This document shows positions 1 to 64,000 of a stretch of DNA of 64,000 nucleotides, in pieces. The stretch lies in contig OZ076410.1 of assembly GCA_964187785.1 (NCBI GenBank), positions 45,694,001 to 45,758,000 of the forward strand, in the 5' to 3' direction. The notes under the pieces were generated by a model. It searched no databases and was not told where the DNA came from. It was given only the letters and a program-made list of their open reading frames with translations. Positions within the stretch are counted from its first letter, which is position 1. Every line of letters begins with the position of its first letter. This DNA comes from Amphiscolops sp. MND2022 (lineage: Eukaryota). Made by a program: the position numbers and the translations under genes.

Positions 1-1634
1 GGGTTAGTTGACTTTTTGGACGATTTTTCATCGCCAGAGGTGTCATCAGCCTTATCCTCAGGACGTGTCCTTTTGGGTCGTAAATGTGCTCCAGCACCTT
101 TCCAGCATCTTTCAACGGGGTGATTTTTCTTTCCGCAAGTAGGGCATTCTGGGTATGTAGGACGTTGGGGCTTTTTGCCATTTTTGTCCTCCAGTTCTTT
201 CTTCTTTTTCAATTTGGGGCAGCTCTTATTAAAGTGGCCTGTGGCTTTACAATAAGAGCATTGTGCGTCCTTATTAGTATTTATGCCATTAGAGAGCAAA
301 TTGTTGTTACTGGTGGACGCAGAGGCCATTGTGGCGATTGGCAAATCGTCCGACTCTTCTAATGCGTTGAGTTCAAGCTCTCTTTCAAGATGAGCGACGA
401 TTTCTTCATATGTCCCGTTCTCCAGGCGGGCCATATTGACAGATCGTTTCAATTTTGGAGGCAGTTTTGCGTATAATAAGCTGTCAATCATGCTTTTTGC
501 ATTTTCGCCGAAAGCTTTTTCTGCCCCCTGGTTCAGTTCTTCTAAGAAATCCGGCAATTTCATGGTATTCGGATCGAAAGTCAGCCGATGCCATTTGTGT
601 TTTGCCGTTGCTTGGGATTCCGGTTTGACGTATTTTCTCCGGAATATGATTAGCACATCCTCGAGTGTTTGACGGTTAATTGAGTTTATGTTCCTGAAGG
701 TCTGCAGGGCCCCTTTTCTGAGCAATGAGTGAAAATGGTTTATTTTCAATTGCTCTGTCATGGCTGGTTGCATTTTGATCATTGTGTGGAACAAGTCTTC
801 AAAGAGTTCGAATTTCTCACTCTTTCCGTCAAACGTCATAGGTGTCGTTTGGACAGGTCGGATTGTCATCGTTTGGGGTTTATTTTGCAAATTGACTAGT
901 ACATCAGCCAATCTATTGAGCGGGTCCTGAGGCGGCTCTGTGGCCTCTGGTTCTGGCGCTGGCAGAGTGGTGTCCAGAGAGACATTGTGGTTAGATTGCT
1001 GTCTCTCTAGGTTCGGGATTGAGTGGATTCGTCCAGTGAGAAATTCAGGTATAGGCAGTTGGGCTTCGTTAGCTCCTGTCACCATGTAAGAGCCACGTCC
1101 CGTGGTGTCTCTCAAATCACCAACGGACCGCGAGTCCTTTTTCGATAATTTTGTTTTCACGCCGGATGAACTTTCCCTATTTTCCTGACTGCTAGGAGAC
1201 ATACTAGCCTCAGTGTCCCTGTTCCCAGACGAAGACATTGAACTCACAATGTTTTGAATCTCTGGTAGCACCTTTTCTGATATGGCAGTACTGATTGCCC
1301 TATTTATTTGGTTATGTACCATGGTCATCATGGAATCCATTTCTTGAGACAATCTAAGATTAAATTCATTTGAGAACGTTTCAAAGGACTGCCTAACATC
1401 GTTCTGCCTGTACTCACTATCCCCATGGGAGAAGTTTCTGTATTCATCCCTTTGGTACAGATTAGTCTCACTGTCACTATGAACTGAAGATTGTTCAATT
1501 GCCTCGGTTAATTCTCTCTCAATAGGATTTTCATTCCCATTACCTAACATTACGTCCAAGTTGTCTATATCGGACATCATGTCCATTTCTCTAGACTTTC
1601 TTGCCTTAGCTTTCTGTCTTCTTGTGGAAGGCAT
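1..1634 (-). CDS. gag: Gag of a Ty3/gypsy-like LTR retrotransposon (element A), open to the window edge
   Basis: Manual translation from ATG 1634 (MPSTRRQKAKARKSREMDMMSD...) stays open to base 1. It has a capsid-like segment (TFDGKSEKFELFEDLF...) and two CCHC knuckles (CSYCKATGHFNKSC, CPTCGRKNHPVERC). It is absent from the ORF track because no stop lies inside the window. Confidence 0.85.
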   Translation of the reverse strand, partial: MPSTRRQKAKARKSREMDMMSDIDNLDVMLGNGNENPIERELTEAIEQSSVHSDSETNLYQRDEYRNFSHGDSEYRQNDVRQSFETFSNEFNLRLSQEMDSMMTMVHNQINRAISTAISEKVLPEIQNIVSSMSSSGNRDTEASMSPSSQENRESSSGVKTKLSKKDSRSVGDLRDTTGRGSYMVTGANEAQLPIPEFLTGRIHSIPNLERQQSNHNVSLDTTLPAPEPEATEPPQDPLNRLADVLVNLQNKPQTMTIRPVQTTPMTFDGKSEKFELFEDLFHTMIKMQPAMTEQLKINHFHSLLRKGALQTFRNINSINRQTLEDVLIIFRRKYVKPESQATAKHKWHRLTFDPNTMKLPDFLEELNQGAEKAFGENAKSMIDSLLYAKLPPKLKRSVNMARLENGTYEEIVAHLERELELNALEESDDLPIATMASASTSNNNLLSNGINTNKDAQCSYCKATGHFNKSCPKLKKKKELEDKNGKKPQRPTYPECPTCGKKNHPVERCWKGAGAHLRPKRTRPEDKADDTSGDEKSSKKSTN

Positions 1635-1787
1635 AAATGGTTGTACTAGAGGTAATATTTAAATTATTCTAGTAATCGGTTATTAACAACTGAACGGCTA
1701 ATAATTTGTATCTGAGTATTATCAAAAGGTGAAACTGATAATAATATCGCTTGTCAAATTGTGTCCCCGAGGACAGCTAGTCCTGGG

Positions 1788-1809
1788 TATTTATAGTTAG
1801 GGCGGGGGT
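1788..1809 (-). promoter_or_regulatory. TATA box with adjacent GC box upstream of element A gag
   Basis: Minus strand reads CCCCGCCC-TAAC-TATAAATA, about 150 nt upstream of the gag ATG. Confidence 0.5.
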
Positions 1810-1984
1810 GATGAACTAATTTCAGGGTGTCATGCATTTATTTTTAGAACATAACAGCTAAAAATAGCACCGTGATGTCATCAACGCACTAAATATATAC
1901 TTCAAAGGGCTAGCGGTGATTGAATATTAATACGGCCTCCATGGCTACAATGACAATGACAGCCAAGAATTACATATATTAACA

Positions 1985-2470
1985 TGTAAAAGCAACAATT
2001 CATGTATCATGTTTTATAACATGACTTTTCTAGCCATATTAGCTAGAATGTATCTAAAATAGTAAGCATCAAGATTTTAATTTCTGTACTTTCAAGGTAC
2101 AGGAATGGTCAAGTATCCACGCTGTCTTATTATAGCAACTAATAGAACAGCTTTCGACTATCTAAAATAACAGCATTGTCGGCTTGTGTCAAAGTGGACA
2201 CGCTGTCCTTTATTTATTTCCAAGCCGTGAGAATGAAAGCCAAGTACGGCGCAGGTACTAATACTGCCATATTGGTTTAAAAGCAACTGTACATGTACAT
2301 AACTAAATACTGCTCTCTGATTGGTTGATTTCAAATCGGATGCTTTGTCCAAGGCGACAGGCAAGAAAACATTTGAACTCGTTTCCTTTGCCTGTACGCC
2401 TTGGTGTCCAATTTCAAATTCACCGTACATTAATATACATATGAATAGTAACAGCATCTAACATTTTACA
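1985..2470. repeat. Candidate LTR-like segment
   Basis: Bounded by TGTAAAA...TTTTACA (7-bp inverted termini) and contains CCAAT, TATA-like and AATAAA motifs on the minus strand. No TSD, PBS, PPT or second copy was found. Confidence 0.3.
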
Positions 2471-2530
2471 ATGAGTATAAAATCAACTAGTACTAAGCAA
2501 TCGAAATATTACTTTCCGAGCAAGTTTTAA

Positions 2531-3066
2531 TTTATTGGGAGGGTATTCGGCAGGGCTCTTTGGTAGCTGTGGCTTATTGAATACAGATTCCCATCACAGG
2601 CGGCCGCCTGGGACACTTAAACTTCTCAAGTAATTTCTCACAGCCGCTTGGCTAGGTGGTTAACGCGGAGTTCCTTTAGTCTAAGAAGCAGGGGGATGTT
2701 TGTTCGAGTCCAGCACTCAATCAAAAACTGTTTATGCAAAAGTAAATGGAGATCTAAAGGTCTATCCCTCAGAACTTTTTCTGCGCTGGGCGACTTACCA
2801 AGTTTTGAAAATCTTTGTGAATTGAAGTTTCCGAACAAATTGTTCAAAATTTTCTTCCCAGTTTTTGTTTACAGAGGTTTTTTGTGAAAACAATATGTTT
2901 CTCGAGTCTCCAGGGTAATTCTCTCTCTGTAATACTTTTTGACCCTGTGGAACCGATGAGCTTTCCTAATGATTGAAACAAATATCTTTTTCCACTTTTT
3001 CGAAGCTCTGTACGTCTTTCCGAATCTGAGTTTTCAATTGGTCGAAGGGTGCCCCTCGCTTTTATA
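2531..3066 (-). pseudogene. Decayed small transcription unit of unknown (viral or transposon) origin
   Basis: TATAAAA at 3066-3060, a broken reading frame including ORF 2847-2638 (...DRPLDLHLLLHKQFLIECWTRTN...), and AATAAA at 2536-2531. Confidence 0.35.
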
Positions 3067-4959
3067 GCTGATTTGGGCCAGCGAGAAAGTAATTTTGCAA
3101 GCTGAAATCTTTTGCAGCACTATGATACTTTTGGAATATGATTTAATCTTCGAAAAACTGATTTTTTTGTTCTTCCAGTAGGGACAAATGGTTTCTGAGT
3201 CTCAGGCGTACTTTTTAGGGCTTTTTCGGGCACTGAGAAATTGGTAACAGCTTGAAAAAAGTTTGCTCTGTATGTCTTAAAATGTTAGTTTTACGAAACT
3301 TGAGCCGGGCGCTTCATTTTTGCACATAACGTCACCAATAATACAAACTTGAAAAACTTTGAATATTTCTTTCGAATAAGTTCTTGGGGGTCAATTGGAT
3401 TACCTTTTCAACAAGAACCTACATATGTTGTTCTAAAACATCTACTGGAAATAAAGTTCACTGGCAATCGTTGTTAAATTTCAACACAATTCTAACCCAC
3501 AAAATAAGTTGAGATTTTCACGTAAAGTTGTAACCAAACCTCTAACACTTTTTTATGTTTGGGTATATCTGAGGTTTTTTTCCTGAAAGGAACACTACAA
3601 AAACATTTTCCTTTGGAAGGCGTAGAAAAAATTTAGTATATTTACAGTGTATATTGAACTATTGACAGATAAATTTTAAGAAAAATGATACTTTTTCCGA
3701 ATAGGTTTTTTTTGAGACATTTTGCAATAAAACTTGTCCGATATCTTCTTGGAACACTATCGGTAGGTACAAGTTTTTATACTGAGCCTATGAAGTTCCT
3801 AGTTACAGAAAGTTTTCAGGAAGAGAGCAAAATTCGGATTATGTTGTCAAAAACTGAGAGAAATTTGTTGCCAATTTCGGTTCAAAATTCATTTTATTGG
3901 AAGTGCTATTTTTCATGGATTGAACAAAAAATGCAATTTATTTGCCAAAAAACGTGCTTTTTCCCACGTTTTTGATTTTGGGGTGTCTTTGAGGCCCAAT
4001 CTAACAAAAAATTGCGGTTCTACTTTCAAAAACGCCTATTGGAGACTCGTATTTGTCGCTGAGTTTGTGAAACTGTTTTATGCAAAGAAATTGCTGAAAA
4101 CTTGTACAAAAAACTGGAATAAAGTCCAAAACGTCAAAATTCTTCCTTTTTTGCCTATTTTAGGTTAATCTTAAGGTCATTCTTAGTTATCAAGTAATTT
4201 GAAAACTGCAAATTTTTCTTTAAAACTGTGCTGAGGAGCTAGGTAATTTATCTGGAGCTTTTTGATAGTTCAAATTTCTTTGAGGTTAACTTAAAAATCA
4301 CTGAAAATGACAAAAATGACAAACAGAAGTCTGCAATTACGTCTTCAAAAAAGCCTACTGGATAGCGATTTCAATCGTTATGGAAGTTTTTGAACATTCA
4401 GAGTCTGAAACTATTCAAAAGTTTCACAAAACTTGCATAGAATCGTGAAAGTATTGAATATTTTCCAGTTGAGTTTTTCAACTCATTTGGAGCCATTCTG
4501 AAGTGTCGTTGAAGCAAAACGGTGCAACCTTCTCTTCAAAAAGGCGTACTGCTGTGCTGCTTTAAAAAGTTGTATATTTTAGTTAGTGGTCTTGTATCTA
4601 GATGGTACAGGTTTAAATTTTCAGACAAGACTACTTAGATCGATGCTAGCTAGCTGACTCTAATAAAGCTTGGAGGTCTGAAAGGAGAAAAAGGAAAGTC
4701 GACTAAATACTGAATATTAGTTTTCTCTCAGACGGAGTAGAAATTTACAGTCATTCAATATTAAATAAATGTACATTCTAGAACATTCTATAAACATCTA
4801 AAAACTATTGGTTATTAATATAGGTCAGTACATCCATCCCGGTTTTTAGATAAAATAAAAATTTTCACATCACATGACTAAAATAAGTTTGGAAAAATTT
4901 TTTGTATAAATGTTTTTAGCGTTTCAGCTAGTTCAAATTTTTATTTTGATGGATGATTG

Positions 4960-5566
4960 ACATAAGTCTCTATTAGATTGGTGTAAGTTCGACTGAATGA
5001 TAGACTTCGAGTTGTCTGTCAAAAAATGTCACAACTTTATTAGACCTCATATGTGCGACTATAGGTCAAAGGCATCAAAATGGTCTGTTTCACTATGCTT
5101 TCGGGCCTAGTTTTTGAACTGGTAGCGGCTCGATACTATGTCTTTGTTGAAATTTTGAATTAACTTCGCATTTAACAAATCGTGAGCAAAACATCATATG
5201 AGGGAAAGGTCAAAGAATCATTGAGAAATTTTTGTTGACAAATTTTATCGCTTGAAGTATGAAAACGGTTTGAAAAGATTTCAGGTTGTTTTCAACTTTG
5301 GCGGGTTTGTTATGTAAGAAATGTGGAAAAATCTGAGAAAGTGGGCTTCTCATTATTCGAAGTGAAATTGAACAATGTGCTTGATCAATTTTTGAGCTAA
5401 TTTTGTCGAAATTTTGAAAAGAGTTTGTTAACATATGGTTGAATTCTTTTTGGGATCGAAATGCTAATAAAGAAATATTCATGAAAAATGGGCAAATAAA
5501 TATCGGTTTGGGCAAATAAACTTTATCAATGGGGTAAATAAATATGGCGGTGTTTTTATACTTCAC
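4960..5566 (-). pseudogene. Element B accessory ORF (most distal), unknown function
   Basis: 118-aa ORF 5566-5210 with protein-like continuation broken by stops. Same strand and composition as the element. Confidence 0.4.
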
Positions 5567-5919
5567 AAATGAATCATAAAAATTTTATTGGAATTATATT
5601 TTGAAGAAAAGTTTATAAAGTTTAATCAAGTACAATGTTTTTTGTCATGCTTCTTGTTTCAAATTTTAATATTATTCGTATTATCTTCTCATGGGTCTTC
5701 TTGACTTCTGAATTCGCTGGATCGATGGTAGGACCAGTTTGAGAGAGGGTGAAATCGGCAATTTGGGGTCTTCAGTGCGGAATGATGTTGGATTTTTCTG
5801 CTGCAATGGGATTCTGCTGCAATCTCCTCGGTGTTGATGGGCGATCAATGGGTCCAGACGGTTGATGGTGTGCTGTATCCGTGTGCTGTGTCACGTGTGA
5901 TCTTCGGGTGAACTATAAC

Positions 5920-6489
5920 TCAGAATGCGATGTAAGTATATGTTTTGTATGAAGAATTTTGGTCGAGTATCGCTTCAGGAGTGTCTTTTTGAAGTTCATC
6001 ATCGGTAGAATCATTGTCATCCGATGGCCAGTAGGATATTAATTTTTCTTTTTCTAATAGAGTACGTGTTCTATTAGATATTTTTTTGGGGAAGGATTTT
6101 GGTCGGATAGTAGTATAATCCGTTTGAGTTGTAGCATCACATTTGTGAATGAAGGTATCGGGATGATTATGCAATATAAGGTATTGCTGAAAATTTATTT
6201 TGTTTATTTGGAATATTTGGAACATATTGAAGAGAATCATTTTCGTTAGTTGTGGATCTGCCTTTTTTCTTGTGTAATCTGTGTATATAACGCTGATATA
6301 TGTTTTTTCAGAATGAGAGATCGAAGGCGAGTTGAAGCAATCGGGAATTCTACAGAAGTATTTGAAGAAGTCATTGTGATAGAAGAGTTGAAATGGATAT
6401 TTTTTGGAAATTTTTCGATGTGGAAAGGCGTTGAGGCTGCGATTGGAAGGAAGAGGAAGGGGTGAAGAAAAAAGTTTGGAGATATTCAC
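5920..6489 (-). CDS. Element B accessory ORF, unknown function
   Basis: 189-aa ORF with an acidic C-terminus (SDDNDSTDDE), flanked by AT-rich spacers. Confidence 0.55.
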   Translation of the reverse strand: MNISKLFSSPLPLPSNRSLNAFPHRKISKKYPFQLFYHNDFFKYFCRIPDCFNSPSISHSEKTYISVIYTDYTRKKADPQLTKMILFNMFQIFQINKINFQQYLILHNHPDTFIHKCDATTQTDYTTIRPKSFPKKISNRTRTLLEKEKLISYWPSDDNDSTDDELQKDTPEAILDQNSSYKTYTYIAF

Positions 6490-6898
6490 CTGAAATAGAT
6501 TAGTTTGTTTACATTTAAATTCCTTTTAAATTAGATTTTTATTGTTGACATTTTTCTGATGTATTTTATTGTGTTATATCTTTTTAATTTTAGGAATCAA
6601 GTTGGTTTATTTTGGAAGTTTTTTGAAGAGTTTTTTGAATATCTTTCATTTGAGGGCTTATTTGTTAAAATCGGTTCATTAAAAGGAGGAGCATTTGAAG
6701 AATTTTGATTAAAAATTTTTATACCCATAGTAAAAACTTTTGTATTATTCTAAATTAAAGGTGTATTTTATTGGTTAATATAGACTATGATTGTGCTCAG
6801 CAAGCATAATTAAATTAGCACAAGGTAATTTTGACAGGTTATTAAAGAATTAAGAGTCAAGTGTGAAAATTATTATAGCTATTATCCATAATTACCAG

Positions 6899-8214
6899 TT
6901 AAGATTGTTGGAGTTTTTCAAAGGTGTAGTTGATTTCATCTAAAGATGTGCGTATGCACGAAGCTGATTGGCTAACTCTCGTCGTGTCAAATGCCATTTT
7001 TTGCAATAGGTCTCGGGCTTGTTCCAGTGTATTTACTATATCAGCAATAGAAATAAGTATATCCTTTTTGGGATTATGATATGGTTTTAAAATGTCCATT
7101 AATTGTTTGTTTTTGAATTTCTTCGGTAGGAAAAAAGCCTTCTGGTTGAGGAAAGTCATTTGTTGGTTTCTTTAAAGGTTCTTGATTTGTTCTTTTGTGT
7201 TCTTTTGTATTTCTTTTTGTAAGGATTGAAATGAGATGAGAAATAATGAATAATAATTCATTATTGGAATATCCCTTTTTTGCTATAGCGTAATAACAAG
7301 ATTTTGAGATTGTAGTTAACAAGAGGTTGGGAGGCAATGGGTTGAAGTGGAGGAAGAGGGTCTGATATACCTTTTGGTATATCGTCTTGTAATAGCGAAT
7401 CATGATTCAAAATGAGATATTCTTGTGGTACTATAATTGGTCTTTTAGGAAGGAAGAAAAGAAAACTTTGTTTCAATGGGTCGTAATTTCTTAGTTTTTC
7501 TTTCATTTTAGTGTGATCTATTAGGTAGTCTGAGATTAAAGTGAAAGGCGATGTAAATTTTGAATTGAAGAAAAGATAATTCTCGGGTTCTTTGTTTTTG
7601 AGAAATTTTTGGTACGTAATATGATGAGCTTTCTTTATTTGGTATGGCAAGAAAGTAGCATCATTCTCTTCAGTTTTGAGATCATACGGAGATGGTCTGA
7701 GGAAGTTATATTGAAGAGAGAAAATTTTCACTTTGTTATTTAACCACCAATCATATGGGGTAATTAGTTCTGAGGCAATTGGAGTATGATAATCGTTTTT
7801 GAATTCTCTGATGATAAATTTGTTTTTTGTTGGAATCATATATAAAGAAGTTAAATGAGATTGGAATGTGAATTGTCTTGAAGATAAAATGGGAATTGAA
7901 TCACAATCTCGATCTTCATCTTGTTTTGATGGAATTATGAAAGGAGGACAAGCGCCAGATTCCAAAAAAGGTTCATCGGCGGTTATATCTGGGTATTTTC
8001 GTTTTTGAGATTTCGCGTTTATATGATCAATTTGTTCAACTGGAATAGTTTCCATGGGTTCTTGAATTTGTGAAGATGATTCATTAACTTCGTTAACATT
8101 TTGTTGAATGGTTATATTCAAAGGGGATGCAAGCAATTCAGAGGGACTAGAGGTAAATACGTCAATTTCAGGCAAGGATTCCATTGTTTTAAATTGCGTG
8201 ATTTTGTAGCGCAA
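6899..8214 (-). pseudogene. Element B accessory ORF(s) immediately downstream of env, unknown function
   Basis: 317-aa ORF 8214-7261 plus overlapping frames 7403-7074 and 7159-6899, probably one or two frameshifted genes. The N-terminus is acidic and disordered. Confidence 0.65.
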
Positions 8215-8643
8215 AACTAATAATTTTACTTAACGTATGAAGTTTGAACACATGAAAAAGTTAATATTTTAAGTATTATTTATTCATTCGTTTAAAGGTT
8301 CGTTTGTAAAAATAGAGTTAAAACACTTACAGTATTTGAATACTTGTTTGCCAGTTGTGAGTTCAAAACATCAACAATCACAGTGGCATCTGTTCCCGGA
8401 ATAGAGACTTCTGTAATTTCGCGGTTTAGAGGGAGCGAAGAATCTTTCCAAGTAGAGAGTGATGTTCCAAGTGACGTTGTTCGGGTTGAATTGAGGTGGG
8501 CAACTGTCCAAGTGAGAAGTTGTGGGTAGAATGAAAGTAAATTTGTGAGGTTATTTGTTGTCGATTTTGTGAACTTTTTTAGGCTTGATTTGTTTTTTTT
8601 TGGTTATTATCCTTTCCTTTTGGTTATTATCTTTTCTTTCTTG

Positions 8644-11181
8644 TTAGGAGGAATTAAATTTTATGAAAACTTTTGCGGGGCTTTCCGGTGAAGCTATTAC
8701 ATTTTGTACTAAGGCGTCATAATCCTGGGAATTTTGAGGTGTTTTACAATCATTAATATTGTTTGGGTGTGTCTTTTTTGGTGATTTAAGGGTTGAATTT
8801 TTACATGTATATTTAGGAGGTAAATAAGGGGAGTCATTATCAGAGCATCTTCTTATTTGATTGTGTGTTTCTTTTTCGGATAACAGGATATGATCATTTT
8901 CACTTGTGGTAATTTTGTGTTTAGTATATATCCGTTTACGTTTTCCTGTATTATTTAAATCGGTAACCATTTCCGATGTGACTATATTAAAGAATCCATG
9001 GGCTCTTGAACTCAAAATGGAAATGTTGCTTTAGAGATTATATTTTATACTAATTGTCCTGTAGAGTCTGAGTAGGAAAGTTAAAACTTCTCTCATAAAA
9101 AGAAAGGTAGAGAAGTAAATTCCACATTGTGTTAAAATATAACATGGGTATCCGAATAAATAACGAACGCTTGACTAAACCAGTTAGGGTTGAAGAGTGG
9201 TAAAAGGTTTAACAAATGATCATGTAATCCAATCCTTAAATGATTATAAGGATTTGATCCTGTGTGGGAGTGTTTTTCATTATGCAATGTAATGAAATCG
9301 TAACTTAATGATTTCCCAATAATTGGAGAGTTGTACCTGAGAGTTTTGCGAATAATACTCCTATTCAGAATTGATCTAATTCTGCATTTGAGTAAATACC
9401 GGCATTTTGAGCTGTGAATGTTTTGGGTGTTATTGTTGTTTTAATTTGAGTGGGTTTAAACATTTGTGGTGCTTCCCTTTTTAGCGGGTCTGGTGTTAAC
9501 ACATAAAATCTCCGTCATCTGTATCTGGGTCTAATTCAAAAATATTTTGTGGGTTATTTCCACATTCTATTGGTTTGGCATAATTAAAAGTTTGTCTCGT
9601 TATGGGGTCTACATACATGATAGTTTCTCTATAGTGTATGGGAATTCTATCAAAGCATTTGTCTGCTTTGTATAGTGGTGATATGAAATGAGGGCAATCA
9701 TACAGCCATGCAATAGATCCTTCGACATAAAAGAAGTTACTGCGATTTCCAGTTAGAAGGAAACCGGCTAATTGAGGTTTCTTAACTGACATAGCTAAGA
9801 TTGTTAACAGTTGTGTTCTTTCTAGTTCACATACTGTGTGGAGATTGTTTAGTTCTTGTACTGTCATTGATTTAAATACGTGATTTATTGTGAAGTCAAT
9901 TTTTGTGTTAATATGAGCATCGTTATCTATGGTAGCGAAACTATTTGATATATTTAATGCAGGGAAAAAAACTTTTGATTAGAATTATCAAATTGTATTT
10001 TTCCACTAAAGTTTTGGTCTATTATTGAATTTGGTTTTGGCTGTCCAGTATTCATATCAAAACCATCTAAATAAGTAACAAAAACGTCGTCGTATTGTGT
10101 GGAATACAGTGGTTCTAGTTTTCCACAAAAGGTGTGTGCAATGGGATATATTTCAAAGCGAGAAAGACTTGGATTGTTTACAGTTGATTGTGGTGTTTTG
10201 ACATTGGGGTATTTTGTTCCTTTGATTCCTTCGGTCTGAAGCTGTTTTGTGATATTTGAGGAATTGATAAGGTTATCTGTTTCTATCCAATAACGGTCTT
10301 TAATTCTTGTCATTCTTCCAATGAATTCCTGTAATCGAAATACGAGGCAAAATTTTTCATCAAACCATGTTAATATGTATGGAGTTCTTGTGGTGGGTTT
10401 ACAAAATCCATCTGAATGATAACATGGTAATATCCATCATGAATCACTTGATTCTTTTTAACATCATAGGTTTTTTCAGCATTAGTCATTCTGAGATTCC
10501 AGCTTTGTCGGGTTGTTAAATGTTCTCTGTCGCTTCTACATCTTGAATAAAGATTTTGTGTGAAATTAACTATCCAGTCTTGGTATTGTTCATCAAGTAC
10601 GAATGTTCCAATATGCCAAGCAGTTAATTTGTTGACTCTAAATGGTTGTTGAACTCGTTCATTTCTATTTTCATGATCACTGTCGTCAGAAAATGAGAAT
10701 TGTATGTTGTAATTGTTTAATTCTTAACTATCGGTTGCGGTTAAAAATCTTATCATGTTTTTACATTCAATAGGGTCAAGTACTTTTGTAAGTTCTAATG
10801 TATTTTGTCGCCATTGTAAACGATCATATCGTCTACTGGATGAAAATATTTGGGAACACCAAACTTTTCTGTTTTTATATATGCTTCACATTTGAAGGCT
10901 TTGATACTTTTTGCTTTTGCTCTAACGTATACTGTTGCTTGAGTTTTCGTATGTTGTATGTCTGCGGGTGCTTGTTTACATGTTTCAACATTTAGTAAGC
11001 TGAATTGTCTTAAGTTGTTTTGTTTTGCACTGTCATAATGCGATACCAAAAGGTTTAATATGTTTGGGTCTTGTGGTGAAATATGGTGTTCTGGGTTTGT
11101 TGTATCAGCTTTAGGAACTGATGTCGTATTAGCTAGGTGTATTACATATACAATATATGTAATGAAAAGTATGTCTATCAT
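8644..11181 (-). pseudogene. env: Envelope glycoprotein of about 850 aa, class III fusogen-like (herpes gB / chuvirus G type)
   Basis: Joined frames show a hydrophobic signal peptide (MIDILFITYIVYVIHLA), Cys motifs PCYHSDGFCKPTTRTPYILTWFDEKFC, CELERTQLLTILAM and CFDRIPIHYRETIMYVDPITRQTFNYAKPIEC, then AGIYSNAEL, a TM segment (FGYPCYILTQCGIYFSTFLF) and a cytoplasmic tail. Confidence 0.8.
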
Positions 11182-11183
11182 AG

Positions 11184-12617
11184 TTAAAATATAGTTCTAT
11201 AATTAAGTCCTGAATATGGGTTAAAGAAGTTTATATGACCAGTTCTAATTTCTGGTAATTCTGCGTCACAAAGATAAGAGATTGAAGTGACTAAGAATGG
11301 TGAAGGAGTTGTTTTATAAGCTACTCTTGTTGAAAGAGAAAATGGATGGGGGTTTAAAGAGTTGAATGTAACTTCGACTTCAAATTTCAATTTTAATTGA
11401 GTTTCTTGTAATCTTCGTAGTTCTCTTTGTTTTCTTGAGTTTGAGAGAGAGAGAGCTATTATTTATAAATCTAATAGGGAGTACTGTGTATCGAGGATCT
11501 TCTCTAAGACTACGAATATTCGTTGAATTAACACGGATGGGATATTCGTGTGGGTATGGTGTAGGAGGTCTCGAACAATCTTCTAAAAAGTATTCAGGTA
11601 ATTGTATCGATGAATCAGATAGTATTGAACTAGGTGAATAAACTCGTGAAAAGTTTGCGGCGCTATCTGAATTAGTGTGAGGGTCTTCCGAAATGAGAGA
11701 TGCTGATTCAAAATCTGATGTGACTTGAAATGGTAATGATAATTAAGATGGTATTGTGGGATGAGATGATGAAAGCGAAGGAGTGTCTGATCTGGGTTGT
11801 GCTTGTTGTCTGACTAGTCTTGAGTTTGTACTAGAACTAGTTAAAGATGATAATTCTTGAGAAAGTCTTCGTTGTTGAGATCTAAAGTTAAAACTAAGTC
11901 TTGCTACTCGGGTACTAGCTGTCGAATCAGAGTCTTTATCTTTGTGGTATAAGTCTGTTAAAGAAGAGGTAGTGGTTGATTTTAGACGTTCTAATTTTGG
12001 ATATAATTAAGAGAATGTAAATGAACTTATATCAGATGGTGAATTAGTTGTATGTTCTGGTATAGTTTTAATTGGAGTTTGACTTGTTGATGGTATAGGA
12101 GTATTCTTTGGAATTGTTGGTTTAGGAGTTTTTCTAATTGTCTCTGTTGCGGTTGTTATTCTGTGTGAACAGGAGCTAATGTATTGGAACTGATCAGGGA
12201 TATGAAGAGTACGGGTAGTAGGAATAGGTGGAAGAGGGGGTCTATTTATGATACTTGAAGTATCTTGCACATTAGAGGTAAGTGATTCATCACACGAGTC
12301 ACTTACAGGTGAATTTGTTTCCAAAAATGGCAAATTTTGTGATTGAGTTGTTGTTGTTGTTGTTTGAGTTTGGAGTATTGGAGTATTGTTAGGCGTTGCT
12401 GTTATTCTATCGGGAGAATATGGAGCGGATGGACTAGGGTTCGAGGGTGAGCATTCCAGTATGTCTCTATCTGAATTTAGATATGCTGTATATCCAGGTA
12501 GTTTTAGGAATGAAAGGGTTGAACTAGATGATGAATTGTTTCTAACTGATGAAGGTGAAGCTATGGCTATCAATCTTGAAGTATTATATTGTAATTTGCA
12601 GTTCTTTTTTTAATCAT
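11184..12617 (-). pseudogene. ORF-X between pol and env: S/T/P-rich protein with PSAP and LYPxL late-domain motifs
   Basis: Fragments 12573-12007 and 11390-11184 plus the intervening frame, joined across internal stops and frameshifts. PSAP at 12432-12421, LYPKL at 12006-11992, and an ordered-looking C-terminus (KFEVEVTF...TGHINFFNPY). Confidence 0.65.
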
Positions 12618-12724
12618 AAATTTCACTAATATTCTCAAATTTTTATGTTATCTTTATTTTAGTGTTCCTTTTTCAGGTTACTATTCATCTTTATTTGTTT
12701 CGAGATTCTTCATTCAACTTTCAT

Positions 12725-14382
12725 TCAACAGGATTTTTGAGAAAATGAAATCAGGTCCTTTTCACCAAGGAAAAGTTGATAGTCTTTTCGTGGTTGTGGG
12801 CGGAAATCGTATCTGTCATGGGTGTGTCTTCGGGGATTAATATAATTGTCATAGTCGTGAATATTAGATTGGTTTTCTGGGTTGGTGTAACTGATTTGTT
12901 GTTTGTTTTGTTGATACGGAAATGAGGAGTATTGGCTAAATGATTCCGGTCGGAAGTCATTTGTGAATGGTTTTTCCGTTTCTTTATCGGAATTTGTTAT
13001 TTCGTCTTCAACTAATTGTTCTTCATCTGAAAAAGACACAAAAGGATTTATTGAGTCGTTTGTACTTGAGTTATTATTTTCAGTATTATTATCAGTAGAA
13101 TGTGGCTTATATTTTTGTATGAAAGGGAAAATGATTGGTTCTCTTGGGTAGTAAGGAACTAAATGGTTTCTATGTATATGAGAAGAATAACCATCTTGAT
13201 TAACAATTTCATATGTAATGTCAGAAATTCTATCAATGATTTTAAATGGTCCAATTCTGAGTGGCTTTAGTTTATCTGAAAAAAGAACATGGAGAAAATT
13301 TCTTTTTAATACAAAGGTACCGATGTCTAAGGGTCTTGGATTATTATATGTTTAATTGAAATAGGCAAATGAAATAATTTTTCTTTTTGTATTTTCATAT
13401 ACTGTGTGGTAAATTTCTATCATAGCTGTTTCCGTAGCCAGAATCCATTGTGGAATTGGTTTTGACAAGGTTTTATGGGAGAAGGGGTTTAAATTTGATT
13501 TGTCGTAGTGTGTATGAAGTGGTAAATTCTGACAAAATCGAGATGTACAGTTTCTATAAGTATCTCGTTGGAGATTGAGTTCAAAGTTGATTGGGATTCT
13601 TGGTATAGTGTGAAATACTATTTCGTATGGCAAAAGATTTAATTCAGAGAGTGGTTGTGAATTATGTGCATAAGCGTACATATGGACTTGGGTAGACCAG
13701 TTTTCTGGTGTATTATGCAAGAAAAGTCGAAGAAGGGTTCCAAGACTTTCGTTTTGATTTTCTACTAAACCATTTGTCCGTGGTGCGTAAGTTGTTCTTG
13801 GTGAATGTCTAATTCCCATTGTAGTACAAAGGTTTGCAGGTTCAGATTTAATGTATTCGTAACCTCGATCTGTAACTAAATACACGGGGGGTCCAAATTT
13901 AGTTATCCAATGATGTAGTAGAGTGTTGACAGCGTTTTGGGCATTGTTTTGTTTAACAGGTACTGTTAATACAAAGTGGCTAAAAGCGTCTACTATCACA
14001 TGAATATATGAGTTTTGATTAGATGGTGGATTTATAGGGCCTCTTGTATCCATTGATATTCGATAGTTGAAATTTAAACATTTTCTGAAAATGTTTGTAC
14101 TGTTGCAGTTTGAATTTTTTGGTTAATGTGTTTGTTTTGTTGACATTCAATACAATCATGAATGAATATCGACATCCATTCATTTAAAAATGGTATAAAA
14201 TAAAATTGATTAAAAACTTTTATGGAAATTTTAATTCCTGAATGTCCATGTGCATGGAGTTCATTGAAAGCTGCGTGAAAGAGTGTAAATGGTAGACATA
14301 TTTTGTCGTTTTGATTTGGGTTTGAATCACGTATATTAGGATAATATATATGGATGATTTTTGTTTCATGATTTATGTACAA
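12725..14382 (-). pseudogene. pol: Integrase (zinc finger, DDE core, GPY/F domain) with C-terminal extension
   Basis: HAHGH...CIEC zinc finger; MDTRGP...VIVDAFS...TDRG...NGLVE core; GPFKIIDRISDITYEI...HRNHL GPY/F motif. Confidence 0.95.
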
Positions 14383-14915
14383 TTGGTGGAAGAGTTTGTG
14401 GTAAACTGATAGGAAAGAGTTACTTGCTATTGTTGGATCTATTTGTAAAGGTCTTTTGTTAATTTGTAACCAATGATAAACTTTTTGTAGAACGGGATCG
14501 TGTTTTTGTTGTTATTTTATAGTTTCAATTGTTATTGGGGTATCGTCTGGGAGCAAGAAACAATGAAAATATTTTTTATACTTAAAGAAGGATGGATCAA
14601 AAAATGGAACTTGTTGATTGCAATAATCAGATTCAGTGGGATATTGTATAGCAAGGGTTTGTTCTTTAAATATATTTGTGTTCTGATCTTTTATATCTTG
14701 TGGTTGATTTGGTTCGTCTTCATCATTAAGAATATCAGTATCATTAAGGATAGTTGATTGTTGTAGAAGTGATTTTGCTTTATTCTTTGTGGGTCTCTTG
14801 TGTTTAGATTCAAATACATGGAACAATGGATTGAAAGGAAAATGAATCTAAAGGATTTATATGAATATCTTCTCCTTTGTTGTCTATGCTAATGGAAAAT
14901 TGATCTTCTCCATAG

Positions 14916-16697
14916 TCAGCGAGTGGCAATCATTTTTTGATTGTATTTGATTTCTTCATGTTTCACTAAATAGTGTACAGGTTTGAGTTGGTTGTCTTTG
15001 ATAATAGAGAAATTGTTTTGAGGTGGCAATTGTTTATGTCGTAGTTGATGTATTTGAAGTTGTTTTTTGGTAAAGGTTCTTGAAAGCATATCTGCTACAG
15101 TTACGTTTTTTCCAGGGATGTGAATAATTTTGAGTTTTGAAAACTTTGTGAGTTGCATTTGTGCTCTATAAAATCTTGGGCTAAGGTTTCGTGTTTTGGC
15201 AAAACAGTGTAATAAAGGTTTGTGATCTGTAAAGATGTATATTGGATGAGGAGATCCAATAAAGGGAAATTCGTATATTTGTAATGCATAGACTATTGCA
15301 AGAAGTTCTCGGTCTAATGTTGAAAGTTTTTGTTCTTGGGTGTTGAGGATTCGTGAGTTATAAGAAATAACTTTCATTTTATTTTCTTCGTTCATTTGGA
15401 ATAGGACTGCTCCTAAGCCAATTAAGGAAGCATCGACTGGTATGAAAAATGGATGTTTGGTATTGAGTATGGTTAATTCGGTGTCTGCTGTCATTGAATT
15501 TTTAACATCTAGGAACATATTTTCTAATTCAGGTGTCCATTGGAATTTTACGTGGTCGTGCAATAAGGTAGATAGCGGTTTGAGATTTGAATGAAATTTT
15601 TCAAGGAATTTGGAATAAAAGTTTACGCTTCCTAAAAACTGCATAACATCTTTCTTATCTTTTGGTGATGGGATTCTTTTAATGGCTTCAATTTTTGAAG
15701 GGATTGGTTTAATTGTGTTATTTCCTATTTCATGTCCAAGAAATTTTACTTTAAGTAACATGTAAAGTGATTTTTCAGGTGCAAGTTTGAGATTTTCTTT
15801 TGTTGCTAATTTATGGAGTTCTTTGATGAGTTCAAACAATTCTTGTTTTTCATCTACTAGTAGTAATATATCATCAATATATACTAGTGCAGAACGTTTA
15901 TCTATGAGTGATCGAAAGAAGGTTGACATCTGTTTTGTGAAAAAGTTTGGGAGCCGTTTTAAACCATAGAATCTACGGATAAAGGTTTATAATTTGTCTC
16001 CGGATGAAAATCCTGTGAGTTTGATTGTTTCTTCATCTAAAGGAGTATGCGCATATGCGTACATTAAATCAATGATTGATTTGTATTTATTGTTAGCTCT
16101 GGCTAATTGGGGGGCTAAAGGTTCAATGGGCCAAGATTCAAGTTCTTGATTAGTGTTTGAATTTAAGTGTCTTGCATCTAGAACAACTTTTATTGAGTCT
16201 CCTTTAGGAATAATAATTGCAGGGTGTAAAAATGTTGTTCCAATTGTGTGTTTTTCATCTGACGAAGAGCCAATTTGTTTTATTATATTATATTTCTCAA
16301 GTTCTGTTAAGAGTTTGTTTAATCTATATCGATAGTGAATTGGTACCTTAGAGGGTCTTTGCGTTTGCAGTTTATAACTTTCTTTAATTCTAATTCTGAA
16401 AGGAGTAGAAATTTTTCCTACGTCATTTTTGTGTTTAGCGTAACAATGTTGGTTGTTTATAAGAATACTGCATAGGTTTACATATACAGTATTAGTTAAA
16501 TCTGAGTATTCGAAGTTTTTTATAAATTGATGATTTTCTGCAGTATATGGTAGGGAAGGAAAATCTTTTCTGATTTTATCTGAAGGTCGAAGATTTCCTG
16601 TGACAGAAGGTATAGGTAATTGAAGGGCTTTGTCATTGATTTCTATTTCACTAATTTCTAATAAGGGTTGTGGAATTACTCGAGTACATAAATTCAT
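14916..16697 (-). pseudogene. pol: Reverse transcriptase and gypsy-type RNase H
   Basis: VVLDARHLN, IIDLMYAY, VYIDDILL, KFLGH, FLGSVNFY; RNase H motifs VDASLIGLG, RELLAIV, TDHKPL, ADMLSR. Confidence 0.95.
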
Positions 16698-17249
16698 ATC
16701 TGTATAATCATTTTGTTTAATTGGAATAGTAGTATCAGGATGATAGGTATGTATTACTGAATGAATGAGTGAGTTTACGTCTTGAACTCTATAATGAGGA
16801 GGTGTTGTTTGAATGATAGGAATCTCTATGTATCCAATAATTCCTCGTGGTAGTGTACCTGGATGAGATGTGAAGTTTTGAATTACTGTTGAGCATGAGT
16901 CTTTATTTTCTAATAAGATGAAAAAAATAAGATGTCTAAGAAATGAAAAAAATCTTTAAATTTTTGTAAGAAGTATGTATATGGAATTGATGGGTAGAAT
17001 TTAGTATTATCTTCTAGTTCAAAGTGTAAGTTGAAATAATTTTTGATTGGGAAATGTATAGTCTTTCTTGACCTCGGTTTAAAGTGAATTGGTTCTTTAC
17101 ATTTATTGGTATAAATGTATGAAATATATGGGTAATCTTTTTCTGTGAATGTCGAAATGTGTGTTTTTGTTGGAAGTTTTGGATGTTGTTCTTTTTAGGT
17201 CATAATGTTTTGTTGAAAGTCTTAATTTTGAATTTTTTTTCTTGACGAA

Positions 17250-17560
17250 AGGTGCTCCAAGAATATAGTACTTAATGTTTGCTACTGCAAATTCAATATT
17301 GAAAGATCGTTTTTGATGATTTACTTCGGTACATGTCATCGAAACATAATTTACTATTGGTACTTCAGTTTGGTTGGCAACTGTAAGAGTTTTTGCTCGT
17401 TTATTTTCAATGTCCCTTGGAACATTAAGGTTTAATTATTTTGCAATTACATGAAATGTTGATAGGTTTAAAACTGAAATAGAATCTCCAGTATCTAAGA
17501 GAAATAGAATTTCTAATTTTGAAGGTAATATGTTGTCTTTTCTTTCAGAAGCATGTATAT
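17250..17560 (-). pseudogene. pol: Retropepsin aspartic protease
   Basis: LFLLDTG (DTG at 17495-17487) and YYILGAPF, in frame with the end of gag. Confidence 0.85.
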
Positions 17561-17599
17561 ATAGTGGATAAAACCAACTATACGGAGTAATTGTGTTTG

Positions 17600-19407
17600 C
17601 AATTTCAGTGATTTGACATGTATGAACTTCAAATTTAGTACTATCTTTGTCATTAGTAGATTTAACATCTACTTGATTGATTCTGTTTTGTTGTCTGTTC
17701 TGTGAAGGTGTTCTAGATTGTGATCTGTAATCTCTTGGTTTGGATGGAAATCTATATGGGTAATTATATCGTCTAAAGGAGTTTCCTTGTGATTGAGAGC
17801 GAGATCTATATCTTGATCGAGAATTATATCTGTAATTAGTGTTGTTCCCATATGGTGATCTATATGGGGATCTGGATGGAGTTCTTCTTTGATAATGGTT
17901 GTCATATCTAGATCTAGTTGAGTTTGGACTTTGGGATCTATTGTAGTATCTTTGTCGAGAATTAGATCGATAGTTGTTTTCTGAATAATCTCTACTGTTA
18001 CTTCGGTATCTATCATTATTGCTATATCTATCACTATGGTAGGAGTAGTTTTGACTATATCTATTACGGTCATTATCTCTAGAAGAATAATCAGTTTTAT
18101 TTTCAGTTCGGTTTTCTTGAGAGTTGGGTTTACTACGTAAGTGTTGTACAAAATTTTGTTGGGAGTTCTTGGTCTCGGATTTCTATTTTTTTGGTATTCT
18201 TCGTCACGTTGTTTTTGATAACAATTTGAAACACCGTGATTGTTTTTACGACAATAAGAGCAATATTTCTTGTAAGCTGGTTTACTTTTGTTATTTGGGT
18301 CTCCAGGCTGAGTAACCATTATATGGTCAGGTTCTAATTCCTTGTCATTATTGTCATTCTCATTGGATATTTTGTTTATCTCTAAGGCTGGATCATTGGT
18401 TCTTTTTTTTCGTTAGCAATATCTTCAGAGTCAACATGTCGAACAAGTGTGTGAGATGGTATAGATGGTTCAAGTAACGTTGATACGTGTTTAACTTGTC
18501 TTTTGTGTGCAAAATCCTTTAACTTTTTAGGTAGTCCTTTTGTAAAAATTTCATTGTTTTTAAGGCTTATAGTGGCTGCATTTTCATTCCACCATCCTTT
18601 TTTAACTAACTGTTGTACTCGGAGAGCGAAATGGCGTACTGTTTCATTATCTTTTTTCATGAGTGACATAGCTTCTACTTGTGCGTAATAAGCTGTTTTT
18701 TGAGATAGAAATTGTTTTTCAAACAATTGTACAAATGAATTCCATTGTTGTTTATATGATATATGGAGGTTAGTGTACCAATCAAGGGCTGTTCCTATTA
18801 AAGAACAATATATAAAAATATGTATATGCCATGCGTCTACTATGCCATGATCTGTATTTTACAGGAATATTCTGAGGTTCTTCAACTATGGCAAAGGTTA
18901 ATCTTGCTACAACTTTGTGTATTCTTCTGGGGTGTAAGAGTGATCTAAACCGTCGAAAGGTTTCATAGGTTCTGGTAATGAAGCTGAAGTATTTATGAAT
19001 GTATCTTGTTGTATTGGTATATACTGAAGTGAAGGAACTACAGATTGTGCCATGTTTACAGTTGGTGAAATTTGAGTGGGGTTGTGAGTCGTATGTTGAT
19101 TCATTTGATATACGGGGTCGATTAATATATACGAAAGTGGAGGATTTTGGGATCGTCTTTGAGAAGATTGTACAATGTAAGAATATGGTATCCTTTGATT
19201 TCGTAAAGGAGAATTTGTTTCTGCGGAATTTGTTGATAGCGGATGTGCGTATGGGTAATGTGTCTCGGCACTTCTTTGCACACTTTTTACAGTGAATAGA
19301 GACGTGGAGTAGGTTTCCGAAGACTCCTGGCCTCCTTGAGGTTTTACTCGTTCCGGTGAGGACTTAAGGAAAAAGCGTTTTATAACGTCTGAAATTTTCC
19401 GAAACAC
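17600..19407 (-). pseudogene. gag: Gag of element B (capsid, single CCHC knuckle, RS/RY-rich tail)
   Basis: KPFDGLDHSYTPEEY, ALDWY...WNSFVQLFEKQF, KKDNETVRHFALRVQQLV, CSYCRKNNHGVSNC, then about 150 aa rich in R/S/Y. Confidence 0.9.
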
Positions 19408-19628
19408 GTTTTAAGGCTCGTGGGCTGTTCGTACTTGCACAGCGCTTTCACAAGCACACAGGGCTAGAAAATCAACTTGGTTTGGGGTGTTTTATTTCCA
19501 AGCACTAACAGGACGTGTTTACATGAAATTTACACGTAGATCTTAGGTACACGCATGGTTACGAAATTGAGAACAGATTTGAGCTGCTCCCCTTGTACGC
19601 ATATTCACTTAGGTATAGACGTGCGGTA

Positions 19629-19641
19629 CCACTATGCACCA
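19629..19641 (-). promoter_or_regulatory. Candidate primer-binding site of element B
   Basis: Minus strand TGGTGCATAGTGG, complementary to a tRNA 3' end ...ATGCACCA (the end of eukaryotic tRNA-Gly). It lies about 230 nt upstream of gag and about 125 nt downstream of a TATATA motif. Confidence 0.4.
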
Positions 19642-20578
19642 AGATACACTATTTTTCACGTCTACTTCAAGATTGCTATTCACTGGAAAGATCTAGCAAC
19701 CTCAAATTCTCTGTCACAACGTAGTAACTAGCACAGGTTACGATGATGGGCTGCTATATAGTCCCGCTCTTCGGCTAAGGTGCCTGGGTTTTTCGGAAGT
19801 TTTTCGAAAAAACAGGCTTTTTGCACAACTTTTTGAGTGACACATTTTCGCTATTTTCTCAACAAGTATCACACAAATCGGCAACAAACTTGGTAGTCTA
19901 TGCCAGTGGGTGTCTACAATGCCACTGAAGAGGTCGACTTGAAGCGCGCAGGCACACCTAAGGTTTCGACCCCGTATGGACGTTTCTCGCGAAAAAAAAC
20001 ACCAATTTCGGCATTTTTTTTCACGAATTGACCAAGAGGGTTGACTCAGAAAGTGATACGGCAGGCAAAAAGGGACCAGCGTGTTGCCACACTATCCGTA
20101 GCACTGGGATAAACCTTCAATTGGCTGTGCCTGTTAGGTATTAGGGACCGACAGTCCTGTAGTTTTAGATTTTATTGGCTCTTTTTTCGCTTTCTGAGGT
20201 TGAAACGTCAGAGAGCTTTTCTCGACTTTGGTTAGCAAACTTTTGGCAATAGTATTATTTATTGTGGTGGTTACGAAAATGCAAATTCTTTTTAGCTAGG
20301 GTTCGGGAATTAATGACCAGACCCTAACAACTGGACAGTCCGGTTTTATGGAAATTTGGTTAAACTCAGTGAGTTTTTCCACTTTTTTCTTCACTGAATG
20401 AGAATTTTCGCATGCGGTTTCCACCACCATGCGTTTTTGTTATAGAGTTAGGGTACGATAAGTAATAACTCAGTAGGAAACTCAATGTGCACAGTGAATA
20501 TGTTTCAGGTACAAAAGACGGGAAGCAATACTTATTAGATCAAGACCATTTGGCAACTGAGCCAATATCAAACTTCGA

Positions 20579-20778
20579 NNNNNNNNNNNNNNNNNNNNNN
20601 NNNNNNNNNNNNNNNNNNNNNNNNNNNNNNNNNNNNNNNNNNNNNNNNNNNNNNNNNNNNNNNNNNNNNNNNNNNNNNNNNNNNNNNNNNNNNNNNNNNN
20701 NNNNNNNNNNNNNNNNNNNNNNNNNNNNNNNNNNNNNNNNNNNNNNNNNNNNNNNNNNNNNNNNNNNNNNNNNNNNNN
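20579..20778. other. Assembly gap (200 N)
   Basis: Run of N. Confidence 1.
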
Positions 20779-20827
20779 TAATCTGCCCAATATGACGCTG
20801 AAAATTAATGTAAAGTAAATTCCTAAC

Positions 20828-21216
20828 CTTTTAGACTTTGAGTACTTTTCGAGCTGCTGTAAACTGTCCAAATTACTTGATTCGGCATTGTAACTTTCAG
20901 CTGAAATTCCGATAGCTCTTTCTTTAGCATAGTGTTGACTCGGCAACTGAACAATCGATTGATATTGATGTAATTTACTTTCCAATTGTTTTCTCTCAAG
21001 ATCTCCGTTCTTGAGAAGCTGACGCAGTTCATATAGACAAGAATCTTTAGTTTTGAGCAACTTTTGAAGTTCCTGAACCTGGTTTGTTGCTTCAATAAGT
21101 TCTGCATCTTTTGAGCGTAGGAGTACCTGAAGCTCTTCTAAGAGACTGGCCATTTTCACAACTTCGGCATCTTTGGCGCTAAGAAGCATGCGCAGATCAG
21201 CAAGATGATTTGCCAT
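20828..21216 (-). CDS. PRKG1: cGMP-dependent protein kinase, first coding exon (leucine-zipper dimerisation domain and autoinhibitory segment)
   Basis: Heptad coiled coil followed by KERAIGISAE (PKG pseudosubstrate RAQGISAE) and KYSKSK-R, ending at a phase-2 donor AG/GTTAGG. This resembles the PKG-I exon 1 end. Confidence 0.9.
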
Positions 21217-21590
21217 GCCACGAATTTAAAACGTCAACTTCATCATTTCACACTGAAAGGAAAGGAACAGTGGTACAACCAAAATCTCCATTCCAATAAG
21301 GAAACGAGAACCATATTTCATCCATTTCCCGCGAATATCACATTCATAAATAAGAAAGCTCTCAATTCGCCTTTTGCTCTGAAGCAGAACATGAGCCGTA
21401 CGACCCTGCTAAAAAGTGAAACACTGGCGTTGTTAGTGATAAGTCGAATAATTGGTGAGATTGAAAAACCCATTTGGTCTAATGGTAAAGGCGATTGACT
21501 GCTAGTGTAGTAGTAAAAGACTTAAATTCTACTTTTCTGTAGATATTAAACAGCCTGATTATTTATGATTGAAAATATAAGAAACAAGAA

Positions 21591-24401
21591 TCAACAGCAA
21601 TAGCACTTCAAAAACCTTCTACAATCCGATTTATCATAGCCATATTTAAGGTAGTTTCGGAAAATATTTTTCAGTTTAGGCTTAAATGAGGTCGTGTCAA
21701 AGAAGTCAATCTCGAATTTCGATGATACGAAATTAGCTAGATTAACAACTCTGTTTATGAAAAAGCTGTCAGTGGACTTCAGTCTTGTTTTCTTTTTAAA
21801 GAGAAGTTTTCGTGATGAAGATCGGGTGTCGTAATGGCGGAGAGATTCTTTGTAGAGCAGTCCTGAACATATCGGAGAATCATTCACAATACATTGATGT
21901 AGGAATAGGAGGTCGTTCAACTGAAACAGCAGAGAAAAGGGAAGCAAATTTAGGGCTAATAACCGATCCTTATAATCATCTATAAGTCCAAACCAACGAA
22001 TAACTTTATTTTGAAAGACTTCTAATTTCGATAAATCAGTCTTGTTGGGAAACCATAGGACTGATCCATAGGTGATTATTGGTAGGATATAAAGTTTGTA
22101 AACTTGTGATTTTACATTAGCCGGTAAGGTAGTCGGTAAGGACCGCTTTAACATCATGAATCGTGAAAAAGCTTTTCTAATACGAACATCGATGTGGGCT
22201 GACCATTTCAAATCAGACGTAAAATTGATACCCAAATCTTTAATAGGGACCGTAGAAAACTCAATATCTTTAGAATCAAAGACCAATACACGTCTATCAG
22301 AAATTTTATAGCGATGAAGAGTAAACCATAGTAGTTCAGTTTTCGTGTTATTGAATTCCATTTTATTTGCTTTCGCCCAGTTATAAATCCTTATAAGATC
22401 ATTCTGGAGTTCAATGGGATCAGCATTTGAGATTTTCGAATCGTCTGCAAAGAGTAACATTATTGAGTCGACACAAACACCAGGCAAATCATTAATGAAG
22501 ATTAAAAATAATAAAGGTCCAATAACCGAGCCTTGGGGGACACCACTTTTGATTGGAAGGGCAGTTGAGAGACAGTTGTCAATTTTAACTCGTTGTTCAC
22601 GATCTTCGAGATAACTTTTCAAGAGTTTGAGTATATTGCCACCAATCCCAAAACTGGCAACCTTTTTCAATAAAATCTCATGATCAACACGATCAAACGC
22701 TTTGCTGAAATCAAGATAAACTGTGAAAACTTCATCTCCTCTGTCGAGGTTGTTGTATATGTAATCTAAGTGAATTAACAATTGGGATTGTATCGATTTG
22801 CTTTTCATGAACCCATGCTGTAAATGGGATATCTTTTTTGAGCAGTGGGGATAAAGTTTTTTAAAAAGGAGCCGTTCAAAACAAATTGAAAGACGGGATA
22901 AGGATGCTACAGGTCTGTAATTTTCGATTACCGTTTTACATTTCTTTTTGTGCATTGGTCTAATGAAAGTTGTTTTCCAGTTTGCAGGGAAAATTGATGT
23001 ACTGAGAATGTGTTCTGCCAATTTAAGAAAATGAATGCTAAATTCGTTGGAAATCTGTCGCAGTAGAAACCCAGAAAGACCATCCGGTCCAGTTCCATTC
23101 GTGCAACAGTTTAGAACTGAGTACACTTCATCTAGAGTGATTTCAACATCATTCAATTCTAATTCATCGAAGTTGTTGAAATTTTTGATAGTTGAACATT
23201 CTTGATATTGGCAAAAGAAAAAGTCGTTGAAAGCATTGGCAATATCAGGTTTACCAGAGAAATTCTTTTTCTCCCATGTCATTTTTGAGGGATAGGACGA
23301 AGAATTTTTGAAAGATCTGACTAGATTATAACAGTCATGCATTCTCGTGTTGTTACTAACAAAATGGTTAACAAAACAATGGATATCCAACTCAATAGAC
23401 TCCAAGAGGTCTTTTTTCACTGACATAAATTTTGATATGTTGTAATTTTTCGTTGAAGACGCAAGGGTTTTCAATTGATTATAAAGGTGAATCGAATGCG
23501 AAGTGTAATAGAACGGTAAACTCAAACGCTTTTGACGTTTCTTTCTCATGTGTTTCTTCAGAATTTCGTCGAAATTATCGAACCAATTCTGGCTATAAGT
23601 AGATTCGGAATTTGGCTGTACCATTGAAAATATATTGTCAGATAGGTCAAGCTTTATGTTTTCCACCGCATCTGGAGTAAGGGAGAAGGTTGAGTTGGAT
23701 TGAGGCATTTCCCACTTTTTAAGATGAAAAGTTTCTAAAATAATAGTTATTCCGAAGTGGTCAGACTGGAAATTTTTTCCCGACACAGAGATTGATTGAA
23801 TGTCAAAGTTTGCAAAACAAAGGTCTAGAATATTGCCTCCGTCATGGGTCGTTTGATGAATTAATTGATCAAAGCCATTGTGAATGAAGAAATTGAAAAC
23901 TTCGGAGTACTCCTCGGGAATTTGAGCGGGAAAGAGTGCCCAATTAATCGAAGGGATATTGAAATCGCCTAACACTAAGATATTTTTCTCAACCGACCAA
24001 AAAGCTTTGCAAATAACCGATTTAATAAAATTGAGGAGATGTTTATCCATTATCCGGTATTTGCTGGTCAGGGGAGGATTATAAATAACTATCACCAAGC
24101 AGTTCTGGAAAATAACAGCGCAACCGAAGTCGAAATTTGTTTTGACCGGAGATGTATCCAAAGTATTCGAACATATCACCACACCACCATGTGAACCATC
24201 CTTCCGATCCGCTCGATTCAGGACTGTTGGGATGTCATTAGGAAATATAATCGATTCAACATTTTCGTCAAACCAGGTTTCGCATAACAGCATCAAATCA
24301 TATGAACCAGTCAGATAAAGCTTTTGTAAATCAATACATTTTTGGAACGATAAGAGACCTTGCACATTCAAGTAGAGAATTTTAGAAACTTTTTCTTCCA
24401 A
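21591..24401 (-). CDS. LINE ORF2: apurinic endonuclease plus reverse transcriptase
   Basis: LNVQGL, LCETW, YNPP, GDFN, LDL, SDH; DFSKAFD, GVPQGSVIGP, FADD. The ORF starts at TTG, not ATG. Confidence 0.97.
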   Translation of the reverse strand: MEEKVSKILYLNVQGLLSFQKCIDLQKLYLTGSYDLMLLCETWFDENVESIIFPNDIPTVLNRADRKDGSHGGVVICSNTLDTSPVKTNFDFGCAVIFQNCLVIVIYNPPLTSKYRIMDKHLLNFIKSVICKAFWSVEKNILVLGDFNIPSINWALFPAQIPEEYSEVFNFFIHNGFDQLIHQTTHDGGNILDLCFANFDIQSISVSGKNFQSDHFGITIILETFHLKKWEMPQSNSTFSLTPDAVENIKLDLSDNIFSMVQPNSESTYSQNWFDNFDEILKKHMRKKRQKRLSLPFYYTSHSIHLYNQLKTLASSTKNYNISKFMSVKKDLLESIELDIHCFVNHFVSNNTRMHDCYNLVRSFKNSSSYPSKMTWEKKNFSGKPDIANAFNDFFFCQYQECSTIKNFNNFDELELNDVEITLDEVYSVLNCCTNGTGPDGLSGFLLRQISNEFSIHFLKLAEHILSTSIFPANWKTTFIRPMHKKKCKTVIENYRPVASLSRLSICFERLLFKKLYPHCSKKISHLQHGFMKSKSIQSQLLIHLDYIYNNLDRGDEVFTVYLDFSKAFDRVDHEILLKKVASFGIGGNILKLLKSYLEDREQRVKIDNCLSTALPIKSGVPQGSVIGPLLFLIFINDLPGVCVDSIMLLFADDSKISNADPIELQNDLIRIYNWAKANKMEFNNTKTELLWFTLHRYKISDRRVLVFDSKDIEFSTVPIKDLGINFTSDLKWSAHIDVRIRKAFSRFMMLKRSLPTTLPANVKSQVYKLYILPIITYGSVLWFPNKTDLSKLEVFQNKVIRWFGLIDDYKDRLLALNLLPFSLLFQLNDLLFLHQCIVNDSPICSGLLYKESLRHYDTRSSSRKLLFKKKTRLKSTDSFFINRVVNLANFVSSKFEIDFFDTTSFKPKLKNIFRNYLKYGYDKSDCRRFLKCYCC

Positions 24402-24410
24402 CTTTGTGAG

Positions 24411-24893
24411 TCATTCAATTTGAACCTCCTTGCCATTTTGGTAGAGTTTAAGTTTTCTAATTTTCAAAGTTTTTGAATCAGTGCCATTCTGTATCATATC
24501 ATATCTCTTTTGCAGGAGCGTTTTCTCGCGCAATGCGTCTTCTTTGGAAAGCCCAGGAGTAATCAGTACTTTGTGTTCCTGGAAGAGGTTATTTTCAATC
24601 GCTTTGGCAATGACCAGCCGTGCTTCCCATGGTGATTGGAATGTTATTAAAACTTTCCGTTTGCGTCCTGGGTAATAGCGGCCCATTCGTCTTACACCTT
24701 TGATCGGGAAGGAACAGTCAATTTTCTCAAGGACTTCTTCAATTTGAACTTGATCTTTAATCATCTGTTTTGATGCAGTGTTTTCAGGAGTTTCTTCAAT
24801 GCCAGAGATACGTACTTGACATTTATAATCGTCAGTCATTACATTCATTATTTTAGCAGTCGATGAATCAGGAGTTAAAGATGAATTCGACAA
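24411..24893 (-). CDS. LINE ORF1, C-terminal RRM-like part
   Basis: VRISGIEE...RRMGRY...RKVLITF...ITPGLSKE, typical of CR1-type ORF1. Confidence 0.85.
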   Translation of the reverse strand: MSNSSLTPDSSTAKIMNVMTDDYKCQVRISGIEETPENTASKQMIKDQVQIEEVLEKIDCSFPIKGVRRMGRYYPGRKRKVLITFQSPWEARLVIAKAIENNLFQEHKVLITPGLSKEDALREKTLLQKRYDMIQNGTDSKTLKIRKLKLYQNGKEVQIE

Positions 24894-24912
24894 AATCTGC
24901 CACGTGTTTTCA

Positions 24913-25057
24913 ACTAAGTGGTTTTAAGTCAAATGACTTTAAGCCAAGTGACCAATACTCGAGACACTTAGCTTAAAAAAATTAAGCCAAGTGACCAATT
25001 GTATTAAGCCAAATGACTTTAAGCCAAATGGCATTAAGCCAAGTGACCATTTACCCT
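24913..25057. repeat. Short array of about 15-bp units TTAAGCCAA(G/A)TGAC, likely a MITE remnant
   Basis: At least six degenerate copies, ending in ATTTACCC. It sits at the 5' truncation point of LINE 1. Confidence 0.7.
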
Positions 25058-25749
25058 GAGCCCCAGCTTGTAGTTGTGTGGTTTGCCATATTCGTGCCTG
25101 TTTTCATGTGTTTTCAGTGATTTTGGCTGTATTCAGTAGCGCTAGCGCTAGTTTAGATCTTATTTCCCAATTTTAGATCTTATTCACATGTCACCCTGGA
25201 AATGGAAATTTACCCTATTCTTGGCATTGTTTTTTTATTCTAGTTAAGCGGTGGTCTTCAGAGAGTCAGAAAGATGCCCGTTACTATTAGCAATCAAAGA
25301 CTAGGACCGGTTGGACAGTATTCGTCGAAGCACCCGCGGCCCCGGGACGCATTTCACCCCTGGAGGCAAAATGGATCTGTGGCGATGGGCGCCTGTCCCG
25401 AGCGATTCACCCATTCCTGCAGGTTCCTCCACCTCTGTTAACGCGTTAAGCGACCGATAACAGCTTGCCGTTACAATCACTGCATCAATTTTGAGACATC
25501 ATATAATGACAAGTGTAATATTTTCAATTTCTTGGATCTGCCTAATAATCTGATGACTCCCCAAGGACTCATTTTAACGCGCGGTTTTGGAGCTTCTCGA
25601 GAAGTCTAAGTTCATTTTTGTTCGGATCCCAACCTGTGAAGCGTAGGACAGAATTGGAACAATATACCCACAGTATGCGTTAAGCTTTGTTCTTTCAGGT
25701 GCGTTTTGCGACATGTTACGCTTAAGAAGAAGAACAAGAGTGTCGCTTT

Positions 25750-27230
25750 GCTCAGTCGGTTATGGTCCTTATGGCTAAGAGCGTTTTTCATTACCAGTCC
25801 ACAAGCGAAACGTTTGGCTGCCTGCCTTTGAAGTTGAGATTAACGCTTTCGTCCAGATTTAGGCTCATGTCAATTTCTTTGCTCCAATTTTCGAGTCTCA
25901 TCAAGATAGTTGTGAAAGAGATGGTGTTAGTGGAAAGAAACTTGAAGTCATCTTCATATCCGAAGCAAAGACTGTCAGTGAGAGCATCGGGTAGGTCATT
26001 CATTACACTTGCGATAAGCAAGTGTTATGGGAAAGTGCTGGTGCTTTTTTTTCAGCGCGACAACTCTCGTTTCAAACCGCAAGTCGCATAGTCTGAATTT
26101 GTGGTCGTGGCAACTTCTGGCAGTTGGCCAACTTCCAGCACTTGTCGCAACTTCTGGTACTTGGCATAGAGGTTAATTGGGATTAATAGAGGTCTGCCAA
26201 GCAGAAGGACGTGGGTTCGAGTCTCGCACTTGACCAAATTATTTTGTGCATGTTATTTCGGCTCTGTGACTTTTTTCGCATTTTTTTTCATGTGACCAAA
26301 GATTCCCCCCTTCATTTTTCTGGTATTTTGCAACAGAGCGAATGTTAAAAAATCCCAGAGGGTCCCTTCTTTCAGATTTTTCGGCACTATGAGACTGTTG
26401 AAATATCTCATTTTTTTTGTTTTTCTTTGCAAAATTTTTCAAGTCTGGCTTCAGTTTTTTGAAATTATGCAACAGAATGGATGTTAAAAAAATCTCAAAG
26501 TGCCCCCCTTTTACAGTTTTCGGCATTGTGAGATTTTTCAAATCGAATAATTTTTGTCTTAAAATTAGGTTTTCTCAGGCCCAGCACGCTTTATCCGATT
26601 TTTGTTCTTTTTAAAGACCGCTGTTTTTTCTATGCGACTTTTTTTTCTAATTTGTTTTCATCGAAGCCCCCTCAAATTTTACTAGAAACGAAACGTTTTG
26701 CGAGCATGAAGCACTGCTCAAGTTTTTCGGCACTATGCGACTTGCCGGAGACCTTCATCAAAAAAAATTTCGAAAATTTTTTTTCCTCAATTTTCTGTTT
26801 TTTTAGAAGGTTTACGGTTGAGAAAGATGGGTTTTCTATTGTTTCCAGTTGAAGAATTGTTTTCGAGATTTATGGGTATCCCTTCGGGATTTTTTGGCGC
26901 TGTAAAATTGATGAAATATTAACAATAATGTCCTTTTACCCTTGGCTCTCCGTATGATTTTGCTTATTTGGGTTTCTTCAAAAGTTCGCATCTTTCTTCG
27001 CAAGTGTTTGCGAAGCACGGCTTCTCTGTGTATAACTTAGGAATAGAAGTGGGCCAATGATCGAACCTTGCGGAACACCATTGGTTATTTGTTTCAATTC
27101 GGAAGAAATTACGTTGATGTTGACAAACTGATGGCGATCCTGAAGATAGTTGGGTATTATTCCCAGTAATTTTCTACCAAAACCGAGATTTCGGAGTTTC
27201 TCAATCGGTTTGTTAGACAACTACAGACAC
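25750..27230 (-). pseudogene. Decayed CR1-type RT fragment split by an insertion
   Basis: GVPQGSIIGPLLFLSY at about 27080-27032 continues as MNDLPD...YEDDFKF from 26003 downward. Confidence 0.8.
26004..27031. mobile_element. Non-autonomous DNA element with terminal hairpins; core shared with the DINE-like family
   Basis: Interrupts the RT between codons. Left hairpin ACACTTGC-GATAA-GCAAGTGT, right TTCGCAAGTGTTTGCGAA, and a core motif TTTTCGGCACT...CCCCC shared with other copies. Confidence 0.7.
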
Positions 27231-27406
27231 CCTAGCCTGCAAACTCTTAACCTTATGAGGACCGAAGACTGCACTTCCTTCAAAACTTTCATTCTAAAAA
27301 CCAATAAACCACAAAGCTTTTGGCTACTGAACTATTATTACAAATTTTACTCCAGTTACAAATAGTTTGACTCAACATTCTCCCGCAAATAGGAGCTTAA
27401 TTTAGA

Positions 27407-27798
27407 CGTATATATATATATGTGAGGCACTGTCGAAGGCTTTCTCGAAATCGATATAGAAAACGATCAGGTCATTTGTCGATTTTTCATCGTCATACTT
27501 GTAGATTTGGTCGAGAAAGCACAGCAATTGCAATACAGCAGACGTTTTCTTGCGGAGTCCCTTGTGCTTTTTTCGGCACTTTGAGGCTGTTCAAATCTAA
27601 CGCACTTTGAGCGGTTCAAAACAAACGATCCCATTTGTCCCAGCACGCTCTGTTCGAACTGTTGAATTACTTTTCGACCACGAAAGGCGCCCTTTGAGTG
27701 TTTCGACACTTTTGTACGAGTGTACTGAGCAAATTTCGAAAACTGCACTTTTCGAGTCTTTATGGGGGAGGGGCGACTTGAGACGTTCCCTTCTTGTT
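27407..27798 (-). mobile_element. DINE/HINE-like repeat, related subfamily
   Basis: Minus-strand end AACAAGAAGGGAACGTCTCAAGTCGCC matches the family terminus. Confidence 0.55.
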
Positions 27799-28856
27799 GT
27801 TTTCCAGAATTCAAAAGGTCTACTGGGATAGTGGCTGGTATGGGGTTCCCTACTTTCGTTGCAGACCGCGGGTGTGTCTTCTACCCCCAAACTTGATGAT
27901 ACACATGGCACTTGATTGATGACGAAGATCCATGATATCTAATAGAAGAGAAAAAATTCCAGAATTGAATGCTTGCTTTGAGGGAACTTGCTCCAATGAT
28001 GACTTTTAACAGGTATTCACCCGCTTTGCTAGAGACGTGGGACTTGTTTATGGATAGTGATTTGGCTCAGTCCTGTAGCTCAAAGTTTCTGAGAAGACAC
28101 AAGGGATGAATGGGAGATAACAAATCTATTTTTCAACAAATAGGAACATGTCAGGAACGCCCAAGTTGGCGCCCGCTCAACAGGGGCTGTCAAAAATTAA
28201 TTACTTCCAATTACATTGCAATTAATTGCAATCAATTAATTGATTTCAGCCATTTCACTATTACAATTAATTGATTTCAGATTACCAATTAATTGCCAAT
28301 CAATTGGTGCTGCAATAGCTTTGTACTGCGACGCCACTGAGCTCTTTTTCAGAGATGAAATTACCTTCTGGGATCAAAAACTCGTAAAGTTCTGGGATCA
28401 AGAACTCGTAACAAAATGCACCAATTAATTGCAATAATTGATTGTTACAAACTAGCAATTACAATTAATCGATTGGTAAACCCTATAATTGATTGTTGTG
28501 AAAAAAATTTTTTTTCTATCTCTTTATTTTTTCTTTTGTAAAAACTAAAAGGACCGCGCGTATTGAAACCACAAGTTAGTTTTTAAAAGCTTGTTTGTGC
28601 CCATAGTACAGAGGGGGCGTGTCCGTAAAGAAAAATTGAAAGAGAAAGCAAAGAAGAACAGGTGTCAAAACGCTGCAAGCTGCAGAGCCTCCTTACAGTG
28701 TCAGTAACGGTCCCATAAAAACAAATTCTGAAAACATCGGCAAGTGGAGGATGATTTATAAAATAGGTCATCGTATCTCAGTTTTATTGAATGTCCAAAG
28801 AAAACAAAAAAAGGTGTTGATTCTAAGGTTATTCGCACCCGAAGGATTGTCAAAGT

Positions 28857-31800
28857 TCATGACAGCCCTCCCTCGTGGACAACAGCGCTAATCGAAGACT
28901 CCATGGCTGGTTGACAGCGAGTCGACCTACAGCCCCTTAGACAGAGGACGCAGCTGCGGAGTAGGGCGAAGCTTATTTTGGTTCGGATATAGCTAATGGC
29001 TTCAGAGTAACTTTCGGTGCTTTTTTCATTGACCTTTGACGCAAGTCTGGTTATGACTTTCGTGGCTGATGGTCCAGCTCCGCCAGTGCAGGCAAATACG
29101 AGCGGGTTGAAAGTGCTCTTTTCAACGTTGATTATTCGCGACTCATATTTGAGCTTCTTCTGTGTTTCGTGGAACTTGTATGCCTCGTTGATATCTTTCG
29201 GGCATGATTTGGCTAGTGGGTTAAAAATTTTTACGTCGAAGAAAGTTCGGCAAAAACGTGAATCCCAGAGTCCATTGGCTTTAATGTCTAGTCTTGCTTC
29301 GTCTTCAGTTGTCGTGGTTTTATGAACGAAGGACTCGCCTTCTAACGGCTGAAGCTTCGGCTCGATTTCGACATCAAAACAGACATCCTTCATGATGGCG
29401 GCGAAAGTGTCTCGAATTTCGTCATGTCGCATTTGTGTGTAACCACCTTTGTTGCATTGGAGGGAATGCGACAGGCTGAAGGTGTCTCCACATGGACATA
29501 TTGCCGGTATTTTCAGTGGTTCCCAGCCATAGCGCAGGGCTAAACCGTCGCGGAACTCAGTTTTTGTCAGGTCGAAGTGATAACGCTTCAGTGGCAGCGT
29601 GTTCAGCCAACTCGAGGCGCCTTTTTCAGCGGCAAGATCTAAAGCGTATCGTTGGTTTTCGTGAAGTCTGTCCTTCAAAAAAGCCATTTTTTCCTTGATT
29701 TTTGAAGATTTCTCTTTTCGAATCTGTTTTATCACAACAGTCTGTTGCAGTTCCGCATCATCATTTTCTAAACATGACGACATTTCTCTGGACCAGTTGA
29801 TTTCCTGCTGTCGGTCTTCCGGTAGACTTATGTTTAGACCTCCGTCCCTTACGGGTAGAGAAAACAGGAGGCGGTCGTCTTCGGAAACTTCTTGCTTGCC
29901 TGTCAAAGCCGGTATCAATTTGTTCTTAATAAGTTTTTCGGTTTCTTGAAGATTTTCTAAGATTGCAGGTGTAGTACGGGATAAGAATGTTAACTTGTTC
30001 TGAAGTCCTTTAGCGAAACAGTGGTACGCGTTTTGTGGCGATGTTTTAGCGTGTTTTGATAGCTTTTCGACAACTCCAATGTACTCGTTTTGTTTCTGAC
30101 GTTTGTACTCATTGCACGATGATTCTGAACCGATTACCGAGCCGAGGACACGGTGTCCTTTGACAATCTCAATTTCGCTGCTGTTAAACAGTTTTTCAGC
30201 TTGATTGATATTCTCAGTTTTGGTAATGATGTTGCATTTAGTTAGTGTGTATCCGAACGCCGAGCCGTGTTGTTTCAACTTATCATGTACGACTTTCAGG
30301 TCGTCCAGGCTACCGGCAACATTACCGTCGTCGGCATACCATTTTTGAGTGACTTTTGGATTTTGCACAAGTTCAATCAATGGCAAAATAGCTATCCCGT
30401 ACATTGCCATGGCAAGAGGGTCTCCCTGGGTTGTGCCCTCTTGGGATTGCAGTGTTTTTCCATTGACGAATAAACTAGTTGGTGACTTGTAAGAATTTTT
30501 TAGTGCCGTGACGATTGATGGGCACATTTTTTCAATGTTTCGCAGCGCTAGATCTCGATTCAGACTGTTAAAAGCGTTCTTTGCGTCAATGAGCAGAATG
30601 CCTTCAACTTCTGCTTTCTCGAACTCGTTCCGGAGACTGTGTATGGCGTGTTCGATTCCACATTTTTGACCGAGACATAGTTGCTGGTTTGTGCCGAGGA
30701 GCTTCAGGTCATTCTGTATGCATCGGAGTATGCTTCGACCTATGATACGTCTCAGAACTTCTCCAACACCGATGGGTCTTACGCCTGGGTTTTTGTCTAG
30801 TGGAATCAAGCGACAGGCGTTGTAAGGCTCTAGGAATTCACTATCGATTTCTTCAGTGGCGATTCTTATCGCGATGCGCGCGACTGTGCGGCATAGTGAT
30901 GTCGACGATTGGTTGAAATTGGAAAGCCAGCGCCGCCATTCGTTGGTGTCCACGCCGGAGGGTCCGTGGCTTCCGTGCGTCTTCATCGCGGCATTACGAA
31001 CAATCCTGCCTTGGATTTTGTCGAAAATAACAGGGTGGTAGGGTGTGACGTTTGACGGTTTTTCTACTATATAACGGTCATCGCAACGACTTGCGGGGGG
31101 ATGTTTCTCTTTCAAGATGTCGAGGACAGATTTGTTATCGATTTTCTCTGTCAGTGAGAGAACGCCGCCTTTCTCACAGTCGTTGATACATCTCAGAGCA
31201 TTCGAAATTTTTCCCGCGGACATGTGTGCATCAAATTCTCTGAGTTCATCCTTCTTTCTACTCGACTTCGGTTTTGTTGACCTTTTTTGTAATGCTTCTG
31301 CCTCGTGAAATAGTTCTTCGATTTCACCTGTCAGCCACATTCTAAGTCTCCTTGTGGTAACTTGGTTTCGAGACGTGTCGGGCTCACTGCTGGTTCTCGC
31401 TAATATTAGGTGGGGGAAAAGCATTGCTGCATAGAGAGCTATGTTTGCTTTGCTACTGTTCTCTGCAAGTGGTGTCATAAGGCAGTTCATTGTTTCTATA
31501 AACTTGTGTCCTGTTTTGTTTTTGGGTAAAGTGATGAATTGCGGTTTCCAGTGGACTACTTGGTTGTAAAAATAACGAATTTGGGAGACTTTCTCTGGAG
31601 TGATGTTTGTCCAGAAGCTATCAGCAGTTGGCTCGCCATCTAGTTGACTTCTGAGGAGTTGTTGATCCCCCGGAGTGATCCCAATATCGAGCTCCGGTTC
31701 GTTGGCTTGGCTCTGTATGTTTACGACAGATGGTTCAGCTGTGGGCGATGCTTCGGGTCCAGAGCAGCGAACGCAAACAAAATCTTTCGACCAGTTTTTT

Positions 31801-31913
31801 GTCGCGGAAAGACCACTGCATTTAGTGTGAACGTAACCGCATACGGCGCACCACACTCCTCGATTCCGTAAGTGGGTATGACAAATGCTACAGTGTGTTT
31901 GATTTGATGACAT
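28857..31913 (-). CDS. CRE ORF: PHD finger, RT, CCHC and restriction-like endonuclease (1018 aa, intact)
   Basis: N-terminal C4HC3 (CSIC...CAVC...HTKC...CVRC); GVRPIGVGE, DAKNAFN, GTTQGDP, WYADD; CPCGDTFSLSHSLQC; RHD, ARLDI, FDVKIFNP, HETQKKLKY. Confidence 0.95.
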   Translation of the reverse strand: MSSNQTHCSICHTHLRNRGVWCAVCGYVHTKCSGLSATKNWSKDFVCVRCSGPEASPTAEPSVVNIQSQANEPELDIGITPGDQQLLRSQLDGEPTADSFWTNITPEKVSQIRYFYNQVVHWKPQFITLPKNKTGHKFIETMNCLMTPLAENSSKANIALYAAMLFPHLILARTSSEPDTSRNQVTTRRLRMWLTGEIEELFHEAEALQKRSTKPKSSRKKDELREFDAHMSAGKISNALRCINDCEKGGVLSLTEKIDNKSVLDILKEKHPPASRCDDRYIVEKPSNVTPYHPVIFDKIQGRIVRNAAMKTHGSHGPSGVDTNEWRRWLSNFNQSSTSLCRTVARIAIRIATEEIDSEFLEPYNACRLIPLDKNPGVRPIGVGEVLRRIIGRSILRCIQNDLKLLGTNQQLCLGQKCGIEHAIHSLRNEFEKAEVEGILLIDAKNAFNSLNRDLALRNIEKMCPSIVTALKNSYKSPTSLFVNGKTLQSQEGTTQGDPLAMAMYGIAILPLIELVQNPKVTQKWYADDGNVAGSLDDLKVVHDKLKQHGSAFGYTLTKCNIITKTENINQAEKLFNSSEIEIVKGHRVLGSVIGSESSCNEYKRQKQNEYIGVVEKLSKHAKTSPQNAYHCFAKGLQNKLTFLSRTTPAILENLQETEKLIKNKLIPALTGKQEVSEDDRLLFSLPVRDGGLNISLPEDRQQEINWSREMSSCLENDDAELQQTVVIKQIRKEKSSKIKEKMAFLKDRLHENQRYALDLAAEKGASSWLNTLPLKRYHFDLTKTEFRDGLALRYGWEPLKIPAICPCGDTFSLSHSLQCNKGGYTQMRHDEIRDTFAAIMKDVCFDVEIEPKLQPLEGESFVHKTTTTEDEARLDIKANGLWDSRFCRTFFDVKIFNPLAKSCPKDINEAYKFHETQKKLKYESRIINVEKSTFNPLVFACTGGAGPSATKVITRLASKVNEKSTESYSEAISYIRTKISFALLRSCVLCLRGCRSTRCQPAMESSISAVVHEGGLS

Positions 31914-31936
31914 TTCGGAGGGAGAGCTGTCGTCAA

Positions 31937-32478
31937 TTAATTTCTTGGTCTACATGAAAAGAAATTTATATAAAACTTCAAAATTTGGGTGAAGACAAAA
32001 TTCCCAAATCTGGAGAAATGAATACCGTCCCTGCTAAAAATCTTGTGATCAAAATCACGGTTAAGTTGGGGAGAGATTATTGGGAGATTCAATGAGGTCA
32101 ACAAGTTATAGAAAGCAAAATTCAATTTGTTAATTTTCCTGTTGATTAAATGATTATTAGAGGTCGCAATGGACTTGGGGGGATAATTAATTGTGAGGGG
32201 TTAAACTTCAAGTATACTAATTGAATTAAAAACTTCCAATTTTCTACAAAAGAATTGACTGCGTCGCGATGATCATTGAAGCCAGCCACGAGGATGAGGG
32301 TGTTGATTTTCTGGTTCGGATATCGCTCGACTATGTTGCAGAGCTCGAGAAGAGTTGCACCTCGGTATGAATGAACAGCTGCACCAACTTCTTTTGATCT
32401 AATATATTTGGTTCTGGAGGTACCGATTACAAGATTGGTCGTTCTCTGACTCAACTGACTGGGTTGAAATCGGGACAT
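31937..32478 (-). CDS. SGNH/GDSL esterase ORF upstream of the CRE RT ORF (one frameshift in a C6 run near 32177-32182)
   Basis: Block I VIGTS, block II SYRGA, block III LVAGFND, block V RDGIHF. The two track ORFs join as ...IIPKSIATSNNHLINRKINKLNFAF... Confidence 0.85.
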
Positions 32479-32936
32479 CCTGAAACAGAAGCGGAGCAGT
32501 ATCGGAAGATCATTTGATTTTTATAAAAAAGAATTCAATTTTAAAAAAAACGATTAAAATTTAAAAGATAAAATTCAGGTGAGAAGGTAATTAAAAAGAA
32601 ATAGGAGTGAAACAACCTGGCTGTGAAGGGGTTGTGTCGGTTGTTGATACTCCTTCTTGTGCCTCGCCGCACCACTGGGTAAAATAAAAGCTCAGGAGCT
32701 GTAATCGTCTATTGAAGCAGCACTAGCATACAATGCCGGCCACTGAAATCCCTATGTAGAATTAGGGCTACCCAATCCAGAGTGTCCGGGCTTACATATC
32801 ACATCTATTTTATAAGTTTATCACAACAATTAGGCTAATTTTGTTGTGAAAAAATTAATTTTTGACAGCCCCTGCCGCTCAAACATCAGAAAACGCTACC
32901 TAGTACTTTCAAGTAAAATAGATATATTATCATTAA

Positions 32937-33403
32937 AAACAAGACGAGAACGTCCAAAGTCGGCGCCATATCTAAGGCTCAAAAAGCGCAAAAAAATTTT
33001 TTTGGAAAAAACCATGAATTTTTGAAAAAAAATTTCTTTCAAAAAAAGTCGCATAGTGCCGAAAAATGTAAAAGGGGGGACCCTTTGTGATGTATTAACA
33101 TACATTCAGTTGCAAAATATGAAAAAACTCGAAGGGGGGACCCTTTTGGAACAATAAAAATTTTTTCGAAAAAAAGTCGCACAGTGCCGAAAATAACCTT
33201 TGGGGACCCTTAGATGATATAAAAACTACTTTTGCGCCAGTATTTTAATTTTGCTAAGTAATAATTGTAAGATTTTGAAAATTGTAAGAATTGTAAGAAA
33301 AGTGGACCACTCAGAGTGAGATTGTCAACTGAAAAAAAAACAAAAAAAACTACTCACTGTAAGAGTCGGGCTTTTTTCCTTAAGGGAAAAGGCGCCGACT
33401 AAT
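32937..33403 (+). mobile_element. DINE/HINE-like non-autonomous element
   Basis: 5' AACAAGACGAGAACGTCCAAAGTCGGCGC; 3' hairpin AGTCGG...GCGCCGACT. Confidence 0.75.
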
Positions 33404-33847
33404 AATACTTCGAGGTGTCGTGAAAAATATCCTGTTCGGCTCCTGTTTCGCATAAACTCGACTAATGAAGTAAGGTGGATTCTCGTAAGCTTCAAAACAT
33501 GCGTCTTCATGAATCAGAATCTGTCGGATTGATCTTCTTTTTCTTCTTTCAGATCACAGTTTGGTATCAAATATTTACTAATTTTGGTGTGAAGACTAAT
33601 TAGATTAATTTATAAACACAACTGCATACTTGTACAGTCGCAGCAATCGTAATAACCAATGACACGGTCGAGTTGAATTGTAGCTTAGATGACTTGGACG
33701 CCGCTACTTGTCAGTTGTAGCCAGCCACCCGGTTTGATGAGTTTTATCAACTTAGTCAGTAAACGAAGAGAGAGCGACGGCACAACTGGAGTGGAACTTC
33801 TTGTCATGGTAAACTTACTTGGCTAATTGTACGTTTTGCCACTCATC

Positions 33848-33940
33848 ATGTCTGTGAGCGAACCGCCCCATAAGTTACCGCCTTCTTCAACCAGCTCTGT
33901 CTTCAGTGTGCACGTCTGCGGTGTTTCTCAACCACAACAG
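33848..33940 (+). CDS. Predicted first coding exon of the RhoGEF/RhoGAP gene
   Basis: ATG...MSVSEPPHKLPPSSTSSVFSVHVCGVSQPQQ, then a phase-0 donor CAG/GTAACA that joins in frame to the exon at 41199. Confidence 0.6.
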
Positions 33941-34663
33941 GTAACATCTATCATTAAAGTACTGTTAAAGCCGAATTCGCCTAATTCGTAATACTAGGGC
34001 AAAAAGAAGCAATGCGAGTAAGGAGAATTAGAAATTAACTGAGTGATATATATTGAAGCCTATTCGAGTGTTTTAGATGATAGATAAATTCGCCTTAATT
34101 AAAATGTTTATATGTTTAATTTAGTTAAAAACTTTATCAAAACTATGACTGTTAGTTATTGTTGTGGTTTCTCCCTCCACCTTTCACCTTTCATTTTGTA
34201 TTATTGCTTTTGTCAATTAGCTGAAGATGAAGCTATTTGTTCGATTTTCCAAATAGATGACTGATGATGAAATTGCATCGAAAACGTTTTCATATTTTAC
34301 ACTAATTTCTTTTTCTTTCATTATTCTTATTAATCCTAAATGGACGATAGTACAATATCGTACCAGTTAGTTTCTGCAAACTTCTGAAGGCACCAGCTGA
34401 ACGTATGGTGAAGAAAACTCTTGAATAAGATTTAATAATCACTTTTCAGGCGATATTACATAGCATTGAACGCCTCTACACGGAATATTGACTTGATGTC
34501 TCCGAAATCAATATAAGATCCGATTCAGAAATCATCCACCTGAAAAGCTATTACAGATTTAAACTTATGAATATCAGCGACATATTCAAGCTCCACCACG
34601 TGAAACAACTCTATTGCTTATTAAATAGTTATGCATGATGCCGAAGATAATTAAATTAAGTAC

Positions 34664-36025
34664 GAGTTCGAGAAAGCAGAAGTTGAAGGCATTCTGCTCA
34701 TTGACGCAAAGAACGCTTTTAACAGTCTGAATCGAGATCTAGCGCTGCGAAACATTGAAAAAATGTGCCCATCAATCGTCACGGCACTAAAAAATTCTTA
34801 CAAGTCACCAACTAGTTTATTCGTCAATGGAAAAACACTGCAATCCCAAGAGGGCACAACCCAGGGAGACCCTCTTGCCATGGCAATGTACGGGATAGCT
34901 ATTTTGCCATTGATTGAACTTGTGCAAAATCCAAAAGTCACTCAAAAATGGTATGCCGACGACGGTAATGTTGCCGGTAGCCTGGACGACCTGAAAGTCG
35001 TACATGATAAGTTGAAACAACACGGCTCGGCGTTCGGATACACACTAACTAAATGCAACATCATTACCAAAACTGAGAATATCAATCAAGCTGAAAAACT
35101 GTTTAACAGCAGCGAAATTGAGATTGTCAAAGGACACCGTGTCCTCGGCTCGGTAATCGGTTCAGAATCATCGTGCAATGAGTACAAACGTCAGAAACAA
35201 AACGAGTACATTGGAGTTGTCGAAAAGCTATCAAAACACGCTAAAACATCGCCACAAAACGCGTACCACTGTTTCGCTAAAGGACTTCAGACAAGTTAAC
35301 ATTCTTATCCCGTACTACACCTGCAATCTTAGGAAATCTTCAAGAAACCGAAAAATTTATTAAGAACAAATTGATACCGGCTTTGACAGGCAAGCAAGAA
35401 GTTTCCGAAGACGACCGCCTCCTGTTTTCTCTACCCGTAAGGGACGGAGGTCTAAGCATAAGTCTACCGGAAGACCGACAGCAAGAAATCAACTGGTCCA
35501 GAGAAATGTCGTCATGTTTAGAAAATGATGATGCGGAACTGCAACAGACTGTTGTGATAAAACAGATTCGAAAAGAGAAATCTTCAAAAATCAAGGAAAA
35601 AATGGCTTTTTTGAAGGACAGACTTCACGAAAACCAACGATACGATTTAGATCTTGCCGCTGAAAAAGGCACCTCGAGTTGGCTGAACACGCTGCCACTG
35701 AAGCGTTATCACTTCGACCTGACAAAAACTGAGTTCCGCGACGGTTTAGCCCTGCGCTATGGCTGGGAACCACTGAAAATACCGGCAATATGTCCATGTG
35801 GAGACACCTTTAGCCTGTCGCATTCCCTCCAATGCACCAAAGGTGGTTACACACAAATGCGACATGACGAAATTCGAGACACTTTCGCCGCCATCATGAA
35901 GGATGTCTGTTTTGATGTCGAAATCGAGCCGAAGCTTCAGCCGTTAGAAGGCGAGTCCTTCGTTCATAAAACCACGACAACTGAAGACGAAGCAAGACTA
36001 GACATTGAAGCCAATGGCCTCTGGG
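34664..36025 (+). mobile_element. Internal fragment of the CRE element, nearly identical to the full copy
   Basis: Matches about 30630-29268 (minus) with roughly ten differences including a 1-bp deletion. Flanked by the direct repeat ATTAAATTAAGTAC at 34650-34663 and 36026-36039. Confidence 0.92.
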
Positions 36026-36039
36026 ATTAAATTAAGTAC

Positions 36040-39000
36040 TACCCTTCTGAAAGACTTTTTGCCGAAAGGTTCTCGACGCCTTCTGTCTTCAGCCAGGTCG
36101 GAGACTGCCCCCCGGCCTATCTGTTTCAGCTATTGTTTGTTGTTGGTGTTGGTTGCCTCTTATCCTGCAACAAATGCCAACCTTCAATTCCTGCTGAAAT
36201 CAGCGATTCAGGAACTCAAAACGCACAAGCAAATTTCCGGACAAATAGAAGATATGCGTCAGGAAATCACACAACTTCGCGAGGCCACTCAGCAAGACGC
36301 AACCACGTCTTACGTCGAGAATTCGTTGGAAGCTTTCAGAACAGAAATACGCGAGTCAATCAAAGAACTCAAAGCACCAAATTCAACGCAGGAATTTTCC
36401 CAAAGTTATGCCACAGTGTCAAAAGTAAATGCTGCAAAGCCAATTTACGTTGCTATCAGGCAAGCAGAAGCAGAACAAAAAGTTCTCAGTGCTGTGAAAA
36501 GGGAGGAAAAAGAAAGAGAAAAGCGGTCGCTCAACATTCGCATCCGGGGTCTAGAGGAATCAGAAAATGATGCTGAAGCATTCAAGGATGTATGTCGCCA
36601 ACTTGGCGTGACCCCTAAGGTCAAGTCAATGACCCGTACTGACAGAAAACCACAAGCGGGACTCAAAGAACCGCAAAATGGCAAAGCAAATACTCAGATG
36701 AACGACAATACATCTCAACCGCCGAAGCACCTCGTTGTGACATTGGAAACGACCAAGAACCGAGCAGAACTACTTAGGGCCTCTCAAAAACTCAAGGGCA
36801 CAAGCTATGACAGAGTTTACATTGATCCTGACTATACACCAGTTGAAGCGAAAGAGCTATTCGACCTTCGAGCTGAATGCCGGAGACGAAATCAATCCTT
36901 ATCTTCCCCTACCGACAGATGGGTAGTATTCAGGAGGCAGATTGTACAGAAGAAGGAACTTCCTTCAAAAGAATTATGACTCAGACATTCACAGACCACG
37001 CAGCCAAAAATGTCAAGTCGGCCAATACACGAAATAAATATCTTCCTTATAAATGTCAGAAGCCTAATAGATGAGAGCCGACGCAGAAACCTATCTGATT
37101 TTGTTGCAAAGAATTCAATCGATATTCTATTTCTAACAGAGACGTGGCTAACAGAAGACTTCAAAGACGCTGAATTGTACCTAAATGGATACACACTGCA
37201 TAGATCTGATCGCCCGCCTACAAAATCTGGTTCTTCTGCTTATGGAGGTGTTCTTATCGCCGTTATTAATAAATTTACATTTACGCCTCTCGTATCGTTC
37301 ACGGGTTGCCTTGCTTCTGGGACCGTCAGCGATGGAAATGTTTCTATTTTTGTAGTAGCGGTTTATAATCCACCACGTGGTAGTGCTTACCGCTTGAAAC
37401 CAACAGAAGCGAAAGCTTTATATGATGAGGTAGTTACCAAAAATATTACCAAGTACAATGCCCATATAATTGCTGGCGACTTCAACCTGCCGACTGTTGA
37501 ATGGTCCACTTGCCATTCCAATGAACCCCTTGAATCAGTCATGACCGATCTATTTTTGGAAGATTTTGAGCAGATCATTGGTTTCCCGACTCGAGGTAAC
37601 AATATCCTCGACCTCGTGTTTTTGAGAGGTGATATCGTAGTCCTGAACAAACAGAAGTTTCATGTACGTCATCTGAAGACAGATCACTCAGCCGTATCTG
37701 TGTCAGTATCTCTCAATAAACCCATTATTGGTGTCTTTCCCGAGAAGAATGAACCTTGCTATAGCTTTTGCAAAGCGGATTGTCCATCAATACTTCAGAG
37801 CATGATATATTAACCTTTTAGACCAGTGTGTTGGTCTAACCCGAACGCCCTCGTAGATGAATGGGAAAAATGGATATGTGGGTTGGTGCAAAACTTTGTG
37901 CCCAGAAGAACAAATCACCGTGCTAACTTGCCTCCGTGGGTCACTCCTGGTACATCTCATCTAATCAAGAAGCTTGCAACGAAACGAAAATTCTTGCCAG
38001 AAGGGAATGGAAGCTATTGCAACTTGTCGCACAAGTCGATAATGCGTTACAGTTTGATAGATCTAATTACGAGGAACAACTATCGTACAGACGTTCTCAA
38101 AACTTTTTCAGACACTTTAGAAACTTAAGATCTAATCAATTTCCTTCAACTATGTACTATGGCGAAATAACGGCTTGTGATGATGCCCAAAAAGCGGACC
38201 TCTTTGCCCAGTATTTTTCATCTGTATTCTCCCCATCTTCTGACTGGAATCCGCCATGTATAGATATCAACACACCTGACAAAACCATTTCCTCCTTTGA
38301 CTGTTCTGAGGAAAGGATCCAATCCATTCTGAAGAACCTCGATGTCTCTAAAAGTTCCGGTATTGACGCTATTCCTGGATGATTCTTGAAGGCAACATCC
38401 TCAGCTGTATCGCACTCTCTTCACCAAATCTTTTCTAAAAATACAACAAACTGCTACCTTCTCAGAAAGCTGGAAAATGGCTGTTGTAACACCAGTCTGG
38501 AAGAAGGGCGACAAAAGAGCAGTAGAAAACCACAGACCAGTATCACTGCTACCAATCGCATCAAAGGCCTTTGAGAGATGCATTTTTATAGATTTATACG
38601 AACACTGCTCGACCTTATTGAACAATGCCCAGTATGGATTCCGCAGACGACGCTCAGCTGTACTACAATTACTTGTTTACATGGAACATCTTTACAAATC
38701 TGTTAAACAAGGTACTGAATTCGAAGTGGTGTACACTGATTTTGAAAAAGCTTTTGACAAAGTTGACCACGGTGTCATTCTTTGCAAGTTATGGCAAATC
38801 GGCGTTAGAGGCAAGCTGTGGATGACAATAAAATCGTATCTACAAAACCGAAGACAGGTTGTCAAAGTTGGCAATTCTTTTTCCAAAATAGTTTGTATGA
38901 CTAGTGGGGTTCCACAAGGCTCACTGCTAGGGCCACTCCTGTTTCTGATACTTATCAATGATCTTCCCGATGTCTGCGCCTCCAGCGATTGCCTCGCATG

Positions 39001-39997
39001 TGGAGATGACGCGAAAATTATAAGCCGTATGGACTCAGCACTGTTTCAAATCGATCTTGAAAATTTCAGTGAGTGGTGCCTAAGGAACGTTATGCCATTT
39101 AATGCCATGAAATGCAAACTTCTGAGCTCTGCTAGCTCACCCAGCGCAATATCGATTTCTAACTTCCCGGTCGAGCCGGTCACCACTCATAAGATCTAGG
39201 CTTGTTCATCAACACTAGCTTAACATGGGATGAGCACATACAATACAAATGTTCCAAAGCAATAAAAGTCTTTTTCATGATTAAACGAAACTCTGCAAAT
39301 CTGTCAATGATAGGCAAAGTAAACTTGTATAAAACTATGATTCTTCCTATCATAACATACGCAAGTCAATGCTGGTATGCTACAACGACTTCATTGCGTA
39401 AACTTGAAGCCTTACAAAGACGAGTTGTTAAATGGATAACGTTTGATGATGATCACCGCAGGGGCCTTATCTCAACAAATCTTCTACCCCTATCACTGTA
39501 CCTACAGTTACTGGACCTCATGATGCTTTCAAAAATTATCAATGGTGGTTGTGACATTAACTACTCTCGTTTCGTCACTGTTACCAATGAGCCAAACAGC
39601 ATTTACCCTACGCGCCTAGGCTTGCGAACTCGGTTCATTATCGAGAAACCACGAACCAGAAAAGAAGTGCTTTTGGTACAGGGCACCAGCCACTGCAAAT
39701 CGAATTGCAACTGCGGTAGACTTCTTCAACGCTGTTAACCTCAAAGCTCGAATTATCAAATACATGTGGCATTATTTCTTATATCGATACCAAGAATGTG
39801 ACTCCGACTCCTGGAGAGTATGACAACCCAGATGATGTCCCTTCACGCTCTTGCAATTACCTTTGCATATATCTCCAAGTCAAGTGCTCGATGTTTCTGA
39901 ACTGACTCCTGCCCTGCCACTATGATGGGACTAAAAATTTAATTTATTCCTGGAGGATACTCCTTGTATTGATTGATACAAAATTCATAATAATAAT
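36040..39997 (+). mobile_element. CR1-group LINE (LINE 2): ORF1 open to 36979, ORF2 from 37010 disrupted by stops and frameshifts
   Basis: ORF1 coiled coil plus NIRIRGLEES...VYIDPDYT; APE motifs INVRSL, LTETW, GDFN, TDH; RT motifs DFEKAFD, GVPQGSLLGP, GDD; (TAA)n tail near 39990. Confidence 0.92.
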
Positions 39998-40839
39998 TGC
40001 TGACTTTGATTCGGTCAAGAACTTTTATGCGCCAGAGAGTTCGGTACGAGTCTTAGAAAGTCCAAAAATAACTGCTTTGGCTCCATAGAGTGAGAATTCT
40101 AATAATATTAATTTAATTTTGTGATTTATTACATTTTTCTTACACCTAGAAAATCACACACAAAGATAGTCGACATTCTTTGCGGAAAAGCTGAATCCCA
40201 TTTAATAATTATTATTGGTTTTCAATAGTAAAGCTCAATGGAAGTGAAATGTCGACTTTTACAAAATTGGCCTGCTTGAAATGATCTCCCATTTTCAAAT
40301 TCAGCAGTGAAAAAATGCGGTCGCTTTTCATACTTTGCAAACCTGCATTTCAACCTAATGAAGCCGAAAGTAGTTGATGAACTACGACTACGAGATTTGC
40401 GCGAAAAATTAAAATTTCTGACACAATGCGTTCTTCGTAGATTTCAAGTACCTGCACTTCAAAATTCCGGATTCCTTTAGAAAATTATGAGTAGCTATTT
40501 GCTTTATCTTTGAAATCTGTGGTTATCATACCCGCAGAAACAATCGCCATTTGAACAGGAACACACCTGTAGTTTCCAACAAAGGCATATCTACAGAAAT
40601 GCATGCCACGAATCTTATTGAAGCACCAGGTTTTTGGATGGATCCGGAAATTTCCTTGTCCATTTAGGGTCAAATACGCAACACTCTTCTATAAATTTCT
40701 TTAAAACAGTCTCCGAAATTAAATTCTAGAATAGTTTCGGGCGGAAAATATCCCCGTACTCAATGGCCATCTGGTTTGTAACAGCATCAACAAACCTGAT
40801 GGACATATCCCTTTAGCATAAGCCAAAACATTATTTTTG

Positions 40840-41060
40840 CTTTTTATCTGGTTTCGATGAGGAGTGTTTTACTTTCTGAGATTGAAAAGTTCTGACGAAA
40901 GCCTGTCGAAGAGCCCATGTTGCAGGAAGGGCATGTCGAAGAAAGTTCGAAGGTTATAAGTGCTACAAGCTGCAGAGCCTCCTTACATGTCACTAACATT
41001 GTAACTAACTGTCCCATAGTAATAGAGATCCGAATCATATCACCCCAAGAGGAGGAAAAA
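40840..41060 (-). repeat. Remnant sharing a 3'-UTR motif with the CRE element
   Basis: CAAGCTGCAGAGCCTCCTTACA-TGTCA(C/G)TAAC occurs near 40966-40998 and near 28676-28710. Confidence 0.5.
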
Positions 41061-41198
41061 ACAATTTAATGTACTTTATTACAATGTAACACTTTGCTCT
41101 TCATGTAAAAATCTAGCAAAGAATTACCCGTATAACCTTGCGTTTGTGATATTTTCTTTATACTTCACTGATAATAAACCCATTTTTGATACTTTTAG

Positions 41199-42212
41199 GT
41201 CATTGTTCGGAATGGGATGAGAGTTCTAGATGTGGTGGCTCATCTGGCACTGGAGAACAAAATGACGTCGTTCGTGGTAATGGATTCTGCTGAGAGGACT
41301 CTGAGTTTGAATATGAAGGCTTCTGCAGTGGGCGGGGACCACATTCTCATTCTCAAGCCCAAGAGTTTCAATAGAGCTAAGAGTTTTGATGACTACGATG
41401 GGCCTGGGCCTTCATTAGCTGAAACTTCCATTAATCAAGTTGATGCCCCAGTTGTCAATCTCGGAAGTGGTTTGTTTTGATTTCAAGTGGATACTGGAGG
41501 TCCAGATAAATCAATCTTATCTATGTGAAAGGATTTCATCAAGTGACGAAATTAGCCGTTTTTACGCCGGTTTGAATGCAAGAGAGGAATCGGTGCATTT
41601 GATAGTCCAGCTTGATGTTTCCATTTTTCATATTTTGATTCTATTTGAAGTTTGCTTGAAAACCAAAACATTCACAAATTATCGAAAGGCTCAAAGCGGA
41701 CCCGACACGACTGGTCTCCCGCCATGCACGCTAAACACTTGGACACGTTTCGTACTAAATTGTCGACTAAAAACGAATGCTCAGAGTTGGTAAAGGAAGT
41801 ACACTCAACTCAGCTTATAACGATTGCCCGGGGACGGGCGTTTTTTAATCGTTATATCCGAATATCGTTATAGGCAAAAATCGTTATATACTAGCATCGT
41901 TGCCGGGACCGTGAAACTTTATCGCTATAGCCGGAATATCGTTATAAACGTAATCATAAACGGAGTTGAGTGTATATCCTCAATTAAAAATCCTCTCGTC
42001 TATATATAAAGTTTTTGGATCATTAGTTTTCCAGATCATGATTACTGGCTCAGTTTTATTCATTGAAATTTCAGGTTGTCATTTTTAGTGCCGAAGTCAG
42101 TGGAGCTTCCAGTGCCTCCATATTTGAAGACGGCTGAGCAACAGTTGGTGAAGGAAGAATTGTTTCTGAAAAATTTGGAAATGCTCTTGGACCATTATTG
42201 TCCGTTGTTAGA
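41199..42212 (+). CDS. RhoGEF/RhoGAP gene exons 41199-41469 (RBD-like) and 42089-42212 (start of the DH domain)
   Basis: AG/GT boundaries are phase-consistent. Translations: VIVRNGMRVLDVVAHLALE...HILIL and KTAEQQLVKEELFLKNLEMLLDHYCPLL. Confidence 0.75.
41802..41972. mobile_element. Tc1/mariner(pogo)-type MITE
   Basis: TIR CACTCAACTC / GAGTTGAGTG with TA on both sides and internal ATCGTTATA repeats. Confidence 0.8.
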
Positions 42213-42731
42213 GTGAGTTCATTCACTGATTTTTTCTATTAAAGTTTCGAGTCTCGAAAAAATAGAATACGCTTATTTCGATCATTTTGTACTGTTTTGT
42301 GGTAGTTGAAGTCGCATAACTGATGGAAGTGAGTTATTACAGCTGGAGATATCTGGCATTTTTTGAACGAAAAAAGTTTTTCAAATTTTGGCGCGATGTT
42401 TTCATATAAATAGTTATGATAATTCCAGTGAATAATTCAAATTCAATTTTGTATGAATTGATATTTTTTGATCTTTTCTTGAAGAGATCACAATTTTGGA
42501 AGCACAATTCTTAATTTTTATTTTCCCAGGATCTTGTACCTTGTCTGATTTATTTACAGATTTGCTATCTATGTTATATCCCTGATTAAGTGTAAAATTT
42601 ATGGTAAACGTATCGAAAACGTAGTTTTCCCCATTTATTGAGATTTATGCATGATTTAAACATTGTGCAGAGTATGCTTTGGCATGTTCGTGTTAAATTT
42701 TTGCTATACTTTGACAAGATTTCGTTTGCAG

Positions 42732-45700
42732 TTCATGGTGATTTGGGTGACATCTCCACTCTTTCATTCTGCGGACTACAGCTTTTAGAGGTTTTTTGAA
42801 GCCTTAGTCTCAAAAACATTTTTATTTTATGATGTAAGACAACAATTTGAGAGGTCACATGAGAACGCTTTCTTGTTCAAATGACCACTTTTAATTGACA
42901 CAGAGGATAGAATAATTTCATGTATCGTTTTAATCAGTGAGTTTAAGACTTCAAAAATGCGAACATGCCGTTTTTTGATTTGGTCATTAGACAATAGCAG
43001 TTGAGATGATTGGTATTAAAACATGAAGAGTCCAAAGCGTATTCAAGGTTTGAACGATTGGTTCTAAATTTCTAAATTTGGTTAGTACATAACGAAGTTT
43101 AAATGATGGTCGTCATACCACGTGGTTATGACACATTGTAGACCATAATTAGGTGATTACTTGTACCAAGTGTCAGATGAGTAGTCAGTAACTTCAAATG
43201 GTGCATTTTGATCCTGTTGTTCGATGAGCGTGCAAAATGTATGTATGTAGTATGATTAATCATGACCGATATTCAGTTCTTATTTCGAGGAATTGAGGTC
43301 AACTCATTTGTGCGAACTCTCGAGAGGTCGAAATGTCATGTTAGAATTGCTGAATCTTGCTGGTTTTAGTAAGATTTTGAATGGAAGATTTCATCATTTC
43401 TTCTCAATTCTAGTATTTCATTTTGGCGAAGGTATAGGGCATATATTTCTTTTCATCTTCTCAAAACGAGAAAATAAGAATGTCTCGCAGGCAATTTGCT
43501 GCAGTAGCTCCAAAAAATCATGGATGCTTAATGCCAATAAAGTCATCAATTGAAAAAAAAACAAGATGTCTGATGAAACTATTTCCAGCGTCAATAAAAA
43601 TTATATATTTGAAGTACATCGCGAGGTGAAATTATTTTCTTTGCAAATTTACATCATCTATGATCAGTTTGATCTTTGTGTCAATGTATCTCTGGCCTTA
43701 TTTTTAGGCTGCTATAAAACATCATATACAGAATACAGTTAATTGAAAATGAATGCCCCACAGTAAAACTAATTCCATAGCGGAGTCTAGATTTCTGCAG
43801 AAAACCGCTCGGAGACACAATCTTACTTCAGAACAAAACTCCAACGCTGATAGCGCCTGAAGTTCTAAGAAACAAACTATCCATGCAACAATACGTATGT
43901 TAATTCATTAGGATGAAATGATCAACTCAAAAGATACAAAATAAAGATGTATTCAAATAAACCATCAAACTAACATTCAAAAAGGACAAGGAATGTCCAT
44001 ACATGCTCTTGGAGTCCTTGTCCCGAGAACCAATTATGACGAATTGAATATAGTTTTTTACTTTGAAAGCCTAGAAAAAAAATGAAGAGGTGTTTATTAA
44101 CAATATATAAAGTGAGATTTTTTTGTTCATTTACGCAATTGAACCTTACCTAACTGACTCAATATTTTCCGGGAGTAAGTCATCCACTTCAGTTAATTGA
44201 ATGCTTTTCGCAAAGTTTTTAAAATGATTTCTACTACAGTTCTGCAATAGGTTGAACAAAAGAGTCCCTTCTGGCTCAAGTGGGTTGTCAGCTTGTTCTT
44301 TTGTACAATATTCTCAACAACATTCATTCAAGATGAACATGCGTAATTCGCAGGCGTCCATTGTACTATATTTTGTCTAGGTTATTTGTTCTCGATGAAA
44401 ATGGAATGTTTTTTGATAGCAATAGTGTAATGTCTGATTCAACTGGTATTCGTTTGTTTCACTCATGCAACATGTGTTTCAGGAAATACGTGTTTTCTCT
44501 CGACGAGTTTGAGACTTTCCGATGCTGGCTTTCCAACACACACCATTTCGTCAAGCTAATGCATGATAAGGTTAAATAACTCCCTCACCGTTTCGAACAT
44601 TCGTTACAAATTCTGTGCATCTTCAATCATTTTGTAGTGGCACGTTTTTTCTAAAAAGAACTGACAGTATAAGTAAAGACCAATCGTTTTGGGGAATAAT
44701 TTCACGAGGTTTCGAAGCTATGTCTGTCATCCTAACTAGTTTTGAAATGAATCTGAAATTGATCTCAAGTTATTAGACATGATTTTTTGTTATCTTGCTT
44801 CAAGTGACAAAAAAGGTTGAAGTGGGTTTTGTAATTACCTTTTTGATTTCATGCAGTTTGGTTCACTAAGACTTGTATTTAAAAGTGATGACATGTTAAC
44901 ACCTGTGTCACCCGTTTAAGCTATCAGAGTTCATCAAGTACTACAGTGAGCTGAGTGCCCACCGTGATCGTGTCGTTGGCGGGAGTGGAGCTGGTAACAG
45001 TCCAAGAAACCCCTCCCCTAGTACCACCGTGGCTGCCGCAGACTTTTGGTCCACCAGTTCCACCATATCTTCCTCCGGGGACACCGCGCCCGGTTCTAAG
45101 ATACTCGACGCGGCCTCTTTCAGTGATAACCTAACCTATTCCATACCGTTTTCCATAACAAAAACATCAGTTTTGTCGATAATCTATAACATTGATGGCA
45201 TTAGAGATTTGTAACTATTTGGACGTTTAAAGGCCAAATTACCAGTGTGACCTAGTTATTACGGATTGGTGTTCCGACTCCTTCATAAAAGCTTTCGCCG
45301 GCCATTATAATTGTACAGCACTTTGCTCGTTCATTTGAGGTACTAGAGAAACTTCGCTATGGTTATATAACTGAAACCCCTTTGGGAATCACCATTTGAA
45401 GGGCAACGATGCCAAGTTTTTTTGAAAAAGAGTTTTTCATTTGTCGTGTCCACACCATTTGTATCGCGTTCAATTCTGGAATGTTTCTCTGTTCTTAGAA
45501 TTATTCCTGCGATAGCAGGAATAATATAGAACCTAGAAGTTTTTCAGCCGAGTTTGTTCGCCAAACGAGTACCCATTGAAAAATATTCAGATATTATGTT
45601 CGGCAGTGAGTATAAGGGAGATTTAATTTTTCCAAGCTGCCGACCGCAATTCAATTCTCGCGCGATCAACCGAGCGAGTGTTAGGTATCCTTTTGTGCGA

Positions 45701-48700
45701 TGAAACAAATCAAGTGTTAATTATTCGTTCGCCAAGAGCTTCACCTGCATTCAAATGGGAATACGAAACACTTAAAATTAGCATACGCTACTATCACGCT
45801 ACTAGAGAGGTTGAAAGGTTGAAAATGAATGTCGATTTGGGAATTTTGAATGTCTATTTGGAAAATTTAATCTTTCATCTGATTGGGTCGGGAATTTTGA
45901 ATGTAATTTTGCAAATTTCCAGCGTCCTACACTGTATATTTTCTTGAGTCCGAGAAGAATTAAAAGCGGTGTAAACTGTTAAGTGATTAATTGTGCGCTA
46001 TATTTTAACAAAAGATTTCAACAAATATTTGAAAATTAATTGAATGGAGATCACTGGCCCTTTCCTTCAGACTCCTGTTCGCCTGAGACAAGTGGTGGCA
46101 TGGCGACACCGCCCAACTGCTCAAAAAATATATCTAACGAACTTACCTCAACCTCAAAAATAGCCGCTCCTGCCAATAACATATTTAATTATGCATCATC
46201 TCACCTGATACCAAACGCCTCTAACAACTACAGTCACCACAACTCACAAAACAACTCAAACCAACCATTCGAAGCCCGAACTCCTGGCCCTGGCATCAAT
46301 AATAACAACAACAATTATTACAGGTTAGGAAAATTAAAATCGAGCATCTGCAGTTATTTTGAAATAGCTTCAAAATATGATTATTAATATTTCTGCTTTA
46401 GCAGGAATATTATTAATATTTCTGCTTTAGCAGGAATATTATTGAAATCCGAAAATGTCTACTTATTTTTTTTTCAGTACAATTTTTCGGACGATCTGAA
46501 TAATTCAGATATTTTGTTCGGCAGTGAGTGTAAGCGAGAGAGCTGCCGAAGACAATTCAATTCTAGTGCGATGGAACGAGCGAGTGGTAATTATCCATTC
46601 GCATGCTGACGTCATTGAGATGAAGCGAGCGAATGTTCGTAATTGTGCTTTCGTTGTCCCGAGTTATTGAGATGAAGCGAATGAGTGTTAATTATTCGTT
46701 CGTTGAGAGCTTCGCCTGCATTCAAATGCGAATGCGAAACTTCGTCTACGCTTAGTAGTTATATTTTCTTTAGCCCGAGAAGAATTAAAGGCGGTGTAAA
46801 CTTGTACAGTGATTAATTGTGCGCTAAATAATGATGAAACAAGAGTGTATTGGTATTCCAGATATGATTCTTTTATTAATGATTTTTTTGTTTCAAAAAA
46901 ATAAAGATTAAAGCAGAAATAGTACTGAGCCCCGGAGGGGCCTATTTTCAAAACAAGCCGGGAACGGCATAAGTCGGCGCCATATCTAAGACTCAAAAAT
47001 AGCAAATGGACTTCAAAATGTCAAGTATTCTCTTCTACAGTACCTGACAAACCCAAAAAAGTTGGACCGAATTGGCGCGCTAAAAGGGGACCCTGTCGCA
47101 TTTTTAACATCCATTGTTGCAAAACATCGAAAAATTGAAGCGCCGACTAAAAAGCAGAGTCTATGATATGGTTTCCATGTCATTAGTCTATCTGTTACCA
47201 AAACAACTTTTAAAGCTATTTTACCATACCAATCAATGGTCAATTTTGTTTGCATCATTTGAATGTTTTGATTTCAGTTATAACTACTTGCAAAGCAACA
47301 GCGGCATCGTGTCAGGGGACCCGCAGCACCCTGAGATTAGTTCGTGCTTGAATCGCAATTTATGGCAGACCCTCTACTCTTACATATCCAACTTCCATTC
47401 CTCCCAGAAAAAGATTAACAGAGCTTTAGAGTGCAATAAAGATTTCTACAATGCCTGTCAAACTGTTCGGGGATCTTCCAAACAAAGTCTAATGTCTCTT
47501 CTACACAGACCCGTAAGCTTGACACTCTTGCTCGCCCTCATCTTATGCTTAAATTCTATGAGTATGAAGTCAACTGTGAGGCCATGATTTAACATATTGA
47601 GACCATTGTTGACCATTTGGTTGACAAAAGAACAGTGGAAGTCAGAGGCCAAAAGAATAGCGTTATATTATATTTGGACCAAATCCGCAAACGTTGTGAC
47701 TTGAATCATTGAACAGGAAGGTTCAATGAAGGTTTTGAAGGGTAAACGACAACTCTGAAATATTTGATTATTTCTGTCCACTCTTGGGTTTTGAAGAAGT
47801 TCGATGTAGACAATGCTTGATGTTCTACTTGGAAAGTCATCAGCTCTAATGAAATGACTACTTCTGATTTTGTAATATTTTTAAACGGTTAAATCGTGTC
47901 TTGTTTATGACCCACTCTTCATAAAATTATGGTGTCATTCAAAGTGTTCAATTTAATCTGGTTTTTCGAGTGCTTTAATCTGATGCAAAATAGCTGAAGT
48001 ATAGCATGGTCTTTTTATTGTGTCAGTCATAAAGCCAATATTTCTGTCTTTATTGTCCGTAACAATGCGCGTGCAAGTTAGTAAACCTTAAGAGTGAAGA
48101 GTGCCTATCTGGTAAGTCTGCTTCAACTGTTGTTTTTACATCACGAAAAAAATGGAAGTTGTATCTACGTGTTTTTCATCAGATAAAGCTTGACTTTGTA
48201 GATTTTTCTAAGTTTGTATTAAAACATTCCGAATAACTTTGATAACTTTGAATACATAGCAATACGATGAGCCGATTTTGGATTCAAAACATCAAGTTGT
48301 ACCAATTTTCTGAGTGTGTCATACGAACGAGTGATTCTCAATAACGTAAATCAGGTCTATGGTTTTTTCTGTGATTTTTTCCATTTTTTCGTTTCATCAT
48401 ACTGAAGAATACCGACTCCGTCCGTCTTTATCCTTTTCCCTGGAAACATGAGCGGTTTTAGGTGTTCCTCCATATATGGGCGGATTTTGAAAAGGGGGTG
48501 GTTGAAGCACCAGTTGAAACTTTGAAAGTAGGAAAACTCGGCTCACTTTGCGGGCTGTGATATCAGTTCCTTTAATACACCTTTCCAAGTGGTGCGCTGC
48601 CTTGAAAGCGCCCGTGCCTCGAAAGCATTATAGCGTGATTGATTTATTGTTTCGAAACGCACCCAATGTTCTTTGTTTTTAGGTGCAGAAGTTGTCGGAG

Positions 48701-48847
48701 TACAGCAAGTGGTTGGAGCAGCTGTGTTGCGCGACACCCGTGGGGTCTGCTGAGTACACCTCCCTCAACTCACACGCCCTCATCATCTCCCGTCTGCTCG
48801 CCCAGCAGAACAAGCTGGCCGCAATGCCCACAGTCAACATTAGTGCA
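42732..48847 (+). CDS. DH (RhoGEF) domain exons: 42732-42790, 44921-45091, 46071-46323, 47278-47512 and 48683 to about 48847
   Basis: LYSYISNF...FYNACQ...SLMSLLHRP spliced to VQKLSEYSKWLEQLCCATP...L matches the DH CR3 consensus PVQR..Y..LL..L...TP. Some exon joins near 42.8-44.9 kb are unresolved. Confidence 0.8.
45583..46003 (+). repeat. Dispersed repeat family 2, copy A
   Basis: Shares TTCGGCAGTGAG...CCTGCATTCAAATG...TAATTGTGCGCTA with the copies at 46502 and 52182. Confidence 0.8.
46502..46870 (+). repeat. Dispersed repeat family 2, copy B
   Basis: Same motifs; internal GAGATGAAGCGA.. unit repeated. Confidence 0.8.
46951..47152 (+). mobile_element. DINE/HINE-like element, internally deleted
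   Basis: AACAAGCCGGGAACGGCATAAGTCGGCGC ... GCGCCGACTAAAA. Confidence 0.7.
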
Positions 48848-49008
48848 GTTAGTGTCAATCATATCGTACAATCAACCCAGATCGTATCTACAATCACCCC
48901 CCCCCGTTTTACATGAAATATTTGTCTTTCCTTTCGACCATTCAAAGTCAAATTATGTAGTAAGTAGAATAAAAATTTCCTTTTATACGATAAATGAATG
49001 GAAGTAAT

Positions 49009-49590
49009 AAACAAGCCGGGAACGGCCCAAGTCGGCGTCCTGCTCAAGGTTCAAAAAGAGTTGAGTTTTTGAATATTCAAAAGGATACTATTGTCAAAAT
49101 TTCATCAATTTTTCACTGTCGAATAACACCCGAAGAGATGCGCATAAGACTCGAAAACCACTTTGCCCCAACTTGAAACAAGAAAAACCCTTTTTTCTGT
49201 AAAAATTCTGTTTTTTCTTTCGGAAAAAGGCGCATGTTGCCGAAAACTTTAGGGAGTCCTCTATGCTCGCAAAACGTTTCACTTCTAGTAAAAATTGAAG
49301 GGGCTTCGATAAAAACTAATTGGAAAAAAGTCGCATTGTGCCGAAAAACGACGGTTTAAAAAACAAAATTCGGATATATCGTGCTGGGCCACTGAGAAAA
49401 CCTAATTTTAAGACACAAAATATTCATTTTGAAAAATCTTACAATGCCGGAAATTGTAAAAAAGGCGCTTTGGGCTTTTTGAAAATCCAGTTTGTTGCAA
49501 AATATCAAAAAAATGAAGATGGATACTTTGGAGACATTGAAAAATTGTAATAGTCGGGCCCTTTTCTCTTAGGAAAAGCGGCGACTGAAA
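49009..49590 (+). mobile_element. DINE/HINE-like element
   Basis: AACAAGCCGGGAACGGCCCAAGTCGGCG ... 3' hairpin AGTCGGGCCCTTTTC..GAAAAGCGGCGACT. Confidence 0.75.
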
Positions 49591-50852
49591 ATACAGTGTG
49601 ACAGTACATGCTAAAGATCCGCGCATTTCTCCGTTCTTTGTACCGCGACAACTAAACCTGAATTGGTTCTCTTGGGAGAATTCGAAACACGTTTGGCTAA
49701 AATTTCTTCATTTTACTTGTAGGCTTTGGCATGAAAATTATACGAACTTTATTCTACGGGGAACCAAATTAAAGACTCCTGCAAATGCCCAGTTTCTAAA
49801 GTAATGGTATGAATAAAAGAATCTAATCCACAATTGAGTTTAGTAATTTTGGCTACTCGTTGGACAGCGAAAACTATAGGTCTAAATTCTTGCGTCTGAA
49901 CCCTTTTAATGCCTCGTTTCCCAGTCTGTGAGAAAACTAGTGTTGATACTACGTTGTAATTTCATTGCGCTAGGCATTGCACTATGTTCGAAAGGGTAGG
50001 GAAGTGTATGAAGCTTCTGATTTCATGAAATAGGGAAGTCACGGATTGGAAAAGAGAAAAGGTCATAAAAGTTGACTGCGTGTGGTCAAAGCTTGTGTCC
50101 ATGTATCATGTAATCAATCAAACGTGTTAGTTCTGTCTGCGTATCAAACTGCTTGGGTGGCGTTGTTATTGCAACACAAGCTTCTCTATTGGAGCATACG
50201 TCTTCACAGTTCACAAGTTTTAAACACATTTCAATGTTCTTGCCTTGTTCAAAGCCTTTCATTCAGTAGGATTGCCGTTTCTTTGAATCTCCGTTTGGTG
50301 CTTCACTTATTAGATTTGTTTATAATGCCAATAGGTTTGCAGTTTCAGTGTCTCCCAAACTGCGGGTCGTGTCTCTAAAATCGCAGCTTTAGCTGTTTTG
50401 TTAAATAATCTAAGACTGTGAAGTTTAAAAACCATTTGCTTGTTGTTGCATCCAAGTCACGCCGTCTTCGTGATAAAGAATTTCCATATTGAAGGTCTTG
50501 TCTTATCTATATGATAACCCTATTGAGCTTTTCTCACCCTTATTCTTCAATTTGTTTGACGTTGATTCGCTCGCTCAATTCATCGTCATGCCCCCATTTC
50601 TGGGTCGAAGTAGACTTTGATTCCATATATGGTTGATATGATACGCACATAGACACGACCATGCTCTGACAGCACTACAGAACTGCCTGTTATTTTGTGA
50701 CTATTTTGAGAACCCCGACTTATAAAACCGCAGTTTCGAATATTGCTGACCTGACCCTTCTCTTTTCGCACTTGATCACGACCTCCTTACTCACGTAGCC
50801 AGCTGCGAGTGCAAAACTTTCCGAATTTTCTGTGGACGACATGTTTCTTTAG

Positions 50853-53800
50853 ATTCCTCCCAAAGAAGACTCCTATAATGTACATGGGAGAGTGATACAC
50901 AGTGCTGTTGCGAGCAATCAGAAGCACAGTCTTTCTGGTGTCATACAGGTTAGACAAATTAGCTCCTTTTTGTGAATATTTGGAAGTTTTTGGAATTATG
51001 GTTTAAATGCAAGAGTAACATTTTAATCCAAATATTCAACAAGGCAAAAGCTGCTTCTTCATTATTCATGAATTCGGAAATCTTTCTTTTCTTCATCTCA
51101 CTGTTCCAGATTTGGATGCATTTAGTGAAGCTTCCTGATTTGGTAGTTTTTCCGAGAGTGAAAATATAGCTCTCTATAAATCTGCCGGGAATTAATAGGT
51201 TTTTTTTCTCGAATTTTGTTTCACAAAAAAAGGATTTCGGCAAATTAATGTGCGAGTGATATACTTGTTGAAATTTCATTTGTCAAATTTCTAGAGATGG
51301 CACTTGTCACGTTGTAGAATATGAGTTTTTATTTTTAAAATTCGTCAAGTTTTTCAAAGTTAACTTTTTTCAAACTGTCGTTTTCCGTTAGTCACTGTTC
51401 TTGCACTTCTCTCATCCGTGAAATGCTCATTTCTAGAAAAAAGCGCGAGTTTTGGTTTCGATAATTGATACTGCTAAATTTCGAGAAAATTCGGGAATTC
51501 GAAAAATCAGTGAATTTTTTTACCATGAACAAACTTAACCACCAAAAGGCAAAATCTCATAAAATGTGGAAGCGTTCTTCCCTGGTGACCTTCTTGCTAT
51601 TTCTCGGGAACTTTCTAGGAGATTCGTTATGTTCGAGCAAGTAATTTGTGCCGTTTTTAACAAGTCTATTCGGAGTGCTTTTTGGCACTAGAAGAATAAT
51701 GACGCATTTTCTCGTGAACTGATTTTGTAGGGACGCCAAAAATGGCTGATTATTAGGCATAACAAAACGGCCGATCCAATAAACAAAACGACCGATTTAA
51801 AAGCGTAACACAAAATTGCCGATTTTCAAAGCATCACTAAAGGACCTGATCAGCTCCGGAGACACCCCTATAGTGCCATACACACAGGAGCGAAGAGACG
51901 CGGAGCGACGTGTCATTACTTGACTAGCGGCTGGTTTTGACTAAGGCGGCCTGGAGGAGCGCAAAGCGCTCCGAAAGAAGGAGCGCTTAGTCATACAGCC
52001 AATAAGAGGTAATTAACGATAAAATGATACTTTCTAAATTGGTCATTTTGTTGCATTGAAAAATCGTCCATTTTGTTATACTTTAGAAATCGGCTCTTTT
52101 TATTATCGATAGCAAAAATATTATTTAAACCTCAAGATTTCCACTTTTTTGTTCAGAAAAATTTTTGTCGTGATAATGAAAAATTCAGGTATTTGTTCGG
52201 CAGTGAGTATAAGCGTGAGATTTAAATTTCTCAAGCTGTCGACAACAATTCGTTTCTCGTGCGATGAAACGAGCGAGTGGTATTTATGCTTTCGTACGCC
52301 GAATTCATTGAGATGAAGCGAACGAGTGTTAATTATTCGTACGCCGAGTTCATGAAATGAAGCGAATGAGTGTTAATTGTTCTTCGCCGAGAGCTTCGCC
52401 TGCATTCAAATGCGAATGTGAACTTCGTCTACGCTTAGTAGTTATATTTGCTTCAGTCCGAGATTTAAAGGCGGTATAAACTGTTAGTGATTAATTGTGC
52501 GCTAAATAGTGATGAAAATTGGTATTCCAGATATGATTTGTTTATCGAAAATGAAAGATTAAAGCATAAATGATAGAGATACATAGCTTCTTTGAAAAAA
52601 TACAATGATCATATTCGAAACCTTTTTTTTCATTTTTTTGTGTCTTAGGCAGGGCGTCAGCCTGGGCCTTTTCCCGGTTTGTTAGTTACTTTGTCAGCAG
52701 AACCTACGATTAATATATTAACCTCGGCTAGTATGTAACAAGACGGGAACGTCTAAAGTCGGCGCTATATCTAAGGCTCAAAAAGCGCAAAGTTTTTAAA
52801 ACTGTAAAAGGGGGACCCTTCGGGCTTTTTGAAAATCCAGTTTGTTGCAAAGTATCGAAAAATTGAAGGGGGACCCTTTGGAGACAAACATTTCGAATTT
52901 TTTTTTTGAAATTTTCAAAAAAAAAACGAGAATTTGAACAGTCTCATAGTGCCGAAATACTTAAAAGGGGAGACAATTTGGGCTTTTTGGCAGTTTAGTT
53001 TGCTGCAAAATATCAAAAAAACTTGAAGGTGGGACCCTTTGAAGGCAAAAAAATTCTTTAAAAATCGCACGATGAGGTCTGTGGTCTGACGAAAAAAAAC
53101 TAGCCACTCTAATAGTCGGGCTCTTTTCACTAGAAAAGCGCCGACTAAAAAGAGTTTTCAAGCAGGTGCAGTTATCTCAAAAGACCAGTTAAATTTTTCT
53201 GTCCCTCGTCGAATGAAATCTATTTTAAAAATCTTCGATAACATCTGATACTCTATGGTATCGTTTTTGATCTGTAAATCGATTTATTTTGCCAACTCGC
53301 AAACGTCACGTAATAGTTCACTACCTCACGTGAACGGTTTCATCGAATAATCAACTTTTGCTGTGAGACAAAATGTTTTTCCTCTACAGAAAGATTCGAT
53401 CCTTAGCCGTCTGAAACCTTCGCCGCCTCATCTAGGCCTTGCCTCCAAGGAAACATACAAAGTGAACGGAGCCTCAAAGAACACAGTTTTATCTTCATCG
53501 TCGACCACCCGCAAAATTAGCAGCAGTTACCCGTTGGAGAGCTCCCGTGGACACGTCAACAGCAGTCCTGTGCACCCTAACCTCAACAACTCCACTAACT
53601 TGACTGTCGCTGCTGTGAAGCGCAACGCTAAACGCAGGGGACCTGCAAACAGGCATGTTGGAAAATATAGATTGACCGATAAAAAATATATAAAGCATTG
53701 TGTAGGTGATCCATGCCGAAAACGCTCGACATTTCCATGGCGGAAACATCTGATATTTTTGTGGAAATCTTGGGAAATGATTCATTGTTATTTCTGGGAG

Positions 53801-56800
53801 AGGATTTTTCTGTTCGAATAGGTTCGAAATTTTAAAAACAAAAGTCTGGTTTCAATCGTGGTAAAATGAAATCAAAGCCTTTCAAGCCGTTAGAATTATT
53901 GTCCTATGAAAAGTTTTGCTAGGGTATGTATATTTTTAATGGTTGTGTAGTTGCTGCACAATTTCATTTTTTAAACATGCCTGTTTGCTGGTAATAGGTT
54001 GAGGAGGAAGAGTTTGCCTGATTTGGGAGAACTCACGATAATGAAGGGCGGAGTACCTAAAGTTAATGACCCGGCCGATGAGTCATCTTACGACGGGGGC
54101 AAGTTCATTCTGGAAAGTACCATCAAACTAGTCCACAAGAACTCCATAACTGACTGCTGTCTCTTTCTTTACGAATACAACCTAGCCGTCGCTCAAATGA
54201 TGTTAGTTTTTGGTGCTTTTGTAACTGGGATTGGATTCATAACAAGATTGAAGAAAAGTAAACAATCAAAGATGAATTGTTTCAACGTTTTCGCCAATGT
54301 CGTCATCGGAAATCTAAAAAGGTTCAGAATGTTTGCACTAAAAGTGCAGGTGAGATGGTATTCATCATATCTAGTTATAAACACCAAGAAAAGATTCTCA
54401 ATAGGCTTGTGCCGCAATAGGTTGAAAAAGCTGCTTTTTAATGCCAGTGGTGTTGTGTTCTCAAAACAAAACAGGCACACAGTGATTAAGAAGTTTTCGA
54501 AAGAACGACAGCTTTTTTGTGGGGCTGAAATGACAGCTTTCAATCGAACATCTGTTTTTCGGTGAACTCATCAGTCGTTCCGCGGCCTAGAATAAGTTTT
54601 TCTGAGTTTATATAGTACATTCCACAGTGGGTAGAGGGGGATGCATCGGCAAAGTTATCAAAGTATTGAGAAAAAGTGGCCCTGAGTTCAGATTTTAAAA
54701 CTCTTCTTTCAACAATTTTCTTGAAGTTTCTCAGCTACTCTGCATCTAGTGACAATCAAATCTATCCTACCGCTAAGGTTTGATCTCATACTGCTGTTCA
54801 ATCAGTTGCAAGGATTCTAATTTTTATAATGGAAGTTTAGGCCGATTTTGAATGTCCTCGTCTATTGTACTTTGACTTTTCCTGTGCGATTTTTCTTCAT
54901 TTCGTAAGAATAACAAGAAACAACTGCGGAATATTTAGATGTTTTTAGTGGGCGCTTTTTTTAAAAAAAAGTGAACGACTTTTACAATGGCAAGTTTGTC
55001 TTCTTCGGTCACCGTGTAACGTCCATTTTTAGTCGGCGCTTTTCTTAAGAAAAGAGCCCGACTATTACAGTCACTCGTTTTTTTTCTTTTTTTTAAGACA
55101 GACTCGAAGCGACGAACGTTAAAATTAACGCTCAATTACTAAATACAGTACTAAACTACTGGACCGCTAAAGGCAAACGGGGAGCGCATTCATTTTTTTC
55201 TAAACGTTACCTACAAGCCCGTACGGGACTAAAGTCAACCCCCCCCCCTTTTCAATTTTTTTTCGGCACTGTGAGACTTTTTTTCGAAATTTTTTTAATG
55301 TCCCCAAAAGGTCCCCCCTTTGAGTTTTTTGTTATTTTGCTACAGAATGCGTGTTTATAAATCAAAAAGGGTCCCCCTTTTACATTTTTCGGCACTGTGC
55401 GACATTTTCCGAAAGAATTTTTTTTCGAAAATTTCAAGTTTTTTTCCAAAAAAAAGTTTTGCGCTTTTTGAGCCTTAGATATAGCGCCGACTTGAGAGGT
55501 TCCCGTCTTGTTATAAATTTCGATAAATTTCATTTAACGTGGGAACAACACGAGCCCTTGGCGTAGTGGGTGTGAGCCTGGCTGCTAATCAAGGATTCAT
55601 GGGTTTTAATTCCAGGATGGATTTTTTTTTCTGATTTTCGCAAAAGTTAAGATCAAAGGTTCCCTTTTTTGCCGTGTTGAGCGATTTTTCCAATTTTTTC
55701 GTTTCCAACAATGGGTACCCCCTTCTGTGCTTCTGTAGTTTCCGGCTCGGAAAAAGCGTTTGGCGACCCTAAAGGGTCTCCTTTTGAAATTTTCGGCCTG
55801 ATATGGCTTTTTTCTGGAATTTTAAAATCTCTAAATTTTGAGTTTTTCTGATGCTTCGAGTCCTTTTTTGGGTATTTTTTGCAGTGTTATAGTTGAAAAG
55901 TTTCACAATAGTTGTCCCTTGCATAGTTCAAACATTTTACTCTTATCCGTCAATCATCGGCTACAACATTTGACCGCTACCGAGTTTCGGTGATAGACAT
56001 ACCATCTAGATTGTCATCTAGACAAATACAAAAACAATTGATATGAAACTATGCTATATTATTTTTGTTTTGTTACGATAGTTAACGTTTTAAATACAAA
56101 GAGATTATTTCAGAAAGCTGTTTTATCTGTATAGTTACAATACAACTGCTCACATGGGCTGTTCCCGGCTTGTTATGCAGTCAAACTCGGATAAAAACTC
56201 ATTAAGAAAAGAGTTTCTTTCATCCATAGTTTTTATCAGTTCTACATGTATTAACATAGAAAGTTTGTCTTGCATAGAAGCGGAGGAGTGAAAACGTTTC
56301 TTATATCCAAATGTTTCTTTGTCCGAGTTTGACTTTATCTTGCGACGCATAACAACCTTAAGTGCCTGTGCATTCAATATGGTACCAAAATTTTGTATCC
56401 CATCAAGAGTTGCCAACATTACACCAAAATTTCCTATTTTATTACATGAATTTCTCTGAATAGAATTTTATAATTGTAATCTAATGGTTCCTTCCAATTC
56501 TAGGATTTGCTAATAGTGGTGCATAAACACAAATCATTTTATAAAATCAAATTATCCAAATAAAGGCTGAAGCTTCAAGGCGGTTCTTACTTTTGTCGTG
56601 CAGTTTAAAAGTGAGGCTCAACTGAGTCAAATTAATTCTGGACACTGTTCGCCTGCTTTTGGTGTCCGAATTTGACAGCTGTCTCTTGCTAGAAAATACT
56701 TTTTCTACTCAAAACCACTTGTCACAGACTGCATTGTCAATCTAGTTCTGTCAAGATAGCCATCCTTTCCAGGACTGCTGGCTTGACGTTCTCTTTTCCC

Positions 56801-57647
56801 ACTTGTTTTCAGTTGGAACTCCCATTTTGAACATTAATTTCAAATCTGTTGCAAGTGTATGGCCACAGCTTTCATGTAATTGTTCGGTATGTTTTAATTG
56901 CTCGCCATTTGCATTTTATATGCATCTTGATGGATTTTCATGTTGCAGCTATGCTCTAAGATTTGATCATTTTGTCAATGTTTAGGGACAGTGAAAATGC
57001 TTTACACGATGAAAATGCCTTGCTGCAAATTCGGTACGACGTACCCATAACTGACATCTGGATCGCAGCGCCCCCTAATCAGTCGATGAGGGGAGCCAAC
57101 TCTAAGTCCATGGCCATTGACGACGGTACCTCTGACGTCAGCCTTCTCATTGGCTGGCCTATCATCAACGTCAAGTTCATCTTCCAGTCTGTGGAGTCCA
57201 AAGACTCTTTTCTGGATCATCTCCTGGTTGCCATTGAAAGATCGCTCTACTCGCCTCTGTGTTCCTCCTGTGGTGGAAACAGTCCTGACTCAACCATGGA
57301 AGACATAGCTGGCAACGCTGGTAGTCAGCCAGCTCCTACATTGCCTATCATAGTTCATAATGAGTTCACATCTTCCAAAACAGCTGATACAAGTTTTGGG
57401 CTATCTTCGTCTAGTCTAAACTCAAACGGATACCCCACGTCTGACGGAATAACATCCTCGGAAACTCGTTCCAACCATAATCACACGACAAACAACAATG
57501 TGTCAGCTATAACGACTTGTGATGTGGACCCTCTGAGCAGAGTGGACATTCTCATCGACCAGATTTGCGGCCTGGCCGAGCCTCAGCCTTGTTGTGCCTG
57601 GATACGATATGGCAAGAAGAACTCCAATGACTACATGGCTCTCATCG
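50853..57647 (+). CDS. ARHGAP20: Linker, PH and RA exons: 50853-50948, 53390-53652, 53998-54201, 56986-57647
   Basis: Phase-consistent splicing. KFILESTIKLV...CLFLYEYNLAVA and LLIGWPIINVKFIFQSVESKDSFL resemble the ARHGAP20 PH domain; CAWIRYG...YMALIG begins the RA end motif. Confidence 0.75.
52182..52540 (+). repeat. Dispersed repeat family 2, copy C
   Basis: Same motifs, with more internal tandem units. Confidence 0.8.
52737..53150 (+). mobile_element. DINE/HINE-like element
   Basis: AACAAGACGGGAACGTCTAAAGTCGGCGC ... AGTCGGGCTCTTTTC..GAAAAGCGCCGACT. Confidence 0.75.
54941..55512 (-). mobile_element. DINE/HINE-like element with a duplicated 3' end
   Basis: Family 5' terminus at 55512, hairpin at 55031-55063, and a second partial 3' end near 54945. 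Confidence 0.75.
56178..56335. mobile_element. pogo-type MITE
   Basis: TIR CAGTCAAACTCGGA / TCCGAGTTTGACT. Confidence 0.7.
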
Positions 57648-58325
57648 GTAATTTTCGAGAAATTGCTTTCGGTTTTGAATAAAAATCGATTGTTGATACT
57701 GCAAATTTGGCAACGTAGAAAAGTATCAGTCGCAAGTAAGTGGAAAATGAAACTATCGATAGAATTCACTGAGTAGGAAAATCTAATAAAACGCTAGCTC
57801 CCGGGGTTGGCTGGTTTTTTTTAAAAAAAATTCGTTTTGGGAACAGATGTTAGTTACATATTTGGGGTTTTACAAGATTTTTCAAATGTTTACCAATATT
57901 GACGTGTCATATATTTTGAAGCTCGTGAGACGCTATTTATCATTCAATGACTCAATATTAACAAAACGGAAATGCATAAAATGCACGTGTGAATTATCAT
58001 GTACGTATTAATCGGTCGCTCGTACAAAGCGCTGTCAGTGACGCGCCACGCTTGTTCAAGTGAATTGTCGCAGTTGGGCCATGAAAAGGCTGGGAAACTA
58101 GCTTCTCCGTTCAAGAGTTGAGCAAAATTTGAATGTTATGTCTTTTGTACCAGCTACGAAATGAAAAACATAAATTACAAAAAACTCCGTTTTTTTCGAT
58201 AGATTATTGTCTATTTTTAAAAATAACATACAAATTACCAATCCTGGCTAGCTCCAATTACAAGCTCATTAGGTTCAAGCATTTTGTGGGGAATTATGGC
58301 CATTGCAGTTTTCTTGTTATTTCAG

Positions 58326-61300
58326 GGTATGAGAGATTGTATCCAATTGTGAATTTCTGTTACCCCGATCTCAAGTATTCAAAAAAGAAATCTGGGTCCT
58401 TTTCCACTTGTCATCTGTACATAACCAAATATGGAAAATACCCTTCTGATCACCCAGAAAACAAAGGTTAGTTCTAATATTGATAGAATTCCACATCAAA
58501 TATTCTCGCTCTAGCACGCGGTGTCTTGAAATGTCTTGAATTTTGATTTCAGAAAAAGTGACAAATCGCAAGATTTCCATGTCGAATTTACTACCGGGCA
58601 GTGGCAATATCAACAAACACAAGTTATCTCTTGGTTCACCTACAAATTTCAGCAGCTTTGACCACGGAGTTAATCCTTCACAACACAAGTTTGATTTATC
58701 TGGAGACGCCAAATTTGGGATTATTGACGAAACTACAGTTGAAGTAGATTCAAACGAAAGAACGGCTATTTTTGGTCGCCCCCTGTCGGAGATATGCGTC
58801 AATTCCCTTCCGCCAATAGCTATCAAGGTATGAAGAGAAAGCTAACGACTCGGTCCTAGGCTAATTTCATTCTTGTTAATTTGAAAGTGTTTACACCGAG
58901 TGTAATTCGTAGCCTCTAAAAGGGTTATTTGGGTTGTGAATCGAACTAGTGAAGTGAGTTATCGAATATCTCAATATTCGAGAAGACTTAAACCGCTATT
59001 GTTTGAAATATTCTGGAAAACATATTCTGGTAATTGAAGACCAGAAAACTCAAATGATTCGGGAAGAATCTGATGCAAAGAATTTTTATGTCTTCAAGAT
59101 CGTTTTCTTTTGCCATTCAATACATTCATGGTGGAGAAATTTTACGGGAAATATAGTAAAGTTATTGTGTGGTTTTGTTCAGGAACTGCTTTATGCCATT
59201 TACGTGAGGTGTCCTACTATACAGGGAGTTTTTCGCATTCCTTGTGCTGCTTCCAAAAAGCAAGAGTTCAAGACACAGTTAGATGCTGGAAATTTGCCCA
59301 AAGACTGGCTGTCAGCTGACTTGCCACCCAACTTGCTCTGTGACACTTTGAAGGACTTCCTTCAACACATTCCCGGCGGGGTCTTTGGAATACCTACCAA
59401 AGTCTTGATGAAAAGTCATTCCAAAGGGTTCCTGCATTTCAAAGAGTAAGTGTTTTAAATGCCACAAGTTGCATTCGAATAGTTTCTTACTGGTTGTGTT
59501 ACCGAATTAGGTTTTCAGTTGACGCTTTCTTGGAAAGTGCCGATTATAATAGTGACCTTGACCTGACATTTGTTTTTCCGCCCTTTTTTAGTTGGCTTCT
59601 TCAGTTCAGTCGGCGCTTCATGAAGTGAAACGCGACAAAACAAGTGACTTTTCTCCACACGAACTGACCAAAATAGATCTGCAAAGTTCTGCTAAATTGT
59701 CTAAGTTCTACTAAAATTTGACCCAGAGAGCAACTATTTTTTCAGCGTAGCATAAAATACCGGGCGAGTCAAAGAGTACCCTTCTCAGTTTTAAGCAGGG
59801 GTACATGGGTTCGAGTCCTGCACTAAACCAATTTTTTTTATGATTGGAAAGGTACACGAAAGAGCAAAAGGTCCTCCGAAAAAAACTGGAAGGGGGAACC
59901 TGTAGTCGCGCCCCGTATTGTATGTTACGCGAAAAAAAACCTTTTTGATTCAGTTCGCTCGGCCAAATGGTTCAATTTGGGACCATAAAATTTCGTAGAA
60001 CTTAAGAACTATTTTGGTCAGTTCGTGTGGATATCAGATTGTCATAGATGTATCGCAGATGTCACAAGGCGTCATTTGTTCCAGAGAGTCCGAGCAAATC
60101 TTACAAACGTCCAGATGGCCCGTCATAAACGATGAGTGACAATCTGACTGATGTTCCACGGTGTTAGACCAACTTTTCTGACTCATGTTGACTTTTTCAG
60201 CATCTTCAAGAAGTCGTCTAGTTGGAGGTCTGCCATTCACTGATGCATATCATATAAAACATCAGGAATGTTATCTGAACAAGCAGACGGACTTTATACC
60301 TCGGCCCGACTTTAAATTTTGATTTTTCTGTTTAATCTTTTTCTGCCATTATTGGTGCTTCTCCTTTTGCCTGTAAATATTGTCAATTTTCTTAGTTTTA
60401 GATCTTGATATTGTCAACAGAAGTCTGATGAAATGTCGAAATGGGAGTCCAAAGCAGCCACACTTTCTCATCAAAAATAGTTTTTTTCAGGAAAAGTCCA
60501 TATGACTCAAAAATCCCATTTTTGACAAATTTTCGCAGTTTTTGTACAGTTTCTGAATGTTTCTGTGGGTATCAAGACCCAAAAAGTGGAAATGCAGAAC
60601 AATTGACCACCCCCAGTTTTTTGAAATCACATATTTAGAGAATCTTAAAGACCCAATAAACGTTGAATCGTTTTTGAGGATCTTAGTTTAGTGGTTAGTT
60701 AGAGCATTAGGCCTGTATTGGTGCGTATTCGGTGTTCGAATTTCTGTCTAAACACCACTGTTTTAGAGCACGGTTTTTTCCTAGCTTAGTGGTATGGCCA
60801 TGAGATTAAAAAGCGCATTTGTTGGGTAAACAAAAATGAAAAGCAACGACGAGCAATCAGACCTTTGTGAACTTGAGCAAGTCACTTCAAAAACAAAGGT
60901 TCACGCCGACAATTGTTTGGCCTTCTGGTTGCAAGTACCGTTGTTTGCTTTGGAAAAATTTTGTCCTGCAAGTTTTAGAAAAGCAGAACTGCTTATTCGA
61001 CTTATACCCGGTGGAATTGGGCACTGAACTTTCTTGTGTTGATTTGCCTTTCTAGATTTTTCGTGGGTAAGATAAGTATCCAGAAATCCACCACGAAACA
61101 TTTAGCTACTTAGCATACTCTTGTATAGACAAACACGTTTTTTTTTCTTCAAACATTGGTATAATTAAGAACTGTCGAAAATTTTCACTTTTTTCGTTTT
61201 TTTGGTTTGTATTTTAATGGCAAGACTCTATCCTCGAAAAATGTTTTTTGTCTCTATCCTCAGCTAAAATTTTGTCTCAGCGGGCGTCTGTTTAAGTTTT

Positions 61301-63748
61301 ATTATTTTCATTTCAGTTCCTGCAGTTACGGAGTAACGTTAAAGCGCAAGTTTTATAATTTTACGTTGTTTGGAAAACTAGACGAACCCAAAGGGCGCAT
61401 TAATTTTTCAACAAAGAAGCGTTTTTCGAGCATCTGTGTAAGTTTTGGCCCTGTGAGTCTCTCTGAGAATTTTCTCAATAGTAATCCCTTAGCATATTTG
61501 AATTACTGATCTTTTTGAGTTTTAAACGCGGCGCTGCCTTGACGGTTCGTTGCTTGTTCACTCATCAGTGGTAATATCAAACCGAAATCTCAACCCAGAA
61601 TGTTTAATATCAAAAAATGTGTCAAGGTATTCGAAATAGAAATATACACGATAAAGTTATAACATCAGCTGCCTTCCGATATGCTGCTGTTTGGTTTGGA
61701 TGCTTTGTCAAATGAAATATGACTGAATGTTTTGACTTAGTATGTTTATAACGTTTAATTGTTCTTCAGGACTCTGTTGAATATTCCTGTGGTGAACTAT
61801 CAGCTGTTGGTGCGCGTGGTGTATGTGCTGGCAGCATGTCTGGAAGGCCAGGCCTCTTCTTTGCCACCCGACAAGAGACTCAACCTCGACAGTCTTATGA
61901 TCTGCATTGCACCCACCATTTTCAAAGACGCCACCACCGAAATGCTACACTCCACCAAACCCAATGTACGTTTCAATTTGAGTTGTGAATCTCCTCTCCT
62001 CATTTTTAAACTCTGAACAAGCGTTTAAACGCTGATGAAATATAAACACTATTTAAACGCTCGCCAAGAAACGCGGGCAAAAGATTTTCAATTAATCAAA
62101 TTGAATTTCATAATTAATTTGATCAATTTATAGCAAAATCAATCGTTTTTTTTTATGGAATCCATTGCCAACCTGCAACGGCGCCCTCTGAGAGTAACGC
62201 TGCCCGAGAAAAATTTTCCTCACAGAATGCCGGAGACGGTGAAATTCTTAAAATAATTCCTAAAATTTCAAATTATAATTCAAGTAAATGTTAAATTCAG
62301 AATTTTAAGACTTCGGAGAATTAACCAGTGTTTAAACGCTGAGCGTTTAAACGCTAGCCACTTTAAATTTTTTTAAACACTCGAAATCGTTTAAACTACG
62401 GTTAAAAATAATCAACACTGGTCGTAACTTTGGTTTCATTTTTTTACGCAATTACCTTACGCCACTATACTTCACTTGATATTGTGGTTTTGTATAAAAT
62501 GTATGAGCTAACTAGAAAAGCGAAGCCAGATGTTTCGGAAACTTTACAGCTTTGAGATAGCTCTTGTCATATGAAGGTCCGAAAATGAACTTGGAAGCAG
62601 TGGAGCGTTTCGTGAATTTCATCTATGTTTGGTGAATGCCAATAAGCCTCATGAAGTCGAGTTTTTGAACTGTCTAAAAAGTGCCAAAGAACTGCTTTTA
62701 GTGAAGTTTAAGCTAATTTTTTTATGTTGGTTTGTATTAGATGTTGAAACATGAATAGGTAAGTTCTCAATGTATTTTCTGCTCATTTGTTCAGGGCAAG
62801 AACACTTTGGACGTCAAGAAACTGCTAAGCTTCATAATGGAAAACAGAGAAAGCTTGTTTGCCGATTTCTGGAACTTCATAGCTTCGGAGTTTGAAAAGG
62901 CATCTGTTCTTTGTAAGTTACCTTGACCAAACAAGGTTATCTATTCCTTTACCTTTATTCATGTCTAAGAGTTTCCAAAATGTATTTTCATCTTCAAAAG
63001 TGTTTCTTCGATCTTGTTCTGAGGACAAATTTTGATTAAGGAGTAAATTTCTAGCATGAGAAATAATTCATTATTTTAAGGGCAACAAGGTGAATTGGTG
63101 TTTGTGAATGAGACGGAAATGCTTGATACGACAATGCAGCAAAGGAGAACAGATTCGTTATTGACGTCGGAACGCAAAAAGCCGTTCATATCTGTTGGAG
63201 GTTCTTCTTTTCAACCTCGCATGGCGTTGCCTTACAAACAACATGACTTCAACTCAACTGATATGGATCTCCTGTTGATGGGAAAACGACCCACTGGCTT
63301 TGATAGCTCTGGCGATTTCATGAAGTATACTGACTACAATATCCAGACGTGTTCTGGGCTTCAATCAGGATCCTCGCCATCTGGAAATAGTCTGGACTCT
63401 GGAATTGCTACTGCGGTTACCAATGATTGTCTGAATGAACCTTCGCCATCTTTGTCATCAAGTGTTGCGCCCATCACCGTCGCCCCAAATGTTATGCATT
63501 TGAAACAGGTGTTCGAAAATGTGAGTGTCGCTTCAATCTTTTTAACACATTTGTTGGCTATCCTATGCGTGCTTTTTGATTTTGTAATGAAATGTGCCCG
63601 ACTCATTACAGTGACAAATTTTTTCGTAAGGCCACGTAATGTATCCTAATGGTCTTTTTAGCTGAGTTTCTTCACACCGCCAGTAGTCAGGACGGGCGCT
63701 TCCCAAGCAAAAAACCTCCTTCGAAAATCCCAAAGTTTCCCATCACTG
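58326..63748 (+). CDS. ARHGAP20: RA end, RhoGAP and C-terminal exons: 58326-58466, 58553-58827, 59183-59445, 61770-61965, 62795-62912, 63081 to about 63520, 63662 to about 63748
   Basis: IFGRPLSEIC, ELLYAIY...QGVFRIPC (arginine finger), LKDFLQHIP, NYQLLVRVVYVL and LMICIAPTIF. Splice phases are consistent, and the gene continues past the window. Confidence 0.85.
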
Positions 63749-63784
63749 GTTTTATTTTCAAACTTCATAAAAGCTGAGTTTTGA

Positions 63785-63849
63785 CGTTCGAAAAACTGTG
63801 CGTTTCGAGCATTGAGCGGGGCGCCGACTTTAGACGTTCCGGTCTTGTT
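63785..63849 (-). mobile_element. 5' terminus of a DINE/HINE-like element
   Basis: GCGCCGACTTTAGACGTTCCGGTCTTGTT. Confidence 0.6.
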
Positions 63850-64000
63850 CTACTTGACCTTACCATTTTGATTTCTCCCTAAAACGCGAAGAATCTTGTG
63901 CAGCTAAAGCTGGGGAGCTTTAGAACTACTTGCAAGTTTATTTCCTGAAACGCTTCTATATAGCTCAGAATATGGAAATTTTCCCAGTCGTAAGGTTTTC

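What the first reader, a model, noticed from the sequence alone, without database searches (positions are those of the whole stretch)
11184..12617. ORF-X carries two canonical ESCRT late domains and abuts env as TAA-CT-ATG
Seen: PSAP(Y) at 12432-12418 and LYPKL at 12006-11992 in the same frame (one in-frame TAA lies just before LYPKL), inside a disordered S/T/P-rich region. An ordered C-terminal domain follows, and its stop lies 2 nt before the env ATG. Known: P(T/S)AP binds TSG101 and LYPxL binds ALIX during enveloped-virus budding. Inference: ORF-X is a matrix-like or budding protein encoded outside gag, possibly co-captured with the glycoprotein from an RNA virus and translationally coupled to env.
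Basis: partly seen in the sequence, partly recalled or inferred. Interest (0 to 1): 0.75.

Follow-up and report, generated by a model that had tools for sequence, protein, structure and literature searches.

The report
CUG-started budding gene beside retrotransposon envelope
A giant virus-like jumping gene in this animal genome carries, just in front of its envelope gene, an extra conserved gene with no normal start codon; it likely begins at a CUG, likely shares one message with the envelope, and likely recruits the cell's membrane-pinching machinery to bud particles, a job that retroviruses give to their capsid protein.

Summary
Both motifs and the TAA-CT-ATG junction are in the window as described, but this copy is decayed (two stops and a frameshift in ORF-X). 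Young genomic copies show that ORF-X is a real gene under purifying selection (dN/dS 0.03-0.27) between gag-pol and a class III env in ~18-kb Ty3/gypsy elements. Across families only 37-47% identical, LYPxL is kept in all five examined and PSAP in three of four. Gag has neither motif; the env tail adds PPxY. New here: ORF-X is Met-free, keeps an A-nn-CTG-G codon at the homologous place in all three families with DNA, and is depleted of AUG in every frame. This points to CUG (plus AUU in the window's family) initiation and leaky scanning to env, not fixed stop-start coupling, since the junction varies from a 59-nt overlap to a 29-nt gap. A foamy-virus-like YxLR chromatin motif is also conserved. 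The C-terminal domain folds confidently but matches no known matrix protein. No viral homologue was found and sister env families lack ORF-X, so RNA-virus co-capture is unsupported. Binding and translation are untested. The scan earlier noted late motifs in an env tail in another genome, but not this gene.

The parts
11184..12574 (-). ORF-X, decayed copy (stops at 12009-12007 and 11745-11743, frameshift near 11455-11444); 437-446 codons from the CTG in young family A and D copies, about 39 more from the ATT in family A
12572..12574 (-). ATT in A-nn-ATT-G context, 39 codons upstream of the CTG and in frame: candidate AUU start of an extended isoform (family A); overlaps a possible 3' splice site GAYAG
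   Evidence: 48 of 57 family A copies had the site, all 48 A-nn-ATT-G; purifying selection downstream of it
12457..12459 (-). CTG in A-nn-CTG-G context: inferred main start codon of ORF-X
12418..12432 (-). PSAP(Y), TSG101-type late motif, about 10 residues after the CTG
   Evidence: conserved in families A, B, C, absent in D
11992..12006 (-). LYPKL, ALIX-type LYPxL late motif
   Evidence: LYPKL, LYPPL or LYPRL in families A-E
11881..11892 (-). Degenerate remnant (FNFR) of the conserved YxLR motif, which matches the foamy-virus Gag chromatin-binding spacing
   Evidence: PMC9040877 passages
11187..11595 (-). Ordered C-terminal domain of about 137 aa (hairpin, two helices, five-strand sheet); no known fold match
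8644..11181 (-). env, class III fusion glycoprotein (Pfam PF24664), broken in this copy; PPxY (LPPKY) in the cytoplasmic tail at 8820-8809
12725..19185 (-). gag-pol (gag, CCHC, PR, RT, RH, IN), broken and 5'-truncated in this copy
6902..8184 (-). ORF4 (about 435 aa in young copies), no Pfam match, conserved in families A, B, D
5920..6342 (-). ORF5 (about 158 aa from its Met in young copies), no Pfam match; only its aligned part is given
4688..4832 (-). Matching part of the 3' LTR
12615..12617 (-). ATG at the finding's upper bound: out of frame with ORF-X, opens a 15-codon frame

Best explanation
ORF-X is a conserved, Met-free gene between pol and env in a clade of ~18-kb Ty3/gypsy elements; it likely starts at a CUG on a message shared with env, and its product likely acts as a separate budding adaptor that recruits ALIX (and TSG101 in most families). 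Shown: open frame under purifying selection, conserved A-nn-CTG-G, AUG depletion in all frames, conserved LYPxL, PSAP and YxLR, a Gag without PTAP, LYPxL or Gly2, PPxY in env tails, host ALIX V-domain and UEV genes. Inferred: a minority of scanning ribosomes start at the weak CUG (or the upstream AUU in family A) and make ORF-X, while the rest scan 1.2-1.4 kb to the env AUG, which fixes the X:Env ratio (about 0.75 for non-AUG start plus leaky scanning). X would link capsid, Env tail and ESCRT at the budding site (about 0.6), and its YxLR would tether the incoming core to nucleosomes, as MLV p12 and foamy Gag do (about 0.4). How the subgenomic message arises (splice or internal promoter) is not resolved.
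For: Gene: many young copies have open 488-490-codon frames; dN/dS 0.03-0.11 in the C-terminal domain and 0.09-0.27 in the disordered part in 9 of 9 within-family pairs. Start: MAFFT aligned I-L-D across A, B and C at protein level; the Leu is CTG with A at -3 and G at +4 in 81 of 89 rows (some loci overlap). It is the only CTG among 44 (A) and 41 (B) Leu codons of ORF-X, against 2 of 195 in gag-pol. Family D, found afterwards, has the same ATC-CTG-GAT. None of the other 128 Leu columns shared by A, B, D1 and D2 has CTG in all four. In-frame stops lie 7-10 codons upstream in B and several D2 copies, 5-8-nt indels lie just upstream in D, and in B the first AG after that stop falls inside PSAP. 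No Met in 66 of 71 uninterrupted copies. Scanning: out-of-frame ATG observed/expected under codon-order shuffling 1/7.2, 2/6.8, 1/8.2, 3/7.0, 1/7.5, 0/6.1 (p from <0.003 to 0.048) in A1, A1b, A2, B, D1, D2, with no depletion in env, three gag regions or ORF4; the usual remaining ATGs open 1-16-codon frames. Motifs: YPxL in 17 of 21 (A), 36 of 37 (B), 13 of 13 (D); PSAP in 20 of 21, 37 of 37, 0 of 13; YxLR in 19 of 21, 37 of 37, 13 of 13; family C has SPSAP, LYPKL and RYHLRPRTY. Gag regions examined in A, B and D lack P[ST]AP and LYPxL. PPxY in 6 of 6 env tails. Host ALIX V-domain (PF13949) and UEV (PF05743) exons are present.
Against: No RNA, ribosome or binding data. PSAP is missing from all 13 family D copies. 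Other short motifs (HIPxP, PTxxKT, RQHAQ, TSG, PPTPN) are as well conserved as the late motifs, so their conservation is not unique. Under synonymous shuffling the ATG deficit is not significant in B (p 0.095) or D1 (p 0.34), and the control word GTA is also low in D2. Met is rare in Gag's own disordered part too (1 in 260). In family A about 39 codons upstream of the CTG are also under selection (dN/dS 0.07-0.51) and an AG lies just after the ATT in 46 of 48 copies, so a spliced fusion cannot be excluded there. ORF-X has no TM segment or Gly2 (maximum 19-residue hydropathy 0.6-0.9). A PPxY occurs on the gag side in one A copy and one B copy. No hairpin downstream of the CUG (z -1.2 to +1.8). 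Counted copies are the best-scoring hits and so biased to intact ones.
Confidence: 0.55

Rival explanations
1. ORF-X is a non-AUG-initiated accessory protein that works mainly in the nucleus or on the incoming core (chromatin tether or antagonist of host silencing through YxLR); the ALIX-type motif serves sorting or turnover rather than budding.
For: YxLR is kept in families A-E, doubled in C, and C's YHLRPRTY matches PFV Gag Y537, L539, R540, R542, Y544; PSAP is lost in D; no membrane-targeting signal.
Against: LYPxL is as conserved as YxLR; translation appears tied to env, as expected for a particle component; pol tails of B, D and one F copy carry their own YxLR, which makes a second tether less necessary; YxLR has a 2-4% chance rate per sequence.
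Confidence: 0.22
2. ORF-X is a second exon spliced to an upstream AUG exon (for example the gag start); env has its own message.
For: Family A keeps ATTGAYAG with the AG in 46 of 48 copies while the residue over it changes between R and S; spliced env messages with donors near the gag start occur in Tor elements (PMC4402516 passages).
Against: In B an in-frame stop lies 8 codons before the CTG with no AG until inside PSAP; in D the first downstream YAG is 99-142 nt past the CTG although those codons are constrained; a fusion does not explain the conserved CTG context or the AUG deficit; no shared GT donor was seen in the five 5' regions scanned.
Confidence: 0.1
3. One reading: a matrix (M) gene captured with the glycoprotein from a negative-strand RNA virus and coupled to env by termination-reinitiation at TAA-CT-ATG.
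For: Gene order X then G, with N-terminal late motifs before a folded domain, resembles rhabdovirus M (recalled); env is PF24664 Monjiviricetes_fusion; most junctions are short.
Against: None of the 150 listed cluster hits (of 238) carries a name, and the long ones read look like this clade; no match in viral contigs; 13 of 13 loci from two sister env families lack an ORF-X homologue (best E 0.17); junction spacing varies, with an overlap in B; PMC13524379 argues such env genes have co-diverged with pol since the Pre-Cambrian.
Confidence: 0.08
4. The late-type motifs are chance products of a Pro/Ser-rich linker, and the function of X lies only in its C-terminal domain.
For: PSAP has a 2-7% chance rate and is absent in D.
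Against: LYPxL (chance about 1%) is retained in five families at 37-47% identity amid heavy indels.
Confidence: 0.05

Closest known systems
HSV/gB-type env-carrying Ty3/gypsy elements ('ancient errantiviruses', Chary and Hayashi, PMC13524379)
   Same: LTR element with gag, PR-RT-RH-IN pol and a class III env; many young copies
   Different: A 410-490-codon ORF sits between pol and env (gap about 1.6 kb), two more ORFs follow env, and the element is ~18 kb. That survey allowed at most 1000 nt between POL and ENV and 10 kb in all (passage), so it would have filtered these out.
Rice tungro bacilliform virus ORFs I-III (Caulimoviridae; PMC5902531)
   Same: Non-AUG start for the first ORF, long ORF cleared of AUG, leaky scanning to a downstream ORF, short internal uORFs tolerated; a pyrimidine tract before the start as in family D
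   Different: Plant pararetrovirus pregenomic RNA reached by shunting, and the downstream ORF is the polyprotein; here an animal LTR element, the downstream ORF is env, and the mechanism is inferred, not shown
Foamy virus Gag (L domain plus chromatin-binding sequence Y537-x-L539-R540; PMC9040877, PMC6042332) and MLV MA-p12
   Same: Late motifs and a YxLR arginine-anchor motif in one disordered region; Gag without an obvious myristoylation signal
   Different: There the motifs are inside Gag; here they lie on a separate gene tied to env. No sequence homology found.
Rhabdovirus M and filovirus VP40 matrix proteins (recalled)
   Same: Gene upstream of the glycoprotein (rhabdoviruses); N-terminal late motifs, then a folded domain
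   Different: No sequence or fold match found; the disordered part is about 300 aa; non-AUG start
HIV-1 vpu/env bicistronic mRNA and MLV CUG-initiated glyco-Gag (recalled; the latter seen only as a reference title in PMC12789967)
   Same: Accessory ORF before env read by leaky scanning; CUG initiation in a retroelement
   Different: Vpu uses a weak AUG and is a small membrane protein; glyco-Gag is an extension of Gag

Membership tests
env-carrying Ty3/gypsy (Metaviridae) | LTRs with target-site duplication | tested here: met
   237-273-nt LTR pairs 96-100% identical in 4 of 4 young copies; TG...CA ends and a 4-nt GACC duplication in the one copy read
env-carrying Ty3/gypsy (Metaviridae) | gag, then PR-RT-RH-IN order | tested here: met
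   Pfam order Retrotrans_gag, RVT_1, RT_RNaseH, Integrase_H2C2, rve; protease motif by pattern
env-carrying Ty3/gypsy (Metaviridae) | class III (gB-type) envelope glycoprotein | tested here: met
   PF24664, E 3.4e-25, over cut-off; signal peptide and TM judged by eye only
env-carrying Ty3/gypsy (Metaviridae) | placement in the RT phylogeny of known clades | not tested
   no reference RT set was at hand
viral late-domain (ESCRT-recruiting) protein | LYPxL or P[ST]AP in a disordered region, conserved | tested here: met
   LYPxL in families A-E, PSAP in A-C; residues 1-290 mostly pLDDT under 50
viral late-domain (ESCRT-recruiting) protein | host encodes ALIX V domain and TSG101 UEV | tested here: met
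   (exon-level matches over cut-off; binding-pocket residues not checked)
viral late-domain (ESCRT-recruiting) protein | motif-dependent binding and particle release | not testable with these tools
   needs experiment
viral matrix proteins (rhabdovirus/paramyxovirus M, VP40, retroviral MA) | known matrix fold | tested here: inconclusive
   confident model (pLDDT 90.5); no matrix protein among listed rows; best VIA Z 3.2, rmsd 3.1 over 40 residues
viral matrix proteins (rhabdovirus/paramyxovirus M, VP40, retroviral MA) | membrane-binding signal | tested here: inconclusive
   no Gly2 or TM segment; C-terminal domain only mildly basic; peripheral binding not assessed
viral matrix proteins (rhabdovirus/paramyxovirus M, VP40, retroviral MA) | self-oligomerisation | not tested
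non-AUG start with leaky scanning (RTBV type) | near-cognate codon in strong context at the start of the conserved frame | tested here: met
non-AUG start with leaky scanning (RTBV type) | upstream ORF cleared of AUG in all frames | tested here: met
   (6 of 6 under codon-order shuffling, 4 of 6 under synonymous shuffling at p < 0.05)
non-AUG start with leaky scanning (RTBV type) | both ORFs translated from one mRNA | not testable with these tools
   no RNA holder listed
foamy-type chromatin-binding sequence | Y-x-L-R arginine anchor | tested here: met
   against residues named in PMC9040877
foamy-type chromatin-binding sequence | binds the H2A-H2B acidic patch | not testable with these tools
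   needs experiment

The most novel reading that the evidence does not exclude
These elements solved envelopment independently of retroviruses: instead of adding a matrix and late domains to Gag, they evolved a free-standing matrix-like protein with a new fold, made from a CUG on the env message at a fixed ratio to Env, that carries ESCRT-I and ALIX motifs plus a nucleosome anchor, while the Env tail supplies the NEDD4 motif.
Probability: 0.35. Interest if true: 0.88.

Novelty: new variant of a known kind. Interest (0 to 1): 0.72.

Why it matters
How LTR retrotransposons that gained an envelope also gained a way to bud is an open question: PMC7828637 (passage) notes that env-less Gag has only CA and NC and that a membrane or Env-interaction function is very likely needed. 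This clade offers a testable alternative answer: a separate gene translated together with env. [quoted passage not shown] The C-terminal domain is a confidently predicted structure without a recognised match.

Tried and rejected
RNA evidence: no RNA holder listed; the single run of unknown kind gave only scattered contigs and no informative joint. Fold searches for the C-terminal domain found nothing significant: Foldseek PDB best E 0.53, viral best E 0.046 with TM 0.18, VIA best Z 3.2 among 48,161 chains; this shows neither a new fold nor absence of a matrix fold. PDB sequence search: 0 hits. Pfam: none for ORF-X, ORF4 or ORF5. A full-length model added no ordered region. Metagenome and viral contig scans found no relative. 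Family C (P0093) and the P0182 and P0295 groups were not found in this assembly with those queries, so their start codons could not be read. The two family E copies read are too decayed to show a start. The automatic alignment misplaced family C's LYPKL; one search aligned it with the others. No hairpin downstream of the CUG. TAA-CT-ATG as a fixed coupling signal was rejected; the stop's last A also supplies the -3 purine for the env ATG. Literature: nine full-text searches listed nothing whose title or abstract start describes this architecture, and one search returned no paper; subscription journals are not covered. The host group is not established: my impression that it is an acoel worm is recalled and untested; acoel terms were absent from the main text and seven supplementary files of PMC13524379.

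Full report
Observation. On the minus strand PSAPY (12432-12418) and LYPKL (12006-11992) are in one frame with a TAA at 12009-12007, and TAA-CT-ATG joins the C-terminal domain to env. The copy is decayed: a second stop at 11745-11743 and a frameshift near 11455-11444 put the C-terminal domain in another frame, and the ATG at 12617 is out of frame. The element runs from about 19185 (5'-truncated gag) to a 3' LTR match at 4832-4688.

The element. A DNA search of the own genome gave 1459 candidates, 40 scored at 85-100% identity; a protein search gave 5329 candidates, 150 scored, many in open 488-490-codon frames. Young copies are about 18.3 kb with LTR pairs 96-100% identical in 4 of 4 compared. 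They hold a 1.9-kb leader, one gag-pol frame of about 2650 aa (gag, CCHC, PR, RT, RH, IN), ORF-X, env (856 aa, PF24664, E 3.4e-25), ORF4 and ORF5. So this is an env-carrying Ty3/gypsy element with an extra gene between pol and env.

ORF-X is a real gene with diverged relatives. Searches gave family B (418-codon frames), family C (proteins only), families D1 and D2 and fragments of E and others (238 clusters at 50% identity, 150 listed, none named). Identities between A, B and D are 37-47% for ORF-X, 52-60% for env and 59-65% for pol. In 9 of 9 within-family pairs dN/dS is 0.03-0.11 in the C-terminal domain and 0.09-0.27 in the disordered part. Residues 1-290 are mostly predicted disordered; only about 300-437 are ordered.

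Motifs. Among distinct uninterrupted copies, YPxL occurs in 17 of 21 (A), 36 of 37 (B) and 13 of 13 (D), and PSAP within 25 residues of the start in 20 of 21, 37 of 37 and 0 of 13. Family C has SPSAP and LYPKL; E has LYPRL. Chance rates per shuffled sequence are 0.02-0.07 and 0.006-0.014. These copies were the best-scoring hits and are biased to intact ones. PSAP, YPXnL and PPxY are standard L-domain motifs (PMC12789967 passages); their TSG101, ALIX and NEDD4 partners are established knowledge. The gag regions examined in A, B and D have no P[ST]AP or LYPxL and no Gly2, although a PPxY occurs in one A and one B copy. Six of six env tails carry PPxY (lead from finding e1-8608656). The host encodes ALIX V-domain and UEV exons. 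Against over-reading: HIPxP, PTxxKT, RQHAQ, TSG and PPTPN are equally conserved. One further conserved motif, YxLR (19 of 21, 37 of 37, 13 of 13), matches the foamy-virus Gag nucleosome anchor Y537-x-L539-R540, and family C reads YHLRPRTY, also matching R542 and Y544 (passages of PMC6042332 and PMC9040877). The window's copy has lost it (FNFR).

Start codon. ORF-X has no Met in 66 of 71 uninterrupted copies. A protein alignment placed I-L-D at the same place in A, B and C. The Leu is CTG with A at -3 and G at +4 in 81 of 89 rows, some from overlapping loci. It is the only CTG among 44 and 41 Leu codons of ORF-X in A and B; gag-pol uses it 2 times in 195. Family D, found later, has ATC-CTG-GAT at the same place, an independent confirmation. 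None of the other 128 Leu columns shared by A, B, D1 and D2 has CTG throughout. The distance to the nearest upstream in-frame stop varies from 7 to 85 codons, frame-breaking indels lie just upstream in D, and in B no AG lies between that stop and PSAP. In family A a further 39 codons upstream are constrained (dN/dS 0.07-0.51) and begin at A-nn-ATT-G in all 48 of the 57 copies where the site was found. This is either an AUU-started extension or a splice acceptor, since an AG follows in 46 of 48.

Link to env. Out-of-frame ATG is depleted in ORF-X of all six representatives under codon-order shuffling (0-3 observed, 6-8 expected) and in four of six under synonymous shuffling; env, three gag regions and ORF4 are not depleted; one control word was also low in D2. 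The usual remaining ATGs open 1-16-codon frames, and in B the third is the env start itself, overlapping the end of ORF-X by 59 nt. Elsewhere the gap from stop to env ATG is 1, 2, 3, 7, 8 or 29 nt or more. This is the pattern of leaky scanning after a weak start, as shown for RTBV, where about 10% of ribosomes start at an AUU and the rest scan 900 AUG-free nucleotides (PMC5902531 passages). It does not fit a fixed stop-start signal. The message may come from splicing or an internal promoter; both occur in Tor elements (PMC4402516 passages). No RNA data were available.

Matrix and origin. The 137-residue C-terminal domain folds confidently (pLDDT 90.5, pTM 0.76, 46 sequences), but no search gave a significant match, so matrix membership is inconclusive. 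Two sister env families in the same genome (13 loci) have no ORF-X homologue; in one, pol abuts env directly. No relative was found in viral contigs. Co-capture from an RNA virus is therefore unsupported; origin within this clade after env acquisition is the simpler reading, though loss in the sisters is possible.

Mechanism and verdict. Shown: gene, constraint, start context, AUG deficit, motif distribution. Inferred: CUG or AUU initiation with leaky scanning to env (about 0.75), ESCRT recruitment for budding (about 0.6), chromatin tethering after entry (about 0.4). All parts have precedents, but my searches found no description of this combination. [quoted passage not shown] Papers seen: PMC13524379 (abstract, first parts of sections 5 and 6, passages, a term search of seven supplements); PMC5902531, PMC7828637, PMC6042332, PMC9040877, PMC12789967 and PMC4402516 (passages only). 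Rhabdovirus M, VP40, MLV p12 late motifs and HIV vpu/env are recalled. Verdict: new variant of a known kind, interest 0.72.

Noticed in passing
window 6902-8184 and 5920-6342 (-); L061:5942-7252 and 7649-8251: Two more ORFs after env (ORF4 about 435-550 aa, 29-41% identical between families A, B and D; ORF5 about 158 aa) with no Pfam match and their own AUGs.
   Followed up: partly
L087:6638-8500: Gag has a roughly 500-600-aa N-terminal extension before the capsid domain, with an apparently ordered first ~270 aa shared by families A, B and D and no Pfam match; it could itself be a matrix-like or Env-binding domain. The window's copy lacks it.
   Followed up: no
L200:3250-4170, L203, L205, L207 (env family G): Arrays of ~100-nt imperfect tandem repeats lie directly upstream of env in this sister family.
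   Followed up: no
L200:6358-7859: Downstream of env in family G: a Met-free frame of about 200 codons overlapping a 327-aa ORF with a TRAF/MATH domain (PF22486, E 1e-11).
   Followed up: partly
L165:1-1329, L169, L180, L199 (pol C-termini): YxLR motifs also end the integrase tail in families B, D and one F copy; ORF-X's disordered part might derive from such a tail.
   Followed up: no
L165-L179, about 165 nt upstream of the CTG: A conserved CTGAACGGTTGCT block and a pyrimidine tract just before the CTG in family D, possible promoter or initiation elements.
   Followed up: no
window 21591-24410 (-), 28857-31949 (-), 34655-39738 (+): Other retroelements in the window: an endonuclease-RT LINE-like ORF of 939 codons, a 1030-codon RT frame, and a broken endonuclease-RT element.
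   Followed up: partly
window 56960-57682 (+): A 240-codon frame with a weak RhoGAP20-type PH-domain hit (E 9.5e-5, under cut-off), possibly a host exon.
   Followed up: no
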